DNA of 63,988 bases, the filler included, from Candidatus Woesearchaeota archaeon (lineage in GTDB: Archaea; Nanobdellota; Nanobdellia; Woesearchaeales; CAZJJJ01), in the NCBI GenBank assembly GCA_046538795.1. It is 6 parts of 6 records of this genome, joined end to end, with 100 filler letters (N's around TTAATTAATTAA, not from the genome) between each part and the next. Parts side by side here need not be neighbours in the genome. Positions count along the whole stretch, not along the records: positions 51,003 to 58,188 come from JBKHIF010000067.1; 5 more parts are not named here. One strand, given 5' to 3'. Made by a program: the position numbers and the translations under genes. The notes beneath the pieces were generated by a model. The model did not search any database. It was given only the letters and a program-made list of their open reading frames with translations, and was not told the origin of the DNA. This document shows positions 1 through 63,988 of the stretch, piece after piece; position 1 is the first letter of the stretch, and each line of letters begins with the position of its first letter.

Positions 1-44
1 AATTATTCCATAAGCTTTAAATACTAATAATCCAATAAAAATTA

Positions 45-842
45 TTGATGCAGTCTCTTACTGAATTCATGAAAAAAGAACTCTTGTTCTACATAAAGCA
101 GGAATTTGATAAAGGACATTCTTTAGATAAGATAAGAAAAGCGCTTTTAGAGGGAGGTCATCATCACGATCTTGTTACTGAAGCAATAACTTCTCTTGAA
201 AAAAATAAGTTCAATATCGTAAAGAGCCTTAATGATCCTATAGATAAGAATCTTGACCAGGAGCTTTATTTTGATATAATGAATTCTCTTGTAAGATACA
301 TCGAATACCAATTAAAGCAAGACTATACCCAGACAAAGATAAGAAAGATACTTGAAGATTACGGCCACAGCGAGGAAATAATCGAAAAGGCATTCCATGA
401 GATAGAGAAAAAACGCTTGACTGAACAAAAACCAAAAGCGAGCAAAACACAGCCAAAGATATTTGAGATGGCATTTATAATATTGTTTGCACTTCTCCTT
501 GTATTTGTATCAGGTTCTGCAGACGAACCTTTTGACATAATACTTATTGCATTTGCTCCGGCAATATTTTCAATACTTGGAATATACATGATATCAAAAG
601 TTCCAATTGATCTATATTATAACTGGCTTGTTCCGATAATCATAACAGGAATATTCTGGGGAATAATGTCCTTTAGCCCCATAATACCAGGCATGGAAGT
701 CCTAAAAATATCTACACTAAACCTTATAATAGCAATGGTATTTGCCTACATAAAGACAACAGAAGGCTTTGATTCCAAAAGGGCTCTTGATATATTAGGA
801 CAAGAAGTTGCAACACAAGAAGACAAAGAAGTTAAGGATTAG
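45..842 (+). CDS. Hypothetical membrane protein (two small helical N-terminal repeats, about 4 C-terminal TM segments)
   Basis: 265-aa ORF; repeated YI...KIRK.L...GH motif; hydrophobic C-terminal half. Confidence 0.7.
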   Translation: MMQSLTEFMKKELLFYIKQEFDKGHSLDKIRKALLEGGHHHDLVTEAITSLEKNKFNIVKSLNDPIDKNLDQELYFDIMNSLVRYIEYQLKQDYTQTKIRKILEDYGHSEEIIEKAFHEIEKKRLTEQKPKASKTQPKIFEMAFIILFALLLVFVSGSADEPFDIILIAFAPAIFSILGIYMISKVPIDLYYNWLVPIIITGIFWGIMSFSPIIPGMEVLKISTLNLIIAMVFAYIKTTEGFDSKRALDILGQEVATQEDKEVKD

Positions 843-881
843 ACAGAAAGCTTTTTATTCTTTCATCAATAATTTTCTTTT

Positions 882-1772
882 ATGAGCAAAAGATTCTTTG
901 TTAAAAGATACAAAAAACTTTTTCCTGATTTTGAGATTGAGGAATGCAGTCTTAAGGACTCTATCAGGATCAACACCTTAAAGATAGATGAAAAAGAAAT
1001 CAAAAAGCGGCTAAAAAAAGAAGGAGTATCTTTAGAAAAGATACCTTTCTTAAGATATGGCTACTGGTACAAAGCAGAGTTTTCTCTGGGTTCAACCCCT
1101 GAATATCTGCTTGGTTATTATTATCTCCAGGAGACAAGTTCTCAGCTTCCGGTAGAAGTTCTTAATCCAAAGGAGAACGAAATCATACTTGACATGGCTT
1201 CTGCACCTGGATCAAAGACTACACAGATTGCACAGTACACAAATGACAAGGCTGCAATTGTTGCTCTGGACAATACCAAATGGCGACTTAATGCTTTGAG
1301 AAACAATCTTGAGCGACTTGGCATAAGAAGTGTTCTGGTCTATAACAAAGATGCAAGGTTTGTTTCTGACTTCAAGCAAGAATATGATAAGATACTCCTT
1401 GATGCTCCATGCACAGGAAATTTCCTGATAGATAAGGATTGGTTTGAAAAAAGAAGCATGGAAGATGTAAAGATACAGGCAAGGCTTCAGAAAGAACTTC
1501 TTAGATCTGCTCTTACAGTTCTTAAAAAGACAGGAACATTAGTTTATTCAACATGTTCATTAGAACCAGAAGAAAATGAACTGGTCATCGACTGGCTTTT
1601 GGCAGAGAACGATGATATTTATCTGGAAAAGGTAAAAATCTCATCAGGAACTGAAGCTTTTACAGAAATATTTGATGAAAAAATAAATCCTGAAATTTCA
1701 AAGTGCAGGCGAATTGTTCCAAACAAAGATTATATGCAGCCGTTTTTTATCGCAAAAATAAGAAAAAAATAA
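882..1772 (+). CDS. RsmB/NOP2/Sun family RNA m5C methyltransferase
   Basis: DMASAPGSKT, ILLDAPCTG and YSTCS motifs. Confidence 0.93.
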   Translation: MSKRFFVKRYKKLFPDFEIEECSLKDSIRINTLKIDEKEIKKRLKKEGVSLEKIPFLRYGYWYKAEFSLGSTPEYLLGYYYLQETSSQLPVEVLNPKENEIILDMASAPGSKTTQIAQYTNDKAAIVALDNTKWRLNALRNNLERLGIRSVLVYNKDARFVSDFKQEYDKILLDAPCTGNFLIDKDWFEKRSMEDVKIQARLQKELLRSALTVLKKTGTLVYSTCSLEPEENELVIDWLLAENDDIYLEKVKISSGTEAFTEIFDEKINPEISKCRRIVPNKDYMQPFFIAKIRKK

Positions 1773-1773
1773 A

Positions 1774-2379
1774 CTATTTTTCATTCATCATATCATAACT
1801 GTCTCTGAAATAGTTGTGCGCATTCTTGAAATTAACCACAGGATCATCTCTTGTGCTTTCAGTAAAACCAATGAGCTTCAATATCACTGCCCTTATATCT
1901 TTTCCTGTCTTTGGATTAAGCGATTCAGGAGTTAGATCATATCTTCTTCCTTCATAATCAAGAGAATCATCATCACATGCCTTATAGAAATTAAATCTTG
2001 TCTGATATGAATCAGGAACTATTAATTTTGTTGCAGGGTTATCAGGACATGAATCACACGAAACCTGTGAAAACCTGAATCTTAAGACTTCATCAAGCTG
2101 TTTCATGACCTCTGCTTTTGAATAATCATCTTTTGCTTCTTTCTTTTTGGGATCTGAAAACAGATCTAGCTGGTCATCATAATCACTTTTGCCATAATTT
2201 CCTGCCTCTTTTGCCTCTTCAAGTGTTTTTTCAAGACGTTCTTTGAAAAGCGGATAATTATTGATTATGAGTGTATCTAGTGAAACTGGAATAACTTTTC
2301 CATATGTTCCTGGATTTGTTGAAACTACTCTTTCTCCATATCCATAACTTGAATCCTGTTCAAGATAGCCTGATTTCAT
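1774..2379 (-). CDS. Hypothetical protein
   Basis: 201-aa ORF with a CDSC motif; SD-like GGGGTGA upstream. Confidence 0.6.
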   Translation of the reverse strand: MKSGYLEQDSSYGYGERVVSTNPGTYGKVIPVSLDTLIINNYPLFKERLEKTLEEAKEAGNYGKSDYDDQLDLFSDPKKKEAKDDYSKAEVMKQLDEVLRFRFSQVSCDSCPDNPATKLIVPDSYQTRFNFYKACDDDSLDYEGRRYDLTPESLNPKTGKDIRAVILKLIGFTESTRDDPVVNFKNAHNYFRDSYDMMNEK

Positions 2380-2483
2380 TTTTCACCCCGATTAACACTC
2401 TAATTATAGTAATAATGGTGTTTTTCCTTTATAAACTTTTTGGTATTTAACCACTTTCGAGTGGTTCTAAAGGGTCTTTTTAA

Positions 2484-2574
2484 ATAACTCAAATCGATGG
2501 CTATTCCCCGACCGCTCGAAGAGTACCCTTGCAGGGCAAACTCCACAAAAAATTCATGCGAAATTTTCAATAAA
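2484..2574 (+). repeat. Intergenic modular hairpin repeat, family B copy 1
   Basis: ATAACTCAAA...GAGTACCCTTGCAGGGCAAA...CATGCGAAATTTTCAATAAA, shared with 18341, 44347, 48500, 57934. Confidence 0.85.
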
Positions 2575-2656
2575 TTTCTAAAAATTACTGCACATTTTAT
2601 GCTGCAACAAACAATTAAACAAAAAATTTAAATAATTTTATGCATTATTATGCGTA

Positions 2657-3019
2657 ATGAGGCCAAGAAAAACTAAACTGGTGAACTTTGATCCAGATGT
2701 GACTTATTTCAAGCCAAGAGCAGTTCCTCTATCAAGGCTTGAAGAGATTGATCTTACCATAGATGAACTTGAGACATTGAGATTAAACAACATAGAAAAA
2801 CTCAACCAAACTGAATCAGCTGAAAGGATGGGAATACATCAATCGACTTTTCATAGGACTTTGTCAAGGGCTCTTGAAAAGGTTTCAGATGCTCTTGTGA
2901 ATGGTAAAGCGATCAAGATTCACGGGGGGGATTATAAGGTGCATGAAAGAAAACCTATTACAGGATTGCATCTTAGAGAAAGAAAAGAGCGCCAACTGCA
3001 TCATGGCTTCAAAGATTAA
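2657..3019 (+). CDS. DUF134 family putative DNA-binding protein
   Basis: MRPRK...YFKP, ELETLRL, HTH and ALVNGKAIKIHGGDY; heads the typical Mrp/NifX/MinD cluster. Confidence 0.88.
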   Translation: MRPRKTKLVNFDPDVTYFKPRAVPLSRLEEIDLTIDELETLRLNNIEKLNQTESAERMGIHQSTFHRTLSRALEKVSDALVNGKAIKIHGGDYKVHERKPITGLHLRERKERQLHHGFKD

Positions 3020-3035
3020 AAAGGAGGTAATAAAA

Positions 3036-3218
3036 ATGCCAAATAGAGATAAAACAGGACCAGACGGAACATTTGTTAATTGCATGCCTGCAAAAAACGA
3101 AGAGGATTCTGAACCCAGAAATTTTTTCATGATAAGAAGAAATGGTTTTGGAAATCAATTTAGACGATTTTCCAGATATAATCCAAGAGGGATTCTAAGG
3201 CCAAGGTTCAGAAGATAA
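3036..3218 (+). CDS. DUF5320-like small basic protein
   Basis: MPNRDKTGP N-terminus, AGGAGGT SD upstream, Arg-rich tail; usual neighbour of DUF134. Confidence 0.6.
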   Translation: MPNRDKTGPDGTFVNCMPAKNEEDSEPRNFFMIRRNGFGNQFRRFSRYNPRGILRPRFRR

Positions 3219-3219
3219 A

Positions 3220-3939
3220 ATGACAAGAAAAACATTGCTTGTGATGAGCGGCAAGGGAGGAGTTGGAAAGACAACAATAGCAGTAAATCTTGCACTTGAG
3301 CTTTCATTAAGAAAGTGTTTAACAGGGCTTCTTGATGTAGATGTTCATGGCCCTAATGCACTCAAAATGCTTGGATATGAAAATGTGAAGCTTGAAGCAG
3401 AAGAAAAAAGGCTTATTCCACTACAGATCAACGATAATCTTAAGGCAATATCACTTGCAGGATTTATTGATGACAGTTCTGCAGTTATATGGAGAGGTCC
3501 GAGAAAACACGGCCTTATAAGACAGCTTTCAGATGAAGTTGATTGGGGAAATTTAGAATTTCTTGTAGTGGATTTTCCTCCTGGAACAGGCGATGAGCAC
3601 TTAAGTGCAGTTCAGCTCATAAAAGATATAGAAGGAGCAATAATTATTTCAACACCACAGCAGGTTTCGATTATGGATATGATGCGTTCTGTTGATTTTT
3701 GCACACAGCTAAAAGTGCCTATAATAGGAATAATCGAGAACATGTCAGGAGGAATATTCGGAAGCGGAACTGTTAAACAAAAATGTTCTGAGAATGGTCT
3801 GAATTTTCTTGGAAAAATTCCCCTTTCTGAAAAAATATCAAGATCATCAGATAACGGAATTCCTTTCATAAATGATCCTGATTACGATATAAATATCAAT
3901 TTTAAGAAAATCGTCGATAAAATAAAGAAATGTCGATAA
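3220..3939 (+). CDS. Mrp/NBP35 family Fe-S cluster carrier ATPase
   Basis: SGKGGVGKT, DVDVHGP, WRGP, DFPPGTGD, IIENMS. Confidence 0.93.
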   Translation: MTRKTLLVMSGKGGVGKTTIAVNLALELSLRKCLTGLLDVDVHGPNALKMLGYENVKLEAEEKRLIPLQINDNLKAISLAGFIDDSSAVIWRGPRKHGLIRQLSDEVDWGNLEFLVVDFPPGTGDEHLSAVQLIKDIEGAIIISTPQQVSIMDMMRSVDFCTQLKVPIIGIIENMSGGIFGSGTVKQKCSENGLNFLGKIPLSEKISRSSDNGIPFINDPDYDININFKKIVDKIKKCR

Positions 3940-4100
3940 AATAAAGAAAATCACTGCTCAAGCCCATCCCCACACTTCAGTGTGAGGTATTACGGCTTTC
4001 GCAGCTGACGTGATTTTCTAATTTCAAAATTCGCCTTCAAAGGCGAGGTATTGCTCCAAAGGAGTACCCTTTCAGGGCAAACCAAAAATTTAGAAATAAA
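3939..4100 (+). repeat. Intergenic modular hairpin repeat, family A copy 1
   Basis: AAAATCACTGCTCAAGCC...GTGATTTTCT...GCTCCAAAGGAGTACCCTTTCAGGGC, shared with 10093 and 23521. Confidence 0.9.
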
Positions 4101-4112
4101 GGGAGGCAAAAA

Positions 4113-4844
4113 ATGAAAATTGCAGTCACGTCTGAAAATAATACAATCGAATCAACAGTTGAACAACGTTTTGGAAGATCAGGGTTTTTTATTGTAGCAA
4201 ATATTGAAAACAAAAATATAACCGGTTATGAAGCAATAGAAAACCAGGGCTCTAAAAATGCTCATGGAGCAGGCATAAGAGCGGCTGAACAACTTGGAGA
4301 GATCAATGCAGATGCAGTGATAACAGGCGAGCTTGGACCTAATGCAGAAAAGATCCTCGCAAGGATGGGCATTAAAGCTTATCATTCAAAAGGAGATATC
4401 AGAAAAGCTATAGACGATTTAATATCAGGAAAACTTGAAGAAATATCTGAAGATGCTAATGAAAAAGCCAAAGAGAAAATGACTTCGGAAAACGATTCAG
4501 GTGAAAGGATTTTCTTTCCGCTTCTTGAAGATGATGGGCTGGACTCAAAAATAAGTGAACATTTTGGGCATGCTCCTTTCTTTGGATTATATGATGTTTC
4601 AAAACATGAGCTTAAGATAATAAAAAATGATCTTGACCATTCTGACAGAGAAAAAAGCCCGATAGACCAGATTGAAGATGCTGTCAATCCAACAACAATT
4701 TTTGCAAAGGGGATCGGGCAAAGAGCGATAAGAATTATTGCAGATAAAGGCCTGTGTCTTAAAACAGGACCTTATCAAACCATAAAAGATGTTCTTGAAA
4801 ACTTAGATAGGCTAAATGATCAGACAGAAAGCTGCGGACATTGA
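4113..4844 (+). CDS. NifB/NifX (FeMo-cofactor-binding) family protein, two domains
   Basis: RFGRSGFF and HFGHAPFF motifs in tandem domains. Confidence 0.88.
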   Translation: MKIAVTSENNTIESTVEQRFGRSGFFIVANIENKNITGYEAIENQGSKNAHGAGIRAAEQLGEINADAVITGELGPNAEKILARMGIKAYHSKGDIRKAIDDLISGKLEEISEDANEKAKEKMTSENDSGERIFFPLLEDDGLDSKISEHFGHAPFFGLYDVSKHELKIIKNDLDHSDREKSPIDQIEDAVNPTTIFAKGIGQRAIRIIADKGLCLKTGPYQTIKDVLENLDRLNDQTESCGH

Positions 4845-5692
4845 TTCAGGTTGTGAAAAACATGGTAAGAATCATTGCTGTTACAGGAGGAAAAGGAGGT
4901 ACAGGCAAATCTACTGTTGCGGTTTCACTTGCGCATGAGCTCTCTAAAAAAGAAAAAGTGCTTCTTGTTGATTCTGACGTGGATTGTCCTGATGATCATC
5001 TCATCTTGGGAATCAGCAGAACTCATCAGAGAACAGTCAGCCAACGGATTCCAAAAATAGATAAAGAATCATGCAAAAAATGCGGAATATGCGGTTCTGT
5101 ATGCAAGACAAAAGCAATAGTCGCAATCCCTGAAAAAGACCCTTTTCTTATTCCTGAACAATGTAATGGATGCGGGGCTTGTAAAATCGCCTGCCCGAAT
5201 GATTCAATTTCATGGGATAAAAAGATTGTCGGCGAAATATATAAAGGGAAAAAAGATAAGCTCGGTCTTCTTTCAGGGGAAATGAGAGCAAATGAACCTG
5301 TTTCTGAATTTATAGTAAATGCCCTGAACAAAGATATCGGGAATATCAAAGATAATTTTGATTATGTAATCATAGATACTGCTGCAGGCACACACTGTCC
5401 TGTGATCGCTGCAATAAAAAATGCACAAACAGCAATAGCAGTCACTGAACCCACTCCGCTTGGCCATCATGATCTAAATGCAATACTTAAGATCCTGAAA
5501 AAAACTGGTGTCAGATCAAAAATAGTAGTTAACAGATCAGACCTGGGAAATATTTCACAGATAAAAGAATTATCAGAACTATATGATACAAAAATTGCTC
5601 TTGAGATACCTTTTTCAAAAAAGATAATAGATTCATACTGTAATGCAGAACCTATAGAAATTCCAAACATAATTTCACTGGTGGAAAGATGA
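4841..5692 (+). CDS. MinD-superfamily P-loop ATPase with inserted 2x[4Fe-4S] domain (start probably 4862)
   Basis: GGKGGTGKS, two CxxCxxCxxxC motifs, DTAAGTHCP, VTEPT. Confidence 0.9.
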   Translation: MIQVVKNMVRIIAVTGGKGGTGKSTVAVSLAHELSKKEKVLLVDSDVDCPDDHLILGISRTHQRTVSQRIPKIDKESCKKCGICGSVCKTKAIVAIPEKDPFLIPEQCNGCGACKIACPNDSISWDKKIVGEIYKGKKDKLGLLSGEMRANEPVSEFIVNALNKDIGNIKDNFDYVIIDTAAGTHCPVIAAIKNAQTAIAVTEPTPLGHHDLNAILKILKKTGVRSKIVVNRSDLGNISQIKELSELYDTKIALEIPFSKKIIDSYCNAEPIEIPNIISLVER

Positions 5693-6573
5693 AATCAATA
5701 GTTGTTTTATCAGGAAAAGGAGGTGTAGGTAAAAGCAGCATTTCAGCATCACTTGCAGTCTCATTTTCTAAAGATAAAAAAATTATCTGCGCTGATTGTG
5801 ATGTTGATGCCTCAAACCTTTCTTTGCTGTTTTCATTATATGAAAAAGATTATGAAAACTGGAGTCCTCTGTCAACTAACCAGATAGCTGCAATCGACAA
5901 ATACAAGTGCATAAAATGTAAAAAATGCATAGATACATGTTATTTTGATGCAATCTTCTCAAGAAATGGTTATCCATCTGTCAATGAATTTGGCTGCGAA
6001 GGATGCTGTGCCTGTGAAATGATATGTCCTGCTAAAGCAATAAGCATGAAAAACATAGATAATGCATTCATCGGACATGCCAAATCAGGTCATGGTTTTT
6101 ATATTGTTTCAGCTCAGCTTCTTCCGGGATTTTCAGGTTCAGGAAAAGTTGTATCAAGAGTAAGACAAAAATCAGAAGCAATAGGAAAAAATGCAGATTA
6201 TATGCTGATTGATGCAGCAGCAGGAACAGGATGTCCTGTCATTGCATCTGTTGCAGGAAATGATTTTGCCTTACTTGTAACAGAACCCACTCCATCCGGA
6301 TTATCTGATCTGAAAAAAGCTCTTAAAGTGGTTGATCATTTCAAGATAAATAAGGGATTAATTATAAATAAATATGATCTCAATCAAGATTATGCAGAAA
6401 AGATAGAAAATTTTGCAAAAGACAAAAATATAAATATTCTTAAGAGAATTAATTTTGACAAAAATATTATTTCTGCCATGAATAAAATGATACCGGTCAT
6501 TGATTTTGATAAAAAATATGAAAAAGTTTTTATGGATATCAAAAATAAGATCATGTTAGAGATCAAAAAATGA
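5689..6573 (+). CDS. MinD-superfamily P-loop ATPase with inserted 2x[4Fe-4S] domain
   Basis: SGKGGVGKS, ferredoxin Cys motifs, DAAAGTGCP, VTEPT; paralog of the preceding gene. Confidence 0.9.
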   Translation: MKSIVVLSGKGGVGKSSISASLAVSFSKDKKIICADCDVDASNLSLLFSLYEKDYENWSPLSTNQIAAIDKYKCIKCKKCIDTCYFDAIFSRNGYPSVNEFGCEGCCACEMICPAKAISMKNIDNAFIGHAKSGHGFYIVSAQLLPGFSGSGKVVSRVRQKSEAIGKNADYMLIDAAAGTGCPVIASVAGNDFALLVTEPTPSGLSDLKKALKVVDHFKINKGLIINKYDLNQDYAEKIENFAKDKNINILKRINFDKNIISAMNKMIPVIDFDKKYEKVFMDIKNKIMLEIKK

Positions 6574-6679
6574 TTTCAATGAACCTACCCGCTGCAAGCA
6601 ATGGTAATTCTCTAGTTAAAAAAACCAAAGCCAAGGGCTATTCATATAAAATAAAGGATTAAAAGAAAAAAAGAAAGGA

Positions 6680-7475
6680 TCAGACAATCCTTATGACTTC
6701 AAGATTTCTCGGAGCGTTTGTCTCTATCCTGAACTGCTTGTGAAGAGAACTTGCAAGATCAAGACATCTTGAGCTTTCTCCGTGACCTATAATTACTCTT
6801 TTTGGTCTTGGATTTGATTTCCTCAGGAAATTAAAAAGCTCATTTCTGTCTGCATGACCTGAAAATCCTTCAACTGTAGCAATTCTCATCTTGACAACAG
6901 AGACCTCACGTCTTCCTCCTTCATTGAACTGGAATTCCTTTTCTCCTCTCTGGACGCGCCTTCCCAAAGAACCTTCTCCCTGATAGTTTACAAATATCAA
7001 AGAATTCTTAGGATTGCCCGATAGTTCCTTAAAGTATTGCACAGAGGCTCCTCCGACAAGCATACCTGATGTTGCAAGTATGATGCATGGACCTCCTTCT
7101 TCTATGATCTGAGTCCGTTCTTTCTTGCTTCCAACACGCTTAAAAATTTCGGAAAGGAAAGGATTCTGGTTCTTGTGAAAAATCATCTTTCTTACATTTG
7201 AATTAAGATATTCTGGATAGGCAGTGTGTATCGCTGTAACATCCCAGACCATTCCATCAACATACACAGGAACCTTTGGGATCTGACCTTCCCTCATGAC
7301 TTTTTCAAGTATAAGGCTCATCTCCTGGCTTCGTCCTACACCTAAAACAGGTATAAGGACTTTTCCTTTATTCTCAAGAGTTTCTTTTATCACACCGACA
7401 AACTCATCTTCACACTGCTGCCTTGTAGGCATGTTGTTATCTTTTGCTCCATAGGTGCTTTCGCTTCTAAGTGTC
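6680..7475 (-). CDS. Beta-CASP ribonuclease aCPSF1, C-terminal part truncated by the contig gap
   Basis: ESTYG, GRSQE, ATSGML, FSGHAD and GHGE motifs; frame runs into the gap. Confidence 0.9.
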
Positions 7476-7575
7476 NNNNNNNNNNNNNNNNNNNNNNNNN
7501 NNNNNNNNNNNNNNNNNNNTTAATTAATTAANNNNNNNNNNNNNNNNNNNNNNNNNNNNNNNNNNNNNNNNNNNN
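7476..7575. other. Assembly spacer
   Basis: N run with TTAATTAATTAA. Confidence 0.99.
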
Positions 7576-7739
7576 CTCTAGTGTTGTTCAACAGAGAACT
7601 GATTTTTTATTCTCGTATCGGAGATACTGCAAAAAAAGAAAGCTTTATAAATGAAATCCTGTTCGATTTTTCAGGAAAAAGCACCAAACCAAATATTTAA
7701 ATATTTAATATAATAACTTCATATATTATTCACATAAAT

Positions 7740-7883
7740 GGGTCCTCAGGCAAGCATGTATTGTATACTTGCGGTGAACCAGGAGACACTCTTATGTGAA
7801 ACAGCCCTTGTGCAGAGTTACCCAATAGAGCACTGCGCTAAAGCAGGCAATGAGCTTGGGAGTTACCACAGGGCATCACAATT
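7740..7883 (+). ncRNA. Putative two-hairpin H/ACA pseudouridylation guide RNA; second hairpin targets 23S helix 69
   Basis: Two hairpins each followed by ACA (7786, 7878); hairpin 2 has a K-turn and pocket strands AGAGTTA / GTTACC complementary to GGUAAC-UA-UAACUCU; TATA-like TTTAAATA near 7696. Confidence 0.7.
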
Positions 7884-7909
7884 CATATTCAAAATATGGT
7901 TTGGAAACC

Positions 7910-8189
7910 AGATCCAAAATAAGCTTACTATCATCACATTCATTATCATTAGTTTAGGTTTGATCAAAAACATCTTATGATGTCTATGAAAAAACAATTA
8001 AATAATGCTTATTCTGGATCTATTTACAACAAAACAAAAAATATGCCAGAGGAGATATCAAATCAAATCATCCTTATCATCATAAATCATATCATAAATC
8101 GCACTCATGTTATACAAAAATATGCGATCAGAATAGTATCGTAAATACAGATTAATGATAAGAGAAAACAAAGGATTTCTTCTGGCGTA
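7910..8189 (+). promoter_or_regulatory. Structured leader (two long hairpins) upstream of dnaG
   Basis: 7910-7924 pairs with 8007-8021; 8042-8056 pairs with 8175-8189 with three G-U pairs on the + strand; SD GGAGGT at about 8200. Confidence 0.5.
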
Positions 8190-8214
8190 GGACAAGAACG
8201 GAGGTTAGATCAAA

Positions 8215-9558
8215 ATGGGAAAAATAAGTCCTATTGCTAATAAATATATTATACATTCATCAATAAACATAGATGGTGTTGTTGACAGACCTGATGTAAT
8301 CGGAGCTATATTCGGTCAGACAGAGGGTCTTTTAGGTGAAGATCTTGAATTAAGAGAGCTTCAGAGAAGCGGAAGAATAGGAAGAATTGAAGTCAATCTT
8401 GATACAAGCTATGGAAAAACAAAAGGAACCATAATCATTCCATCAAGCCTTGACAAATCAGAAACTGCTATTGTCGGAGCAGCGCTTGAGATCATACAGA
8501 GAATTGGTCCATGCAACGCAAAGATAAGAGTTGAAAGGATTGAAGATGTAAGGGTTCTTAAGAGAAATTATGTCATAACAAGAGCAAAAGAGCTTCTTAA
8601 GAATCTTATGGATAATGCTATGCCTGATTCGCAGGAACTAAGCGATGAGGTGGCAACTTCAGTAAGGGTCATGGAAATACAGGCATGGGGAAAAGAAAAA
8701 CTTCCAGCAGGCCCTCTCATCGATGATTCTGATGAAATTATTCTTGTTGAAGGAAGAGCAGATGTTTTAGTTCTACTCAAACATGGATTCAAGAATGTCA
8801 TTGGAATGAACGGTGCAAATGTTCCTGAGACCATAATAAGCCTATGTAAGCAGAAGATAGTCACTGCATTTCTTGACGGAGACAGGGGAGGAGATCTTAA
8901 TTTTCAGGAACTTACACAAGTAACTGAAATAGATTATGTAACCAAAGCTCCTGATGGAAAAGAAGTAGAAGAACTTACCAAAAAAGAGATACATAAAGCC
9001 CTTCGCGCAAAAGTATCTGCTGAACAGGCAATGATGGAATATGCTAAAAAATCAGCATCTCATTCACAAGGAGACAACAGGAGAAGAGACTACAGCACTA
9101 ACAGCAATAACAACAGGAACAATAACCAAAGAGACTACCAAAAAAGAGACAACAAGGGAAAAGACAACAGAAATAGCGGAAGAGATAACAGGGATACTTC
9201 CCAAAGAGACAACAGAAAAAGAACTCCTGATACTCCGCAAAAAAGCTATGGAGCGCCAAAGGCAACAGAAGAAGAAAAAGACGTCTTCAGGAACATGATA
9301 GAAGACCTTGTCGGAACAAAAGGCGCATGTGTACTTGATCCAAAGCTTAATGTTTTAGGAAAAGTACCTCTAAGCGAGCTTAATTCGACCATAAAGAGCT
9401 TTAATGAAGGCGTATATGCAGTAATACTTGATGGAAACGTCAATTCGGATCTTATCAAGGCTGCTGAGTCTGCAAACATAAAGTTCCTTATCGGTATGGA
9501 TGTAAAATCCGAGAATAAAAGCAGCAAGGTAAGTCTTATGACTATAAATGATTTATAG
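8215..9558 (+). CDS. dnaG: Archaeal DnaG (TOPRIM; exosome-associated)
   Basis: DVIGAIFGQTEGLLG, VEGRADV, DGDRGG; R/D/N-rich linker. Confidence 0.95.
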   Translation: MGKISPIANKYIIHSSINIDGVVDRPDVIGAIFGQTEGLLGEDLELRELQRSGRIGRIEVNLDTSYGKTKGTIIIPSSLDKSETAIVGAALEIIQRIGPCNAKIRVERIEDVRVLKRNYVITRAKELLKNLMDNAMPDSQELSDEVATSVRVMEIQAWGKEKLPAGPLIDDSDEIILVEGRADVLVLLKHGFKNVIGMNGANVPETIISLCKQKIVTAFLDGDRGGDLNFQELTQVTEIDYVTKAPDGKEVEELTKKEIHKALRAKVSAEQAMMEYAKKSASHSQGDNRRRDYSTNSNNNRNNNQRDYQKRDNKGKDNRNSGRDNRDTSQRDNRKRTPDTPQKSYGAPKATEEEKDVFRNMIEDLVGTKGACVLDPKLNVLGKVPLSELNSTIKSFNEGVYAVILDGNVNSDLIKAAESANIKFLIGMDVKSENKSSKVSLMTINDL

Positions 9559-9600
9559 AAACATATTATTTTTTATTTTATTTTTAATTTCTCTTATTCT

Positions 9601-10089
9601 ATGACAGAAAAAATCTCTAAAAATCTGAGAAATTATCTTAAACTTGAAAGTCTTCTTTCAGAATTTTTTACAGCAGCAGATTACTGTATTAATGAATGCA
9701 TATCCAAAGAGAAAGGGAAAACAAGCCAACCAAAGGGAATAGGCTGCTGCAACGGAAATTTCTACCTTTCTGGTTCTGAACACATAAGAGAGCTGGAAAA
9801 AGAAAGAATAAGCATATATGGATTTCCTGATATGGAAGACAAACAAGAAGAGTGCAGATATCATTCAGAAAAAGGATGCATGCTTAAGACGCATAAGTCT
9901 CCCTTATGCATAACTTTTTCCTGTGATGGATTGAAAAAATACCTTAAGGAACAGGGCATAGACTACAATTGGATAAGCATGCAGTATGAAATTATGCAAA
10001 CCCTTGCTGGTAAAGCAGCACCTATAACTATTTCAAAACTTGAAGATAATATCAAACAATATATAGATCGCTTAAAAAGAAACAATTAA
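9601..10089 (+). CDS. Hypothetical Cys-rich protein
   Basis: 162-aa ORF with CINEC, GCC, CRYH, GC and LCITFSC. Confidence 0.65.
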   Translation: MTEKISKNLRNYLKLESLLSEFFTAADYCINECISKEKGKTSQPKGIGCCNGNFYLSGSEHIRELEKERISIYGFPDMEDKQEECRYHSEKGCMLKTHKSPLCITFSCDGLKKYLKEQGIDYNWISMQYEIMQTLAGKAAPITISKLEDNIKQYIDRLKRNN

Positions 10090-10092
10090 AAA

Positions 10093-10195
10093 AATAAAGA
10101 AAATCACTGCTCAAGCCTATGCCCACACTGAAGTGTGGGGTATTGCTCCAAAGGAGTACCCTTTCAGGGCATACCCAAAATTTAGAAAAAAAGAA
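10093..10195 (+). repeat. Family A repeat copy 2 (internally deleted)
   Basis: Same start and end as copy 1 but lacks the segment between two GGTATT motifs. Confidence 0.85.
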
Positions 10196-10200
10196 AAAAA

Positions 10201-11565
10201 TCATGCAGTTGCATTAGCTTCTTCGGATGAATTCATCATATCATCAGAAGAATCCATCATGTCTTCAACATCTGAATTCATTTCTGAATCATCGTCTGAA
10301 TCAGAGTCAATTTCATCAAGCTCCTGCTCCATGGAATCTGCATCAGATTCAATAGCTTCAGTCGAATTATTTCCCAATGATGAATCAGTTTCATTCACAT
10401 CGACATCTTCAACGACATCCTCAACTTCAGGTTCTTCTTCTTCCAAAGGTTCAATGTCTGTCTCAGTTATATCCATGCCATCTTCAGAGATAACACCGCC
10501 GGTTGGCTGTGTCTGATTCTGCTTAAATTCGCCAAGAAACTCTATTTCTGCCTTTTCTCTAAGATTAGCTATATATTCTTCAACAGCAACCCTCTGCTTT
10601 TCTTCAAGAATTGCTGCTCTTATAGACTGCTCTACGATATCCAAAGGAAGATATCCTGGCTCCTGCTCGCCTGTCTTGTATATTATGTGATATCCAAATC
10701 TTGTCTGCACAGGGACTGAAATCTCGCCTACTTCCATCTCAAAAGCAGCAGTCTCAAAAGGTGCAACCATGTCTCCTCTTGCAAAATAACCGAGCTTTCC
10801 GCCATTAACAGTTACACTCTCATCATCGGAATATGCAAGAGCAAGTTCAGTAAAATTAGTACCTTCAAGCAACTGATTTCTTACATCAAGAGCAATCTCA
10901 TAAGCACTTTCATTAGTCCTGTTCAAATCCGGATTAACAGATATAAGGATGTGAGATGCTTCGACCAAAGTGGCGTTGCTGTAGAAAGATTCCATATTAT
11001 TCTCATAATATTCCTGGACTTCGTCATCTGTAACTTCAACCTGAGAGATTACTTCCTGCTGAAGAAGCTTATCTATTAGAAGGCTTACCTTGTAAAAATT
11101 CCTAAGTTCTTCTATAGTGGTATTTTGTCTCTCAAGCATCGCCATGAACTCTTCTTCTGTCATCCCGCTCTGTGCTATCGCATCTTCCATATTACGATCC
11201 ATCTCTTCGTCGCTTATATCCACTTCAAGCTCATTAGCTTTCTGAAGAAGTACTTCCTGGCTTATCATCTGGTCAAGTATTACTTTTCTTGTAAACATTT
11301 CCTGATATGCTGCAGGAACCATGGCATACTGCACATCAAGTTCACTTTTGTATATGTATTTATCATTTACTCTTGCAATAGGTTCATCTCCTCTTAAAAA
11401 TGAAGTAATATCTTCATAGAAAAAGATTCCTGCACCTAATGCAATTATAAGGATCAAAGCAATAACAGTAACAGTATTGTTGCCTGATTTAGGCTTCATC
11501 CTGATAGTGTTCGGATGATCCATTGATTTTTTTTTCTTGATAGGAACTCTTTTGGTAACTTTCAA
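10201..11565 (-). CDS. Membrane-anchored SurA/PrsA-like parvulin peptidyl-prolyl isomerase with acidic tail
   Basis: N-terminal TM, SurA-N-like region, ASHILI, GGKLGYF, FGYHII. Confidence 0.88.
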   Translation of the reverse strand: MKVTKRVPIKKKKSMDHPNTIRMKPKSGNNTVTVIALILIIALGAGIFFYEDITSFLRGDEPIARVNDKYIYKSELDVQYAMVPAAYQEMFTRKVILDQMISQEVLLQKANELEVDISDEEMDRNMEDAIAQSGMTEEEFMAMLERQNTTIEELRNFYKVSLLIDKLLQQEVISQVEVTDDEVQEYYENNMESFYSNATLVEASHILISVNPDLNRTNESAYEIALDVRNQLLEGTNFTELALAYSDDESVTVNGGKLGYFARGDMVAPFETAAFEMEVGEISVPVQTRFGYHIIYKTGEQEPGYLPLDIVEQSIRAAILEEKQRVAVEEYIANLREKAEIEFLGEFKQNQTQPTGGVISEDGMDITETDIEPLEEEEPEVEDVVEDVDVNETDSSLGNNSTEAIESDADSMEQELDEIDSDSDDDSEMNSDVEDMMDSSDDMMNSSEEANATA

Positions 11566-11731
11566 AAATATCCCCTCCTAAGTTATTCTTCTTTCATGGC
11601 AAAAGAAGGTTAATAAATAAATATTTCGCTTTTGCAAGGCGAATTTCATAATATTGATAGTAATAAGAAGAAAATAAGATAAGGTTCTGGTTGAAAAAAT
11701 ATATAAACCAAGCACACACATCAATAACAAC

Positions 11732-13054
11732 ATGCAGGAAATAATAGTTGGAAGATCAAAAAAGGATATAGAAAAGCACGGAAAAAAGGGCTGCATACTT
11801 CTTGGGAAGCAATATGTAAGAATGGGACAGACCACATCTCTATCTAATCCTATATATCTTGATGTTGCAGGAGCTCATGTTGTATTTATCTGCGGAAAAA
11901 GAGGCGGCGGAAAGTCTTACTCGATGGGAGTTATCGCCGAAGGCATGGCAGATTTAGAAGATGAAGTAAAGAGCAATCTATCATTTATCATGCTTGATAC
12001 CATGGGTATCTACTGGACAATGCGTTATCCGAATCATCAGGATGAAGAGCTTCTTAAACAATGGGATCTTACAGGAAAGGCTGTTGATATTGTTATCTAT
12101 ACACCGATAGGCTATCATAATATCTATAAAGAGCAAGGTATTCCTACAGACAAGCCATTTTCAATAAAACCTTCAGAACTTACTGCTGAAGACTGGTGCA
12201 TGACTTTTGAAATATCTATGATAGATCCAATAGGCATAGTCTTCACAAAGATTATAGATGATTTCATAGAAAATGGAATAACTGATTATGACATACCAGA
12301 TATGATGAAAGCAATAGAATCAGACCCTGATTTTGACACAGTCACAAAAGATGCTGCTATAAATCTTCTTACTTCCACCAAGCAATGGGGATTGTTCGGA
12401 AAAGAGGGGACTCCTCTTAAGGATCTGGCTGTCGGAGGACAGATAACAGTTCTTGATGTAAGTTGTTATGCGACAATGCCAAACGGATGGAAAGTAAAAG
12501 CGCTTGTCGTTGGTCTTGTTTCACAGAAACTTTTCTTAGAAAGGATGCGCGCAAGAAAAGGAGAAGAATTTTCACAGATAAGCTCTGCTGAGCATTATTT
12601 CACACAGGAAGTTGTTGAAAAGCAGGATTTTCCTCTTGTATGGCTTGTAATTGATGAAGCCCATGAATTTCTTCCTGTTAAAGGAAAAAATGCAGCAACA
12701 GAACCTCTTGTAACTATTATGAGAGAAGGAAGACAGCCTGGAATATCTCTCATACTTGCAACACAACAGCCAGGAAAGATACATACAGATGTCATGACAC
12801 AATCAGATACTGTGATAAGCCACAGGATTACTGCAAGGCTTGATACAGAAGCACTAGGTCTTTTAACTCAAAGCTACATGAAAGAAGGTCTTGTCCAGGC
12901 AATAGATAATCTTCCAAGAGTTAAAGGAGCAGGGGTTTTGTTTGATGATGCTAATGAAAGACTTTTTCCATTCAGGGTAAGGCCAAGATTCACATGGCAT
13001 GGCGGTGCATCACCAAATGCAATAAAAGATAAGAAAAATATTTTTGAATTCTGA
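11732..13054 (+). CDS. HerA/FtsK-like ATPase (DUF87-type)
   Basis: GKRGGGKS Walker A, IDEAH Walker B, REGR, ATQQP. Confidence 0.85.
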   Translation: MQEIIVGRSKKDIEKHGKKGCILLGKQYVRMGQTTSLSNPIYLDVAGAHVVFICGKRGGGKSYSMGVIAEGMADLEDEVKSNLSFIMLDTMGIYWTMRYPNHQDEELLKQWDLTGKAVDIVIYTPIGYHNIYKEQGIPTDKPFSIKPSELTAEDWCMTFEISMIDPIGIVFTKIIDDFIENGITDYDIPDMMKAIESDPDFDTVTKDAAINLLTSTKQWGLFGKEGTPLKDLAVGGQITVLDVSCYATMPNGWKVKALVVGLVSQKLFLERMRARKGEEFSQISSAEHYFTQEVVEKQDFPLVWLVIDEAHEFLPVKGKNAATEPLVTIMREGRQPGISLILATQQPGKIHTDVMTQSDTVISHRITARLDTEALGLLTQSYMKEGLVQAIDNLPRVKGAGVLFDDANERLFPFRVRPRFTWHGGASPNAIKDKKNIFEF

Positions 13055-13112
13055 TTACTTTCTCGACGAGAAAAAATGAAAATTTATAAATTACAGTTAA
13101 AGAGTCTGAATT

Positions 13113-13342
13113 ATGAATGACAACCTAATCTCTGTCGTAATTCCAGCATATAATGAAGAAAAATATATCAGCAGATGTCTTGATAGCCTCATTGAACAAA
13201 ATCATCCAAGCACTGAAGTTATAGTTGTTAATAATTTATCTTCAGATAAGACTTTTGAAATTGCATAATCATATTCAGGCAAACTAGATATAAACGTGAT
13301 TAAAGAGGGAACCTTGATGCAGATAGCATGAAAACGCGATAA
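13113..13342 (+). pseudogene. Glycosyltransferase family 2 remnant
   Basis: MNDNLISVVIPAYNEEKYISRCLDSL...EVIVVNNLSSDKT, then an in-frame TAA at 13266 and truncation. Confidence 0.8.
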
Positions 13343-13359
13343 TTATTGTGATTTGTAAA

Positions 13360-15000
13360 TTATTCTATCCATGTTTCTGCTGCATATGTCTTTACAATTA
13401 TATTCTCGCTTTTCCAGCAAGTGCTTTCAAAACCTCCTTTCTGGCAAAGTGATGTGAGAAATAGTTTTTTGTCAGGAATTGTTTCCCATACAGTCGGAAG
13501 ATATGTAGCTTCTTTCCATCCTCTTCTAAGGATCACTCCATCCACTCCCTGCTCTATTTTTTCAAGAAGCTCTTCTTCGGACTCATATTCAATAACTTCA
13601 GGAAGAGTCAGTTTAGATATTTGGATTTTAACCTCGTCAAGTTCATCTTCAGTCAAGGGATCAAATCTCATATCGCTTAATGCTGCATTTACTGCATTGC
13701 TCATCACGCATTCATAGAGCTTTGCATGCGGCATTATGCTTCCTATGCATCCTCTGAGATTTCCATCTTTTTCCAAAGTCACAAAACAGCCTCTTTTTTC
13801 TTTAAGGATGTCAGATATATTCTCTTCATCAGGAGATTCTGGCATAGTATCATCCAATGCAGATCTTATAGTATTTCTTGCAAGCCTTATAAGGAATTTC
13901 CGATCATCTCCTTTTATTTCATCAATATCCTGTTTTTTGCTGTTGTCTTTTTTCGGACCTACAAATACAAAAGATGCATATCCAACTACTGCATTAATAT
14001 CACCAGTCACATCTCCTGAATTCATATGATCAAGAAGAACTGGTTCCCAGGAGTTTTGTTCTGCAATCTTAAGGAGAGCCATTATAGGTTTAAGTCCGCA
14101 GGCTTCGCATCCGTAACATGCTTCTATATCCATGGCAAGTATGTTCTTTATGCAGTAATCATCAATCATATTTGCTGTATCATAAGGATAATAATGGCTT
14201 AGATCAGAGCTTGCTATTATAAGAGTTTCATCATCAATATATTTCCCAATTGCTTCTGAAAGTTCATCAATATTAACATCACCTACAACAATAGGTATTA
14301 TCCTTGCTTCAGGAAGCACTTTTTGTATGAACGGTATGTGAACCTCTACAGAATGCTCTTTGTCATGAGGAGATTGTTCTGAACTGAAGATTTCTTGTTC
14401 CTCAATCATGGTCAAAAGTTTAGGATGAAGTTCTGCTTCTCCTAAAGGAGTTTCATAATGAGATGCATTGAGTATAGATGCTTCCATGAAATATACATTA
14501 TGACTTGGCCCAAGAATAATGACTGTATCGTAGGTCTGATTTATCAGTATAGAATATGCTTTGGCTGCAACCTCTCCTGAATACATATAACCGGCGTGAG
14601 GAGCGATTATCGCCCTTATCGAACCATTTGTACTAAAGTTGTCATTATCTTTTCCAGCATAATTCAAAAGCTCATCCAAAACAGCTTCAAGATTACCTCT
14701 TGTTTTTGGATAGAATGTTCCTGCAATATTGCTTTTTTTGACTATTTTTTCAGGAAATTCTATCTCATCAAGGCCAGAAGAGATCTGGTCTTTCACTGAA
14801 GAATTAATTTTAACGAAGATTAGTATTACAAGGATGACTGAAAGTAATAGTATCAGGTATCTGTATGCCGAAGAAAAATTTTTAATATTTTTAAAAAATT
14901 TAGATTTCCTGAATGATTGTTTTTTTCCCAGGTTCCTCTTTTTGATGATTCTTCTTTTAACGGGTTTCATAATAACTTCAAAAAGAATAGCTACCTGCAA
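13360..15000 (-). CDS. AmmeMemoRadiSam protein B (Memo) fused to protein A (AMMECR1), with N-terminal TM
   Basis: AGTFYP, PHAGYMYSG, EHSVEV, ASSDLSHY, then GCFVTL and LRGCIG. Confidence 0.9.
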   Translation of the reverse strand: MQVAILFEVIMKPVKRRIIKKRNLGKKQSFRKSKFFKNIKNFSSAYRYLILLLSVILVILIFVKINSSVKDQISSGLDEIEFPEKIVKKSNIAGTFYPKTRGNLEAVLDELLNYAGKDNDNFSTNGSIRAIIAPHAGYMYSGEVAAKAYSILINQTYDTVIILGPSHNVYFMEASILNASHYETPLGEAELHPKLLTMIEEQEIFSSEQSPHDKEHSVEVHIPFIQKVLPEARIIPIVVGDVNIDELSEAIGKYIDDETLIIASSDLSHYYPYDTANMIDDYCIKNILAMDIEACYGCEACGLKPIMALLKIAEQNSWEPVLLDHMNSGDVTGDINAVVGYASFVFVGPKKDNSKKQDIDEIKGDDRKFLIRLARNTIRSALDDTMPESPDEENISDILKEKRGCFVTLEKDGNLRGCIGSIMPHAKLYECVMSNAVNAALSDMRFDPLTEDELDEVKIQISKLTLPEVIEYESEEELLEKIEQGVDGVILRRGWKEATYLPTVWETIPDKKLFLTSLCQKGGFESTCWKSENIIVKTYAAETWIE

Positions 15001-15030
15001 TTTAAAATTTTGTATTAATTTGAATAATTT

Positions 15031-15693
15031 TCAAGAATTATTTCCTTTAAGCGGAACAAAAAAAACCCCTTCATGTTTTTCTTCTTTCACTTCACCACTT
15101 GATTTTCGGTATATGAAAAGAGAATTTGTGGTCATCTCAGGAAATATCAAAATTCCATCTTCGTTGAGCTGATCAACAAGTATCTTAGGATCAAATCGTC
15201 TTATGTCGACCGCAGCAGTAAGGTATATTCTATCATAGGGTGCATTATCTATATAGCCTAAAGAACCATCTCCAACAACAACATTTATCATAGAACTAAT
15301 AGAACCAAAATGTTTTTCCAGATTGGCTTTTGCAAGCTTTGCCAGTTGAGGAACTATTTCTATGGTTGTCAGATTTCCTTTTCCTATTCCCATCAAGTGA
15401 GATATCAATGCTGCTGAATAACCACTCCCAGTACCTATCTCAAGTATATTAAGGTCATCTTCTATCTCAAGTAAATCAGCTATAAGTGCAATAAGGCTGG
15501 GCTGGCTGGAAACAGAGCCATAACCTATCTCTGCAATCGCATCCATATGTGCAAACTCTTTTGAAAAATCAGGAAGAAACTCTTTTCGTTCTACTTTTCC
15601 CACAGCATCAAGCACACGATCATCTTTTGGTTTCTTTGACCTTAACCAATAATCATAGTTTTTTGAGATCTCAATAAGCTCTTCGTTACCCAT
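15031..15693 (-). CDS. pcm: Protein-L-isoaspartate O-methyltransferase
   Basis: SQPS, LEIGTGSGYSAA, GDGSLGY..APYDRI, FVPL. Confidence 0.9.
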   Translation of the reverse strand: MGNEELIEISKNYDYWLRSKKPKDDRVLDAVGKVERKEFLPDFSKEFAHMDAIAEIGYGSVSSQPSLIALIADLLEIEDDLNILEIGTGSGYSAALISHLMGIGKGNLTTIEIVPQLAKLAKANLEKHFGSISSMINVVVGDGSLGYIDNAPYDRIYLTAAVDIRRFDPKILVDQLNEDGILIFPEMTTNSLFIYRKSSGEVKEEKHEGVFFVPLKGNNS

Positions 15694-15768
15694 ATTAACA
15701 ACTCAATTTATTTCACTTGCTTTTATACTTTATTATTCCAAATGATATGAATCATCACAAAAGGATCA

Positions 15769-16377
15769 TCATTTGCTAAATTTACCTTCAAAAACAAATT
15801 CTGAAAAATCTTTTCTTGAAGAAGGCTCTTCACTTTTTCTAAGATCTTCAGGAAGAGCATCTTTAGGCGCAGGATAACCTACGGCTGCCATAGCAAGGAC
15901 TTCATGATCATCAGGAATATCAAGGATGTCTTTTGCCTTATCATAATCAAAACCCTGCATGCCATGAACTACAAGCCCTTTCATAGATCCCTGAAGAGCA
16001 AGAGACATCCATGCTGCCCCTGTATCAAAAGCATGTGTCTGAGAGTATTTGCCGTTATAGTCAAAATACTTCTTTGAGATGATTACGATAAGTGCAGAAG
16101 CATTTTTTGCCCAGGATTTATTAAAATCTATCATAAGATCAAATAGCTCGTCCCATTCTGATGTATCTTTCAAAGCATAGATAAATCTCCATGGCTGATT
16201 ATTGTAAGATGATGGAGCCCATCTTGCAGCATCAAATAATGACATAATATCATCTTTAGGAAGAGCTTCACCTGTCATACTTCTCTTGCTCCATCTATTG
16301 ACAAAAACAGGATTAATATCATATTTTGGTTTTCTATAATCTTTTACATCATTTGAAATATCATCCATAAAAATCAC
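15769..16377 (-). CDS. Nitroreductase family protein
   Basis: RWSKR, ARWAPSSYNNQPWRF, FDTGAAW. Confidence 0.92.
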   Translation of the reverse strand: MIFMDDISNDVKDYRKPKYDINPVFVNRWSKRSMTGEALPKDDIMSLFDAARWAPSSYNNQPWRFIYALKDTSEWDELFDLMIDFNKSWAKNASALIVIISKKYFDYNGKYSQTHAFDTGAAWMSLALQGSMKGLVVHGMQGFDYDKAKDILDIPDDHEVLAMAAVGYPAPKDALPEDLRKSEEPSSRKDFSEFVFEGKFSK

Positions 16378-16698
16378 ACCATCTACAAATTTAACAGATT
16401 AAAAGAGAAAAAACCACATACAATTTTTTCACAATCTAAAGAAACAAATATAATATATATAAAATCTGGCTTTAAGTAAAAAATAATTTTTTAGAGATTT
16501 TTCATATTAGAATTAGTTATATAATCTGCAACTGATATAAGGTGATCTGCTCTTAAACTCCCTTATTTCTTAAAGTTTGACCATGCCGGATCAGAAATAT
16601 CTTTTGACTCATTTTTAGACCAAAAAACGTTTTTAACGAAAAAAATCTACTAAAAGTTATATATTCTTTATTTGTTGCCACAAACAATTTTTTTAGGT

Positions 16699-17709
16699 TC
16701 AGATTTTATCAGAAAATGAAGGAAGATCATCAAAAGGACTTTTTTTCTTTAACTGATTGTTACTGATCTGCTGTTTTTCTTGCTGATTATAATTTTTCTG
16801 GATTGTTTGAGATCTTTGCTGGAAAGGCATGGGTCTTCCCGGACTAGGATTCGGTGCTTTACTCATGCTCCTTTGCGGATTAAATGAAGGATTTGGTCTT
16901 TGAGGTCCCGGCTCTGGAAACTGCGGCCTCATCTGATTTGGAACAGGTCTCTGCATCATCGGCTGTGGATTTGGTCTTTGCATAGGCCTCGGAGATGGAT
17001 TATTAAATGGATTTGGTGAATTAAATGGATTTGGATTGTTGTTTTCTCCTGAAAAACCACTTCCTGAAGAGCCGAAAGGAGAGCTATCTTTAGAAGAAAA
17101 TGGAGAACTATCCTTCGAGGAAAAAGGACTGCTGTCTTTTGATTTTGATGAAAATATGCTTCCTGTGTCTTCTTCATAGGTCTTAGGGCTTGGCAGGATC
17201 TTATTAATTATCTCGACTATCAAATAAAATATTGGAAAATATATGAAAACTGCAAAAATTGAATTCCAGCTAACATCTATAGCTCCATATATCATTGGAG
17301 AAAACATTATCATTATGTAAGTTACCTCCCTTATCCTACCAAAATAGTGTATGAATTTTTTTGCTTTTATGCCAAAGACTATTATCATAAGTCCATAGAC
17401 AAAAGCAAGAGCAGCAAGACCAAATTTTATTCCCATTATAGCATTGAAATCATTTCCATTTTCAGAAAGTATCCTTACAAGCATCCTTGTCCAGTCCACA
17501 CCAACCCAAAGAACTACAACACCGTTTGATATGGCATTTCCAAAACTTGTGCCTTTCATCTCTTGATATCTCTCAGTAAAAATCCATGAAAGATATATTG
17601 GAATGATTATCCAAAGAAGCTCTGTCGTCCTGAAAGGAGCTAAAACTATATCAAACCATTCTTTTGATATGTTGAGCATGAAATCAACAGCTGATGAAAA
17701 AAATGACAT
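16699..17709 (-). CDS. Multi-pass membrane protein with Ser/Pro/Gln-rich tail
   Basis: About 5 TM segments followed by KDSSPF x3 and P/Q/N low complexity. Confidence 0.75.
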   Translation of the reverse strand: MSFFSSAVDFMLNISKEWFDIVLAPFRTTELLWIIIPIYLSWIFTERYQEMKGTSFGNAISNGVVVLWVGVDWTRMLVRILSENGNDFNAIMGIKFGLAALAFVYGLMIIVFGIKAKKFIHYFGRIREVTYIMIMFSPMIYGAIDVSWNSIFAVFIYFPIFYLIVEIINKILPSPKTYEEDTGSIFSSKSKDSSPFSSKDSSPFSSKDSSPFGSSGSGFSGENNNPNPFNSPNPFNNPSPRPMQRPNPQPMMQRPVPNQMRPQFPEPGPQRPNPSFNPQRSMSKAPNPSPGRPMPFQQRSQTIQKNYNQQEKQQISNNQLKKKSPFDDLPSFSDKI

Positions 17710-17813
17710 GTTTATCGATTACCATATATGAAATCAATCCCTTATTAATCTATTGATAAAAATAGTTTAATTTAGCGAAATCTTTTTAAAAATATTCAAA
17801 AGACACCTTATGC

Positions 17814-18344
17814 ATGAGAACACATAAGTACAGATATAGGATTCCTAAAGATGATTTCAGGATTGAGTTTTTTGGAAGAGAATATCATCCATTGCACGAA
17901 CCTCCTCTGGAAAATAATATCTGGGATATCTTAAAGCATTCACAAGGAGATAAAGATAAAGATAATTATATCTCACTCAATATAAAATTTGACTGTAATC
18001 CAGAATATCTTTTTTATTCACACTCAAAACTTATAGAAAGAATGAATTCTAAAACAGGTTACAAACATTCTACATCAAGAAAGATAACTCCTTTTTGCGC
18101 AATAGATATAAACCTTAATCTCGACAAGCCTTTCAATAATGAAAATCTGGAAATCGAATTCAATATATGGTGCGAAAAAGATTCATCATTGAATGTTTTA
18201 TATCATAATGTTATAGATTCATACAAGTATATTGCAAGAGATGATTTACCTACTGTTCAAGAAAACATAAGAAATATAGATCAAATAATAGATGCTTTTT
18301 CTCTGGATGAACTTAGAAGACACCCTTATGATCCTCATGAATAA
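17814..18344 (+). CDS. Hypothetical protein
   Basis: 176-aa ORF, TATA-like motif upstream; stop codon lies within the start of a family B repeat. Confidence 0.6.
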   Translation: MRTHKYRYRIPKDDFRIEFFGREYHPLHEPPLENNIWDILKHSQGDKDKDNYISLNIKFDCNPEYLFYSHSKLIERMNSKTGYKHSTSRKITPFCAIDINLNLDKPFNNENLEIEFNIWCEKDSSLNVLYHNVIDSYKYIARDDLPTVQENIRNIDQIIDAFSLDELRRHPYDPHE

Positions 18345-18451
18345 CTCAAACAGACGGCAAAATACCCCGCAAAAACGAAAAGAAATTTTTTAAATTTCTG
18401 CGTACACTGAAACCTTGTTTCAATCGTGTTTCATGCAAAATTTTCAATAAA
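18341..18451 (+). repeat. Family B repeat copy 2
   Basis: ATAACTCAAA start, AGAAATTT/AAATTTCT and GAAAC/GTTTC hairpins, CATGCAAAATTTTCAATAAA end. Confidence 0.85.
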
Positions 18452-18469
18452 AAAGAAAAAAGAAAAAAA

Positions 18470-19633
18470 TCATAATAATTCGTTCTTTAATTCATCTGCA
18501 AGATCTGTATTTTCCCACGTGAAATCAGGATCATCTCTTCCGAAATGTCCGTATGCAGCTGTCTTTCTATATATGGGTCTCTTCAATTTAAGGACATCTA
18601 TGATATCATGGGGCTTTATAGGGAAATGCTTTCTTATAGCAGATGCTATTTTTTCTTCAGGAACCTTGTTTGTTCCGAAAGTACTTATATTTATTGAAAC
18701 TGGTTCTGAAACTCCGATAGCATATGCAAGCTGAACTTCACATTTGTCTGCAAGTCCTGCTGCCACTATATTTTTTGCAATATATCTTGCAGCATATGCA
18801 GCACTCCTGTCAACTTTGGATGGATCTTTCCCTGAAAACGCTCCGCCACCATGCTTTCCAAGACCTCCATATGTATCAACTATTATCTTTCTTCCTGTAA
18901 GACCTGCGTCTGCATAAGGACCGCCCCTTATGAATTCTCCTGTAGGATTTACATGATATGTAGTATTTTCATCTATCCACTCGCTGCACACAGGCTCAAT
19001 TACTTTTTTTATGATATCTTCTTTAATAGTTTCATAATTGACTCCTTCATCATGCTGGGTACTTATAACAATAGTATCTGCCCTAAGCGGTTTTCCATCG
19101 TCATCATATTCAATAGACACCTGGGATTTTCCGTCAGGCCTAAGATAGGTTATCTCATTATTTTTTCGTGCTTCAGCAAGCCTTTTAGTAAGCTTGTGGG
19201 CCAAAAGAATTGGAAGAGGCATAAGCTCTTTTGTCTCATTTGAAGCATAACCAAACATCATACCCTGGTCTCCTGCTCCCTGTTCCTTGTGAAGGCCTTC
19301 TCCTTCTGTAACACCTTGTGATATATCAGGAGACTGTTCTGTAACCTGGACCCAGACACTGCATGTTTCCCATTCTATGCCATGTTCTGATTTGGTATAT
19401 CCTATCTCTTTTATGGTTTCTCTCACTACTGTCGGAATATCAACATATCCTTTGGTGGTCATCTCACCAAATATCATCACTCCGCCATTTTTAGCTCCGG
19501 TCTCTATAGCAACCCTTGAATCAGGATCCTGCTTCAATGCCTCATCAAGTATAGCATCAGAAATTTTATCGCACATCTTGTCAGGATGACCTTCAGTTAC
19601 GCTTTCAGAAGTCAAAATTATCTTTTCTGTCAT
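18470..19633 (-). CDS. metK: S-adenosylmethionine synthetase, bacterial/eukaryotic type
   Basis: [39 protein letters not shown]. Confidence 0.96.
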
Positions 19634-19727
19634 TAATACCAACCTCACTTATATAATATATCAAGAAATCCCTGATTGTTATTTAAATATGTTGTTGAAA
19701 CAATTATTCATATTGGAATAAAATTCT

Positions 19728-20096
19728 TTGCAGAATAATGTTTTCAAGAATGTTTTTAAAGATAGATGTACACTGCTTAAAAAAATGAAAACACACAAAT
19801 TTACCAAAGAGGAAGAAAAATCCAGGCTAGATGAAGCATTAGGCGACGCAACAAACATCATTTCCCAATATAGACGTAAATTTAATAAAATATCTCCTTG
19901 TTATTTTGGATGGAAAAATTATTCAGATGAAGGTCTTGGAATAATCACTCCTATCGAAAGATGCATTAGAATTCTTGAATCATACCAGAAAGAGAAATTT
20001 GTCCACGGTCTCTATGAAGATATATCAAAAATATACAAAGAAGTTTTTGTAACTGATCCAAGGCCTAAAGTTCCTGTTACATTAAAAGATCTATGA
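19728..20096 (+). CDS. Hypothetical protein (start probably 19785)
   Basis: ORF filling the gap between metK and the helicase. Confidence 0.5.
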   Translation: MQNNVFKNVFKDRCTLLKKMKTHKFTKEEEKSRLDEALGDATNIISQYRRKFNKISPCYFGWKNYSDEGLGIITPIERCIRILESYQKEKFVHGLYEDISKIYKEVFVTDPRPKVPVTLKDL

Positions 20097-20116
20097 TTTA
20101 TGTAATCCTGTTTTAT

Positions 20117-22075
20117 TTAGAATTCAGGAAGAACTACATCTCTATATATCCTATCCATGCAGTTCTGAAGCTTGTTTATCCTTTCTTGTTTTCTTGTCGC
20201 TCTTAAAATCTGCCTCATGAAATCTACGCACTGCCTGATAAGCCTTATTACATCGCCTTCACGAAGATTTGTCATTTCCATTATCTCAAGAAAATCAGAT
20301 CCGTTTGCCCAGGAATATATCATAGGTATCATTTTTCTCAGATATCGCTTGTCAATCATCTGAGCGACATACATATTTTCAGAGACTGCATCAATTATGT
20401 TTATGAAAGCACGCTTATATTGTGGATCTTTTCTCTTGTAAAACTGATCATTTCGCCTTGCTTCATAGACAATTTCGGCAAGAAGACATATTATCTCAGA
20501 TTCTGAAAGAATATCGACAACACCTGAATCAAATATCTCTGTTATGAGAAGTTCATGTTGATATATGTATCTTGCAAACTCTCCTTTCTCAGTTATTTTT
20601 CCCGACTGATCAATATAGTCCATGCGTTTAAGACGCTTTACAGCATTCTTGAATGATGACATTATCCTTATATCTCGTCTTTGTTTTTTTCTAAGATAAT
20701 AATCAAAACTGCTTTTAAGGATAACTTCAATCGTTTCACTGTCATAGTTATTTACAAGATTAAGAACTGTATTATAAGAAAGCTTAAACTGTGATCTTAT
20801 AGGTTCAACATCCCTTGACATGAGATTGACCATTTTCTGGACATCATTATAATTCTTATCTATGAGAGCCATTGCCCTTCCTTCCTTATCTATACCCCGT
20901 CTTCCAGCGCGTCCTGCCATCTGGAAATATTCTTTTGATGAGAGATACCTGAAATTATACCCATCGTATTTTTCAAGAGAAGAAAAAGCAACTGTTTTTG
21001 CCGGCATGTTTATGCCAACTGCAAATGTTTCTGTGGCATAAAGAACTTTTATCAAGCCTTCATTGAAAAGCTCTTCTACAACCTCTTTCATTGATGGAAG
21101 AAGACCTGCATGATGGAAAGCTATGCCATTAGGAAGAACCTGCCTTAATGTCCTTACAGTTTCAAGAGAAGCATACTGAGAATCAAGCTTTTCCCTGAAT
21201 TTTTCAATAATCATTTTTTTCTGATCAGGAGTCGTGAAATCAAGTCTTGCTTTTCTCACCAATTCAACTGCCTTTTCTTCACAGGATTTTCTTGAGAATA
21301 CAAAAAATATACAAGGAAGAAAATTATTTGATCTAAGCTCTTTCACAAGATCAATATGCGTTGTCATCGGAAAATTATCAGCTCTCTTGTTATTTTTTCC
21401 TTTTTTGCTTCTATTTCCGAAAAAAGAATAATAATCATTATATTGGTTTATTTCTATAAGTTCTTTCACTTTTTCCAAAGGCACGATTCCGTTCATGGAA
21501 TCATAGAAAAAATGCTTGAGAGGAACAGCTCTCTTGTCATATTTTACGACATTTACCTCATGATCTTTTATGCTCATTATCCAGTCTGCAAACTCTTTGG
21601 CATTAGGAATCGTAGCGCTAAGACACAGAAATCTTATGTGTTCAGGTGAAAATATTATCGATTCTTCCCAAACAGTTCCGCGCTCAAAATCATTTATGAA
21701 ATGAATCTCATCGAATATTACATATGATATGTCATTTATCATCTGATCCTGGGTAAGAAGCATGTTCCGGTATATTTCTGTAGTCATTATAAGAACCTGG
21801 GCTTTCTTGTCATTTATCACAATATCTCCTGTGATCAATCCCACCTTATCTCCATATTCTTTCCTGAACTCCCTGAATTTTTGGTTGCTTAATGCCTTTA
21901 TAGGTGCAGTATAGACTATCTTGCTTCCTTTTTTTATGTATTTGTCTATAACATAATCTGCAATCAATGTCTTTCCTGTTCCTGTGGCAGCAGATACAAC
22001 TACTGAATTACCCTTGTCAAGATATTTTGCAGCATTTACCTGAAAATCATCAAGAATAAATTGTTTGTATCTCAT
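20117..22075 (-). CDS. Ski2/HelY-like DExH RNA helicase
   Basis: ATGTGKT, DEIH, LSAT, HHAG, QMAGRAGRRG, DSHCT-like C-terminus. Confidence 0.92.
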   Translation of the reverse strand: MRYKQFILDDFQVNAAKYLDKGNSVVVSAATGTGKTLIADYVIDKYIKKGSKIVYTAPIKALSNQKFREFRKEYGDKVGLITGDIVINDKKAQVLIMTTEIYRNMLLTQDQMINDISYVIFDEIHFINDFERGTVWEESIIFSPEHIRFLCLSATIPNAKEFADWIMSIKDHEVNVVKYDKRAVPLKHFFYDSMNGIVPLEKVKELIEINQYNDYYSFFGNRSKKGKNNKRADNFPMTTHIDLVKELRSNNFLPCIFFVFSRKSCEEKAVELVRKARLDFTTPDQKKMIIEKFREKLDSQYASLETVRTLRQVLPNGIAFHHAGLLPSMKEVVEELFNEGLIKVLYATETFAVGINMPAKTVAFSSLEKYDGYNFRYLSSKEYFQMAGRAGRRGIDKEGRAMALIDKNYNDVQKMVNLMSRDVEPIRSQFKLSYNTVLNLVNNYDSETIEVILKSSFDYYLRKKQRRDIRIMSSFKNAVKRLKRMDYIDQSGKITEKGEFARYIYQHELLITEIFDSGVVDILSESEIICLLAEIVYEARRNDQFYKRKDPQYKRAFINIIDAVSENMYVAQMIDKRYLRKMIPMIYSWANGSDFLEIMEMTNLREGDVIRLIRQCVDFMRQILRATRKQERINKLQNCMDRIYRDVVLPEF

Positions 22076-22156
22076 CTGAGATTAAAGAAAACATCTGCAT
22101 TTAAAATAGTTTCTGATAGAATTTGATAAATATGTAAAAATGACTGTGCAAACTTG

Positions 22157-23434
22157 TCATTTCTGTGCGACCACAGGCACGTTGCTTGCAACTACCTTGT
22201 TTGAATAGCTTTGAATGGATAACGAAAAAATAAAAAGAAGAAGCATTATGAATGCGCCCAGCAAAAAGACATATTTTACGCCAAAAATATCTGAAATAAA
22301 TCCTCCAATCAGGGGGCCCATGCCTTCAGCAGTCATCTTAATTGTTGATATAACTCCTGAAATTCGTGATATTTTTTTCCTGGGTATTATTGTTGTCATT
22401 GCGCCTTCTATAGACGGGCGTATTATGGAAAATGAAAGAGATATGAAAAATGCAAGTATAAAAAGTACTGTGATACTTTTTGTGAAAAACACAAGCAGAA
22501 AAAATGATATGGAATATGTTGAACCTATAAGTATCATGCTTCTTTTTGAGTTTTTGTCTGCTATTCGCGAAAAGAATGATTCAAAAACTCTTGGAAGATT
22601 GCTTGCTGCAACAATAAGCCCGATGAAAATATAATTGCTTCCCATTTCATATACAAAAAGAGGAAGAAGAAGAGTGACTATACCTGCCGCCATCACCAGA
22701 AGAAATGTTATAGCAAGCAATTTCACAAGCTCTTTATCTTTCTTTACTTCACCATAACCAGACAATAGTGATCCTTTTCTGAAAACAGCTTTTATGCCTC
22801 GAAAAAAATAGGGTCTTTTTTTAAGTTCAGGAAGAAACAATATTGCAAGAATCAGTGCAAGCAAGGCAAATGCTGTCACAGAAAGATACATCATGTTTCC
22901 GATCATGCTCATAAGAAAGCCTCCTGCTACACATCCTAAAACTATTCCAAGTCCAAATGAGCTGTCAAAAAAACCGATAGATTCAGAAGTCTTGTTTTTT
23001 GAAGAATGTTCTCTCATGAAACTTTCCGCAGTAGTCCATACAGATGACATGAGAACTCCATGGTACATCCTGAAAAAAAGGACTGATAAAAATCCGCTAA
23101 GTATCAAAAACCATGGACCCATGAACATGTAAAAGAAAAATATGGCAACCAGAGTCCATTTTTTCGAGACTTTTTCCATGAATGCTCCCAAAGGAATGCA
23201 CCATAATGTGGATGTCACATAAAGGAGAAAAGTGATTATGCCAAGAGAGCTATAAGAACCAAGGATTTCTTTTATATAAATTGACTGGAAAGGTATGACG
23301 ATTCCCCAACCAAACATATAAACCAGAAAAATAAGAGATATCTTTTTTATGGCCTTTGGAAGCTTTGAGATATTTTTTGGAAATTTTCTTATTCCAAGAT
23401 GGAAATGCCTGTGAGCATGAGGATTGTGTGACAT
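22157..23434 (-). CDS. MFS transporter
   Basis: 12-TM pattern in two repeats. Confidence 0.88.
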   Translation of the reverse strand: MSHNPHAHRHFHLGIRKFPKNISKLPKAIKKISLIFLVYMFGWGIVIPFQSIYIKEILGSYSSLGIITFLLYVTSTLWCIPLGAFMEKVSKKWTLVAIFFFYMFMGPWFLILSGFLSVLFFRMYHGVLMSSVWTTAESFMREHSSKNKTSESIGFFDSSFGLGIVLGCVAGGFLMSMIGNMMYLSVTAFALLALILAILFLPELKKRPYFFRGIKAVFRKGSLLSGYGEVKKDKELVKLLAITFLLVMAAGIVTLLLPLFVYEMGSNYIFIGLIVAASNLPRVFESFFSRIADKNSKRSMILIGSTYSISFFLLVFFTKSITVLFILAFFISLSFSIIRPSIEGAMTTIIPRKKISRISGVISTIKMTAEGMGPLIGGFISDIFGVKYVFLLGAFIMLLLFIFSLSIQSYSNKVVASNVPVVAQK

Positions 23435-23520
23435 TACTTATTTTTTTGAAAAAATAATATTTAAATGTTTTTGAAAAAAGACAAAACATATTCATAAAAA
23501 ATGGATTAAAAAAATAAAGA

Positions 23521-23729
23521 AATAAAGAAAATCACTGCTCAAGCCTATTAGAAATTTAAAAAATTTCTATCCCTAAAACTGACAGTTTTAGATATCCCCA
23601 CACTGAAGTGTGGGGTATTAAGGCTTTCGCAGCTGACGTGATTTTCTAATTTCAAAATTCGCCTTCAAAGGCGAAGGTATTGCTCCAAAGGAGTACCCTT
23701 TCAGGGCAAACCCAAAATGTAGAAATAAA
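23521..23729 (+). repeat. Family A repeat copy 3 (two extra hairpin modules)
   Basis: Full A frame plus TAGAAATTTAAAAAATTTCTA and CTAAAACTGACAGTTTTAG. Confidence 0.9.
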
Positions 23730-23746
23730 AAAATAAAAAAGAGATT

Positions 23747-25543
23747 TTATTCTTCTGAATCGCCATCTGATTCATCAACATCAAGGCTTCCCTGATTCTC
23801 CTCCTTGATCATCTTTACAATCTCTCTTACGATCTCATTTGCCTGCTTCATGTGTTCTCTTGCTCTCGCCATATATTGATTGGCTTCTTTTGCTAAGTCA
23901 TCTGTTTCTCCAGATGTCTTTGCTTCCATCCACTTTTTACCGGCAAGATCATAGTTCTCTTTTGCAAGGCTTATCATCTCGCTGAATTCAGAGAGTTTCT
24001 CATCTATAGAACTTGTATCTTTTCCTTTTTCTTCAAGGCCTGCAAGTATCTTTTCAAGTCTCATCTCGAGAGCTTCTGCTCTTGCAACAGTTCCTCTGAT
24101 CTTCTCATTTAAGACAACACCTGAGCCTCTCTTAAGTATTCTTTTCGCTTCTGGCCAGGATTCTTTCACTTTTGCAGCAGTATCTTTTATTTCCGAAACA
24201 GTCTCTGCATCTTCAAGAAGAGATTTTGATTCTTTCAAAGAGTCAATAACAGAATCAACTTCAGAAAGCATATCTTGTGCTTTTGTTTCATTAATCATTT
24301 CAGAAGATTCTATCTTTGCCTTTATCTTTTCAAGAGCATTCAAAAGACTGTCTGTTGTTCCAAGTAAAAATTCTTTTGATATGTTTATATGTTCATCGCA
24401 CATAGCCTGATCAGATTCTTCAGAAAAGCATTCTCTTATCTGTTCTCTATTTTGATTTATCTTCTGTTTTGAATTTACATATCTTTCACGTGCGTTCTGA
24501 AAATTATCTTTTGCATTCTCATAACGAAGTCTTGCATCTTCTAATTTATCTCTTGCAATCTCACGTCTCTTATAACCATTCTCGATCAATTCCTGCTTTT
24601 CTTCTACCTGAGACATGATCTTATCCTGAACTTCTTTTTTCTTAAGGTCTTCTGCACTATATTTATCAAGAACCTTTTTTGCTTCAGCACGACCAAGATC
24701 TATAATTTTTTCAAATTCTTCAGATTTAAGTTGAGCAATCTTTTTTGCTTTTTCTGAATCAAATTCCTTTAGTGCCCTAAGCTTATATGCTTCATTATCC
24801 TTAACCTGATTGTAAAGATTTGTTATTTTTCCCTTATTGTTCTCATCAAGTTCAGACCATCTTTCTCTAGCTGCATTTACAAGTCGTTTTCTTATGTTTT
24901 CTGAATTACCAAGCCTGTTTCCATTTTCATCATAGTTTGAATCATCTTTATCTTCACAAGGACACTCTCCTCTGCATTTAATTTTTGCACCTCTGCTATT
25001 TGCCAAACAATCATTGGAATAAGTTTTTCCGTCTTCTCCGCAAACAGGAGCATATTCCATAGTACATGCAACATCTGCATTTTCAATATTTTTATCTGAA
25101 TCTCCAGAAGCAGAATTTGCAACAAGGGCCCTAGGAACTTTTGGAGGAACAGACGTCATATCGCATTTCCTAAACTTTACAAGGTCCCCATTCTCTTTGT
25201 ACCATCCTTCTGAATCGGTATTTTCAGCTCTGCACATAATTATTTCTTCTTCAATACAATCAGCAAGAAACAAGAATTCTCCTGTAGATAAATCATAATA
25301 TCCTTTATTCCTGTCATCAGGATTCCTACAGATGGCTTTCTTTACAATATCTGATTTTTCTTCATTATCATCTGAATCATCTAAAGAATCAGATTTTTCT
25401 GTGCCATCTTCAGTTTTATCAATTGAATTTCCTGATACATCTGTAGCCATATTATCATCTTCTACTACTGCAATAACAGATACAGCAGATATAAACACCA
25501 CAAACATAACAAAAAAACTCAGCAGTTTTGCCTTATTTTTCAT
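23747..25543 (-). CDS. Secreted protein with Kazal-type domain and long coiled coil
   Basis: Signal peptide; CTMEYAPVCGEDGKTYSNDC...CRGEC; helical C-terminal region. Confidence 0.8.
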   Translation of the reverse strand: MKNKAKLLSFFVMFVVFISAVSVIAVVEDDNMATDVSGNSIDKTEDGTEKSDSLDDSDDNEEKSDIVKKAICRNPDDRNKGYYDLSTGEFLFLADCIEEEIIMCRAENTDSEGWYKENGDLVKFRKCDMTSVPPKVPRALVANSASGDSDKNIENADVACTMEYAPVCGEDGKTYSNDCLANSRGAKIKCRGECPCEDKDDSNYDENGNRLGNSENIRKRLVNAARERWSELDENNKGKITNLYNQVKDNEAYKLRALKEFDSEKAKKIAQLKSEEFEKIIDLGRAEAKKVLDKYSAEDLKKKEVQDKIMSQVEEKQELIENGYKRREIARDKLEDARLRYENAKDNFQNARERYVNSKQKINQNREQIRECFSEESDQAMCDEHINISKEFLLGTTDSLLNALEKIKAKIESSEMINETKAQDMLSEVDSVIDSLKESKSLLEDAETVSEIKDTAAKVKESWPEAKRILKRGSGVVLNEKIRGTVARAEALEMRLEKILAGLEEKGKDTSSIDEKLSEFSEMISLAKENYDLAGKKWMEAKTSGETDDLAKEANQYMARAREHMKQANEIVREIVKMIKEENQGSLDVDESDGDSEE

Positions 25544-25851
25544 AAATATCAGCCTCCTTAAGCCAGATCAAATCAATTTGTACACAATAACAGTTTCGTT
25601 CATTTATAAGCATACTTTCTAAAAATAAAAAATAAAGGTTTATAAGCTAGTTTAAAACTTTATAAAGACTTAAAAGAGCTTAAAACGGTAAATAAGTTTC
25701 TAAAAACAATAAATGATTTGTGAAACTAAATTTTAATCAGATTTTGATGATTCCTTATTTCAAAACAACCTTATAATTTTTACAAAAATAGCTTTTTTTC
25801 ATAATCTTTAAATAGAGATTAAACTTTTGTAAATTTAAGGAGGTAATTATT

Positions 25852-26058
25852 ATGGCAGAAGAGCTAGAATTTTACGATGTCAAATCAGGAGAAAGATTTA
25901 AGACCACAGATTATAGGGTTGAAGAGAAAACTTCAGAAAGCAAGAAAACAGGCAAGATGGTAACCAGATATTTTGCTGTTACGAAATCTCCAAGCGGAAG
26001 TCATGAATGCTGGAAGATACTTGGAAAAGATATGGCAGCGAAACTTAAAAACCAATAG
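25852..26058 (+). CDS. CC1-like small chromatin protein
   Basis: LEFYDVK...F.TTDY...FAVTKSP...WKILGK resembles crenarchaeal CC1; AGGAGGT SD. Confidence 0.75.
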   Translation: MAEELEFYDVKSGERFKTTDYRVEEKTSESKKTGKMVTRYFAVTKSPSGSHECWKILGKDMAAKLKNQ

Positions 26059-26076
26059 ATTAGTTATTTTCTTTTA

Positions 26077-26095
26077 AGAACCCACATAGGGTTCT
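26077..26095. terminator. Hairpin between convergent genes
   Basis: AGAACCC-ACATA-GGGTTCT. Confidence 0.4.
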
Positions 26096-26114
26096 ATTTA
26101 TGTTTACTAAAGAA

Positions 26115-26615
26115 TCAGATAACATCAATTCGAATTATATAATCAATATCAGCCTTATCGCATTCCATCTCAAAATAATATTTGCCCTGGCCATGCTTAT
26201 CAATGTTGATAATCTTGTTTCTTTGTATATGTTCCCAATCATTAAATTCAGATAAGAGTTCTCCTGAAGGGTCATATATTCTCAATGTAGCAGTTCCCCG
26301 CCTTATTATAAGACGCTGAAATATGCTAAGAGAACTATCTGATTGTTGTGCTATTATATGTCCTGAAAATATTATGCCATTGCACATATCGTTTCCATAA
26401 AATTCCTGATGACGATTTTCTCTTAACATGCTAACATATAGTCCATGCGCACTTCCTATTATAACTGCCAATATAAGAAATATCATCGCAGGCCTGTAAA
26501 AATGAGTAAGCTTCTTTTTTTTTGAATTGTATTTTTTTCCAAACATTAACTTAAGATATTTTCTTTTTAGCTCTTTTAGAAACAATCTCATCCCTTTTCT
26601 TGTTTTTTTGGCCAT
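26115..26615 (-). CDS. Hypothetical single-pass membrane protein
   Basis: Basic N-terminus, one TM, beta-rich C-terminus. Confidence 0.6.
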   Translation of the reverse strand: MAKKTRKGMRLFLKELKRKYLKLMFGKKYNSKKKKLTHFYRPAMIFLILAVIIGSAHGLYVSMLRENRHQEFYGNDMCNGIIFSGHIIAQQSDSSLSIFQRLIIRRGTATLRIYDPSGELLSEFNDWEHIQRNKIINIDKHGQGKYYFEMECDKADIDYIIRIDVI

Positions 26616-26715
26616 CAGTTATCATCACATTTCCAGATTTATAAATATTACCATAAGTAATCATGCGATTCTTGATAAAGAATATATACATGAAAGACTA
26701 TCCAGCATAATATAT

Positions 26716-27027
26716 ATGGAAAATACAGATAATAATATCAAGGATATGAATGTGCCAGATAATATTTTTGTAAGGCATGTTATAAGCCTGCATACAGGAG
26801 CCTTGATATTTTTAGGAAAAATAAAAAATCCTATAACAGGAGAAGAACAAAAAAACATCAAAGAAGCCAAAGAAATAATAGATCTTCTGAAGGAACTTAA
26901 GAAAAAAACTGAAAATAATCTTAGTGAATACGAAAATAAGATATTTGATAACGCAATCACACAGCTCCAGTATGAATATGTCAAGGAAACCATACTAGAC
27001 AAGAATGGTAATAATAAGGAGGATTAA
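26716..27027 (+). CDS. DUF1844 family protein
   Basis: ALIFLGKIKNPITG...AKEIIDLL..L.KKT.NNLS..E......ITQLQYEYV. Confidence 0.75.
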   Translation: MENTDNNIKDMNVPDNIFVRHVISLHTGALIFLGKIKNPITGEEQKNIKEAKEIIDLLKELKKKTENNLSEYENKIFDNAITQLQYEYVKETILDKNGNNKED

Positions 27028-27535
27028 AGTGCCATATCGAAAACATCTTTTTTTACTTATATTTAACAATGAAAATAAGTTTCTGATAGCAAAGAAGAAA
27101 AACATGGAAATATGGGAACTTCCCTCTTTTTCCATATCCAGCGATATTTCTATCAAAGATAATCTTGAAAGATTTTTTTCTGAACAGATCAATATTTCAG
27201 ATCATAAGATAATTAAAAATTCTGCTAAGGTTAACAGATATGAGCTTCCAAAAGAATTCCAAAGCGTAACAGGAGCATCAGGAGAAGAACATCGTTTCAT
27301 GTATATTAAAGCAAAATCAGCCAACCTGAAAGACGTTTCCAGATATGATGACATAACCTGGATAACAATACCACAGATGCCATCGATGATAAGGATGAAA
27401 AATATCAATATGATGACAGAAACATTTGAAAATGAATTTCAGGATATATCAGAATCAAGAAGAAAAGAACAGCAGGAAACGAAAAAATATAAAGAAAACA
27501 TTTTCTCAGAGACAGACATCGACAAATTATTCTAA
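27005..27535 (+). CDS. Degenerate NUDIX/RppH-like fold protein
   Basis: LIFNNENKFLI...WELP and G..GEEHRFMY layout; the Nudix box is not conserved. Confidence 0.5.
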   Translation: MVIIRRIKVPYRKHLFLLIFNNENKFLIAKKKNMEIWELPSFSISSDISIKDNLERFFSEQINISDHKIIKNSAKVNRYELPKEFQSVTGASGEEHRFMYIKAKSANLKDVSRYDDITWITIPQMPSMIRMKNINMMTETFENEFQDISESRRKEQQETKKYKENIFSETDIDKLF

Positions 27536-27542
27536 AAACAAC

Positions 27543-27727
27543 TTATTCTTCGATAGTGATGCATCTGTTTGGGCATTCTGATTCGCATGCTCTGCACACA
27601 ATGCAACTATCCTGATTATCGATGCAAAGCTTTCCATCATCTCTTTTTTAAAAACATCCATGGAACAGATATCCATACACAAGAAACAGTTCGAGCATTT
27701 ATTGAAATCTATCATGACTTTCGGCAT
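27543..27727 (-). pseudogene. 2x[4Fe-4S] ferredoxin split by a -1 frameshift
   Basis: CSNCFLCMDIC in frame 0; CIVCRACESECP in the -1 frame after a T5A6 run. Confidence 0.8.
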
Positions 27728-27786
27728 TTTTCAATTACAATATGATCAAAAAAAAATTGAAAGTAAAAGTAAAAAAATAAAAAATA

Positions 27787-28299
27787 TCATTCCTTTTGAG
27801 ATGAAGATTTTTTCATGGTTTCAGAATCTTTTGTTTTTTCTTCTTTAGAAGGTTTTTTCGCAGAAGTTTCTTTTGGCTTTTCAGAAGAAGTCTCTTTTGA
27901 TGCTTCTTTTTTTCCAGCCTGTTCTGAACTATCCTTTTTCTGTACAGTCTCTTTAACCCTATCTGCAACAGACTTGGATTTTTCCATCTTCATCTCTTTC
28001 TTGTCCCTTTTCTTTTCTATGCTTGATTTCCTTGTGACAGGTTTTTCCTTGAGTTCTGCAAAAACGCTTCCGTCCTCATTCTTTGTAACCTTTACAAGAA
28101 CATGGTGAGGCGGGTTTCTTATGCCATTTTCCCAGATCTTTTCGTTCAGGTGATTACCTATCTTGATATTTTCAGATTTCATGTGCTTAACAAGAAATTC
28201 TCTTACAGCAGTAGATGCCTTCTTAGATTTCTTGTATATAGGGACTTTCTGAAATTCCCTTCTTAGCGGGATGTTATATTCTCTTTCTATAACTGCCAT
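27787..28299 (-). CDS. rpl31e: 50S ribosomal protein L31e with K/E-rich extension
   Basis: EREYNIPLR, LNEKIWENGIRNPP. Confidence 0.95.
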   Translation of the reverse strand: MAVIEREYNIPLRREFQKVPIYKKSKKASTAVREFLVKHMKSENIKIGNHLNEKIWENGIRNPPHHVLVKVTKNEDGSVFAELKEKPVTRKSSIEKKRDKKEMKMEKSKSVADRVKETVQKKDSSEQAGKKEASKETSSEKPKETSAKKPSKEEKTKDSETMKKSSSQKE

Positions 28300-29042
28300 T
28301 TTAGATCACTTATACGTTTGTCTTGGTCCTTCTCCAGCTTCTTTTGGTCTTTGTGACCCGTCCTGGATGGACTCTTCTTCCTACGCCGAAAATCTTTGGT
28401 ATTACCCAAAAAGGCGCCAATTTTGTCCTCTTGCCCTGTTTTGCAAGTTTTAGTTTCCTTGATAGATGAATATTTCTTGCCATTTTTATTACCTTCAGCC
28501 TCAGCTTCTTTTTTTGGCTCTTCTTTTGGAGATTCTGTATTTTCTGATTTAGCTTCAGGCTCTTTTGGAGAAGCTTCTTTTTTCTCTGTTTTTGACGCTT
28601 TTTTGTCTGAAGCAATTTTAGGCCTGATCCTGCTTGCGCATTTCTCAAGCAAAGACTGACCCTTCGGAGCAATAATTCTTCCTTTTTTCTTAGGATCAAC
28701 ACTTTTTGCTACAAGGCCTTCTATCTCAAGCTGCTGCATAGCTTTTCTAAGAATATTTCCTGAGCCTTTCACAAACTTTTCAGGAGCAAATCCACGGTTC
28801 TGCTTTCCTCCGTATTTTGTCCTCAGCTTTGAAACACCTACAGGCGCTCTTAGTGATATTGTTCTTAGTATAGCAGCAACTCTTGTAAACCACCATTCAG
28901 GATCTACAGGAGGCCTTTCCTTATGGATGCCTGTCTTTACAAACTGAGCCCATTCAGGAGGCTGTATTCCAGGCAGTTTCTTTAGTTCTTTTGCAACTTC
29001 TTCAATTAAGTCGTTAGGATCGACATCATATATTGAAACCAT
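28287..29042 (-). CDS. rps19e: 30S ribosomal protein S19e with long C-terminal extension overlapping rpl39e
   Basis: PPEWAQFVKTG.HKERPP, WWFTRVAAILR, YGG, QQLE. Confidence 0.95.
   Translation of the reverse strand: MVSIYDVDPNDLIEEVAKELKKLPGIQPPEWAQFVKTGIHKERPPVDPEWWFTRVAAILRTISLRAPVGVSKLRTKYGGKQNRGFAPEKFVKGSGNILRKAMQQLEIEGLVAKSVDPKKKGRIIAPKGQSLLEKCASRIRPKIASDKKASKTEKKEASPKEPEAKSENTESPKEEPKKEAEAEGNKNGKKYSSIKETKTCKTGQEDKIGAFLGNTKDFRRRKKSPSRTGHKDQKKLEKDQDKRISDLKWQL
28310..28483 (-). CDS. rpl39e: 50S ribosomal protein L39e
   Basis: MARN...KLKLAK...APFWV...RSWRRTK (57 aa), directly upstream of L31e. Confidence 0.92.
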   Translation of the reverse strand: MARNIHLSRKLKLAKQGKRTKLAPFWVIPKIFGVGRRVHPGRVTKTKRSWRRTKTNV

Positions 29043-29352
29043 TTTTCATACACCATAATTATATCATATTTTTATAATCTTTGTTTATTTGTCTATGTGC
29101 TAGAACCTCTAAACCTTAATTTTTAAACCCAATTCCTTTCGGAGAATCGATTTATTTAAAAATCTTTCCGTTAGAAAGGGTTAAAAATGTATTTTAGATA
29201 ATTTTGATTAACTTTTTTGATGTGATCAAGATAAAAATAGCATATATTTCCAATATTTGTTAATTTTTAAAAATAAGCTTATTTAGATATCTTCTTAACC
29301 TAAGATCATAACAAAAGATTTTATATATTATCTACTATTCTGGATTTTCACA

Positions 29353-30339
29353 ATGGGAGACGAAGAAAAAATAAAGGATTATTCACAGTGCAATTATAAT
29401 GAAGAATCTATGGAAGTTTCCAAGCCAAAAAGCACAGGAATAGACGAACCTGGTTATGACAAGGAAAAACACAAGCAGTTTATAATAAATTACCATAAAA
29501 GAAAGCTTATCACATACGATGATTCAGGCATTGTTCAGCTAAGGGATAATATTATGGAAAAAGGAGAAATAATAGACCGTGATTTCCAGAAAAATATTTC
29601 AGATCTCTATTCAAAAGATTATGAAAAACAGGATATCTGCGAAAGAAATCCCCCTTATTCAGGAGCTGCATTTACTAAGCTTCCAAACATTACAGTCCTT
29701 CCAAATCTTAAGACAGTGGAAAAAAGGATGATCCTTGGATGCACCATGGGACATTATCAGGAAGCTCTTGACAAGAGCGACATTGACTATCTTGAAGTAT
29801 ATGAATATCATGGATACGGAGCTATGCTTATCGACAAGAAAGATGAACCTTTCATGGAACTTCATGTCCTTAAGCCAGGAGACAAGATATTTACGCTTAA
29901 TAAGTGCAACATGACATTATATAATTTCAACCTGCACCCTCTTGTAACTTCTGATTTTGCCAACCCAAAAATACATCAGGGAGATAAAAGTCTGCAAAAA
30001 GAGATTGGTCCTGCACTTATCATGCTTTATGACGGAATAAAGCTTGGAATAACACTTAACGAAGACTACATAAACAACAAAGATCATATTGGAGGCACAG
30101 GAATCGAGCTTCCAGGCTATCACAAAGATGAACTTACCATAATAATCGACACTGATTTGGGTAAAGATATTTACGAGAAGCTTCTTTTGGAAGAAACAAG
30201 AAAACATTTCTTAAGAATAGGAATAAGAGTCGCGAGAGGAAGCGACACACTATATCTTAACGGAGAAGAGCTTTCTGGAAGTCTTTATGACATAGTTACA
30301 GAAAAAGATGTGCTTCAAAAATATTTCAAAATGCAGTAA
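29353..30339 (+). CDS. Hypothetical protein with divergent cupin glucose-6-phosphate-isomerase-like core
   Basis: NITVLP...TMGHYQ...EVYEYHGYGAMLI...LKPGDKI resembles the cupin PGI motifs; sugar-phosphate gene context. Confidence 0.5.
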   Translation: MGDEEKIKDYSQCNYNEESMEVSKPKSTGIDEPGYDKEKHKQFIINYHKRKLITYDDSGIVQLRDNIMEKGEIIDRDFQKNISDLYSKDYEKQDICERNPPYSGAAFTKLPNITVLPNLKTVEKRMILGCTMGHYQEALDKSDIDYLEVYEYHGYGAMLIDKKDEPFMELHVLKPGDKIFTLNKCNMTLYNFNLHPLVTSDFANPKIHQGDKSLQKEIGPALIMLYDGIKLGITLNEDYINNKDHIGGTGIELPGYHKDELTIIIDTDLGKDIYEKLLLEETRKHFLRIGIRVARGSDTLYLNGEELSGSLYDIVTEKDVLQKYFKMQ

Positions 30340-30440
30340 ACAAGAACAGTATCTTTCTTTATTCAATAGTGCGTGCATATAGCAATACAATCAACAAAAG
30401 TTATATATATCTGCAAGAATTAATCTTATAATCTATCAGG

Positions 30441-31451
30441 GTGAGAACTATGGACGAAAAAATCATTGAAGAAATTGATATCCAAAACTACATAAAAGAT
30501 CTGGAAGATTATCCTTATCATCTTCTTGAAGCCTATGATCTTGCAAGAGGGGTTTCTATTAAAGGCAAGTTCGATAAGATCGTTGTTTCAGGCATGGGTG
30601 GATCAGGAATCAGCGGAGACATACTTAAAGTATTCATGGAAGACCAATCACCTGTTCCGGTATTTGTCAACAAGAGTTATGATCTTCCTAAATATGTCAA
30701 TGATAAAACACTAATGTTCATCATATCATACTCAGGAAACACAGAAGAAACTATCGATGTGTTCAAGAAAGCCATAAAGACAGGGTGTGAAATTGCTGTT
30801 ATCACATCAGGAGGAAAGCTAAAAGAACTTGCTCAGATGCATCAGACAAAACTTGTACTTATTCCAGGCAACCATCAGCCTAGAGCTTCTATGGGATTTC
30901 TTCTTGTACCTATATTAAGGATACTGGAAAACTCAGGTGCTATATCTGATATGGAAGATGTATTAAAGAAAATTGCATCCAACCTGAAAAATGAGATGTA
31001 TAAGAAAAAAGCAGAAGAATTAGCAAAAAACATTCAGGATAAGATTCCTTTGATCTATACTTCCGACAAACTTTACTGCATTGCCCTTAGATGGAAGACA
31101 CAATTTAATGAAAATACTAAAATACACGCCTTCTGGAATGTGTTTTCTGAGATGAACCATAACGAGATTGTGGGATATACAAAGCTTCTTGCAAAGCACC
31201 ACATGATAATAATATCTTCTGACATGGATCACCCAAGGATAAGAAAAAGATTTCAACTGGTCAAGAATCTTGTCAAAGAAAAGGGTGTTGATGTAACTGA
31301 AATGTCAGTAGTCGGAGATAATCTTCTTCACCAGATGCTTTCAGCAATATACATAGGCGACTGGACAAGTTATTTCCTATCTATCCTATATAGGATCGAT
31401 CCTTCACCTGTGGATATTATAGAAAACTTAAAGAAGGACCTAAAGAAATAG
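30441..31451 (+). CDS. Bifunctional phosphoglucose/phosphomannose isomerase (SIS)
   Basis: GMGGSGISG, SYSGNTEET, QPR, RWKTQFNEN, EMNHNE. Confidence 0.93.
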   Translation: MRTMDEKIIEEIDIQNYIKDLEDYPYHLLEAYDLARGVSIKGKFDKIVVSGMGGSGISGDILKVFMEDQSPVPVFVNKSYDLPKYVNDKTLMFIISYSGNTEETIDVFKKAIKTGCEIAVITSGGKLKELAQMHQTKLVLIPGNHQPRASMGFLLVPILRILENSGAISDMEDVLKKIASNLKNEMYKKKAEELAKNIQDKIPLIYTSDKLYCIALRWKTQFNENTKIHAFWNVFSEMNHNEIVGYTKLLAKHHMIIISSDMDHPRIRKRFQLVKNLVKEKGVDVTEMSVVGDNLLHQMLSAIYIGDWTSYFLSILYRIDPSPVDIIENLKKDLKK

Positions 31452-31464
31452 ATAATAGATTAGG

Positions 31465-32397
31465 ATGGATTATGTAATAGGAATAGATATGGGCGCAACC
31501 AAGATCCATTCAGCGCTTGTTTCCATGAAAGGAAAAATCATAGAAGAGTACAAGACACTTACTGAGTCTGACAAGTCTTCTGAAGTCACTATAAGTAAGA
31601 TAAGACATTCTATAAGCAAGCTTTGGAACAAGGATGTAAAAGCTATAGGCATAGGAATTCCAGGCCCTATAGACAGAAAAACAAAAAAAGCTTATCCTCC
31701 AAACATACCTAATATCAAAGGTATAAATATTGCCAAAGAACTTTCTGAATATAAAGATATGATTGTAACAGAAAATGATTCTAACTGTTTTGTGCTTGCT
31801 GAGCACAGGTTTGGAGAGGGAAGAAAATATAATAATATAATAGGGATTACTCTTGGGACTGGAGTTGGAGGAGGTATTATCGCAAATGGCCAGCTCCTTC
31901 TTGGTGAAAAAGGCATGGCTTCTGAAATAGGTCACATAACTATAGACAAGGATGGTTATCTGTGCAACTGCGGAAATCATGGTTGTCTTGAGATGTATGC
32001 TTCAGGCACAGCTATAGAGATGAGGACATTAAGGCATATTAAGATTAAGGATATCCCCACACGTCTCAAAGAAGAAGAAGTCACTGCTCTTAAGGTCCAT
32101 TATGTTGCTCTGAAAGGAGATAAGCTTGCAAAAAAAGTCATGTCTGACACAGGAAGATATTTGGGAATAGGAATATCTGCTCTCATAAACGTGTTTAATC
32201 CAGGTCTGATCGTATTTGGTGGAGGAGTGTCTGTTGCTCTTCCTTCCATGAACAAGACACTTAGTGCAACAATAAAAGAAAGGGCAATGCATCCTGCCAA
32301 CAAAGTCAGGATGGTTGTCTCAAGACTTAAGCATCCCGGAACACTAGGAGCAGCATGTGTTGCAATCGATTTTTTCAAAGAAAATCAGGGAAGTTAA
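31465..32397 (+). CDS. ROK family sugar kinase (glucokinase)
   Basis: GIDMGATK, ENDSN, GTGVGGG, EIGH, CNCG..GCLE. Confidence 0.93.
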   Translation: MDYVIGIDMGATKIHSALVSMKGKIIEEYKTLTESDKSSEVTISKIRHSISKLWNKDVKAIGIGIPGPIDRKTKKAYPPNIPNIKGINIAKELSEYKDMIVTENDSNCFVLAEHRFGEGRKYNNIIGITLGTGVGGGIIANGQLLLGEKGMASEIGHITIDKDGYLCNCGNHGCLEMYASGTAIEMRTLRHIKIKDIPTRLKEEEVTALKVHYVALKGDKLAKKVMSDTGRYLGIGISALINVFNPGLIVFGGGVSVALPSMNKTLSATIKERAMHPANKVRMVVSRLKHPGTLGAACVAIDFFKENQGS

Positions 32398-32400
32398 ATA

Positions 32401-32901
32401 ATGATGATAATAAAAAAATTCATGGAATCTTTTGAGGGAAAATATCCTATATTCTTTACATTATTTGTACTTGGATTATTCATACCTCCGCTTCTTGCAA
32501 TATCATGTGTATATTTTCTTGCAAAAATATATGATAAAAAACCCAAGGTATTTGACGAGAAACTGATCTCATATTTTATAATACAAACAGGGCATCTTCT
32601 TATCATAGGATTCCTTGCTAGGTTAAGGTATCCAGGAAATATATACACTATACCAAACATATTGAGAGTTGGTATACTGGGTTCAATAATTGCAACAATA
32701 TTTATCTATCCTTTTGTATATACATGGATAAATTATGATTATCTCAAATATAAGAAACGTATAAGAGGATTGAGAGATACAAGAATAGGAAAATTTTTTA
32801 GAAAACATATTGATGAAATCGAACAAAAAAGAGAAGAAAAAAAGAATAAAAACAGGATTAAGACACGACCTGCGTCTTATAAAAAGAAAACTAAAAAATA
32901 A
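32401..32901 (+). CDS. Hypothetical membrane protein
   Basis: 3 TM segments, basic tail. Confidence 0.65.
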   Translation: MMIIKKFMESFEGKYPIFFTLFVLGLFIPPLLAISCVYFLAKIYDKKPKVFDEKLISYFIIQTGHLLIIGFLARLRYPGNIYTIPNILRVGILGSIIATIFIYPFVYTWINYDYLKYKKRIRGLRDTRIGKFFRKHIDEIEQKREEKKNKNRIKTRPASYKKKTKK

Positions 32902-32966
32902 TCTGCTTATACTTATCAATATTCTATCATAATAATATTTAAAAAGAATCTGCTTATTACAGTTTC

Positions 32967-35447
32967 ATGCTTCTTAAACAGATAATACTCCGAAATATAC
33001 GTTCCTATGTAAATGAAACTATAGTCTTTCCAAGAGGAAGCGTTCTTTTATGGGGAGACATAGGATCAGGAAAAAGCACTATTCTTCTTGGTATAGAGTT
33101 CGCTTTGTTTGGGCTTAAGCGCGGAGAACTTTCAGGAAGTCAGCTTTTGAGAAATGGTAAAAATGAAGGAACAGTTGAACTAAGTTTTAATCTTGACCAA
33201 AAAGATGTAATTATCAAAAGAAGCCTCAAACGTACTCCATCAGGAGTAAAACAGGATTCAGGGCATATCATTGTAAATGGAATAAAGACTGAAGCTACTG
33301 CAGTCGAACTCAAATCAAAGATTCTTGATATACTTGGATATCCAAAAGACCTTGTATCAAAATCAAAAGACCTTGTATTCAGATATACCATATATACTCC
33401 GCAGGAAGCCATGAAAAACATCATATTTGCAGACAAGGAAGAACGCCTTGATATACTTAGACGAGTTTTTAACATCGACAAATACAAGAGGATAAGAGAT
33501 AATCTTCAGGTAATTCATAAGACTATCAGAGATAATGTCAAAGAATATGAAGGAAGGATATATTCTCTTCCTGAAAAAAGAAAGCAGGCGCAGGAAGTTC
33601 TTTTTGATATAAAAGCCATGCAGGAAAAGGCAAGGAACCTAATACCAAGACTTAAAGAATCAAAAGAAAAAATCGCAAAGGCGGTTTCAGAAATAAATTC
33701 GTTATCAGAAAAAGAAAAAGACCTGAATGAAACCAAAAAAAATCTTGAACTAAAAAATCAGTCGATCAATAATCTTGATGAACAGAAAAAAAATTATGAT
33801 AATGAAGTAAAAAAAATATCGGCTGAAAAAAACAATCTCCAGAAAAAAATAACAGAACTTCATGTTGAATCTGTTGATATCGCTTTGCTTGAGAAAAATA
33901 CTAAAGAACTTGAGAACGAAATCGAGAACATGGAAAATGAATATAACAAGAGAAAAAACAATAATGATATCATATCTGAACGAATCAAATCATTAAAGGA
34001 TAATATCAGGCAGTACACAAAAGAAACTTCTTCAAGAAAAGAGGCTGAAGCACGTGTCCTTGAAAAAAAACAGGAACTAAAAAATCTTCTTACTGTCATA
34101 AAACACAAAGAAGATCTGGAAAAGAATATTGAGAAGATCGAAAAAATAACAGAAAAGCTAAGTTCCATGATAACTGAAAAAGCAGTCAACCTAAAAAATT
34201 CTGAAAAAATAATTGATGATATAAAGGAGATAGATAAGTGTCCTACCTGTCATCAGGATGTTAGCGAAGAATACAAGAAACAGATGAGAAAAGAGAAAAA
34301 TAAAAGAATCGAAGATCTGAAAAAAGAGCATGAAGAACTTATAAGAAAAAAAGAAGAATATCAGGAAAGGCTCTCTCAAAGCAAAGAAAACATAAAAGTG
34401 ATGATTGACAAGGAAAAAGAGATAGAAAAAGTAAAAGCTGAAATCTCTTCAGAGGAAAAGTCATTCAAGGAATTTGATCTTAAAAAGAATCTCATAAAGG
34501 AATATGAAGAAAAGATCAGAATGCTTGAGCAGAAAATAACTTTAGGCGACATTCTCCAGACCATGAAAAATACAGTTGCACAAAAAAAGGTCAATCTTAA
34601 AGATATGCAGAAAGAATATAACAAGGTCAAAGAAAGAAAGCTTCTTGAAAGTTCTCTTGAAGATAAAAACAAAAGAATTTCAGAGATTAATGAATACATG
34701 AAAGATTATAATAACAGAAGAAAAGAATTATTCAGCCAGAAAACTTCTCTTGAGGAAAAGATTAATTTGATGAAAAACCTGGAAAAAGAAATTTCAAACA
34801 AAAAGAAAGAACATGAAGAAATCCTTGAAAAAGACAAGGAGCTTGAGATAAAAAAGGCAGAAATAATCAAAGAAAAAAATTCACTCTTGAAGCAGAAAGA
34901 AAACCTTGATTCAGAGATCAAAGAGATGCTTTTATGCAAGAAAAAAATCTTGTATCTAAAAGAGATGAGAAGCTGGCTTTCTGATTATTTTACCAATCTT
35001 ACTGTTGTTATCGAAAAGCACATAATGCAGAGAGTCTATCATGAATTTGACGAACTTTTCAGAGATTGGTTCTCTGTTCTTATGGAAACTGATGTTATAA
35101 ATGTAAGGCTGGATGAGGAATTCACACCTGTGATTGAACAAAATGGTTATGAAACATATTCTGATAATCTTTCAGGTGGGGAAAAGACAAGTCTTGCTCT
35201 ATCTTACAGGCTTGCTTTGAACAAGGTTATAAATGACTGCATAGAGAATATAAGAACAAAAGATCTTCTTATACTTGACGAGCCGACCGATGGCTTTTCA
35301 TCAGAGCAGCTTGACAGGATAAGGGATGTTCTTGAACAGATAAATATTCCTCAGGTAATAATCGTATCCCATGAAACAAAGATTGAAAGTTTTGTGGATT
35401 CTATAATTAAGGTTCATAAAACAGAACATGTGTCAAGGATCGTCTGA
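32967..35447 (+). CDS. Rad50/SbcC-like SMC ATPase
   Basis: GDIGSGKS, coiled coil with CPTC zinc hook, LSGGE, LILDEPT. Confidence 0.9.
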   Translation: MLLKQIILRNIRSYVNETIVFPRGSVLLWGDIGSGKSTILLGIEFALFGLKRGELSGSQLLRNGKNEGTVELSFNLDQKDVIIKRSLKRTPSGVKQDSGHIIVNGIKTEATAVELKSKILDILGYPKDLVSKSKDLVFRYTIYTPQEAMKNIIFADKEERLDILRRVFNIDKYKRIRDNLQVIHKTIRDNVKEYEGRIYSLPEKRKQAQEVLFDIKAMQEKARNLIPRLKESKEKIAKAVSEINSLSEKEKDLNETKKNLELKNQSINNLDEQKKNYDNEVKKISAEKNNLQKKITELHVESVDIALLEKNTKELENEIENMENEYNKRKNNNDIISERIKSLKDNIRQYTKETSSRKEAEARVLEKKQELKNLLTVIKHKEDLEKNIEKIEKITEKLSSMITEKAVNLKNSEKIIDDIKEIDKCPTCHQDVSEEYKKQMRKEKNKRIEDLKKEHEELIRKKEEYQERLSQSKENIKVMIDKEKEIEKVKAEISSEEKSFKEFDLKKNLIKEYEEKIRMLEQKITLGDILQTMKNTVAQKKVNLKDMQKEYNKVKERKLLESSLEDKNKRISEINEYMKDYNNRRKELFSQKTSLEEKINLMKNLEKEISNKKKEHEEILEKDKELEIKKAEIIKEKNSLLKQKENLDSEIKEMLLCKKKILYLKEMRSWLSDYFTNLTVVIEKHIMQRVYHEFDELFRDWFSVLMETDVINVRLDEEFTPVIEQNGYETYSDNLSGGEKTSLALSYRLALNKVINDCIENIRTKDLLILDEPTDGFSSEQLDRIRDVLEQINIPQVIIVSHETKIESFVDSIIKVHKTEHVSRIV

Positions 35448-35466
35448 AGAACAGTTTGGAATACCT

Positions 35467-36087
35467 TCATGCAAATGACGACAACAAGGCAACTGCAAAA
35501 TTTGAGAACAGGAAAAAGTTCAAGGTAATATTTATTGCAACACCAGGTATATCTCTTGCGACTCGTCCAGGGTTTGATACATAAGTCAATCCTACAAATA
35601 TGAGATTTCTTAGTATAAGTATGACAATTCCTGCAACAATCCCTCCTAAGGGGGATAATGCCGAAGCGATAAAGCAAAGAACAGAATAAACAATTGCCTT
35701 TCCAAAGAAAAATGAACAAAAATTTCCCTGTACAAGATATTCCAAAAATAAAAGAAGCAATGCGAAAACTGTTCCAAAAACAGGATTGACTGCAATTGAT
35801 ATGATTGCAGAGTAAAAGGTAATAAGCTCAAGTCCCAAACTTACAGGTACTAGTCTTTTATACATACTAACAATAGACGATGTTAATATCATAACGAATA
35901 GAGTTCCAAAGAAAAGTATCTTTTCAAAATTAACATAGATAAGAACCAGAATCAGGGGAACATACCAATATTTTAGGAAATTCCTAACCTTATTACTTGG
36001 CTTGTTAAAAACATAAGAATTAACATCATTCAACTCATTATGGTTTCTGTTTTTGTAGTCAAATTCAGCCATCAAGATCAATGACAT
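35467..36087 (-). CDS. Hypothetical multi-pass membrane protein
   Basis: 206-aa hydrophobic ORF. Confidence 0.7.
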   Translation of the reverse strand: MSLILMAEFDYKNRNHNELNDVNSYVFNKPSNKVRNFLKYWYVPLILVLIYVNFEKILFFGTLFVMILTSSIVSMYKRLVPVSLGLELITFYSAIISIAVNPVFGTVFALLLLFLEYLVQGNFCSFFFGKAIVYSVLCFIASALSPLGGIVAGIVILILRNLIFVGLTYVSNPGRVARDIPGVAINITLNFFLFSNFAVALLSSFA

Positions 36088-36165
36088 GCAATTAGTATAT
36101 AAAAATTATCTTTTAAAAGTTCAATTGAATAAAGAAAATCAATAAAAGAAATTGAAGAAAATAAA

Positions 36166-36206
36166 CGCCGGAGCTGGGATTCGCTAGAAATTTTAAAAAA
36201 ATTTCT
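36166..36206 (-). tRNA. tRNA 3' fragment with a hairpin inserted in the T-loop, cut by the contig end
   Basis: Minus strand CGAATCCCAG-CTCCGGC-G (T-arm, acceptor strand, G discriminator) preceded by an AGAAATTT/AAATTTCT hairpin. Confidence 0.6.
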
Positions 36207-36306
36207 NNNNNNNNNNNNNNNNNNNNNNNNNNNNNNNNNNNNNNNNNNNNTTAATTAATTAANNNNNNNNNNNNNNNNNNNNNNNNNNNNNNNNNNNNNN
36301 NNNNNN
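36207..36306. other. Assembly spacer
   Basis: N run with TTAATTAATTAA. Confidence 0.99.
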
Positions 36307-36432
36307 CTATTGACTGCTGGTGCAGGGCTTTTAAGAGGTTTTGCGCTTACCACCATCATGGGAGTAACAATTGGAATACTTGTCACAAGACCTGCTTTTG
36401 CAGCGATAATCGAGAGGCTCTTTAAGGAATAA
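36307..36432 (+). CDS. secD: SecD C-terminal fragment at contig start
   Basis: GAGLLRGFALTTIMGVTIGILVTRPAF. Confidence 0.85.
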   Translation, partial: LLTAGAGLLRGFALTTIMGVTIGILVTRPAFAAIIERLFKE

Positions 36433-36449
36433 ATAGATGGTTTTCAAAA

Positions 36450-36878
36450 ATGTCGAGCCACATATCAAAGCATGATTATATGAAATCAAATACGATAAAA
36501 GGTACAAGAAAAATGACTACAGGACTAATAATCGTTCTTATCATTGTTTTTGTCGCTTCATTCGGTCAGATACTTCTTAAATCTGGTGTCAGTGAGGTCG
36601 GCGGACTAAAAGTATCTGAGATCATTTCAACGAGATTATTCAAAGTGTTGTTCAGTCCTAAGATATTTTTTGGTATCATGCTTTACGCGGCTTCAATGGT
36701 TTTCTGGATTGTTGCATTGTCCACTATGGATGTTTCGCAGATGTATCCTTTGATTAGTTTAGGTTATATTGTTACAGCTCTATTTTCAATGATATTTCTT
36801 AAAGAGAACGTAACTTTGATGAGGTGGGCAGGAATATTCATGATCGTTGGCGGAGCTATCTTAGTATTGAAAAGTTGA
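36450..36878 (+). CDS. EamA/ArnF-like small DMT transporter (start probably 36513)
   Basis: GQILLKSG, YPLISLGY, FLKE.V...RWAG. Confidence 0.85.
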   Translation: MSSHISKHDYMKSNTIKGTRKMTTGLIIVLIIVFVASFGQILLKSGVSEVGGLKVSEIISTRLFKVLFSPKIFFGIMLYAASMVFWIVALSTMDVSQMYPLISLGYIVTALFSMIFLKENVTLMRWAGIFMIVGGAILVLKS

Positions 36879-36881
36879 TTT

Positions 36882-37100
36882 TTATTCTGGTTTTTTTGTG
36901 ATGTAGAGTTCATTCCACGTATCATGTCCTGATCCTAAGAAATCTACTGTATGCCTATGAACTTTTCCACACCTGCATCTTATTGTCTTGTAATGGAATC
37001 CTTCGACCCATTCAGATTCTCTTTCTGATAGATCAGAATTACAATAATAGCAAGTCATTATAGAAGAATTATCTCTGGATTTAATCATGTGTTCAAGCAT
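36882..37100 (-). CDS. Small putative zinc-ribbon protein
   Basis: CYYC...CRCG; SD-like GGGGGT. Confidence 0.6.
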   Translation of the reverse strand: MLEHMIKSRDNSSIMTCYYCNSDLSERESEWVEGFHYKTIRCRCGKVHRHTVDFLGSGHDTWNELYITKKPE

Positions 37101-37248
37101 ACTCTAATACCCCTTTTTATGTGGTCTCTGTATTCCCTGTAGTTTCTTTTAAATTTCGGTCTGCAATAGATTATAAAGCTTTTGTTTTAGTTGATTTTTG
37201 GCATTCTCATCCACTAAACTTATAAACATCTTTGTCTTTTTTTATGAC

Positions 37249-37983
37249 ATGCCAAACTTTTGGAATGTAATAAATAAGGTCATTAGAGATGCAGATATTA
37301 TTCTTGAAGTTCTTGATGCCCGCATGATTGAAGAGACAAGAAACAAGGAGATCGAGCTAAAGGTAGTAAGATCAGGAAAACCTCTTGTTTTTGTTATAAA
37401 CAAGTGCGATCTTGTGGTTCCTAAGAAAATAAAAGAGATGACAAAGACAATGCACCCTTGTGTACTTGTTTCTGCAAGAGAAAAACAGGGAATAAGAAAA
37501 CTAAGAGAGATAGCGCTTTCAAAATCAGGTACAAAAAAAGAGGTTAATTTAGGCATTGTGGGCTATCCAAACACAGGGAAAAGCTCTATAATAAACGCTC
37601 TTTCAGGTTCAGGAAAAGCAAGGACATCATCACAATCAGGATTCACCAAAGGAGCTCAGAATATCAGAGCAAGCAAAAAGATACACATAATCGATACTCC
37701 GGGAGTCATTCCCTACGGAGAAAAAGATCATATCAAACATACTCTCACTTCAACAGTCGATTTTGCTCATGCAAAAGATCCTGATCTTGCTGTTTTTGAA
37801 CTGATGAAAAAATTTCCCGGTAAAATAGAAGAATTTTATAATGTTCAAAAGATGGATGATTGCGAAGAAGTCCTTGAGAATATTGCGATAAAAATGAACA
37901 AAGTAAGAAAAGGCGGAGAGCCTGATATAGAAACGGCTTCAAGGATGATACTTAAAGATTGGCAGAAAGGAAAAATATTGTAG
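37249..37983 (+). CDS. Circularly permuted YlqF/RbgA-family GTPase
   Basis: LDAR, NKCD, GYPNTGKSS, DTPG in permuted order. Confidence 0.92.
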   Translation: MPNFWNVINKVIRDADIILEVLDARMIEETRNKEIELKVVRSGKPLVFVINKCDLVVPKKIKEMTKTMHPCVLVSAREKQGIRKLREIALSKSGTKKEVNLGIVGYPNTGKSSIINALSGSGKARTSSQSGFTKGAQNIRASKKIHIIDTPGVIPYGEKDHIKHTLTSTVDFAHAKDPDLAVFELMKKFPGKIEEFYNVQKMDDCEEVLENIAIKMNKVRKGGEPDIETASRMILKDWQKGKIL

Positions 37984-37984
37984 A

Positions 37985-39112
37985 TCAGACTGATTTCCAG
38001 TTAATCTTGTCAAGATCATGAAGTTTTCCTGAATCTCCTTTTCCTGTCATATTATCCCAGTATTTTGAATAATTTTTTATTGATTCTCTCATAAGATATC
38101 TTGATATTTCTGCTTCGTTCATAGGTCTTGGCTTTGGCTTTTTTCCTTCTTCACTGCCGTAATATACAATCACCCTTTGCATATTTCTCCACAGATTTAT
38201 TGTACTTTTTTTAGGTACAGGGAACATGCTCACTTTTTCTGCAGAAAATGATTCAAGACAAGCTATCCAATATGCAGCGATAGAATGCATATCCCAAAGT
38301 GTTGATGATCTGTCTTTTGTGTTTATGTCTCCTGCAGTATATGGGCACGAGTGTTCTGTTTCCATGTTTATCCCTGAATATAATGCTTTTTCAGCAGATA
38401 TGTTTTTATTCATGGGTACAGGTGAAATCTTTACAGGATAGCTGTCTTTTTCATTGTTTTTTTCAAATTCCTTTTTGCTTCGTGAAGGTATTTTTGCAAC
38501 AATAGTATTACCTAAAGATTCATCACTCGAGGGATATACGCTTAATATATCTCCAGAATCATCGTTGTTTAGTGTCCAGGTTATTATTTTTGCAGCTTCT
38601 ATACAGTCATGAGGATAGAATATGTTATGCCTGTATCCTCTTGCTTTTGTACTTCTCCAGCCCATAGATGAAAATTCCTTAAGATTTATTGTTTTGTTGA
38701 AGACTTCCCTTCGCAGATATTTTGTCGGTTCATCCAGTACCTTGTGTTCAAGATTATGTATGATACCTTCCGGAACATTATTGATCTGCATCCTTTTTGT
38801 TGCTATATTGGCCATATTTTTTATGGCTTTTTCAACATCGTTTTCTGAATATGGTTTTAAAAAATCGATTGTTTCTGCATAATGCAGATATTTATTTCTT
38901 GTTCTTTCAGGTTCATGTTGTCTGAACATTTGTGGAAGCAGGATATCATTTACCATAAGATACTGATCAGGCCTAAGAGAAAGAAGTTTTTCTTCAAAAT
39001 CATCTCTGTCTGTAGCAATTACTTTTCTTTTTCCTTCTTTGATTTCAGTAAAATTAGGTCTTCTGAAAAATTCAAATCTTTGCAATCTTTTGATTTCATC
39101 GTCAAGAGCCAT
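37985..39112 (-). CDS. Hypothetical protein
   Basis: 375-aa ORF; HSC...WDMH is weakly SWIM-like. Confidence 0.7.
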   Translation of the reverse strand: MALDDEIKRLQRFEFFRRPNFTEIKEGKRKVIATDRDDFEEKLLSLRPDQYLMVNDILLPQMFRQHEPERTRNKYLHYAETIDFLKPYSENDVEKAIKNMANIATKRMQINNVPEGIIHNLEHKVLDEPTKYLRREVFNKTINLKEFSSMGWRSTKARGYRHNIFYPHDCIEAAKIITWTLNNDDSGDILSVYPSSDESLGNTIVAKIPSRSKKEFEKNNEKDSYPVKISPVPMNKNISAEKALYSGINMETEHSCPYTAGDINTKDRSSTLWDMHSIAAYWIACLESFSAEKVSMFPVPKKSTINLWRNMQRVIVYYGSEEGKKPKPRPMNEAEISRYLMRESIKNYSKYWDNMTGKGDSGKLHDLDKINWKSV

Positions 39113-39376
39113 TGTTAACTCAAGAAATTTGTCTTTGTTTAAAAAGATGCCTTTTACAAAAAACCAGATAGTATTTTATTCAATATCCAAAGAACAATTT
39201 TGGCTTTGCAGAATTGCCATCCCACTTCAATTAGTTCGTCACTTGCTCACAAAATTTTGTCTGCTCTTGCCAACTATTGGTTTCGTCAATATGGCAACAA
39301 TGGCACAGATAGTTAGCAATTATACTAAATCAATAAATTCATTAATTTTATAAACAAATAAAGATTATTCTGGTTT

Positions 39377-40405
39377 ATGACTATATATCTTTATACAAAT
39401 CTCTTAGGATGTTTTCTTTTTGATGAGAAAGGGAAATTATTAGATAAGACTCTTTTTAAGAAAGATTTTTTGGATATGTTTCTTAAGATACGTAATGGAG
39501 ACTGGATTAATGAAGAAGGGAATCTTATAGAAAAATTTCGTTCAAAAAAGGCTCAGCTAGTAAAAGTAATAAACAGAAAAAATGAATATTTCCATGATTC
39601 AGAGCCTGCTTTGATGGACGATCCTGTGATCGTACTGATACTGTCCTATTTTGCAAAAAATGAGTTTTTTGATGAGTTCAGGAAACGAAATACAGAACTT
39701 ACAAGATATGACATGAAAAACATAAAGTCAAATGATTTTCTTATAATACAGGCAGTAAACAATATTGAGGAGCTTGAGCATTCGACAAACACTCTTTCGA
39801 AACGTCTTAGAGAATGGTATGAATTATACTTTCCAGAAATATCAAAGAAAATAAATGATCATAAAAGATTCGCTGAAACCATAATAGATAAGTCAAGAGA
39901 TGAACTGATGAAAGCAGAGAACATAAAAGACTCAATGGGTGTCTCCCTTAGCCAAAATGATCTTAAGCCAATTTTTGATCTTGCAAAAGGTGTTTTAGAA
40001 CTATTTGAACTTAAGGAAAAACATCTTTCATATCTTGATGATTCTTTGGAAACATACTGTCCTAACCTTAAGGCTATTGCAGGAACAAGCATTGCAGCAA
40101 AACTTATTGCTTTATCCGGAAGCCTTGAAAGATTATCGATTTTCCCATCATCTACAATACAGACATTAGGTGCTGAAAAGGCTATGTTTCGTCATCTGAA
40201 AACTGGCCAAAAACCGCCTAAATATGGTATAATACTTATGCATCCTATAGTCGCTTCAGGAAAGAAAGACAAAGGAAAGATTGCAAGAATGCTTGCAAAC
40301 AAGATATCTCTTGCTTCTAAAGTTGATTATTTTCGCGGAGATGAATACAAGGGATATGAATTGAGAGAAAATCTTGAAAAAGAGGTTAAGAAACTTTTAA
40401 GATGA
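39377..40405 (+). CDS. nop5: C/D box sRNP protein Nop5
   Basis: RLREWY..YFPE, PSSTIQTLGAEKAMFRHL, PPKYG. Confidence 0.95.
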   Translation: MTIYLYTNLLGCFLFDEKGKLLDKTLFKKDFLDMFLKIRNGDWINEEGNLIEKFRSKKAQLVKVINRKNEYFHDSEPALMDDPVIVLILSYFAKNEFFDEFRKRNTELTRYDMKNIKSNDFLIIQAVNNIEELEHSTNTLSKRLREWYELYFPEISKKINDHKRFAETIIDKSRDELMKAENIKDSMGVSLSQNDLKPIFDLAKGVLELFELKEKHLSYLDDSLETYCPNLKAIAGTSIAAKLIALSGSLERLSIFPSSTIQTLGAEKAMFRHLKTGQKPPKYGIILMHPIVASGKKDKGKIARMLANKISLASKVDYFRGDEYKGYELRENLEKEVKKLLR

Positions 40406-41055
40406 GACCGCTGCCACACAGAAATGTTTTTGAGGATCGGGGAAAGATACTTACAAAAAATATGAATAAAGGTATATCTGTTTATGGAGAAAGACTTATT
40501 TCCATGAAAGGTGTTGAATATAGGCAGTGGGATCCAAAAAGATCAAAGCTTGGAGCTGCAATCATGAAAAAGGTAAATCTTCCCAAGTTTTCTGAAAAGG
40601 ATATCTGGCTTTATCTTGGTTCTGCATCAGGTACAAGCGTAAGTCATATTTCTGATATCGCTCTAAAAGGTACTATCTATGCTGTTGAGTTTGCTCCTCG
40701 TGTTATGAGAGATTTTTTATTCATGGCAGAGAAAAGAGATAATATTTCTCCTATTCTTGGAGATGCTTTCCATCCTGAAAGATATGATTCAAGAATTGCG
40801 ATGGTTGATATCTTATTCCAGGACATTGCACAAAAATCACAGGTTGATATATTTCTTAAGAACATGCGTTTCTTGAAAGATTCAGGTACTGCAATAATAG
40901 CTGTAAAAGCAAGAAGTATAGATGTTTCCAAGAAACCAAAGATGATCTTTGATATGGTAAGAAAGCAGCTTCAGGATGAAGTAAAGATAATCGATTCCAA
41001 GATGCTTGAACCTTTTGAAGAAGATCATTGTGTTTTTGTATGTAAAAAGAAATAA
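40402..41055 (+). CDS. flpA: Fibrillarin rRNA 2'-O-methyltransferase
   Basis: VYGE, WDPKRSKLGAA, YLGSASGT, VEFAPR, QDIAQ. Confidence 0.95.
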   Translation: MRPLPHRNVFEDRGKILTKNMNKGISVYGERLISMKGVEYRQWDPKRSKLGAAIMKKVNLPKFSEKDIWLYLGSASGTSVSHISDIALKGTIYAVEFAPRVMRDFLFMAEKRDNISPILGDAFHPERYDSRIAMVDILFQDIAQKSQVDIFLKNMRFLKDSGTAIIAVKARSIDVSKKPKMIFDMVRKQLQDEVKIIDSKMLEPFEEDHCVFVCKKK

Positions 41056-41076
41056 AATAAGTTAATTATTATTTTT

Positions 41077-43476
41077 TTATTCATTGTCTATAGAAACATC
41101 AAATTCTCCACTATTGAATTCAACTTCTTTAGCTTTTGTTGTAGCTTTAAGATCATCAATAAATCCTTGAAGATTAAGTTCTGTTGAGATTATGATTTTT
41201 TTTAGTTCTTCTTTCATTGACATCTGTTTTTCTGCCTTGAATTTTCTTGCAGCTTCGATTACTTTTATGATTTCATCGCCTTTTTTCTCGATTTCTTCAG
41301 AAACAAGTTCTTTGTTAAATTCAGGCCATGAAGAATTGTGTATGCTTACAAAATTATTCTCTTTTGAGAAATGCCAGTTCCATATTTCTTCTGTAACAAA
41401 TGAAACAAAAGGTGCATAGAGTTTAAGTATTGTAGTTATTGCTGTGTGCAGAGTGTATTGTGCTGATCTTTTTGCATCTTCTCCTCTTTCTTCAGGATTG
41501 TATAACCTGTCTTTGACTATTTCAAGATAATTGTCGCAGAATGTGTTCCAAAAGAAATTATCTGTGACCTGTCTTGCTTTGCTATATTCATAATTATCGA
41601 ATGCTTCTGTTGCTTCTTTGATTATATCTTGAATTTTTGATAGAAGCCATTTGTCTGATGCTTCAAGATTTTTTGTATCAAATTCGTTTGCATTGAAATC
41701 TTCAAGATGCATGAGTGAGAATTTTGATGCGTTGAATAGTTTAGTTACTAGCTTTTGGCCGTTTTGGAAATCCTTGTCTTGAGTTGGAACATCTTCTCCA
41801 AGTTTCGCAGTTGATGCCCAATATCTTAAAGCGTCTCCCGAATACTTTTCAATCATTGTCTGAGGAGCTATTGCATTTCCTTTAGATTTTGACATCTTCT
41901 TTCCTTTAGGATCAAGAGCCCAGCCAGAGATCATAGCATTTTTCCATGGATTAACATCATTATGAAGCTGTGATTTTACAACTGTATTAAAAAGCCAGAA
42001 CGTTATTATGTCATGCGCCTGTGGTCTAAGATCCATTGGATAAAGCTTATCTTTAATCTGAGGAAATTGTTCTACTGCAAGCTGTGGAGAAAGCGATGAT
42101 GTTGCCCATGTGTCAAGAACATCTTTTTCACCAATAATTTTTTTTGAACTGCATTTAGGACATTTATCAACAGGGGGTTTATCTTTTGTTGGATCTACAG
42201 GAAGCATATCTTCTGAAGGAAGGATAACTTCATCGCAATCGTCACAATACCAGGCAGGAATCGGTACTCCGTAGAATCTCTGTCTTGATAAAGACCAATC
42301 CCACTGAAGTCCTTTGATCCAGTTGTCATACCTGTTTCTCATATGCTCAGGATGCCATCTTAATTTTTTTCCGGCATCAAGAAGCTTTTCTTTTATATCA
42401 AGATATTTCAGGAACCATTGTTTTGTCTGAAGTATCTCTATTGGAGTCCCGCACCTTTCATGAACATTAACTATATGTTTTATAGGTCTTTGATCTTTTA
42501 GAAGACCTTGTTCTTTCATATCTTTGATTATCTCTTTTCTTGCATCGATAATTTTCATGCCTTCATATTTTCCTGCAAGTTCGGTCATCTTTCCATCTCT
42601 TGTCAGAGCTTGTCTTAAAGGAAGATTGTGAACAAAATACCATTCCATGTCTGTCTGATCACCAAATGTACAGCACATAACAATACCTGTTCCTTTTTCA
42701 GGATCAGCTCGTTCGTCTGCAATTATCGGAACTTCATGATTGAATACTGGGACCACTGCTTTTTTACCGATAAGATCTTTGTACCTTTCATCATCAGGAT
42801 GAGCGAATACAGCAACACAGGCAGGAAGAAGCTCAGGTCTTGTTGTCGCAACAATAAGCTCTTTTCCATCAACCTTGAATACAATATCGTTAAAGAATGA
42901 ATCTGTTTCTGTGTCTTCAAGTTCAACCTGTGCAATTGCGCAGTGGCATTTAGGACACCATATGCTTGGAGCATCTTTTCTGTATTCTCGTCCTTTCTTG
43001 TAGATATTTATGAAAGATTTTTGTGATATCTTTTGAGATTCTTTGCTTATAGTAGTATAATTTATTGAATAATCTGCAGAAAAACCTATTTTTTTCCAAT
43101 CAGAAATATATTGTGGCCTTATCTTTTCAAGGGTTTTCAGGCAAAGGTTTATGAATTCTTCTCTTGAAAAATCACTTTCTCTTACCTTGTTTTCTTTTTC
43201 GACAAGACGTTCTGTAGCAAGACCATTATCATCTGTACCAAATGGGACAAAGACTTCAAACCCTTTCATACGCTTGTATCTTTGGATAAAATCCTGCTGA
43301 GTAAATGAGAATGCATGTCCAATATGCATCCTTCCGGAAATAGTAGGGGGAGGAGTGTCGACAGTAAAGAAAGGTTTTTTTGTTTCAGGATTAAATTTGT
43401 ATGTGCCTTTTTTTTGCCAGTTGTCTATCCACTTCTCTTCAATACTCTTAGAATCATATTTTTTTGGTAATTCCAT
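41077..43476 (-). CDS. valS: Valine--tRNA ligase (archaeal type)
   Basis: DTPPP...HIGH, KMSKS, GIVMCCTFGD. Confidence 0.95.
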   Translation of the reverse strand: MELPKKYDSKSIEEKWIDNWQKKGTYKFNPETKKPFFTVDTPPPTISGRMHIGHAFSFTQQDFIQRYKRMKGFEVFVPFGTDDNGLATERLVEKENKVRESDFSREEFINLCLKTLEKIRPQYISDWKKIGFSADYSINYTTISKESQKISQKSFINIYKKGREYRKDAPSIWCPKCHCAIAQVELEDTETDSFFNDIVFKVDGKELIVATTRPELLPACVAVFAHPDDERYKDLIGKKAVVPVFNHEVPIIADERADPEKGTGIVMCCTFGDQTDMEWYFVHNLPLRQALTRDGKMTELAGKYEGMKIIDARKEIIKDMKEQGLLKDQRPIKHIVNVHERCGTPIEILQTKQWFLKYLDIKEKLLDAGKKLRWHPEHMRNRYDNWIKGLQWDWSLSRQRFYGVPIPAWYCDDCDEVILPSEDMLPVDPTKDKPPVDKCPKCSSKKIIGEKDVLDTWATSSLSPQLAVEQFPQIKDKLYPMDLRPQAHDIITFWLFNTVVKSQLHNDVNPWKNAMISGWALDPKGKKMSKSKGNAIAPQTMIEKYSGDALRYWASTAKLGEDVPTQDKDFQNGQKLVTKLFNASKFSLMHLEDFNANEFDTKNLEASDKWLLSKIQDIIKEATEAFDNYEYSKARQVTDNFFWNTFCDNYLEIVKDRLYNPEERGEDAKRSAQYTLHTAITTILKLYAPFVSFVTEEIWNWHFSKENNFVSIHNSSWPEFNKELVSEEIEKKGDEIIKVIEAARKFKAEKQMSMKEELKKIIISTELNLQGFIDDLKATTKAKEVEFNSGEFDVSIDNE

Positions 43477-43579
43477 TTTATGGATTAATTGCGAGTTATT
43501 TATAAAGTTTATGACGAACATTAATTAAGAAAGATTTAATATGAAATATATGATATGATATTTTAGTTTGATTGTAGGT

Positions 43580-43679
43580 NNNNNNNNNNNNNNNNNNNNN
43601 NNNNNNNNNNNNNNNNNNNNNNNTTAATTAATTAANNNNNNNNNNNNNNNNNNNNNNNNNNNNNNNNNNNNNNNNNNNN
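43580..43679. other. Assembly spacer
   Basis: N run with TTAATTAATTAA. Confidence 0.99.
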
Positions 43680-43779
43680 ATTTGGAGCCAATATTCAAGT
43701 TTACAAAATTTGCAAATAATTTATACGCAAAGCCGGAATCAGAAGATTTATCTATGACATATGGGTTGCCCGAATCATA

Positions 43780-44235
43780 ATGATCAGACCTGAAATGATA
43801 ACACAACTTGAAGAGTTGCTAAGAGAAGAATGCGAGGAATCCAAAATAGGCGCTGGAACATATTCTTCAGTTGCATGCGATTGGGATTCAGACAAAAGTG
43901 CAGTAAACGAAAGATATTACTGCTCAGTCAAACTGGAAAGATCATTTCGCAGGCACATCACCAAAAAATTAAACGAGATGAGAACCAGGTCCAATATATT
44001 ATTTAGTTATGATCTGGATATGGAAATGATTGATGGAGTCATTCTGTGGCTTGATACTGCTGATCGAAACCAGGGTTATGCAAGAGGACTTGTAAATATA
44101 ATGGAAAACTTTGCATATGTTTCTGGCTGCGCAAAAGTACAGTTTGATGTCAACCTAAATCCAGAATTCTGGACACACATGGGATATAGACAAAACAAAA
44201 AAGACAGAGAATTATGGGAAAAATATATTTTATAG
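43780..44235 (+). CDS. GNAT-family acetyltransferase-like protein
   Basis: RNQGYARGLV and FWTHMGY motifs. Confidence 0.65.
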   Translation: MIRPEMITQLEELLREECEESKIGAGTYSSVACDWDSDKSAVNERYYCSVKLERSFRRHITKKLNEMRTRSNILFSYDLDMEMIDGVILWLDTADRNQGYARGLVNIMENFAYVSGCAKVQFDVNLNPEFWTHMGYRQNKKDRELWEKYIL

Positions 44236-44346
44236 AAAAGTGCTTATTGTACCCAAAAAATCTACATAAGGAAATATTTTTATGAAATCCATACAGAAAT
44301 TTATTCTGTGAACAATATTTTTTGGATGATGATTTTCATTCTGGAT

Positions 44347-44491
44347 ATAACTCAAACCTATGGCTATTCCCCGACCTGCTAGAAGAGTACCCTTTCAGAG
44401 CAAATCCCGCAAAAACAAAAAGAAATTTCTTAAATTTCTGCGCACATTGAAACACGGTTTCAATCGTGCTTCATGCGAAATTTTCAATAAA
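44347..44491 (+). repeat. Family B repeat copy 3 (most complete)
   Basis: Contains all B modules. Confidence 0.88.
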
Positions 44492-44497
44492 AAATAG

Positions 44498-46771
44498 TTA
44501 TTCTTTATTTGTAGCATTCTTGTCTGCTGCCTTGCTTTTTGGGAAATCTTCTTTCAGCGGACCATCATTAAGACGTTCCATGTATCTGCATTTAGGAAAA
44601 TTGCTGCAACCAAAGAATTTTCCATATATGGATGTCCTTACAACCAGTTTGCCTTCCTTGCATTTAGGACACTCCTTTTCAACAGAACCATTAAGTATTT
44701 CTTTAGCCTCTTTCTTAATTTCAGAATCCTGGATCTTTTTTGTTGGACATTTTGGATTTATGCAGAGTATCCTTGGCCGTGATCCTTTGTTTACTGCCTG
44801 TATCAACGGATAACCACATTTCTCACACTGTTTTTTCACTGATTTTATCAAGCCGGTCTGCGGAATTTTCATAGTTAGCTTACAGTCAGGATACTTATCA
44901 CAGGCGACAAAACGTCCAAATTTACCTCGTTTTATGACAAGATTCCCTTCCTTGCATGAAGGACATTCACCTAAAGTATTCTGTTCTTTAGTAGTATCAT
45001 CAGTAGCTTCGATGAGTTCTTTTCCGATTTTTTTTTCTTTGGTTTTGACATCATCAAGAATTTTTGAAAGTATTTTTTTTGCGTGCTTTAGAACATCTTC
45101 TGAAGTATGCTTTTTTCCGCGAATCTCCTCCATCTTTATCTCAATTTCTCTTGTGAGTTCTTCACTTACTATATCAGGAAGATATTTTTTCAAAACATCA
45201 ACCATCCGTATTCCAAGTATTGTAGCTTCAATTGCCTTTCCGGTCACATATCCCCGCTGGAACAAAGTATCAACTATTGCAGCTCTTGTCGCTTTTGTCC
45301 CAAGACCGCGATTCTCAAGCTCTTTTATTATGGACGCTTCAGTATATCGTCTTGGAGGCTGTGTCTCTTTTTCATGCAAAATAAGGTCTTTTGTCTTCAA
45401 AGACTCTCCTTTTTCCATGGACGGAAGCTCAATTTCTTCAAGTTTCACATAAGGTTGATAGAAAACATGCCAGCCAGGATCTGTTGTCTTTGTCCCTTTG
45501 CAGATGAATTTTTCTGAATTTGCATCCAAAGTTACAGTCATAGTCGCTCTTGTCGCAGGTTCTCCAAATGTCGCAAAGAATCTTTTTACTACAAGATCAT
45601 ATACCTTCTGTGCCCTTGGTCGGATGTTTTTTGGAACAATCCCTGTTGGATAAATTGCAGGGTGCGCAGGATCTGTCTTTTTTCCTTCTCTTGGAGTAAG
45701 ACTGGGCTTTTTAAGAAGTTCAGACACAAGAGGTTTGTATTGCTCCTGCCTTGAAAGTTTTTCCATGATATTTTTATAACCTATTGATTTAGGAAGCTTC
45801 TGAGAAGATGTTCTTGGATAAGACATATATCCTGCACTATAAAGTTCCTGAGCAAGTGCAAGCGTTTCTTTTGGTGTTATCTTGAATACACGGTAGCTTT
45901 CTGTCTGAAGCGTAGTAAGATCAAAAGGCACAGGGGGAGATTGCTTCATCTCACTTTTATCTATCTTCTCAACAACAGAGTCATGACCCTTTGTTTTTTT
46001 TACAATTGAATCTGCTTTTTCTTTTTCCCAAAACTTATCCGCCACATGCCATGCAGAGAGGACTTTTCTTGATTTCTGGAATTTTAGTTCAATTTGCCAG
46101 AATTTTTTCGAAACGAATTTTTTTATCTCTTTTTCCTTGTCTACAATTATTTTAAGCGCAGGCCCCTGGACACGTCCTGAACTTAGAACCTTGTATCTTC
46201 CTGTTGAATGCTTAATTGAAAGAGTAAGCGCTCGGGATATGTTTATACCATACATCCAGTCAAGAAAATGTCTGGTCTCTCCTGCATGCGCCTGTCCCCA
46301 GTCCAGATGTTTTGATGCTTTTGCATAAGCATCTATTAGTTCCTGCTTTGTAAGAGTCGAGAATTTCATCCTCTTTGCATCTTTTTGCTTACACGCAAAT
46401 CTGACGCAATTAAGTCCTATTACTTCACCTTCCACATCATAATCTGTTGCAACAGTAAAGGATCCTGCATTCTTTGAAAGGTCAGATATAGTGTTTAGGT
46501 ATTTCTTAGTATAATCAGCTTCCTTATTAATCTCAAAGGCCGGCCTCCATTCTATATCAAACACAGGATATGTCCATTTTCCCTTATCTTTTTCTGCTAA
46601 AGAATAAAGGTGGCCTACTGCGCATGCGACAAAAATTTTTTTTCCTGAATGCTCCAACTCATAGTATGGAACACCGTTTTTAGACTTCTTCTGCGGTGCC
46701 TTATCAGACAATGCAGAAGCGATCTTATTTGCTGCAGAAGGTTTCTCTGTTATGATCAGATCGTAGCTCAT
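44498..46771 (-). CDS. topA: Type IA DNA topoisomerase
   Basis: ITEKP, ATDYDVEGE, SSGRVQ, SYPRT, C-terminal Zn ribbons. Confidence 0.95.
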   Translation of the reverse strand: MSYDLIITEKPSAANKIASALSDKAPQKKSKNGVPYYELEHSGKKIFVACAVGHLYSLAEKDKGKWTYPVFDIEWRPAFEINKEADYTKKYLNTISDLSKNAGSFTVATDYDVEGEVIGLNCVRFACKQKDAKRMKFSTLTKQELIDAYAKASKHLDWGQAHAGETRHFLDWMYGINISRALTLSIKHSTGRYKVLSSGRVQGPALKIIVDKEKEIKKFVSKKFWQIELKFQKSRKVLSAWHVADKFWEKEKADSIVKKTKGHDSVVEKIDKSEMKQSPPVPFDLTTLQTESYRVFKITPKETLALAQELYSAGYMSYPRTSSQKLPKSIGYKNIMEKLSRQEQYKPLVSELLKKPSLTPREGKKTDPAHPAIYPTGIVPKNIRPRAQKVYDLVVKRFFATFGEPATRATMTVTLDANSEKFICKGTKTTDPGWHVFYQPYVKLEEIELPSMEKGESLKTKDLILHEKETQPPRRYTEASIIKELENRGLGTKATRAAIVDTLFQRGYVTGKAIEATILGIRMVDVLKKYLPDIVSEELTREIEIKMEEIRGKKHTSEDVLKHAKKILSKILDDVKTKEKKIGKELIEATDDTTKEQNTLGECPSCKEGNLVIKRGKFGRFVACDKYPDCKLTMKIPQTGLIKSVKKQCEKCGYPLIQAVNKGSRPRILCINPKCPTKKIQDSEIKKEAKEILNGSVEKECPKCKEGKLVVRTSIYGKFFGCSNFPKCRYMERLNDGPLKEDFPKSKAADKNATNKE

Positions 46772-46849
46772 GGATAAACAATAAACCCTGAACTCGTATA
46801 AAAGTCTTTTGTTTGTGAAAACTGCTTAGAAAATAACTCCTAAATCAAG

Positions 46850-47110
46850 AAAATCACAATAGTCTTTGCGTAAAGATGTGCATCTAAAAAGCCGTTACTT
46901 CCTTTGATCGCTTTTTCATGGTACCTTCTTTTTTGTAGCCGCATTTAACTGCAACTTTCTCGCTCGCAAGGTTTTTTGGATTCATGATAACTTCGATTCG
47001 CTTAAGTCCAAGTTCATTAAAAGCAATCTGTTCTAATTGCTTTACGGCTTCTTACGTAAGTCCCTTGATTTAGTAAGTCTCATCCAGAAAAAAAGCAATA
47101 GGGCTTGTAT
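46850..47110 (-). pseudogene. RimJ/RimL-type GNAT remnant
   Basis: FLDETY*IKGLT*EAVKQLEQIAFNELGLKRIEVIMNPKNLASEKVAVKCGYKKEG, then a frameshift; no N-terminus. Confidence 0.75.
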
Positions 47111-47112
47111 TT

Positions 47113-47499
47113 TCAGTCGCTAACCCACACCCCATGGATGTTGCATAGTATCCTTGCCTTTATGTTTGATGTATCTTCCATATTGAAGACTGCTTTTGGC
47201 TCCTGTCCCGGCTTAAGCCTTTTTCCGATTGTCACATCATTATCTTTTATGATCTGTATAAGCTCTATATAATGTGAATCTTCCATTGGGTGATTAACAG
47301 AACCAACCCTTACTGTAACTTCATTTCCATTGATTTCTACAACAGGAACATGCTTTTCTTTTCCTTCCTGTTCAGCTGTCTTTTCTTCCATGATTTTCAT
47401 TGGTTCTCCACAGCAGACAAGCTCTCCTTCGCCTGCCTCAAGCACAGAAACAATATTTTTGCATTGTTCGCATTTGTATATTTTTCCTAAATTCGCCAT
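47113..47499 (-). CDS. dfx: Desulfoferrodoxin (superoxide reductase)
   Basis: YKCEQC...LVCCG, EKHVP, HPM...HYI, CNIHG. Confidence 0.93.
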   Translation of the reverse strand: MANLGKIYKCEQCKNIVSVLEAGEGELVCCGEPMKIMEEKTAEQEGKEKHVPVVEINGNEVTVRVGSVNHPMEDSHYIELIQIIKDNDVTIGKRLKPGQEPKAVFNMEDTSNIKARILCNIHGVWVSD

Positions 47500-47528
47500 C
47501 AATCGCACCTCTGTAATGTTTATTATAA

Positions 47529-48431
47529 TTATCTGTGGGTCGCCATATATCTTGCCGCTTTTATGAGCGCCATGCATCCCTGACCAGCAGCTATAATGTA
47601 TTGGTATTCATGTCCTGCTGCACAATCTCCTGCTGCAAAAATTCCCGGAACACTTGTGTGAGTCATGCAATCTATAAGTATGTGCCCAGTATCATCCATT
47701 TTTACAAGTCCTTTGAAAGGCTCTGTGTTAGGAACACGCCCAATCTCTATTATGACTCCATTTACAAAAAGCTTTTTTTGCATCTTGTTTTGTTCATATC
47801 TTATTGCAGATACCATTGAATCTCCAAGTATCTCTTTGGTAGCTGAATTAAACATAACCTTGACTTTAGGATTTCTTTTTACTCTTTCCTGTAAGTATTC
47901 GTGAGCCCTGAATTTATTGTCTTTTACCAAAAGATATATCTTTGAGGCTATATCCTTCATGAAATCAACAGCTTCCAATGCAGCATCTCCTCCTCCGACA
48001 ACTGCAACATCCATTCCTTGAAACAAGGGCCCGTCGCATATAGAGCAATATGTTACCCCTTTTTTTGAGAAATTATTTTCTCCAGGTATTTCAAGCTTCC
48101 GTGGTCTTGCTCCTGTTGCGATAATAATAGTTCTTGTAGTATAAGAATTTTGAGTGGTTTTTACCTTAAAGCTTTTCTTAAGTCGTTTTATAGAAATAAC
48201 AGTTTCAGCCTTGACTTTAACATGGTTATAAACCATCTGCTCTTTCATGATCTTTGCAAACTCTATACCAGTAGTCGAGACAATTCCCGGATAATTCAGG
48301 ACCTCGCCACTTACCATGAACTGACCGCCAAATTCGGTTGCAAAAATCTCAAACTTCATTTTCTTTCTTGAAGCATATATTGCAGCAGTAAGCCCTGCAA
48401 TCCCTGCACCGATTATTATGGTATCATACAT
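47529..48431 (-). CDS. trxB: Thioredoxin reductase-like flavoprotein
   Basis: GAGIAG, ATGA, YCSICDG, GGGDAA, FAAGD. Confidence 0.88.
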   Translation of the reverse strand: MYDTIIIGAGIAGLTAAIYASRKKMKFEIFATEFGGQFMVSGEVLNYPGIVSTTGIEFAKIMKEQMVYNHVKVKAETVISIKRLKKSFKVKTTQNSYTTRTIIIATGARPRKLEIPGENNFSKKGVTYCSICDGPLFQGMDVAVVGGGDAALEAVDFMKDIASKIYLLVKDNKFRAHEYLQERVKRNPKVKVMFNSATKEILGDSMVSAIRYEQNKMQKKLFVNGVIIEIGRVPNTEPFKGLVKMDDTGHILIDCMTHTSVPGIFAAGDCAAGHEYQYIIAAGQGCMALIKAARYMATHR

Positions 48432-48499
48432 GATACATATCCAAAGTTCACTTATTTATTAAATTATTGATTGATTCGAAGATAAAAAAACAATGCAAT

Positions 48500-48568
48500 A
48501 AATTTTTTAAATTTCTGTGCACATTGAAACAAGATTTCAATCGTGTTTCATGCGAAATTTTCAATAAA
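48500..48568 (+). repeat. Family B repeat copy 4 (3' part only)
   Basis: AAATTTCTGTGCACATTGAAAC...CATGCGAAATTTTCAATAAA. Confidence 0.8.
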
Positions 48569-49132
48569 TCATGCTTTTCCTGCAACTGCTGGTTTGACCT
48601 TAAGAGTTTCTTTCCCTGGATTCCAGCTTGCAGGACATGCTTCATCAGAATTATTCCTTACATGCTGCGCTGCATGTAGCTTCCTGATAAGCTCATCTGC
48701 GTTTCGTCCAATATCATTATTATGAATCTCTATAGTCTTTACCATACCATCAGGATCAATTATGAAAGTCGCTCTTTGGCTAAATCCCTCATGCTCAACC
48801 ATCACATCATATGCTCTTGAAACCTTTCCGGTTGGATCTGAAAGCATGGGAAATTGTATGTTCTTTATCATATGAGAACTATCTTTCCATGCCTTGTGAA
48901 CATAAGGGCTGTCTGTGCTTATGCTTATAACTTCGACATTCATGTCTCTTAGTTCTTCATACCTCTTAGAAAGTTCATTAAGTTCAGTAGGACATACAAA
49001 AGTAAAATCTGCCGGGTAAAAGAACAAGACAACCCACTTCCCTCTGAAATCAGAAAGGCTTATTTTTTTAATTTCATCTTCACAAAAAGATTTTTCAAAA
49101 AAGTCCGGTGCCGGATAATCAATTTTTATCAT
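48569..49132 (-). CDS. ahpC: 2-Cys peroxiredoxin
   Basis: FYPADFTFVCPTEL, EACPASW. Confidence 0.93.
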   Translation of the reverse strand: MIKIDYPAPDFFEKSFCEDEIKKISLSDFRGKWVVLFFYPADFTFVCPTELNELSKRYEELRDMNVEVISISTDSPYVHKAWKDSSHMIKNIQFPMLSDPTGKVSRAYDVMVEHEGFSQRATFIIDPDGMVKTIEIHNNDIGRNADELIRKLHAAQHVRNNSDEACPASWNPGKETLKVKPAVAGKA

Positions 49133-49189
49133 GCTTTCCCCCCCATAAATTAATTTAATAATTATCTGCCTAAAAGTAAAAGGCAAAAT

Positions 49190-49441
49190 CTAAAGTTGTA
49201 TTTCTTCTCCTTCAGTAAATCTTTCAAGATCATGGAAGAACTGGTCGCCTGTAGAACAAGAGCATCCTTTTTCCATGATTCGCATTTCTACTATTTCTTT
49301 CATCTTTGAATTCATGTTTCTTTTGTTGTCAAGAACGCAAAGCTCATCACAACGAAGTGTATTTATAAGATCTGGCTCGCTTGCAAGTATCGTTGCATTC
49401 CTAAATCTATCTACGTTTATGTTCATTTTCCCCCACCTCAT
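49190..49441 (-). CDS. Small hypothetical protein (start probably 49426)
   Basis: GAGGTG SD before ATG at 49426. Confidence 0.5.
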   Translation of the reverse strand: MRWGKMNINVDRFRNATILASEPDLINTLRCDELCVLDNKRNMNSKMKEIVEMRIMEKGCSCSTGDQFFHDLERFTEGEEIQL

Positions 49442-49578
49442 TTAGCACACAAGAACTAAGATTTTCTCAAAATCTTGTTAATAATTATTATGAACAATTC
49501 ATATTTAAGCTTATGTTTTAAGTATAAAATCATTGTTAAAAACGATACTTTTTTAACTTTTCAATCAATAGTAGATAT

Positions 49579-50121
49579 ATGTTTGAGGATATAAAAGCAA
49601 TCTATAAGAACGACCCTGCCGCACGTGGTCTTGAACCCATCCTTTATCCAGGTCTTCATGCAATAATAGTTCACAAGTATATTTCTCATCCATTATACAG
49701 AATAAGACTTAAGTTTTTTGCAAGATTTATTTCTCAGATAATGAGATTTTTAACAGGTATAGAAATACATCCGGGAGCAAAGATTGGCAAAGGATTTTTT
49801 ATTGATCATGGGATGGGAGTTGTTATAGGGGAGACTGCAGAGATAGGAAATGACTGCATCATCTTTCATGGTGTAACTTTGGGTGGTACAGGAAAACACC
49901 AGGGAAAGAGGCATCCTACTTTGGGGAATAATGTTTTAGTAGGTTCAAGTGCAACATTGCTGGGGCCGATAAAAGTAGGAAACAATTCCAAGATAGGTGC
50001 AGAGACAGTGATAATAAATCACGATGTCCCTCCGAACTGTACAGTCGTAGATGCACCGGGAATCATAGTGCGAAAAGACGGTAAAAAAGTAAAGCTTGAT
50101 CTTAAGAGAAGATGCAGATAA
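49579..50121 (+). CDS. cysE: Serine O-acetyltransferase
   Basis: DPAAR, LYPGLHA, EIHPGA, FIDHGMG, GKRHPT. Confidence 0.9.
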
Positions 50122-50191
50122 GAGACTTATTTTTGTAAGTGATTAATCGCAATCTTTTTAAAGTGTTTACAAACTCTTTTATAGAAGTTAT

Positions 50192-50311
50192 GCCGATGTA
50201 GTTTAGTTGGTTAGAGCACCAGACTCATAAGAATGAGTGAAGAGGCATTTTTGCCAATGACTAAAAATCTGGGTGATCTGGAAGTCGAGGGTTCAAGTCC
50301 CTCCATCGGCA
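50192..50311 (+). tRNA. tRNA-Met(CAT), probably elongator, with a 46-nt canonical intron (50230-50275)
   Basis: GCCGATG/CATCGGC acceptor, CCAGA/TCTGG anticodon stem, GTTCAAG T-loop; BHB with CTCA/TGGG helix and TAA/TGA bulges. Confidence 0.9.
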
Positions 50312-50406
50312 CGTTTAGTGACGTTGGAGGCTTAAAATCCAAATGGATTTTTTTGTCTCCATCGGCATAGATGGAGGTTACAGGAATTATATTCCTGCTT
50401 CATCAC

Positions 50407-50513
50407 CATATTCACAAATTGCTGCTATGGGACAATCTGGTACTCCGGTAGGCCTTGAGCAACGAGAAGCAAAGCTTCTCTGGGCTTTGGATCAAAGATC
50501 CAAAACAGCCGGT
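50407..50513 (+). pseudogene. Duplicated tRNA-Ser 5' part with a 47-nt two-hairpin insert after position 37
   Basis: Repeats the 14-nt leader and 5' half of the tRNA at 50551; insert 50460-50506. Confidence 0.75.
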
Positions 50514-50550
50514 ACGCTTATATAAAAAAAACAAATCATATTCACAAATT

Positions 50551-50634
50551 GCTGCTATGGGACAATCTGGTACTCCGCCGGCCTTGAGAGCCGGTTCGCT
50601 TTTGCGTATCCCGGTTCAAATCCGGGTGGCAGCG
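50551..50634 (+). tRNA. tRNA-Ser(TGA)
   Basis: GCTGCTA/TGGCAGC acceptor, CCGGC-CTTGAGA-GCCGG, long variable arm, G73; TATA at about 50518. Confidence 0.92.
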
Positions 50635-50640
50635 TAGTAA

Positions 50641-50665
50641 AGGGCCGTTAGGCCCTATTATTTTT
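50641..50665 (+). terminator. Hairpin plus T-run after tRNA-Ser
   Basis: AGGGCC-GTTA-GGCCCT then ATTATTTTT. Confidence 0.5.
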
Positions 50666-50686
50666 CTAAGTATAATTTGAACCGGG

Positions 50687-50765
50687 ATCCCGGTTCATGA
50701 TAAAAATTGTATCACAATTTTTAGCAAGTTAGAAGCTTTGCTTCAAACTAATCCGGGTGGCAGCG
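50687..50765 (+). pseudogene. Duplicated tRNA-Ser 3' part with a 52-nt two-hairpin insert in the T-loop
   Basis: ATCCCGGTTCA [50698-50749] AATCCGGGTGGCAGCG. Confidence 0.75.
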
Positions 50766-50902
50766 TTCTTTTCCACCAAAGCGTGATTTCTACCCCCTGA
50801 ATGGCTGTTTTTTGCTTTAGGGGTCTTACTGGTGTCTATGTTCCGACATCCAGTTTTAGGGCTTTTAAACCATTTGTGTCCTTGGATAGGAGGATTAAAA
50901 AT

Positions 50903-51002
50903 NNNNNNNNNNNNNNNNNNNNNNNNNNNNNNNNNNNNNNNNNNNNTTAATTAATTAANNNNNNNNNNNNNNNNNNNNNNNNNNNNNNNNNNNNNNNNNN
51001 NN
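50903..51002. other. Assembly spacer
   Basis: N run with TTAATTAATTAA. Confidence 0.99.
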
Positions 51003-51538
51003 TAGCGGTAGCTTTGTCGAATTGTCGTCGACAGAATAACAAGTTATATAAATCATCAAAGTCGTACTAATGTCTTAATGAAAGTTCATAATCTTAGTGG
51101 CTGACTAGCTGTAATATAATTATGGGCAAGGTAGGGTTTCCTTTTTACAAAGCAAATGTTAGCTTTCGAAAGAGGGAATCCTTGTAAATATAAATTGCAG
51201 AATTTTCTACCTTCCTTACCATATTGGCTGCCAATATCGCTCCTTACTGAATTCGCTTCAATTTGATTGCCTTGTTCAAATAATCGTTTTATGTTCAAAT
51301 AAACGTTTTATATAAATTGATGTTTCAAATAGGTTGCGAGTCGTCGGTTTCAAGTATTTTAAAAATCTATCAACAGTACCATCAGATATATTTGTGGATG
51401 TAAATTTAATTATTCTTTGGTAAAAATCATAGTCGTAAAAATTAACCAATAATTTACATTTGATTTGATCAGACCACCAGCAGTTTTAACAACTTGAACT
51501 ACCTTACTTATAAATCTCCAGAAAATGTGGTGAAGGCA

Positions 51539-51892
51539 TTATTTTACTTTACGACGTGATTTTAAATCTATAAGATGTTCTGAAAAACTCGCAATGTTTT
51601 TCTTGATAAATACTTTAGACCCCGTCATAATACCCCCTAATCGATCAACTCGTATTTCATCACCATCTTTTGCAATTTCACGTTCATCATTTGAAGAATA
51701 TGGTATAAATTCATCTTCATCAAGCTTATTGTTTATATCTGATAATATTGATGCAAATTGATCCTTAGATACTAAAAAATTGATTTCACTATGACTATCA
51801 ATAACAGAACCAAAATCCGCCTTGTCAAAAGAAAACTCGCATTTCATATTAATTGAATTGTTTGTAACCTGTATATGTTTTTTCATTAACAA
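51539..51892 (-). CDS. Hypothetical protein
   Basis: 117-aa ORF immediately downstream of SRP54. Confidence 0.45.
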   Translation of the reverse strand: MLMKKHIQVTNNSINMKCEFSFDKADFGSVIDSHSEINFLVSKDQFASILSDINNKLDEDEFIPYSSNDEREIAKDGDEIRVDRLGGIMTGSKVFIKKNIASFSEHLIDLKSRRKVK

Positions 51893-51907
51893 AAAATAAT
51901 TTCGATA

Positions 51908-53287
51908 TCAGAATCCTTTAAAGCCTTTCATCATGCCAGGCATTTTCTTTCCGCCGAACTTTCTCATCATCTTGTTCATGTCAGCGTTCTCTAAGTCCTG
52001 GCCCTTAAACATCTTCATCATCTTCTTTGATGTCCTGTACTGTTTTACAAGTTCACGAACTTCCTGAACCTTTGTTCCTGAGCCTTTTGCGATCCTCTCT
52101 GCTCTGGAAGAATCTATGCTTTCAGGATCCTCAAGTTCATGTTTTGTGCAGGAGTTCATTATGAATTTCCATTTCTTGAGCTTTTCTTCCTGAACATCAA
52201 GCGCTTCTTTAGGAAGTTTCAGCTGACCCATTCCAGGAATCATCTCGATTAGTTTTCTCATGGAACCCATCTTTTTCATGGCTTCCATCTGCTCATAAAG
52301 ATCAATAAGATTGTATTCTCCAGAAAGGAATTTTTTTCCAAGGTCTTTTGCATCTTCTTCAGATATAGCTACCTGAGCCTTGTCAAGAAGCGATTCTATA
52401 TCACCCATCCCAAGTATTCGTCCAACAAATCCTTTAGGATTAAAAGGCTCAAGGTCATCTACTTTTTCTCCGACTCCTATGAACTTGACTTTTGCCCCTG
52501 TGACAGAACATGCTGCCAAGACACCGCCGCCTTTTGCAGTTCCTTCAAGTTTTGTTACGATAACTCCTGTAACGCCCACAGTATCGTGGAATGCAGTTGC
52601 CTGCCTTTCTGCGGTCTGACCTATGTCTCCTGAGATGACAAGTAGTTTTTCATCAGCCTGCACAACCTTGTGCATCTTGTCTAACTCTTCTATAAGATCT
52701 TCAGAAAGAGCATCGCGTCCTGCTGTGTCGATTATCACAACATCATATTCATTAAGCTCTGCTTCAAATTCTTTGTATATCTTAACAGGATCTTTTTCTT
52801 CTGGTTTTCCAAATACTGCAACTTCGATCTGCTTTCCCAGCTGTTTTAACTGGTTGAAAGCAGCAGGTCTCCAGGTATCTGTTGAGATTAATGCAACCTT
52901 TTTACCTCTTGTCCTGAAATATTTTCCAAGCTTTCCGGCAGTTGTCGTCTTTCCAGAACCAAAGAGTCCTACAAGCATGATTTTTGTAGGCTTTTTATCA
53001 AGATTTATCTTTTCAGCCTCTCCGCCCAAGAAATTCACAAGCTCGTCATAGACGATCTTTATCAGATGCTCTTTTTTGGAAAGTCCAGGAGGAGTTTTTT
53101 CATTCTTTATCCTTGATTTGATGTGATTAGAAAGTTCCAGCACTAGTTTTACATTTACATCAGACTGCAAAAGTGCTCTTTGTATGTCTTTTACAAGCTC
53201 GTTTATCAGCTTATCATCTACAAAAAGCGCAGATGTAATCTTATTCAGCGTGCCTTTCAGGCTTTCTCCAAGCTTATCTAGTACCAT
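51908..53287 (-). CDS. srp54: Signal recognition particle protein SRP54 (archaeal type)
   Basis: IQRALLQSDVNV, GLFGSGKTT, DTAGR, TKLEGTAKGGG, Met-rich M domain. Confidence 0.96.
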   Translation of the reverse strand: MVLDKLGESLKGTLNKITSALFVDDKLINELVKDIQRALLQSDVNVKLVLELSNHIKSRIKNEKTPPGLSKKEHLIKIVYDELVNFLGGEAEKINLDKKPTKIMLVGLFGSGKTTTAGKLGKYFRTRGKKVALISTDTWRPAAFNQLKQLGKQIEVAVFGKPEEKDPVKIYKEFEAELNEYDVVIIDTAGRDALSEDLIEELDKMHKVVQADEKLLVISGDIGQTAERQATAFHDTVGVTGVIVTKLEGTAKGGGVLAACSVTGAKVKFIGVGEKVDDLEPFNPKGFVGRILGMGDIESLLDKAQVAISEEDAKDLGKKFLSGEYNLIDLYEQMEAMKKMGSMRKLIEMIPGMGQLKLPKEALDVQEEKLKKWKFIMNSCTKHELEDPESIDSSRAERIAKGSGTKVQEVRELVKQYRTSKKMMKMFKGQDLENADMNKMMRKFGGKKMPGMMKGFKGF

Positions 53288-53480
53288 TTTCAAATAATTT
53301 GAACAGCATTACCATGCCAAGTCCTGATTATATAGCCCAGAAAAGGGATTTGTTTATAAATTTTCTCCTATAACACCCCAATATAAGCATAATTTTATAA
53401 AAAAAGGCTTGTAAACAAAAATCCTATGAATTTCTCATCAATAAGACCAAAAAAGTATAATTTAAGATCAAAACATCAAG

Positions 53481-54413
53481 ATGGCAGGAAAAAAAACCAA
53501 ACAAAAAGAACAGACGTATTTAAAGAGTGAGCCAGTGGATAATCTAGATATCGTAAGATTCCTGATCAAGCAGTCAGATCGTTATGAACTTATTTCAGAT
53601 AAAGAAGAGTTTGACAGGTTGTACAGGCTTCAGAAGAGTACAGGTTCAGATATTGAAAAATCGCGGCTCATCTGCCCGAACATAAGATTTATAACCGGCT
53701 ATGCTGCAAGTGTAAAAAACAGATATAATCTAAAGCACCTAAAAATAGAAGATCTTGTACAAGAGGGCATTTTAGGTCTTCTTAAAGCATATGATAAGTA
53801 TGATCCTGAAGCAAAAGGATCAAACGGAGAAAAAGTAAAATTTCTAAGCTATGCCGGACACTGGATCAAGCAAAGCATCGCAAGAGCTATATACAATAAA
53901 GATAGAGCAATTCGACTTTCAATAGACAGACAAAGAAAAATAGGCAGAATATTTTCTTCTGAGTCAGAGCTTGAAGAAAAACTTAAAAGAAAACCTACCA
54001 AAAACGAGCTAGCAGAAAAAATAGGTGTTGATATAACCTATATTTCCAAGATATATAATGATGGAATGCATACTATATCTCTTGACACACCCCTGGGAGA
54101 TGATTATGATTCTGAAAGCATAATAGATTACGTAGAAAGCCATTATGAAGATCCGACAGAAAACGTCCATATAAATTCTCCTGTAGAGTATATAATCAAA
54201 AACGCAGACCTGAACGAAAGAGACAAAGACATAATGAGACTCAGGCTTTTTCAAGATTACACATTAGAAGAAATAGGAATAAATTACGGCCTTACAAGAG
54301 AAAGGATTAGACAAATTGAACAAAGAGCATTTTCAAAGATAAAGCAGTTTATCGAACAGAAAGAAAAGGATGATTCTATCCACGAACTGCTCAAAAAATA
54401 TATGCCAAAATAG
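53481..54413 (+). CDS. Sigma-70 family RNA polymerase sigma factor, RpoD-like (copy 1)
   Basis: EDLVQEGILGLLKAYDKYD, KFLSYAGHWIKQSIARAI, ISLDTPLGDD, TLEEIG...LTRERIRQIE. Confidence 0.92.
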   Translation: MAGKKTKQKEQTYLKSEPVDNLDIVRFLIKQSDRYELISDKEEFDRLYRLQKSTGSDIEKSRLICPNIRFITGYAASVKNRYNLKHLKIEDLVQEGILGLLKAYDKYDPEAKGSNGEKVKFLSYAGHWIKQSIARAIYNKDRAIRLSIDRQRKIGRIFSSESELEEKLKRKPTKNELAEKIGVDITYISKIYNDGMHTISLDTPLGDDYDSESIIDYVESHYEDPTENVHINSPVEYIIKNADLNERDKDIMRLRLFQDYTLEEIGINYGLTRERIRQIEQRAFSKIKQFIEQKEKDDSIHELLKKYMPK

Positions 54414-54462
54414 GAAAGATATAAAAAAAGAACCTGATAAACATGCATGTTTCAAAACCAAA

Positions 54463-55371
54463 ATGAAAAAAATAAAAACAACAGATAACGTTGACATCAT
54501 GGAACTTGCACTTAAGGATTGCAAAAGGCTTCCTTTGATAAAAGATAAAAAAGAGTTTGATGAGCTTTACATGCTCGAAAGAAAAACAGATGATTCAGAA
54601 ATAAAAGAAATGCTAAGAAACAAGCTCATAATTCCAAACGGAAGATATGTTGCATCTGTTGCTGAAAAGACATTCAAAAAATCACGTTTAAGCACACTCA
54701 CTCAAGAAGATTTATTTCAATTAGGAATGATTGGATTATGCAAAGCTTATGAGAAATATAATCCAAAAAAGAAAGCCAAATTTCTTACTTATGCAAACTG
54801 GTGGGTTCGCCAGGAAATAATGAGAGGCATATATGAAAGAGACAGAAATGTCTATATAACATCAAAAGGGTTTTCCAACCTCATAAAAATAATCAATGCA
54901 GAATCAGAACTTGAAATGGAGCTTGAAAGGCAACCAAAAGCAAAAGAAATTGCCTTATTAATAGGAATGAACCCTGAGGAAGTGGAAAGATTAATGAGTC
55001 TTTCAAACGATACATCATCTCTTGATTCACCTATATATGAAAACGGCGATGTTATTGATGATATTGTTGACGTCATGGAAGGAGACTATAACAGAGGTCA
55101 TGTTCAATTTGATGAAATCCCTCCTGTTGAAGATATGGTTAAAAAATCAGGAATACCAGATAGAGAAAAACAGATTATCAAAGAGATATTCTATGATGGA
55201 ATGACCTTGAAAGAATCAGCAGAAATTCATGGTTTGACAAAAGAAAGAATAAGACAACTCAAAGAACACGCGCTTTATGAAATAAGGGAGTTTGCTTTTG
55301 AAAATAAGAAAAAATCAGAGATGCATCTTGATGAAAGAAGCAGACAGAAACTATCTCAAATATTATATTAA
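54463..55371 (+). CDS. Sigma-70 family RNA polymerase sigma factor, RpoD-like (copy 2)
   Basis: EDLFQLGMIGLCKAYEKY, KFLTYANWWVRQEIMRGI, SLDSP, TLKE...LTKERIRQ. Confidence 0.9.
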   Translation: MKKIKTTDNVDIMELALKDCKRLPLIKDKKEFDELYMLERKTDDSEIKEMLRNKLIIPNGRYVASVAEKTFKKSRLSTLTQEDLFQLGMIGLCKAYEKYNPKKKAKFLTYANWWVRQEIMRGIYERDRNVYITSKGFSNLIKIINAESELEMELERQPKAKEIALLIGMNPEEVERLMSLSNDTSSLDSPIYENGDVIDDIVDVMEGDYNRGHVQFDEIPPVEDMVKKSGIPDREKQIIKEIFYDGMTLKESAEIHGLTKERIRQLKEHALYEIREFAFENKKKSEMHLDERSRQKLSQILY

Positions 55372-55384
55372 AAAAATAAAAAAT

Positions 55385-57313
55385 TTAAAGTTTCTTTTCA
55401 TTAATCTCGATCAATATCCTTTTCAGGAATGCATCAATTTTCTGAGTACCTTCAACATTATTGTCTCTTGTTCTCACAGAAACAGTTCCTTCAGATTCTT
55501 CATTGTCGCCGACAACCAGGATGTAATTAAACTGCTCAAGCTGAGCATTCCTGACTTTCTTTGGTATTGATTCAGAGCGTGAGTCAACTTCCACCATGAT
55601 GTCGTTTTTCTTGAAATCATCTGCGATTTTTTCAGCATAAGGCTCATGCCTGTCTGCAACAGTAAGTATCTTTACCTGATTTGGAGATATCCACAGAGGG
55701 AACTTTCCTGCAAAATGCTCGACAAGTATGCCAAAAAATCGTTCAAGGCTTCCATATACGACCCTGTGAAGGATAAATGGCGTGTGCTTTTTTCCATCTT
55801 TTCCTTCATAGGTTATGTCAAACCTTGAAGGAAGGTTGAAATCAAGCTGTATTGTAGAACATTGCCATTCACGTCCCAAAGCGTCTCTTATCTGCACATC
55901 AAGGCTAGGCCCATAAAATTTTGCCTCGCCTTCCATCATCTCGCAGTCAAGATTAAGTTTTTTCAGGGCATTTAGTATAGCACCCTGAGCCCAGTCCCAA
56001 TCCTTATCTGTTCCAAGGTACTTGTCTTTTTTCTTTTCTCCCCTGATTGAGAGAGTGAATTTGTATTCCTTAAAGCCAAAGACCTCATACATCTCTTTTA
56101 TGAGTTTAACTATATCAATTATCTCATCCTCAAGCTGCTCATCAGAACAAAATATGTGCGCATCATCCTGAGTGAAAGATCTTACTCTGAAAAGCCCGTT
56201 AAGGACTCCTGAAAGCTCATGCCTGTGCACATGCCCAAGCTCTCCTACACGAAGCGGAAGCTCTCTGTATGAATGTATGGTTTCCTTGTAAACAAGCATT
56301 CCTCCAGGACAATTCATAGGCTTTATCGCAAAATCTTTTTCATCGATCTTTGTAGTGTACATATTGTCTTTGTATAGTTTCCAGTGTCCTGAAGTCTCCC
56401 AAAGCTCTCTTCCCAATACCATAGGAGTCTTTATTTCCTGGTACCCTCTTGCATAATGCTTTTTTCTCCAGAAATCTATAAGCCTGTTAAGGATGACCAT
56501 GCCTTTGTGATGGAAAAACGGAAATCCAGGCCCTTCTTCATGAAAACTAAATAAGTCAAGCTCTTTTCCTATTTTCTTGTGGTCGCGCTTTTCAGCTTCT
56601 TCCATGACCTTAAGGTATTCTTTCAAAAGCTTCTTGTCAGGAAACGAAATACCATATACGCGCTGGAGCTGCTTATTTTTTGCATCACCTTTCCAGTATG
56701 CGCCTGCAAGCTTTGTGAGCTTGAATGCCTTTATGTATTTGGTGCTGGGCACATGAGGACCTCTGCACGGATCGATGAAATCATTGTTTTTGTAAAGAGA
56801 TATGGTCTCTCCTTCAGGAAATTCTTTTATCATCTCAACCTTATAGGTCTCGTTTCTTTTCTTCATCTCTTTAATAGCTTCATCTCTTGAAACCTCAAGT
56901 CTTTCAAAAGGAATGTCAGAATGGACAATATCCTTCATCTTCTCCTCGATCTTTTTGAGATCTTCAGGAGTAAAATTTTCCTTGACATCAAAATCATAAT
57001 AGAATCCTTCTTCCACAGCAGGACCTATGGTAAGCTTTGTCTCAGGATAAAGATCTTTTACCGCCATTGCAAGAACATGCGCAGAAGAATGCCTGAATAA
57101 ATCGACACCCTCTTTATCGTGAAATGTAAGTATCCTTATCTTAGAATCTGTAGTAATGGGAGTTGTAAGGTCTGTTGCCTTGTCGTTCACAACAATTGCC
57201 AGTGCAGCTCTTCCCAAACCCTCTGAGATATCCTTTGCAATATCAAGCCCGGTTATCCCTTTCTCATGTTCTTTTTTTGATCCGTCCGGATACTCTATTT
57301 TTATTTTTGCCAT
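55385..57313 (-). CDS. thrS: Threonine--tRNA ligase, bacterial type
   Basis: TGS domain, HSSAH, CRGPH, KPMNCP, HRHELSG..GLFRVR. Confidence 0.96.
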   Translation of the reverse strand: MAKIKIEYPDGSKKEHEKGITGLDIAKDISEGLGRAALAIVVNDKATDLTTPITTDSKIRILTFHDKEGVDLFRHSSAHVLAMAVKDLYPETKLTIGPAVEEGFYYDFDVKENFTPEDLKKIEEKMKDIVHSDIPFERLEVSRDEAIKEMKKRNETYKVEMIKEFPEGETISLYKNNDFIDPCRGPHVPSTKYIKAFKLTKLAGAYWKGDAKNKQLQRVYGISFPDKKLLKEYLKVMEEAEKRDHKKIGKELDLFSFHEEGPGFPFFHHKGMVILNRLIDFWRKKHYARGYQEIKTPMVLGRELWETSGHWKLYKDNMYTTKIDEKDFAIKPMNCPGGMLVYKETIHSYRELPLRVGELGHVHRHELSGVLNGLFRVRSFTQDDAHIFCSDEQLEDEIIDIVKLIKEMYEVFGFKEYKFTLSIRGEKKKDKYLGTDKDWDWAQGAILNALKKLNLDCEMMEGEAKFYGPSLDVQIRDALGREWQCSTIQLDFNLPSRFDITYEGKDGKKHTPFILHRVVYGSLERFFGILVEHFAGKFPLWISPNQVKILTVADRHEPYAEKIADDFKKNDIMVEVDSRSESIPKKVRNAQLEQFNYILVVGDNEESEGTVSVRTRDNNVEGTQKIDAFLKRILIEINEKKL

Positions 57314-57474
57314 TTTTTTAAGAAGGAGTGTTGAATTTAAAAAGGTTATGCTAAGAAACAAAATATGTATAAAGTAAAAAAGAAAAAGATCATACGAAAA
57401 AAAGCTCTGATTTTTTTGTATCCTAAAAATCCATATCAAAAATACGGCTTCATATTGCGTACTTTAGTGGATTT

Positions 57475-57798
57475 TTATGATTTAAGGAATTGTATGGTCA
57501 TAGGATATTTCCATTCTTCCCCTTCATTTGCCTTTACAGCCGCCATTATGCAAAACACAAGGTTCATTATACTTAGGGCAATAAGAAGAACAATTCCAAT
57601 CACGACAAATATAAGGATAGAAGAAATAATCGAGTATATGATCAGGCTTATCTGCCAGTTTAAAGCATTGGCTGACTGCCTCTTTACATCCTTGTCTTCA
57701 CCGATCACATAAATTATCAATGGCCCTATGAAACTTGTAAATAATCCCAATATATGCGCAAGCATAATAAGCAGTTTTTGGTCTGATTTCGATGCCAT
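57475..57798 (-). CDS. DUF4870 family membrane protein
   Basis: LAHILG...GPLII, ALNWQIS, A..A..GE.WKYP. Confidence 0.85.
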   Translation of the reverse strand: MASKSDQKLLIMLAHILGLFTSFIGPLIIYVIGEDKDVKRQSANALNWQISLIIYSIISSILIFVVIGIVLLIALSIMNLVFCIMAAVKANEGEEWKYPMTIQFLKS

Positions 57799-57933
57799 AA
57801 GTAAAATTTAGATTGAATTCTTTATATAAGTTTCCATAAAAATCATAATCATTGTAAAAAGAATCTTAAAAAAAAGAGAAGGGTATGGAGTTTTTCTTTC
57901 ATATCATACAATCGATTCAACAAACTTACATAG

Positions 57934-58024
57934 ATAACTCAAACCGACAGCTATTCCCCGAACTGCTAGAAGAGTACTCTTGCAGGGCAAACCCCCAGAA
58001 AAACGAAAAGAAATTTTCAATAAA
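57934..58024 (+). repeat. Family B repeat copy 5 (internally deleted)
   Basis: ATAACTCAAA...GAGTACTCTTGCAGGGCAAA...GAAATTTTCAATAAA. Confidence 0.85.
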
Positions 58025-58188
58025 TATCGTTTTTTTCTTTTATCAGTTCACATGCAAATTTTGCTGTCAAACAATCATATCAAGATTCATTCCTTAAAAT
58101 TCAGGTCAGAAGTCATCTGTTTTAATGCTATTAATTAATTATTTTAGTGAATCTTCAGGCACATTAATCATCTTGCACTATGTTTACA

Positions 58189-58288
58189 NNNNNNNNNNNN
58201 NNNNNNNNNNNNNNNNNNNNNNNNNNNNNNNNTTAATTAATTAANNNNNNNNNNNNNNNNNNNNNNNNNNNNNNNNNNNNNNNNNNNN
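58189..58288. other. Assembly spacer
   Basis: N run with TTAATTAATTAA. Confidence 0.99.
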
Positions 58289-58322
58289 CTAATTTATAAG
58301 TGATTTTATTGAGACTAATTTA

Positions 58323-59399
58323 TTATTTTCTTGAATGTTTCTTATTTATCTCATAAAGAGCGATTATGAACAGAGCTTCACTCCACCCCAGAGGAGAGTT
58401 ATCGTTCCATTTGTCTGTATTAGAAAAATATAGTTCAGGGACTTCTCCTTTTCTATTTACTGTTTCAAGGGTTTTTTTCAGATATTTTTTGGCTTTTTTG
58501 TCATCTTTTAGATTTTCATAGATTATCGTAAGCCAGGAAAGTCCGAACGTCCATTCTGCTTCTTCTGAATAACCATCTTCATTTTTATTATAATAATAGT
58601 CATTCTTGTATCTTATTACACCTTTTTTTCTCAGCAGGTGGTATTCAATATTGTCAAGTATCTTTTCACGCTGTGTTTTTGTAGTAACATCATAAGGCCA
58701 GATAAGAGAAAGAAGAGCAAGATCCACAAATTTCTTTTTTGATTCTCTTGGAAGAAGTTTTGAAAGTGTTTTTTTTCCTTTCTTTATTACCTCAAAATCT
58801 ACATCAACATGATTAATTTTTGAAACAGCTTTCAGTCCTGCAACACATGCTCCGACAGAAGATGCATGGATCTCTTCATCTTCTTCCCACATGCCTGAAT
58901 CCTCATCTTTCCAATATCTTAAAGATTCAAGGTATTTTACAAGCTTGTTTACTATCCGTACATCGTCTTTTGTCTCAAGGATATCGATTTTGTACTTTGA
59001 TTCAAGTTCGCCTATTCCAAAAAGTATGGCTCCTATAGAATCATTTTGCTTGTTTCCCCATTCTTCCCAGAATTCATCAAATGTTTCAGGGTTAAATCTT
59101 GCGTGTATGTATTCATATCTGTGTTCTGGCTTGTGTTCTATCGCATGGTCTATCTTGTATTCGTGCTTAAGGAATATATCAAGAAGCGCCCGATATGTTT
59201 TTTTAACTGTATCTTTATCTTCAATTATCATGAATGGAAGACACTCATAGAAATTATCTCTAAGCCACGACTTGTTGTAGCCTGTGTCTGAATTCTTTTT
59301 TGATGCTGCAAAGAGCCCTGATTTATACTGGAGATTTTCAAGTATTTTCAGGTGCTGTTTTATCAGTCGGTTGTAATCTAGCTTGGTATTTTTAACCAT
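58323..59399 (-). CDS. Glycoside hydrolase family 15 protein
   Basis: GYNKSWLRD, DSGMWEE, PELY, PLGWSEA. Confidence 0.88.
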   Translation of the reverse strand: MVKNTKLDYNRLIKQHLKILENLQYKSGLFAASKKNSDTGYNKSWLRDNFYECLPFMIIEDKDTVKKTYRALLDIFLKHEYKIDHAIEHKPEHRYEYIHARFNPETFDEFWEEWGNKQNDSIGAILFGIGELESKYKIDILETKDDVRIVNKLVKYLESLRYWKDEDSGMWEEDEEIHASSVGACVAGLKAVSKINHVDVDFEVIKKGKKTLSKLLPRESKKKFVDLALLSLIWPYDVTTKTQREKILDNIEYHLLRKKGVIRYKNDYYYNKNEDGYSEEAEWTFGLSWLTIIYENLKDDKKAKKYLKKTLETVNRKGEVPELYFSNTDKWNDNSPLGWSEALFIIALYEINKKHSRK

Positions 59400-59580
59400 A
59401 TTCTCTATTGATTTGGAAATTTCATTTTTATAGTTTTCTTTTTGGATGTTTTTTTCAATTATTCTTAAAATACACAAGATTACTGATCTCGTCGACAGAA
59501 GTCACTGGACACTGGACATTTGTGTGAATGAGGTATTTAAAGAAAAGCGTCTTTTAGTTCTAGTATCAGAGGTGATAAAC

Positions 59581-59733
59581 ATGATCGTTGAAAATGCACA
59601 TAAAACAGATAAAGAAATCAGGCTTGACACAAAAACCATAGGAGGATTATTTTTTGATCAGATAAAGTCACTTACAAGAAAATCTTGTACGACTGCTATG
59701 TGTTTTGCTATGGATGCAAGGAGGTGCTGCTGA
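59581..59733 (+). CDS. Small hypothetical protein (50 aa)
   Basis: GAGGTGA SD; TGATG coupling to the next ORF. Confidence 0.4.
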   Translation: MIVENAHKTDKEIRLDTKTIGGLFFDQIKSLTRKSCTTAMCFAMDARRCC

Positions 59734-59879
59734 TGAATTTGATAAAATACAGGATATTTTTCGACAGGAAAAATGATGATTTTTTGAGAGAAAACTTTGA
59801 AGACATTATAGCAATCGACAACATGCCTGAATTTAATGATAGATTTATCGACAACATGCCTGAAAAGGCCACAACATAA
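59733..59879 (+). CDS. Small hypothetical protein (48 aa) with IDNMPE x2
   Basis: GGAGGTG SD; 18-nt direct repeat at 59814 and 59847. Confidence 0.45.
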   Translation: MNLIKYRIFFDRKNDDFLRENFEDIIAIDNMPEFNDRFIDNMPEKATT

Positions 59880-59915
59880 AGCCAAACATGCAATTAAAAA
59901 TCGGAGGTGGTTTAG

Positions 59916-60044
59916 ATGAGTTTTCTTGACAATTTCAAAAAAACTGAATTCATTGATTTCGATACATATAAGGCTCATATTGATTTTTTAGATGATATAT
60001 ATTATCATCAGAAAATGATGAGAAAAAAGCAGGCAGAGATATGA
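59916..60044 (+). CDS. Small hypothetical protein (42 aa)
   Basis: GGAGGTG SD; MSFLDNFKKTEFIDFDTYKAHIDFLDDIYYHQKMMRKKQAEI. Confidence 0.45.
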   Translation: MSFLDNFKKTEFIDFDTYKAHIDFLDDIYYHQKMMRKKQAEI

Positions 60045-60107
60045 TTTAAAAAGGTGAGATGATTGTTCAAAGCAAGTTTTATAAATTATTTTTGATTCTT
60101 TTTTTAT

Positions 60108-60677
60108 ATGATAGTATTGTCAAAAGAAGAGTTTTTGCTCAAAAGGGATCTGTATAGAAAAATGATTGAGGATGGTGCTGTGTTTATCCATCCTACAGAT
60201 ACAATTTACGGATTAGGTTGTGATGCAAGAAACAGTGAAGCTATAAAAAAGATAAGAGATATCAAAAATAGGAAAGATCAGCCTTTATCTGTCATTGTAC
60301 CTTCAAAAGACTGGATACTTGAAAATTGCCTTACGACAGGAGAGATCGCTGATTCCCTTGATAAGCTTCCCGGAGCATATACATTCTTATTGAATATAGA
60401 TAAAAAATTGGCTGTTTCTGAAAATGTAAACCCAAATGAAGATTCAATCGGTGTCAGAATTCCGGATAACTGGTTTTCAAAAGAAGTTGAATTTTTTGGT
60501 TTTCCTGTAATTTCGACAAGCGTGAATAAACAGGGAAATGAATTTATGACATCAATAGATGATCTTGATCCTGAGATAAAGGGTCTTGTTGATTTTATCA
60601 TATATGAAGGAGAGAAGAAGGGTAATTCCTCACACATAATTGATTATAGGTTTGAAGATCTTGAAGAGGAGAAGTGA
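60108..60677 (+). CDS. Threonylcarbamoyl-AMP synthase (TsaC/Sua5 YrdC domain)
   Basis: PTDTIYGLGC, K.R, PG.YT, STSVN. Confidence 0.9.
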   Translation: MIVLSKEEFLLKRDLYRKMIEDGAVFIHPTDTIYGLGCDARNSEAIKKIRDIKNRKDQPLSVIVPSKDWILENCLTTGEIADSLDKLPGAYTFLLNIDKKLAVSENVNPNEDSIGVRIPDNWFSKEVEFFGFPVISTSVNKQGNEFMTSIDDLDPEIKGLVDFIIYEGEKKGNSSHIIDYRFEDLEEEK

Positions 60678-61285
60678 TTACAATGAAAATTCTTGCAGCA
60701 GGAGATTTGCATGGAGATAGCTTGCTTTCAGAAAATTTAGCAAAGCGGTCTGAAAACGAGAATGTTGATCTTGTAATCCTTTGTGGAGATATTTCAGGAA
60801 ATAATGAAGATACTACTAATATGATAGGTCCTTTTGTGAAAAAAGGAAAAAAGGTCTTGTTGGTTTCTGGAAATCACGAGACTTTTGCAACAGCTGATTT
60901 TCTTTCAGAAGTATATAATATTACCAACCTTCATGGTTATTCTGTAAAGTACAAGGATATTGGGCTTTTTGGATGTGGGGGCGCAAATATAGGTCTTGAA
61001 GCCTTGAAAGAAGAAGAAATTTTTGATGTTCTGAAAACAGGATTTGGAAAAGTCAAGAATCTTGGAAAGAAGATCATGGTGACTCATGTCCATCCATCTG
61101 GTTCAAAGATGGAGCGTTTTTCCAGTTTTGTTCCTGGAAGCTCTGGACTTAAAAAAGCAATCGATGAATTCCAGCCTGATTTTCTTCTTTGCAGCCATGT
61201 GCATGAAGCAGAAGGAATAGAAGAAAAAATAGGAAAAACAACTGTTCTTAATGTTGGAAGAAAGGGAAAGATAATCAATCTTTGA
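60674..61285 (+). CDS. Metallophosphoesterase
   Basis: GDLHG, CGD, GNHE, THVHP, SHVHE. Confidence 0.9.
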   Translation: MITMKILAAGDLHGDSLLSENLAKRSENENVDLVILCGDISGNNEDTTNMIGPFVKKGKKVLLVSGNHETFATADFLSEVYNITNLHGYSVKYKDIGLFGCGGANIGLEALKEEEIFDVLKTGFGKVKNLGKKIMVTHVHPSGSKMERFSSFVPGSSGLKKAIDEFQPDFLLCSHVHEAEGIEEKIGKTTVLNVGRKGKIINL

Positions 61286-61290
61286 AATGA

Positions 61291-62739
61291 CTAGCCCTTT
61301 ATTACTCCTATAGGTTTAAGTCTTGCAACAAGTTTTGCAAGTCCTGCCTTATCACTTACCTTTACCACTTCATCAACATCTTTGTAGACCTGTGGTGCTT
61401 CTTCAGATATTCCTTTTAAACTTCTTGCTTTAAGATGGATATTATTTTTTGCAAGATCATCTTTTATCTTTTCTGCGTTGAAACTTTTTATGGCCTTGAA
61501 TCTTGACATTACCCGTCCTGCTCCGTGAGCAGTTGAACCAAAGGAAATCTTCATAGATTCTTCTGTTCCAACAAGTACATACGATGATGTTCCCATGCTT
61601 CCTGGGATTAAGACTGGTTGTCCGTAATCCTTGTATACTTCAGGGATATCTTCATGTCCTTTAGGAAATGCTCTTGTCGCTCCTTTCCTATGTACGATAA
61701 GCTTTTTTTTCTTTCCGGAAACATGATGCTCTTCGATCTTAGCGATATTATGTGCAACATCATACACTGTCTTTATATCTTCATCTTTTAGGTTGAACAC
61801 TTCTTTGAACGCTTTTCTTACATTGTGTGCTATGATGTGCCTGTTTGTCCACGCAAAATTTGCTGCTGCTGCCATCGCAGAAAGATAATCATTAAAGATA
61901 TCACTTCCTGAAGGCGCATAAACAAGATCTTTTTCAGGGAGTTTTTCTATTAGATCAGGATATGTTTCTTCCATACGTTTTATGTAATCAGAGCAGACCT
62001 GATGTCCTAGTCCTCTTGAACCGCAATGTATCATTGCTGTAACATCTCCTGTTTTTTTCAGATTGAAATTTTTCGAAGTTTCTTCATCATAAATTTCATC
62101 GATGAACTGTATTTCAAGAAAATGATTTCCAGCACCAAGTGTTCCAAGCTGTTTTCGTCCTCTTGCTTTTGCTCTTGGAGTTATTTTTGAAGGATCTGCA
62201 CCTTTCATTGCACCATTTTCTTCGCAATGTACTAAATCATCTTCATTACCATAACCATTTTCAACAGCCCACCTTGCGCCTTTTTTCAAAACTTCGTCTG
62301 TTTCTTCATCACTTAAGCGAATGTCTGATTCTTTTCCTACACCACAAGGCACATATTCAAATATTTTTTCAAGAAGTTCATCTATTTTTTTTTCAACATC
62401 TTCTTTTTTTATATTTATTGAAAGAAGCCTAACACCACAATTTATATCAAAACCAATACCGCCTGGAGAAATACAACCATTATTGTAATCAATCCCTGCA
62501 ACGCCGCCTATGCTGAAACCATAACCCTGGTGTGCATCAGGCATCATTATTGAAGCACTGCAAATTCCTGGCAAAGAAGAAACATTTATTCCTTGTTGTA
62601 TAGATTTGTCGTTTTTTATTGCATCCATTATCTTTTTGTTTGCAAATATTTTTACAGGAACATTCATGTTTCCTTTCTTTTTTATCTTATATTCATAATC
62701 TGAAACTTTTATGATTTCTTTATCTGTCATCTTGTTCAC
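61291..62739 (-). CDS. rtcB: tRNA-splicing ligase RtcB
   Basis: PDAHQGYG, DINCG, GNHFLE, HRKGAT, HGAGR. Confidence 0.96.
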   Translation of the reverse strand: MNKMTDKEIIKVSDYEYKIKKKGNMNVPVKIFANKKIMDAIKNDKSIQQGINVSSLPGICSASIMMPDAHQGYGFSIGGVAGIDYNNGCISPGGIGFDINCGVRLLSINIKKEDVEKKIDELLEKIFEYVPCGVGKESDIRLSDEETDEVLKKGARWAVENGYGNEDDLVHCEENGAMKGADPSKITPRAKARGRKQLGTLGAGNHFLEIQFIDEIYDEETSKNFNLKKTGDVTAMIHCGSRGLGHQVCSDYIKRMEETYPDLIEKLPEKDLVYAPSGSDIFNDYLSAMAAAANFAWTNRHIIAHNVRKAFKEVFNLKDEDIKTVYDVAHNIAKIEEHHVSGKKKKLIVHRKGATRAFPKGHEDIPEVYKDYGQPVLIPGSMGTSSYVLVGTEESMKISFGSTAHGAGRVMSRFKAIKSFNAEKIKDDLAKNNIHLKARSLKGISEEAPQVYKDVDEVVKVSDKAGLAKLVARLKPIGVIKG

Positions 62740-62760
62740 CTTGATTGTGATTTGATCAAG

Positions 62761-63213
62761 TTATACATCAACAACAATGTCTGCGGTATAACCAGATCTT
62801 TTTTTTTCAATCTTCATTTCATGTCTTGTTATGGATTTTATATCTCCAGAAAAGTCATAATTACCAGCTTTGTCTCCAAGTATGTTTGCTTCAAGCCGAA
62901 ATTTGCTATTTTCTTTTTGTTCATCTGTTTCTTCTATAATCCTTACAAAATTCACTCTTGAAAGTATGAAATTTTCAGTATCCATAAGAAAGATATATTC
63001 TTCTAGAAAATCATAAAGGAGTATCTCTATCTTTGGAGCTTCTTTCATGATTGTTTTTTCTTCTTTTTCTTTTACTTCAGAAGGGTTTATTAAAACTTCT
63101 GCCTGAGCCAAAAGACAGTTTGTGAAAAGTTCGTTTAGATCATTTCCATATGCCCTGAATTTGATGTCAGCAGTATGGCTTAAGAATTCATATGAACCTT
63201 TTTTTGACTTCAT
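62761..63213 (-). CDS. Archease
   Basis: HTAD, IKSIT.H, terminal VDV; adjacent to rtcB. Confidence 0.92.
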   Translation of the reverse strand: MKSKKGSYEFLSHTADIKFRAYGNDLNELFTNCLLAQAEVLINPSEVKEKEEKTIMKEAPKIEILLYDFLEEYIFLMDTENFILSRVNFVRIIEETDEQKENSKFRLEANILGDKAGNYDFSGDIKSITRHEMKIEKKRSGYTADIVVDV

Positions 63214-63318
63214 TTTTGAATTTAATCATGTTTTCTATAAAAAGGTTGTTTTTGAATGAGCTTTTTTTTAGTTATGAGATAAACTTTAAATATAGTCCCT
63301 AAAATCTAAGTTTTCAAG

Positions 63319-63927
63319 ATGAAATTCCTTGCATTTGTAGATCTTCATGGATGGTATAACATAATAGATGAACTTCATAAGAAAGTGGATGAAAACAAGA
63401 TAGATGTTCTTCTTTGCTCAGGCGATATAACTGTTTTTGGTAGAGAAATCAATCTTGTCTTAAAAAGGCTTAATGAGATAGGATGCAAGATTGTAATGAT
63501 ACATGGAAACCACGAGGATCCTACTGAGATGGGAGACAAGTGCGAGAAATATGAGAATCTGGTCTTTATACATAAATCATCTTATTCTGTTGATAATTAC
63601 ATATTTTTTGGTTTTGGCGGAGATGGTTTTAGCAAACGTGATGAGGATTTCAAGAGAGTTTCGAAGATGTTTGAAAAAGACTATAATTCAACTAAAGAAG
63701 ATGATACTAAACTTATTGTTCTACTCCATGGTCCGCCCTTTGGCACAAAACTCGATTTAGTTGGAGAAAATCATGTAGGAAATAAGGATTATAGTGATTT
63801 TATAAAAAGTATAAAACCTAATCTTGTTGTGTGCGGTCACATACATGAGAATTCTGAGAAAAAGGATAAGATTGGAGATTCTATTGTTGTAAATCCTGGG
63901 AATAAGGGTATGATATTTGATATATGA
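63319..63927 (+). CDS. Metallophosphoesterase
   Basis: DLHG, SGD, GNHE, HGPP, GHIHE, NPG. Confidence 0.9.
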   Translation: MKFLAFVDLHGWYNIIDELHKKVDENKIDVLLCSGDITVFGREINLVLKRLNEIGCKIVMIHGNHEDPTEMGDKCEKYENLVFIHKSSYSVDNYIFFGFGGDGFSKRDEDFKRVSKMFEKDYNSTKEDDTKLIVLLHGPPFGTKLDLVGENHVGNKDYSDFIKSIKPNLVVCGHIHENSEKKDKIGDSIVVNPGNKGMIFDI

Positions 63928-63988
63928 ATTATTGAAAATTTATTTCATAATATTTCTTTTGATCAAATGATCCTGCTCCCTCAAGCAT

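Follow-up and report, generated by a model that had tools for sequence, protein, structure and literature searches.

We are highly confident that a Woesearchaeota-type DPANN archaeon (genome G000) encodes, in a variable slot between SRP54 and thrS, two intact sigma-70 genes (copy 1 and copy 2, here sig1 and sig2) that resemble groups 1/2, lack region 1.1 and derive from an old tandem duplication. The pair is accessory and fast-evolving, and represents one instance of a known DPANN sigma-70 family. That the two proteins still serve an RNA polymerase as sigma-like factors for initiation or specificity, rather than acting as free DNA binders, is a serious possibility that falls somewhat short of an even chance. 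Sigma factors on one side and TBP/TFB on the other mark the textbook divide between bacterial and archaeal/eukaryotic initiation.

Two sigma genes on an archaeal contig

The window, that is, the whole 63,988-base stretch of DNA that was analysed, joins six of the 97 contigs of G000, with N runs as joints. An initial annotation of this DNA placed the pair on one gap-free contig, which is correct for C54 and does not extend to the rest of the window (Table 1). Its description of two intact, adjacent ORFs, with SRP54 divergent and thrS convergent to them, agrees with our analysis: both frames are fully open and of family-typical length, and the stops of sig2 and thrS lie 13 bp apart. The longest ORF of sig2 (54370–55371, 333 aa) would overlap sig1 by 44 nt; the start listed in Table 1 is the most likely one, because the likeness to sig1 begins there and the called gene P0121 corresponds to the 302-aa form.

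Table 1. Contig C54 and the features of its sigma locus, in window positions
Feature	Position	Strand	Remarks
Contig C54	51003..58188	n/a	7,186 bp; sole contiguous sequence around the sigma pair; N spacers at both ends
SRP54	51908..53287	-	archaeal signal recognition particle GTPase; likely start ATG 53287, 459 aa; Pfam SRP54_N, SRP54, SRP_SPB; called gene P0241, 459 aa
BRE/TATA-like element of sig1	53449..53465	+	A-run then GTATAATTTAA; -32 to -16 from ATG
sig1	53481..54413	+	310 aa; r2 53721-53906, r3 53940-54161, r4 54207-54344
TATA-like box	54420..54429	+	TATAAAAAAA; 43 nt upstream of sig2 start 54463; sequence inspection
sig2	54463..55371	+	302 aa; r2 54643-54840, r3 54880-55050, r4 55153-55290
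thrS (threonyl-tRNA synthetase)	55385..57313	-	bacterial-type TGS-SAD-core-anticodon; start 57313; Pfam, TIGR00418 716.5 bits

Genome-wide, the upstream profile of G000 is A-rich from -37 to -33 and TATA-like from -31 to -24, and a TATA-like hexamer starts between -31 and -28 in 377 of 1096 crudely called genes. The TATA box in the BRE/TATA promoter of thrS occupies this usual position (-30 to -21), while the BRE/TATA-like element of sig1 is situated about 5 nt nearer the ATG. The TATAAAAAAA box could serve as sig2's own promoter with a short leader, or sig2 could be co-transcribed with sig1.

One reading makes C54 a mis-binned or chimeric bacterial contig. Its length (only 7.2 kb) leaves room for this reading, as do the position of the window's classical archaeal markers (ribosomal, Nop5 and fibrillarin genes) on other contigs, the bacterial architecture of thrS, and an SRP54 whose score is higher with the bacterial Ffh model than with the eukaryotic one. 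Yet the Ffh score of 444.8 bits is below the cut-off of 473.2, and SRP54 is single-copy in G000 (the sole other match is 33% identical), has a match in each of the 21 genomes compared (G000 and 20 relatives) and is 59–72% identical to its full-length matches in relatives of the order. Every name among its best 120 database matches is that of a Woesearchaeota or Nanoarchaeota archaeon, and one protein of 85% identity (P0242) lies on a 227 kb contig. Orthologues of thrS, 56% identical, are likewise found near SRP54 in two relatives, G016 and G019. SRP54 and thrS are thus the lineage's own genes. The tetranucleotide distance of C54 to the genome mean ranks at 0.51 among the 82 contigs of at least 5 kb. 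The initial annotation had left the junctions on either side of the pair to be confirmed, and both are bridged by single Logan contigs in each of two runs from two studies, one of which may be the source sample: record 3 of X1 spans 51189–56375 with 3 differences, and record 8 of X2 spans 51003–55774 with 1 difference. None of the public runs listed as containing the locus is an RNA run. Furthermore, sigma genes also occur in one-contig and few-contig genomes of relatives. Taken with the archaeal thrS promoter, these observations identify C54 as an archaeal contig; mis-binning or chimerism is refuted as far as these data allow, and we give it a negligible probability.

Domain content, duplication and distribution

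Both proteins match the Pfam models for sigma-70 regions 2, 3 and 4, with all six scores above the cut-offs of 24–25 bits: PF04542 (35.8 bits for sig1, 43.4 for sig2), PF04539 (42.0 and 48.9) and PF04545 (60.3 and 43.3). In whole-genome controls PF04542, with a cut-off of 24, matched all 10 bacteria and none of the 4 archaea. The NCBIfam model TIGR02937 is also exceeded (82.4 and 79.0 bits against 42.9), making sig1 and sig2 genuine sigma-70 family genes, like those of groups 1/2 (RpoD/RpoS). The proposal that they carry all RpoD-type regions, and the profile check suggested for it, held for regions 2, 3 and 4 only. Region 1.2 (PF00140) had no match in either copy, nor did region 1.1 (PF03979), as anticipated for the latter, even at E≤1 on the N-termini, of which 56–60 residues were searched for region 1.2; the 1.2-like part of the proteins is recognised by alignment only. 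The equivalog cut-offs were missed by more than 200 bits (RpoD_Cterm, 151.9 and 112.9 against 354; rpoS_proteo, 150.1 and 118.3 against 378.7). The closest solved chains to sig1 are SigA structures (8gzg_F, 8x6f_E, 7ckq_F), with 5ipl_F as an RpoS example. The pair has regions 2, 3 and 4 in common with bacterial group 1/2 sigmas (SigA/RpoD, RpoS), but differs from them in an identity of only 25–36%, in the missed equivalog cut-offs, in the undetected regions 1.1 and 1.2, and in residing in a genome with no bacterial core polymerase.

The two copies are 34% identical over 292 aa (E 3e-54) and form sister branches with an SH-aLRT of 99 in a tree of 89 rows. The local duplication that had been postulated from motifs common to both copies (LI.DK.EFD.LY.L, I.PN.R and ESELE, all present) is therefore an old tandem one. 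With an end branch of 1.79 compared with 0.66 for sig1, sig2 is by this tree the faster-evolving copy. The backbone is poorly fixed, with 37 of 85 inner branches open and 13 changes needed for the archaeal label, so that the tree as it stands backs neither one nor many transfers into archaea. Close relatives of the pair were scarce: among 5.8 billion proteins the best non-self matches of sig1 are 34–39% identical, and the best for sig2 is 34%. Searches for closer orthologues returned only three bacterial loci (26–29% identical) from the genome-contig collection, no relative among the viral contigs of IMG/VR, and 17 loci of at most 31% identity from metagenome contigs, save one 49-residue fragment at 39%.

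Beyond the pair, G000 has two further sigma genes, both with a region 1.2 match. One of these two is located among archaeal markers on a contig of 34 kb, where its neighbours include DTD2, OapB, OapC and a YGR210-type GTPase, and the copy on C18 has PIN, Fic and nucleotidyltransferase genes nearby. Extra DNA-binding-like tails occur in the C35 copy and in some relatives; in the C35 tail only sub-threshold sigma region 4 hits were obtained (E 0.0095–0.016), and we rejected its interpretation as extra region 4 repeats. Sigma70_r2 is present in 18 of 41 genomes (G000 and 40 relatives), including the one-contig genome G022, and of 301 genomes from the order, 74 have a sig1-like gene (69 of 296 without five unpublished genomes); sigma genes of some relatives have a region 1.1 match, and in several the genes are tandemly amplified. 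Within the same family, the sig1 query matched none of three genomes and Pfam r2 one of six, and no sigma gene stands beside SRP54 on the contigs examined of G003–G006. In G019 the space between SRP54 and thrS is taken by TrmB-type and winged-helix regulators; a 227-aa ORF between the two genes in G016 was considered as a decayed sigma gene and found no Pfam support. Among 153 ORFs within ~1.5 kb flanks of 34 sigma loci (31 in relatives and the three of G000), only sigma genes recur in three or more loci. The sigma genes are accordingly dispensable and accessory.

Such a distribution is also what relics of gene transfer, drifting to loss with no current function, might leave behind. The scarcity of orthologues (none above 39% identity in any collection searched), the lack of sigma genes in most same-family genomes, the long branch of sig2 with its loss of E407 and R584, and the unusual spacing of the sig1 BRE/TATA-like element are all in keeping with decay, but the two open, full-length frames with three domains above cut-off are not. 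GC, GC3 and the synonymous-codon score of the genes fall inside the range of G000, and this match of codon usage and GC indicates that they are long resident. Moreover, most key residues are kept in both copies after an old duplication, and the pair contains one position at which the two Logan assemblies disagree. We regard the relic reading as distinctly unlikely.

A related reading derives the pair from DPANN viruses or proviruses, or gives it a role in virus-host conflict in place of host regulation. According to a 2025 report (PMC12647753), two viral genomes of DPANN archaea, one a prophage, contain rpoS-like genes; these, like phage sigmas, are sigma-70 family members outside a bacterial chromosome. 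Patchiness, fast evolution, tandem amplification in several relatives and the PIN, Fic and nucleotidyltransferase neighbours of the C18 copy would fit mobile cargo or a weapon. However, a Pfam profile search revealed no integrase, capsid or other viral gene on C54 (the initial annotation had likewise seen no integrase), the neighbours are housekeeping genes, and composition equals that of the host genome. Phage and DPANN-virus sigmas are no closer to the pair than bacterial sigmas are: the best phage match, rpoD of Microcystis phage MaAM05, is 34% identical, and IMG/VR holds no relative. A mobile-element origin or role is, in our judgement, very unlikely.

Rinke et al. reportedly described sigma factors in archaea in 2013. 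Our locus combines sigma-70 domains with a contig that is archaeal by its co-encoded informative genes, which places it among the DPANN sigma-70 genes. The novelty implied at the outset did not survive comparison with Castelle et al. 2021 (Front Microbiol, PMC8204110), who already describe a K03086-like sigma-70 family, fam00359, whose members have a median length of 280 aa. It is commonest in Woesearchaeota (39% of 196) and occurs in 38% each of 90 Pacearchaeota and 37 Aenigmarchaeota; the locus is a further case. Mis-binning is excluded in that work, an anti-sigma factor was not found, and the archaea have TBP, TFB and TFE. Our counts of bacterial-type sigma-70 genes in DPANN genomes (18/41 and 74/301) agree with this account. 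What distinguishes the present locus from fam00359 at large is the particular tandem pair, its place in the SRP54-thrS slot and the lack of any orthologue above 39% identity, and the sections of PMC8204110 consulted give no locus, residue-level or polymerase-docking analysis of the family.

One archaeal polymerase and a predicted clamp contact

G000 is 97.6% complete and contains a single match each for Rpb2_6 and Rpb1_1, which follow the archaeal B-A' gene order on C17, together with one TFB, one TBP and no alpha-CTD match. This extends to the whole genome what had been seen in the window, that no bacterial rpo gene is visible; no bacterial-type core RNA polymerase accompanies the pair in G000. 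Consistent with this, five closed or nearly closed sigma-bearing relatives have one Rpb1_1 match each and no alpha-CTD match. The cell's sole polymerase is thus archaeal and is accompanied by TBP and TFB. A scan for sigma-70 promoters (TTGACA-N16-18-TATAAT) upstream of 1195 crudely called G000 genes, itself crude in using the consensus only and our own ORF calls, gave no excess: 6 regions at ≤1 mismatch against a shuffle mean of 7.6, 81 at ≤2 mismatches against 83.8 (72 for the reverse complement), and 517 at ≤3 mismatches against 525. Nor did G000 yield an anti-sigma or partner-switching system, as STAS had no match and HATPase_c_2 stayed sub-threshold at 26.4 bits; a SpoIIE/PP2C gene is found 2.4 kb away from the sigma gene of C18, with no complete partner-switching module.

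The roles of individual residues in core binding, melting and -10/-35 reading are established in the sigma-70 literature. We numbered residues according to E. coli sigma-70 (RpoD) by alignment and compared 38 archaeal sigmas of the same order, whose overall identity is ~30%. The core-binding residues D403, E407 and G408 are each kept in 36 of 38. F427 is found in 35, the melting residues Y430, W433 and W434 in 36, 29 and 34, and Q437 and R441 follow with 34 and 30. In region 4.2, E585, R586 and R588 are kept in 34 each and Q589 in 33. Of the residues compared, sig1 retains D403, Q406, E407, G408, F427, Y430, W434, Q437, R441, R584, E585, R586, R588 and Q589 and departs only at N409I, W433H and T440A, while sig2 departs at E407L, N409M, T440M and R584K. 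The motifs quoted in the initial annotation are present in the translations (DLVQEGILGL, YAGHW and TRERIRQIE in sig1; DLFQLGMIGL, YANWW and TKERIRQLK in sig2), and the melting dyad is indeed WW in sig2 and HW in sig1, which matches E. coli sigma-70 across TRERIRQIE. Judged from the alignment, then, the residues that serve to bind the core, melt DNA and read -10/-35 elements are conserved, including the group 1/2 region 2.2 motif, Y430/W434, Q437/R441 and the region 4.2 recognition helix.

These residues bear on a different use of the sigma scaffold, which comprises several helix-turn-helix units and could have been recruited as a stand-alone DNA-binding regulator that binds promoter-like DNA without polymerase contact and represses or activates TBP/TFB promoters. 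Bacterial-type helix-turn-helix regulators are common in archaeal genomes, and region 1.1, absent here, is an autoinhibitor of free DNA binding. The intact region 4.2 recognition residues would suit such a regulator, as would the accessory and patchy genes, the missing promoter excess, the regulators in the same slot of G019, and the extra tails of some relatives and of the C35 copy (in the latter, sub-threshold hits). In contrast, D403, E407, G408, Y430, W433 and W434 persist in 29–36 of the 38 sigmas despite their divergence, and a protein that simply bound double-stranded DNA would have no evident need of core-binding and melting residues; a region 3.2 sigma finger is recognisable in sig1, and the structure model described below sets region 2.2 on the clamp coiled coil. 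We therefore consider a stand-alone regulator somewhat unlikely.

The same retention of all determinants for bacterial core binding and -10/-35 reading would also suit effectors that pass into the cells of a bacterial partner and redirect the RNA polymerase there. Against this, the initial annotation noted no signal peptide (by eye, without a predictor), and the window and flanks contain no secretion or transfer apparatus; a near-housekeeping-type sigma would probably compete poorly and reprogram little. To our knowledge, the known DPANN hosts are archaea. An effector role strikes us as highly improbable.

If the pair instead acts on the cell's own polymerase, as we tentatively favour, the most likely contact would be between the helices of regions 2.1–2.2 and the clamp coiled coil of Rpo1N (A'), at its tip, the universally conserved site at which sigma region 2 sits on bacterial beta'. 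Archaeal TFE and Spt5 bind this tip. Regions 2.3/2.4 and 4.2 may then read -10-like and -35-like DNA at a small promoter set, or the outcome may be modulation of TBP/TFB-driven initiation. A co-fold of Rpo1N 1–420 with sig1 15–150 scored 0.66, against 0.00 for the best of three controls; of 157 solved complexes 116 attain this mark, and of 215 mismatched pairs 2 do, counts that hold only roughly here because our own alignments were used. Runs agreed in at least 81% of contacts, with a partner pLDDT of at least 76, and the predicted interface joins Rpo1N 262–288 (the coiled-coil tip) to sig1 residues 94–105 (region 2.2), 57–65 (region 2.1) and 22–31. This pass expresses likeness, not binding, and may arise because the model reproduces the many bacterial holoenzymes whose structures are solved. 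The archaeal coiled coil matches E. coli beta' 264–309 at 14 of 46 positions, and beta' R275, E295 and A302, which we take to be important for sigma-70 binding, correspond to I262, L282 and H289 and are not conserved. The coiled coil shows no variation among the 24 genomes compared (G000 and 23 relatives), whether or not they have sigma genes, and the polymerase thus bears no sign of adaptation to them. Also counting against a sigma-like role are the lack of a promoter excess, the dispensability of the genes, the want of a conserved partner gene or of STAS and HATPase_c_2 matches above cut-off, and, for sig2, the missing E407 and long branch. With the modelled interface included, the evidence leans to the clamp-binding reading.

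Implications for initiation in DPANN archaea

In several DPANN lineages, between a quarter and 40% of the members retain intact sigma genes and lack a bacterial polymerase. Why they do so is made more testable, not answered, by this locus: archaeal copies that differ widely conserve the core-binding and melting residues, neither an anti-sigma partner nor an excess of sigma-70-type promoters is present, the structure model names a candidate contact between sigma region 2.2 and Rpo1N 262–288, and sig1 with E407 and sig2 without it provide two natural variants for binding assays. In a hybrid form of initiation, which we consider unlikely, woesearchaeal sigmas would dock by region 2.2 on the Rpo1N coiled coil, compete with or replace TFE/Spt5, and melt or select a promoter subset. 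If so, a bacterial specificity factor would be at work on an archaeal, Pol II-like enzyme, and the tandem duplicates would be promoter-class paralogues, like the alternative sigmas of bacteria.

Genomic setting and archaeal origin of the pair

The ten N runs of the window make up five spacers between contigs of the source genome G000 (97 contigs, 1.34 Mb, 97.6% complete, 1.6% contamination), and gene neighborhoods therefore cannot be read across them. The initial annotation placed the sigma pair on one gap-free contig, which holds for C54 (51003-58188, only 7,186 bp), whereas the window as a whole is six contigs rather than one stretch of chromosome. Because the window's clear archaeal markers (L31e, S19e, Nop5, fibrillarin, RtcB, and archease) all lie off C54, we tested the archaeal nature of this contig separately. 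Elsewhere in the window, the archaeal contig C50 carries bacterial- or eukaryote-flavored genes, and a 120-nt tRNA probably holds an intron, judging from its length only, which would fit the presence of RtcB and archease.

Coordinates of the features discussed (window positions unless a locus is named)
Feature	Position	Strand	Remarks
N spacers	7476-7575, 36207-36306, 43580-43679, 50903-51002, 58189-58288		join C49, C50, C52, C53, C54, C69
SurA-like PPIase chaperone	10201-11565	-	C50
Bacterial-type S-adenosylmethionine synthetase (MetK)	18470-19648	-	C50
598-aa protein, Kazal protease-inhibitor domain	23747-25543	-	C50
tRNA, 120 nt	50192-50311	+	Rfam RF00005, 60.2 bits; missed by ARAGORN
SRP54	51908-53287	-	C54
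Sigma copy 1, ORF	53481-54413	+	310 aa
Sigma copy 2, longest ORF	54370-55371	+	333 aa
thrS	55385-57313	-	C54
RtcB and archease	61291-63213
C18 sigma	L010:3602-4447 (G000:C18)	+	281 aa; r1.2, r2, r4
SpoIIE/PP2C-type phosphatase gene	L010:437-1195	-	2.4 kb from C18 sigma
C35 sigma	L012:13171-14661 (G000:C35)	-	496 aa; r1.2, r2, r3, r4 and ~230-aa tail
G016 slot	L078 (G016:C8) 8693-9895		1.3 kb; unrelated small ORFs
G019 slot	L076 (G019:C10) 9613-13913		4.9 kb; secreted coiled-coil protein, TrmB-type and winged-helix regulators
G008 sigma	L072 (G008:C29) 8522-9319		different gene, 265 aa, directly upstream of SRP54

The SRP54 gene of C54 is the sole SRP54 of G000, the other match (33% identity) being an FtsY-type paralogue. 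SRP54 is matched in 21 of 21 genomes (G000 and 20 relatives), with full-length proteins 59–72% identical and same-family genomes at the top; of the 4,990 relatives in the database, the top 120 were inspected, and wherever a source names one, the name is "Candidatus Woesearchaeota archaeon" or "Nanoarchaeota archaeon"; the score of 444.8 bits falls below the bacterial Ffh cut-off of 473.2 bits, bearing out the archaeal assignment made initially. The thrS gene has a bacterial architecture, and its orthologues in the relatives G016 and G019, which share 56% identity with it, are also close to SRP54. Both sigma genes lie within the G000 distribution for GC, GC3, and synonymous-codon score (percentile ranks 0.17–0.91), while the tetranucleotide distance of C54 ranks at 0.51 among 82 contigs.

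Promoters of G000 are sharply marked, with an A-rich BRE spanning -37 to -33 and a TATA element spanning -31 to -24, counted from the ATG; a TATA-like hexamer starts at -31 to -28 in 377 of 1096 crudely called genes, which suggests that mRNAs are largely leaderless. On C54, thrS has its TATA box at this usual position, copy 1 has a BRE/TATA-like element (AAAAAAGTATAATTTAA) at -32 to -16, ~5 nt off it, and copy 2 has a TATA-like box at -43. Transcription of the pair is plausible, and the public runs listed include none of RNA. In each of two public runs, which belong to different studies, one contig covers the order hyp-SRP54-sigma1-sigma2 into thrS with 1–3 differences; since one run may equal the source sample, this bridging amounts to one independent assembly at the least. 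Given SRP54, thrS, composition, the thrS promoter, and the junction-spanning contigs, we rejected a chimeric or mis-binned C54, and an artefact is extremely improbable.

The observation is thus real and its archaeal setting genuine, but the phenomenon to which the pair belongs is already in the literature. Sigma factors in archaea were reportedly mentioned by Rinke and colleagues in 2013. Castelle et al. (2021, PMC8204110) describe sigma-70 genes (fam00359) in DPANN genomes as especially prevalent in Woesearchaeota, rule out mis-binning, found no anti-sigma factors, and call the mechanism unclear; their Table S3 gives frequencies of 39% of 196 Woesearchaeota, 38% of 90 Pacearchaeota, 38% of 37 Aenigmarchaeota, 16% of 25 Diapherotrites, and 15% of 13 Micrarchaeota. 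A 2025 paper (PMC12647753) reports two DPANN viral genomes with rpoS-like genes.

Two diverged copies in a variable slot

Both ORFs are intact, adjacent, and above Pfam cut-offs for sigma-70 regions 2, 3, and 4 (35.8, 42.0, and 60.3 bits in copy 1; 43.4, 48.9, and 43.3 bits in copy 2), and all motifs quoted in the initial annotation recur in the translations and pairwise alignment. Its claim of a full RpoD-type set including a 1.2-like region stands for regions 2, 3, and 4, but region 1.2 gave no Pfam match even at E≤1 on the N-terminal 56–60 residues of either copy; the label "1.2-like" is owed only to N-terminal alignment with RpoS-type models. Region 1.1 is absent from both by Pfam, as had been stated. 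For copy 2, the most probable start is an in-frame ATG at 54463 (302 aa), because similarity to copy 1 begins there and the protein on record has this form, leaving a 49-bp spacer between the copies instead of a 44-nt overlap.

The two proteins are 34% identical over 292 residues (E 3e-54). In a tree of 89 rows (39 archaeal, including four of G000; 45 database matches; E. coli RpoD, RpoS, RpoH, and FliA; and one phage RpoD; unpublished genomes account for four further loci, which are omitted), they are sisters on a long stem (SH-aLRT 99), which upholds the proposed local duplication. End branches of 1.79 for copy 2 and 0.66 for copy 1 fit an old tandem duplication with copy 2 changing faster. 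With 37 of its 85 forks open, the tree does not resolve the backbone, and the number of transfers into archaea is therefore not countable.

Sigma70_r2 matches occur in 18 of 41 genomes (G000 and 40 relatives), in 10 of 10 control bacteria, and in 0 of 4 control archaea. Across 301 genomes of the order, 74 hold protein relatives of copy 1 (69 of 296 without the unpublished G188, G118, G138, G249, and G214), as do 59 of the 222 that are ≥90% complete and ≤5% contaminated. None of the 301 holds a close orthologue, the best archaeal match being 37% identical; among 5.8 billion proteins, the best matches reach 34–39% for copy 1 and 34% for copy 2. Relatives also carry tandem sigma genes, three each in G045:C3 and G198:C6 and pairs in G173:C42, G078:C8, G083:C31, G177:C24, and G038:C7; the tree joins the pairs of G045 and G078 as sisters but not those of G038 and G189. 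Among the relatives' sigmas are primary-sigma-like proteins of 450–740 aa (L028 in G101:C21, L029 in G045:C3, L013 in G020:C67, L033, and L035) that have region 1.1, a long insertion separating regions 1.2 and 2, or both. The G101 sigma groups tightly with E. coli RpoD (SH-aLRT 99, short branches); contamination with a foreign contig or recent transfer might account for it.

The SRP54-thrS neighborhood is a variable slot in the order, holding other genes in G016 and G019 and a different sigma gene in G008, and no sigma gene lies beside SRP54 on the contigs examined of the same-family genomes G003-G006. Phage matches to the pair reach 34% identity at most, IMG/VR holds no relative, and metagenome contigs stay at ≤31% save for one 49-residue fragment at 39%. 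A mobile-element or conflict function is quite unlikely.

Conserved residues and the polymerase clamp

We aligned 38 archaeal sigmas to E. coli RpoD (four of G000 and 34 others of the order, the G101 copy omitted), taking the roles of positions from the sigma-70 literature. Overall identity is ~30%, yet key positions are retained: core-binding D403, E407, and G408 of region 2.2 (36/38 each); melting residues F427 (35/38), Y430 (36/38), W433 (29/38), and W434 (34/38); -10 readers Q437 (34/38) and R441 (30/38); and -35 readers E585, R586, R588 (34/38 each), and Q589 (33/38). Copy 1 departs only at N409I, W433H, and T440A, and copy 2 at E407L, N409M, T440M, and R584K. The retention of polymerase-binding and strand-opening residues is best understood if the proteins continue to act on a polymerase; set against this retention, with the faster-changing copy 2 on the other side, the idea that the genes are relics of gene transfer is unlikely.

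As initially noted, no bacterial rpo gene is present: the whole of G000 has one RNA polymerase B gene and one A' gene, adjacent on C17; TFB and TBP occur once each, and the bacterial alpha C-terminal domain finds no match. In five sigma-bearing relatives whose genomes are closed or nearly so (1–7 contigs), A' is again single and alpha-CTD missing. A role as effectors on a bacterial partner is very unlikely.

G000 has four sigma-70 genes, the pair and copies on C18 and C35. The C35 copy, on a 34-kb contig, is flanked by genes for a YGR210-type GTPase and for a PHP protein and lies near OapB, OapC, archaeal D-aminoacyl-tRNA deacylase (DTD2), and ribosomal protein S2; its tail has only sub-threshold region 4-like matches (E 0.0095–0.016). 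The C18 contig also carries PIN, Fic, and nucleotidyltransferase genes, but G000 yielded no partner of the STAS or RsbW type.

Because key residues are kept and the archaeal polymerase is the only one in the cell, we co-folded residues 1–420 of its A' subunit, Rpo1N (alignment of 24 rows), with residues 15–150 of copy 1 (42 rows). The complex scored 0.66, whereas none of three controls scored above 0.00, with contact agreement of at least 81% between runs and partner pLDDT of at least 76. Of 157 solved complexes, 116 attain the co-fold mark, as do 2 of 215 mismatched pairs, counts that are rough where own alignments are used. In the model, the clamp coiled-coil tip (Rpo1N 262–288) faces region 2.2 (94–105), region 2.1 (57–65), and an N-terminal helix (22–31) of copy 1, a predicted interface with canonical holoenzyme geometry. 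The pass may stem from the model's memory of bacterial holoenzymes, and would then indicate likeness, not binding.

Of the mechanisms weighed, a sigma-like action of the pair on the archaeal polymerase by way of its clamp coiled coil ranks first, though we hold it only tentatively as possible. Several results count against this reading. The coiled coil shares no more than 14 of 46 positions with E. coli beta', with R275, E295, and A302, which are important for sigma-70 binding, replaced by I, L, and H, and is invariant in 24 of 24 genomes (G000 and 23 relatives) with or without sigma genes. Sigma-70 consensus promoters are not in excess upstream of G000 genes, no conserved neighbor or anti-sigma module of the sigma genes was found, and the genes are dispensable at the family level. 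The shifted BRE/TATA-like element of copy 1 is a further point against. A role as stand-alone DNA-binding regulators is somewhat unlikely. For sigma-like action at the clamp, the predicted contact between Rpo1N and sigma and the natural E407 difference between the copies would be useful leads, and may make the function of DPANN sigma factors a testable question.
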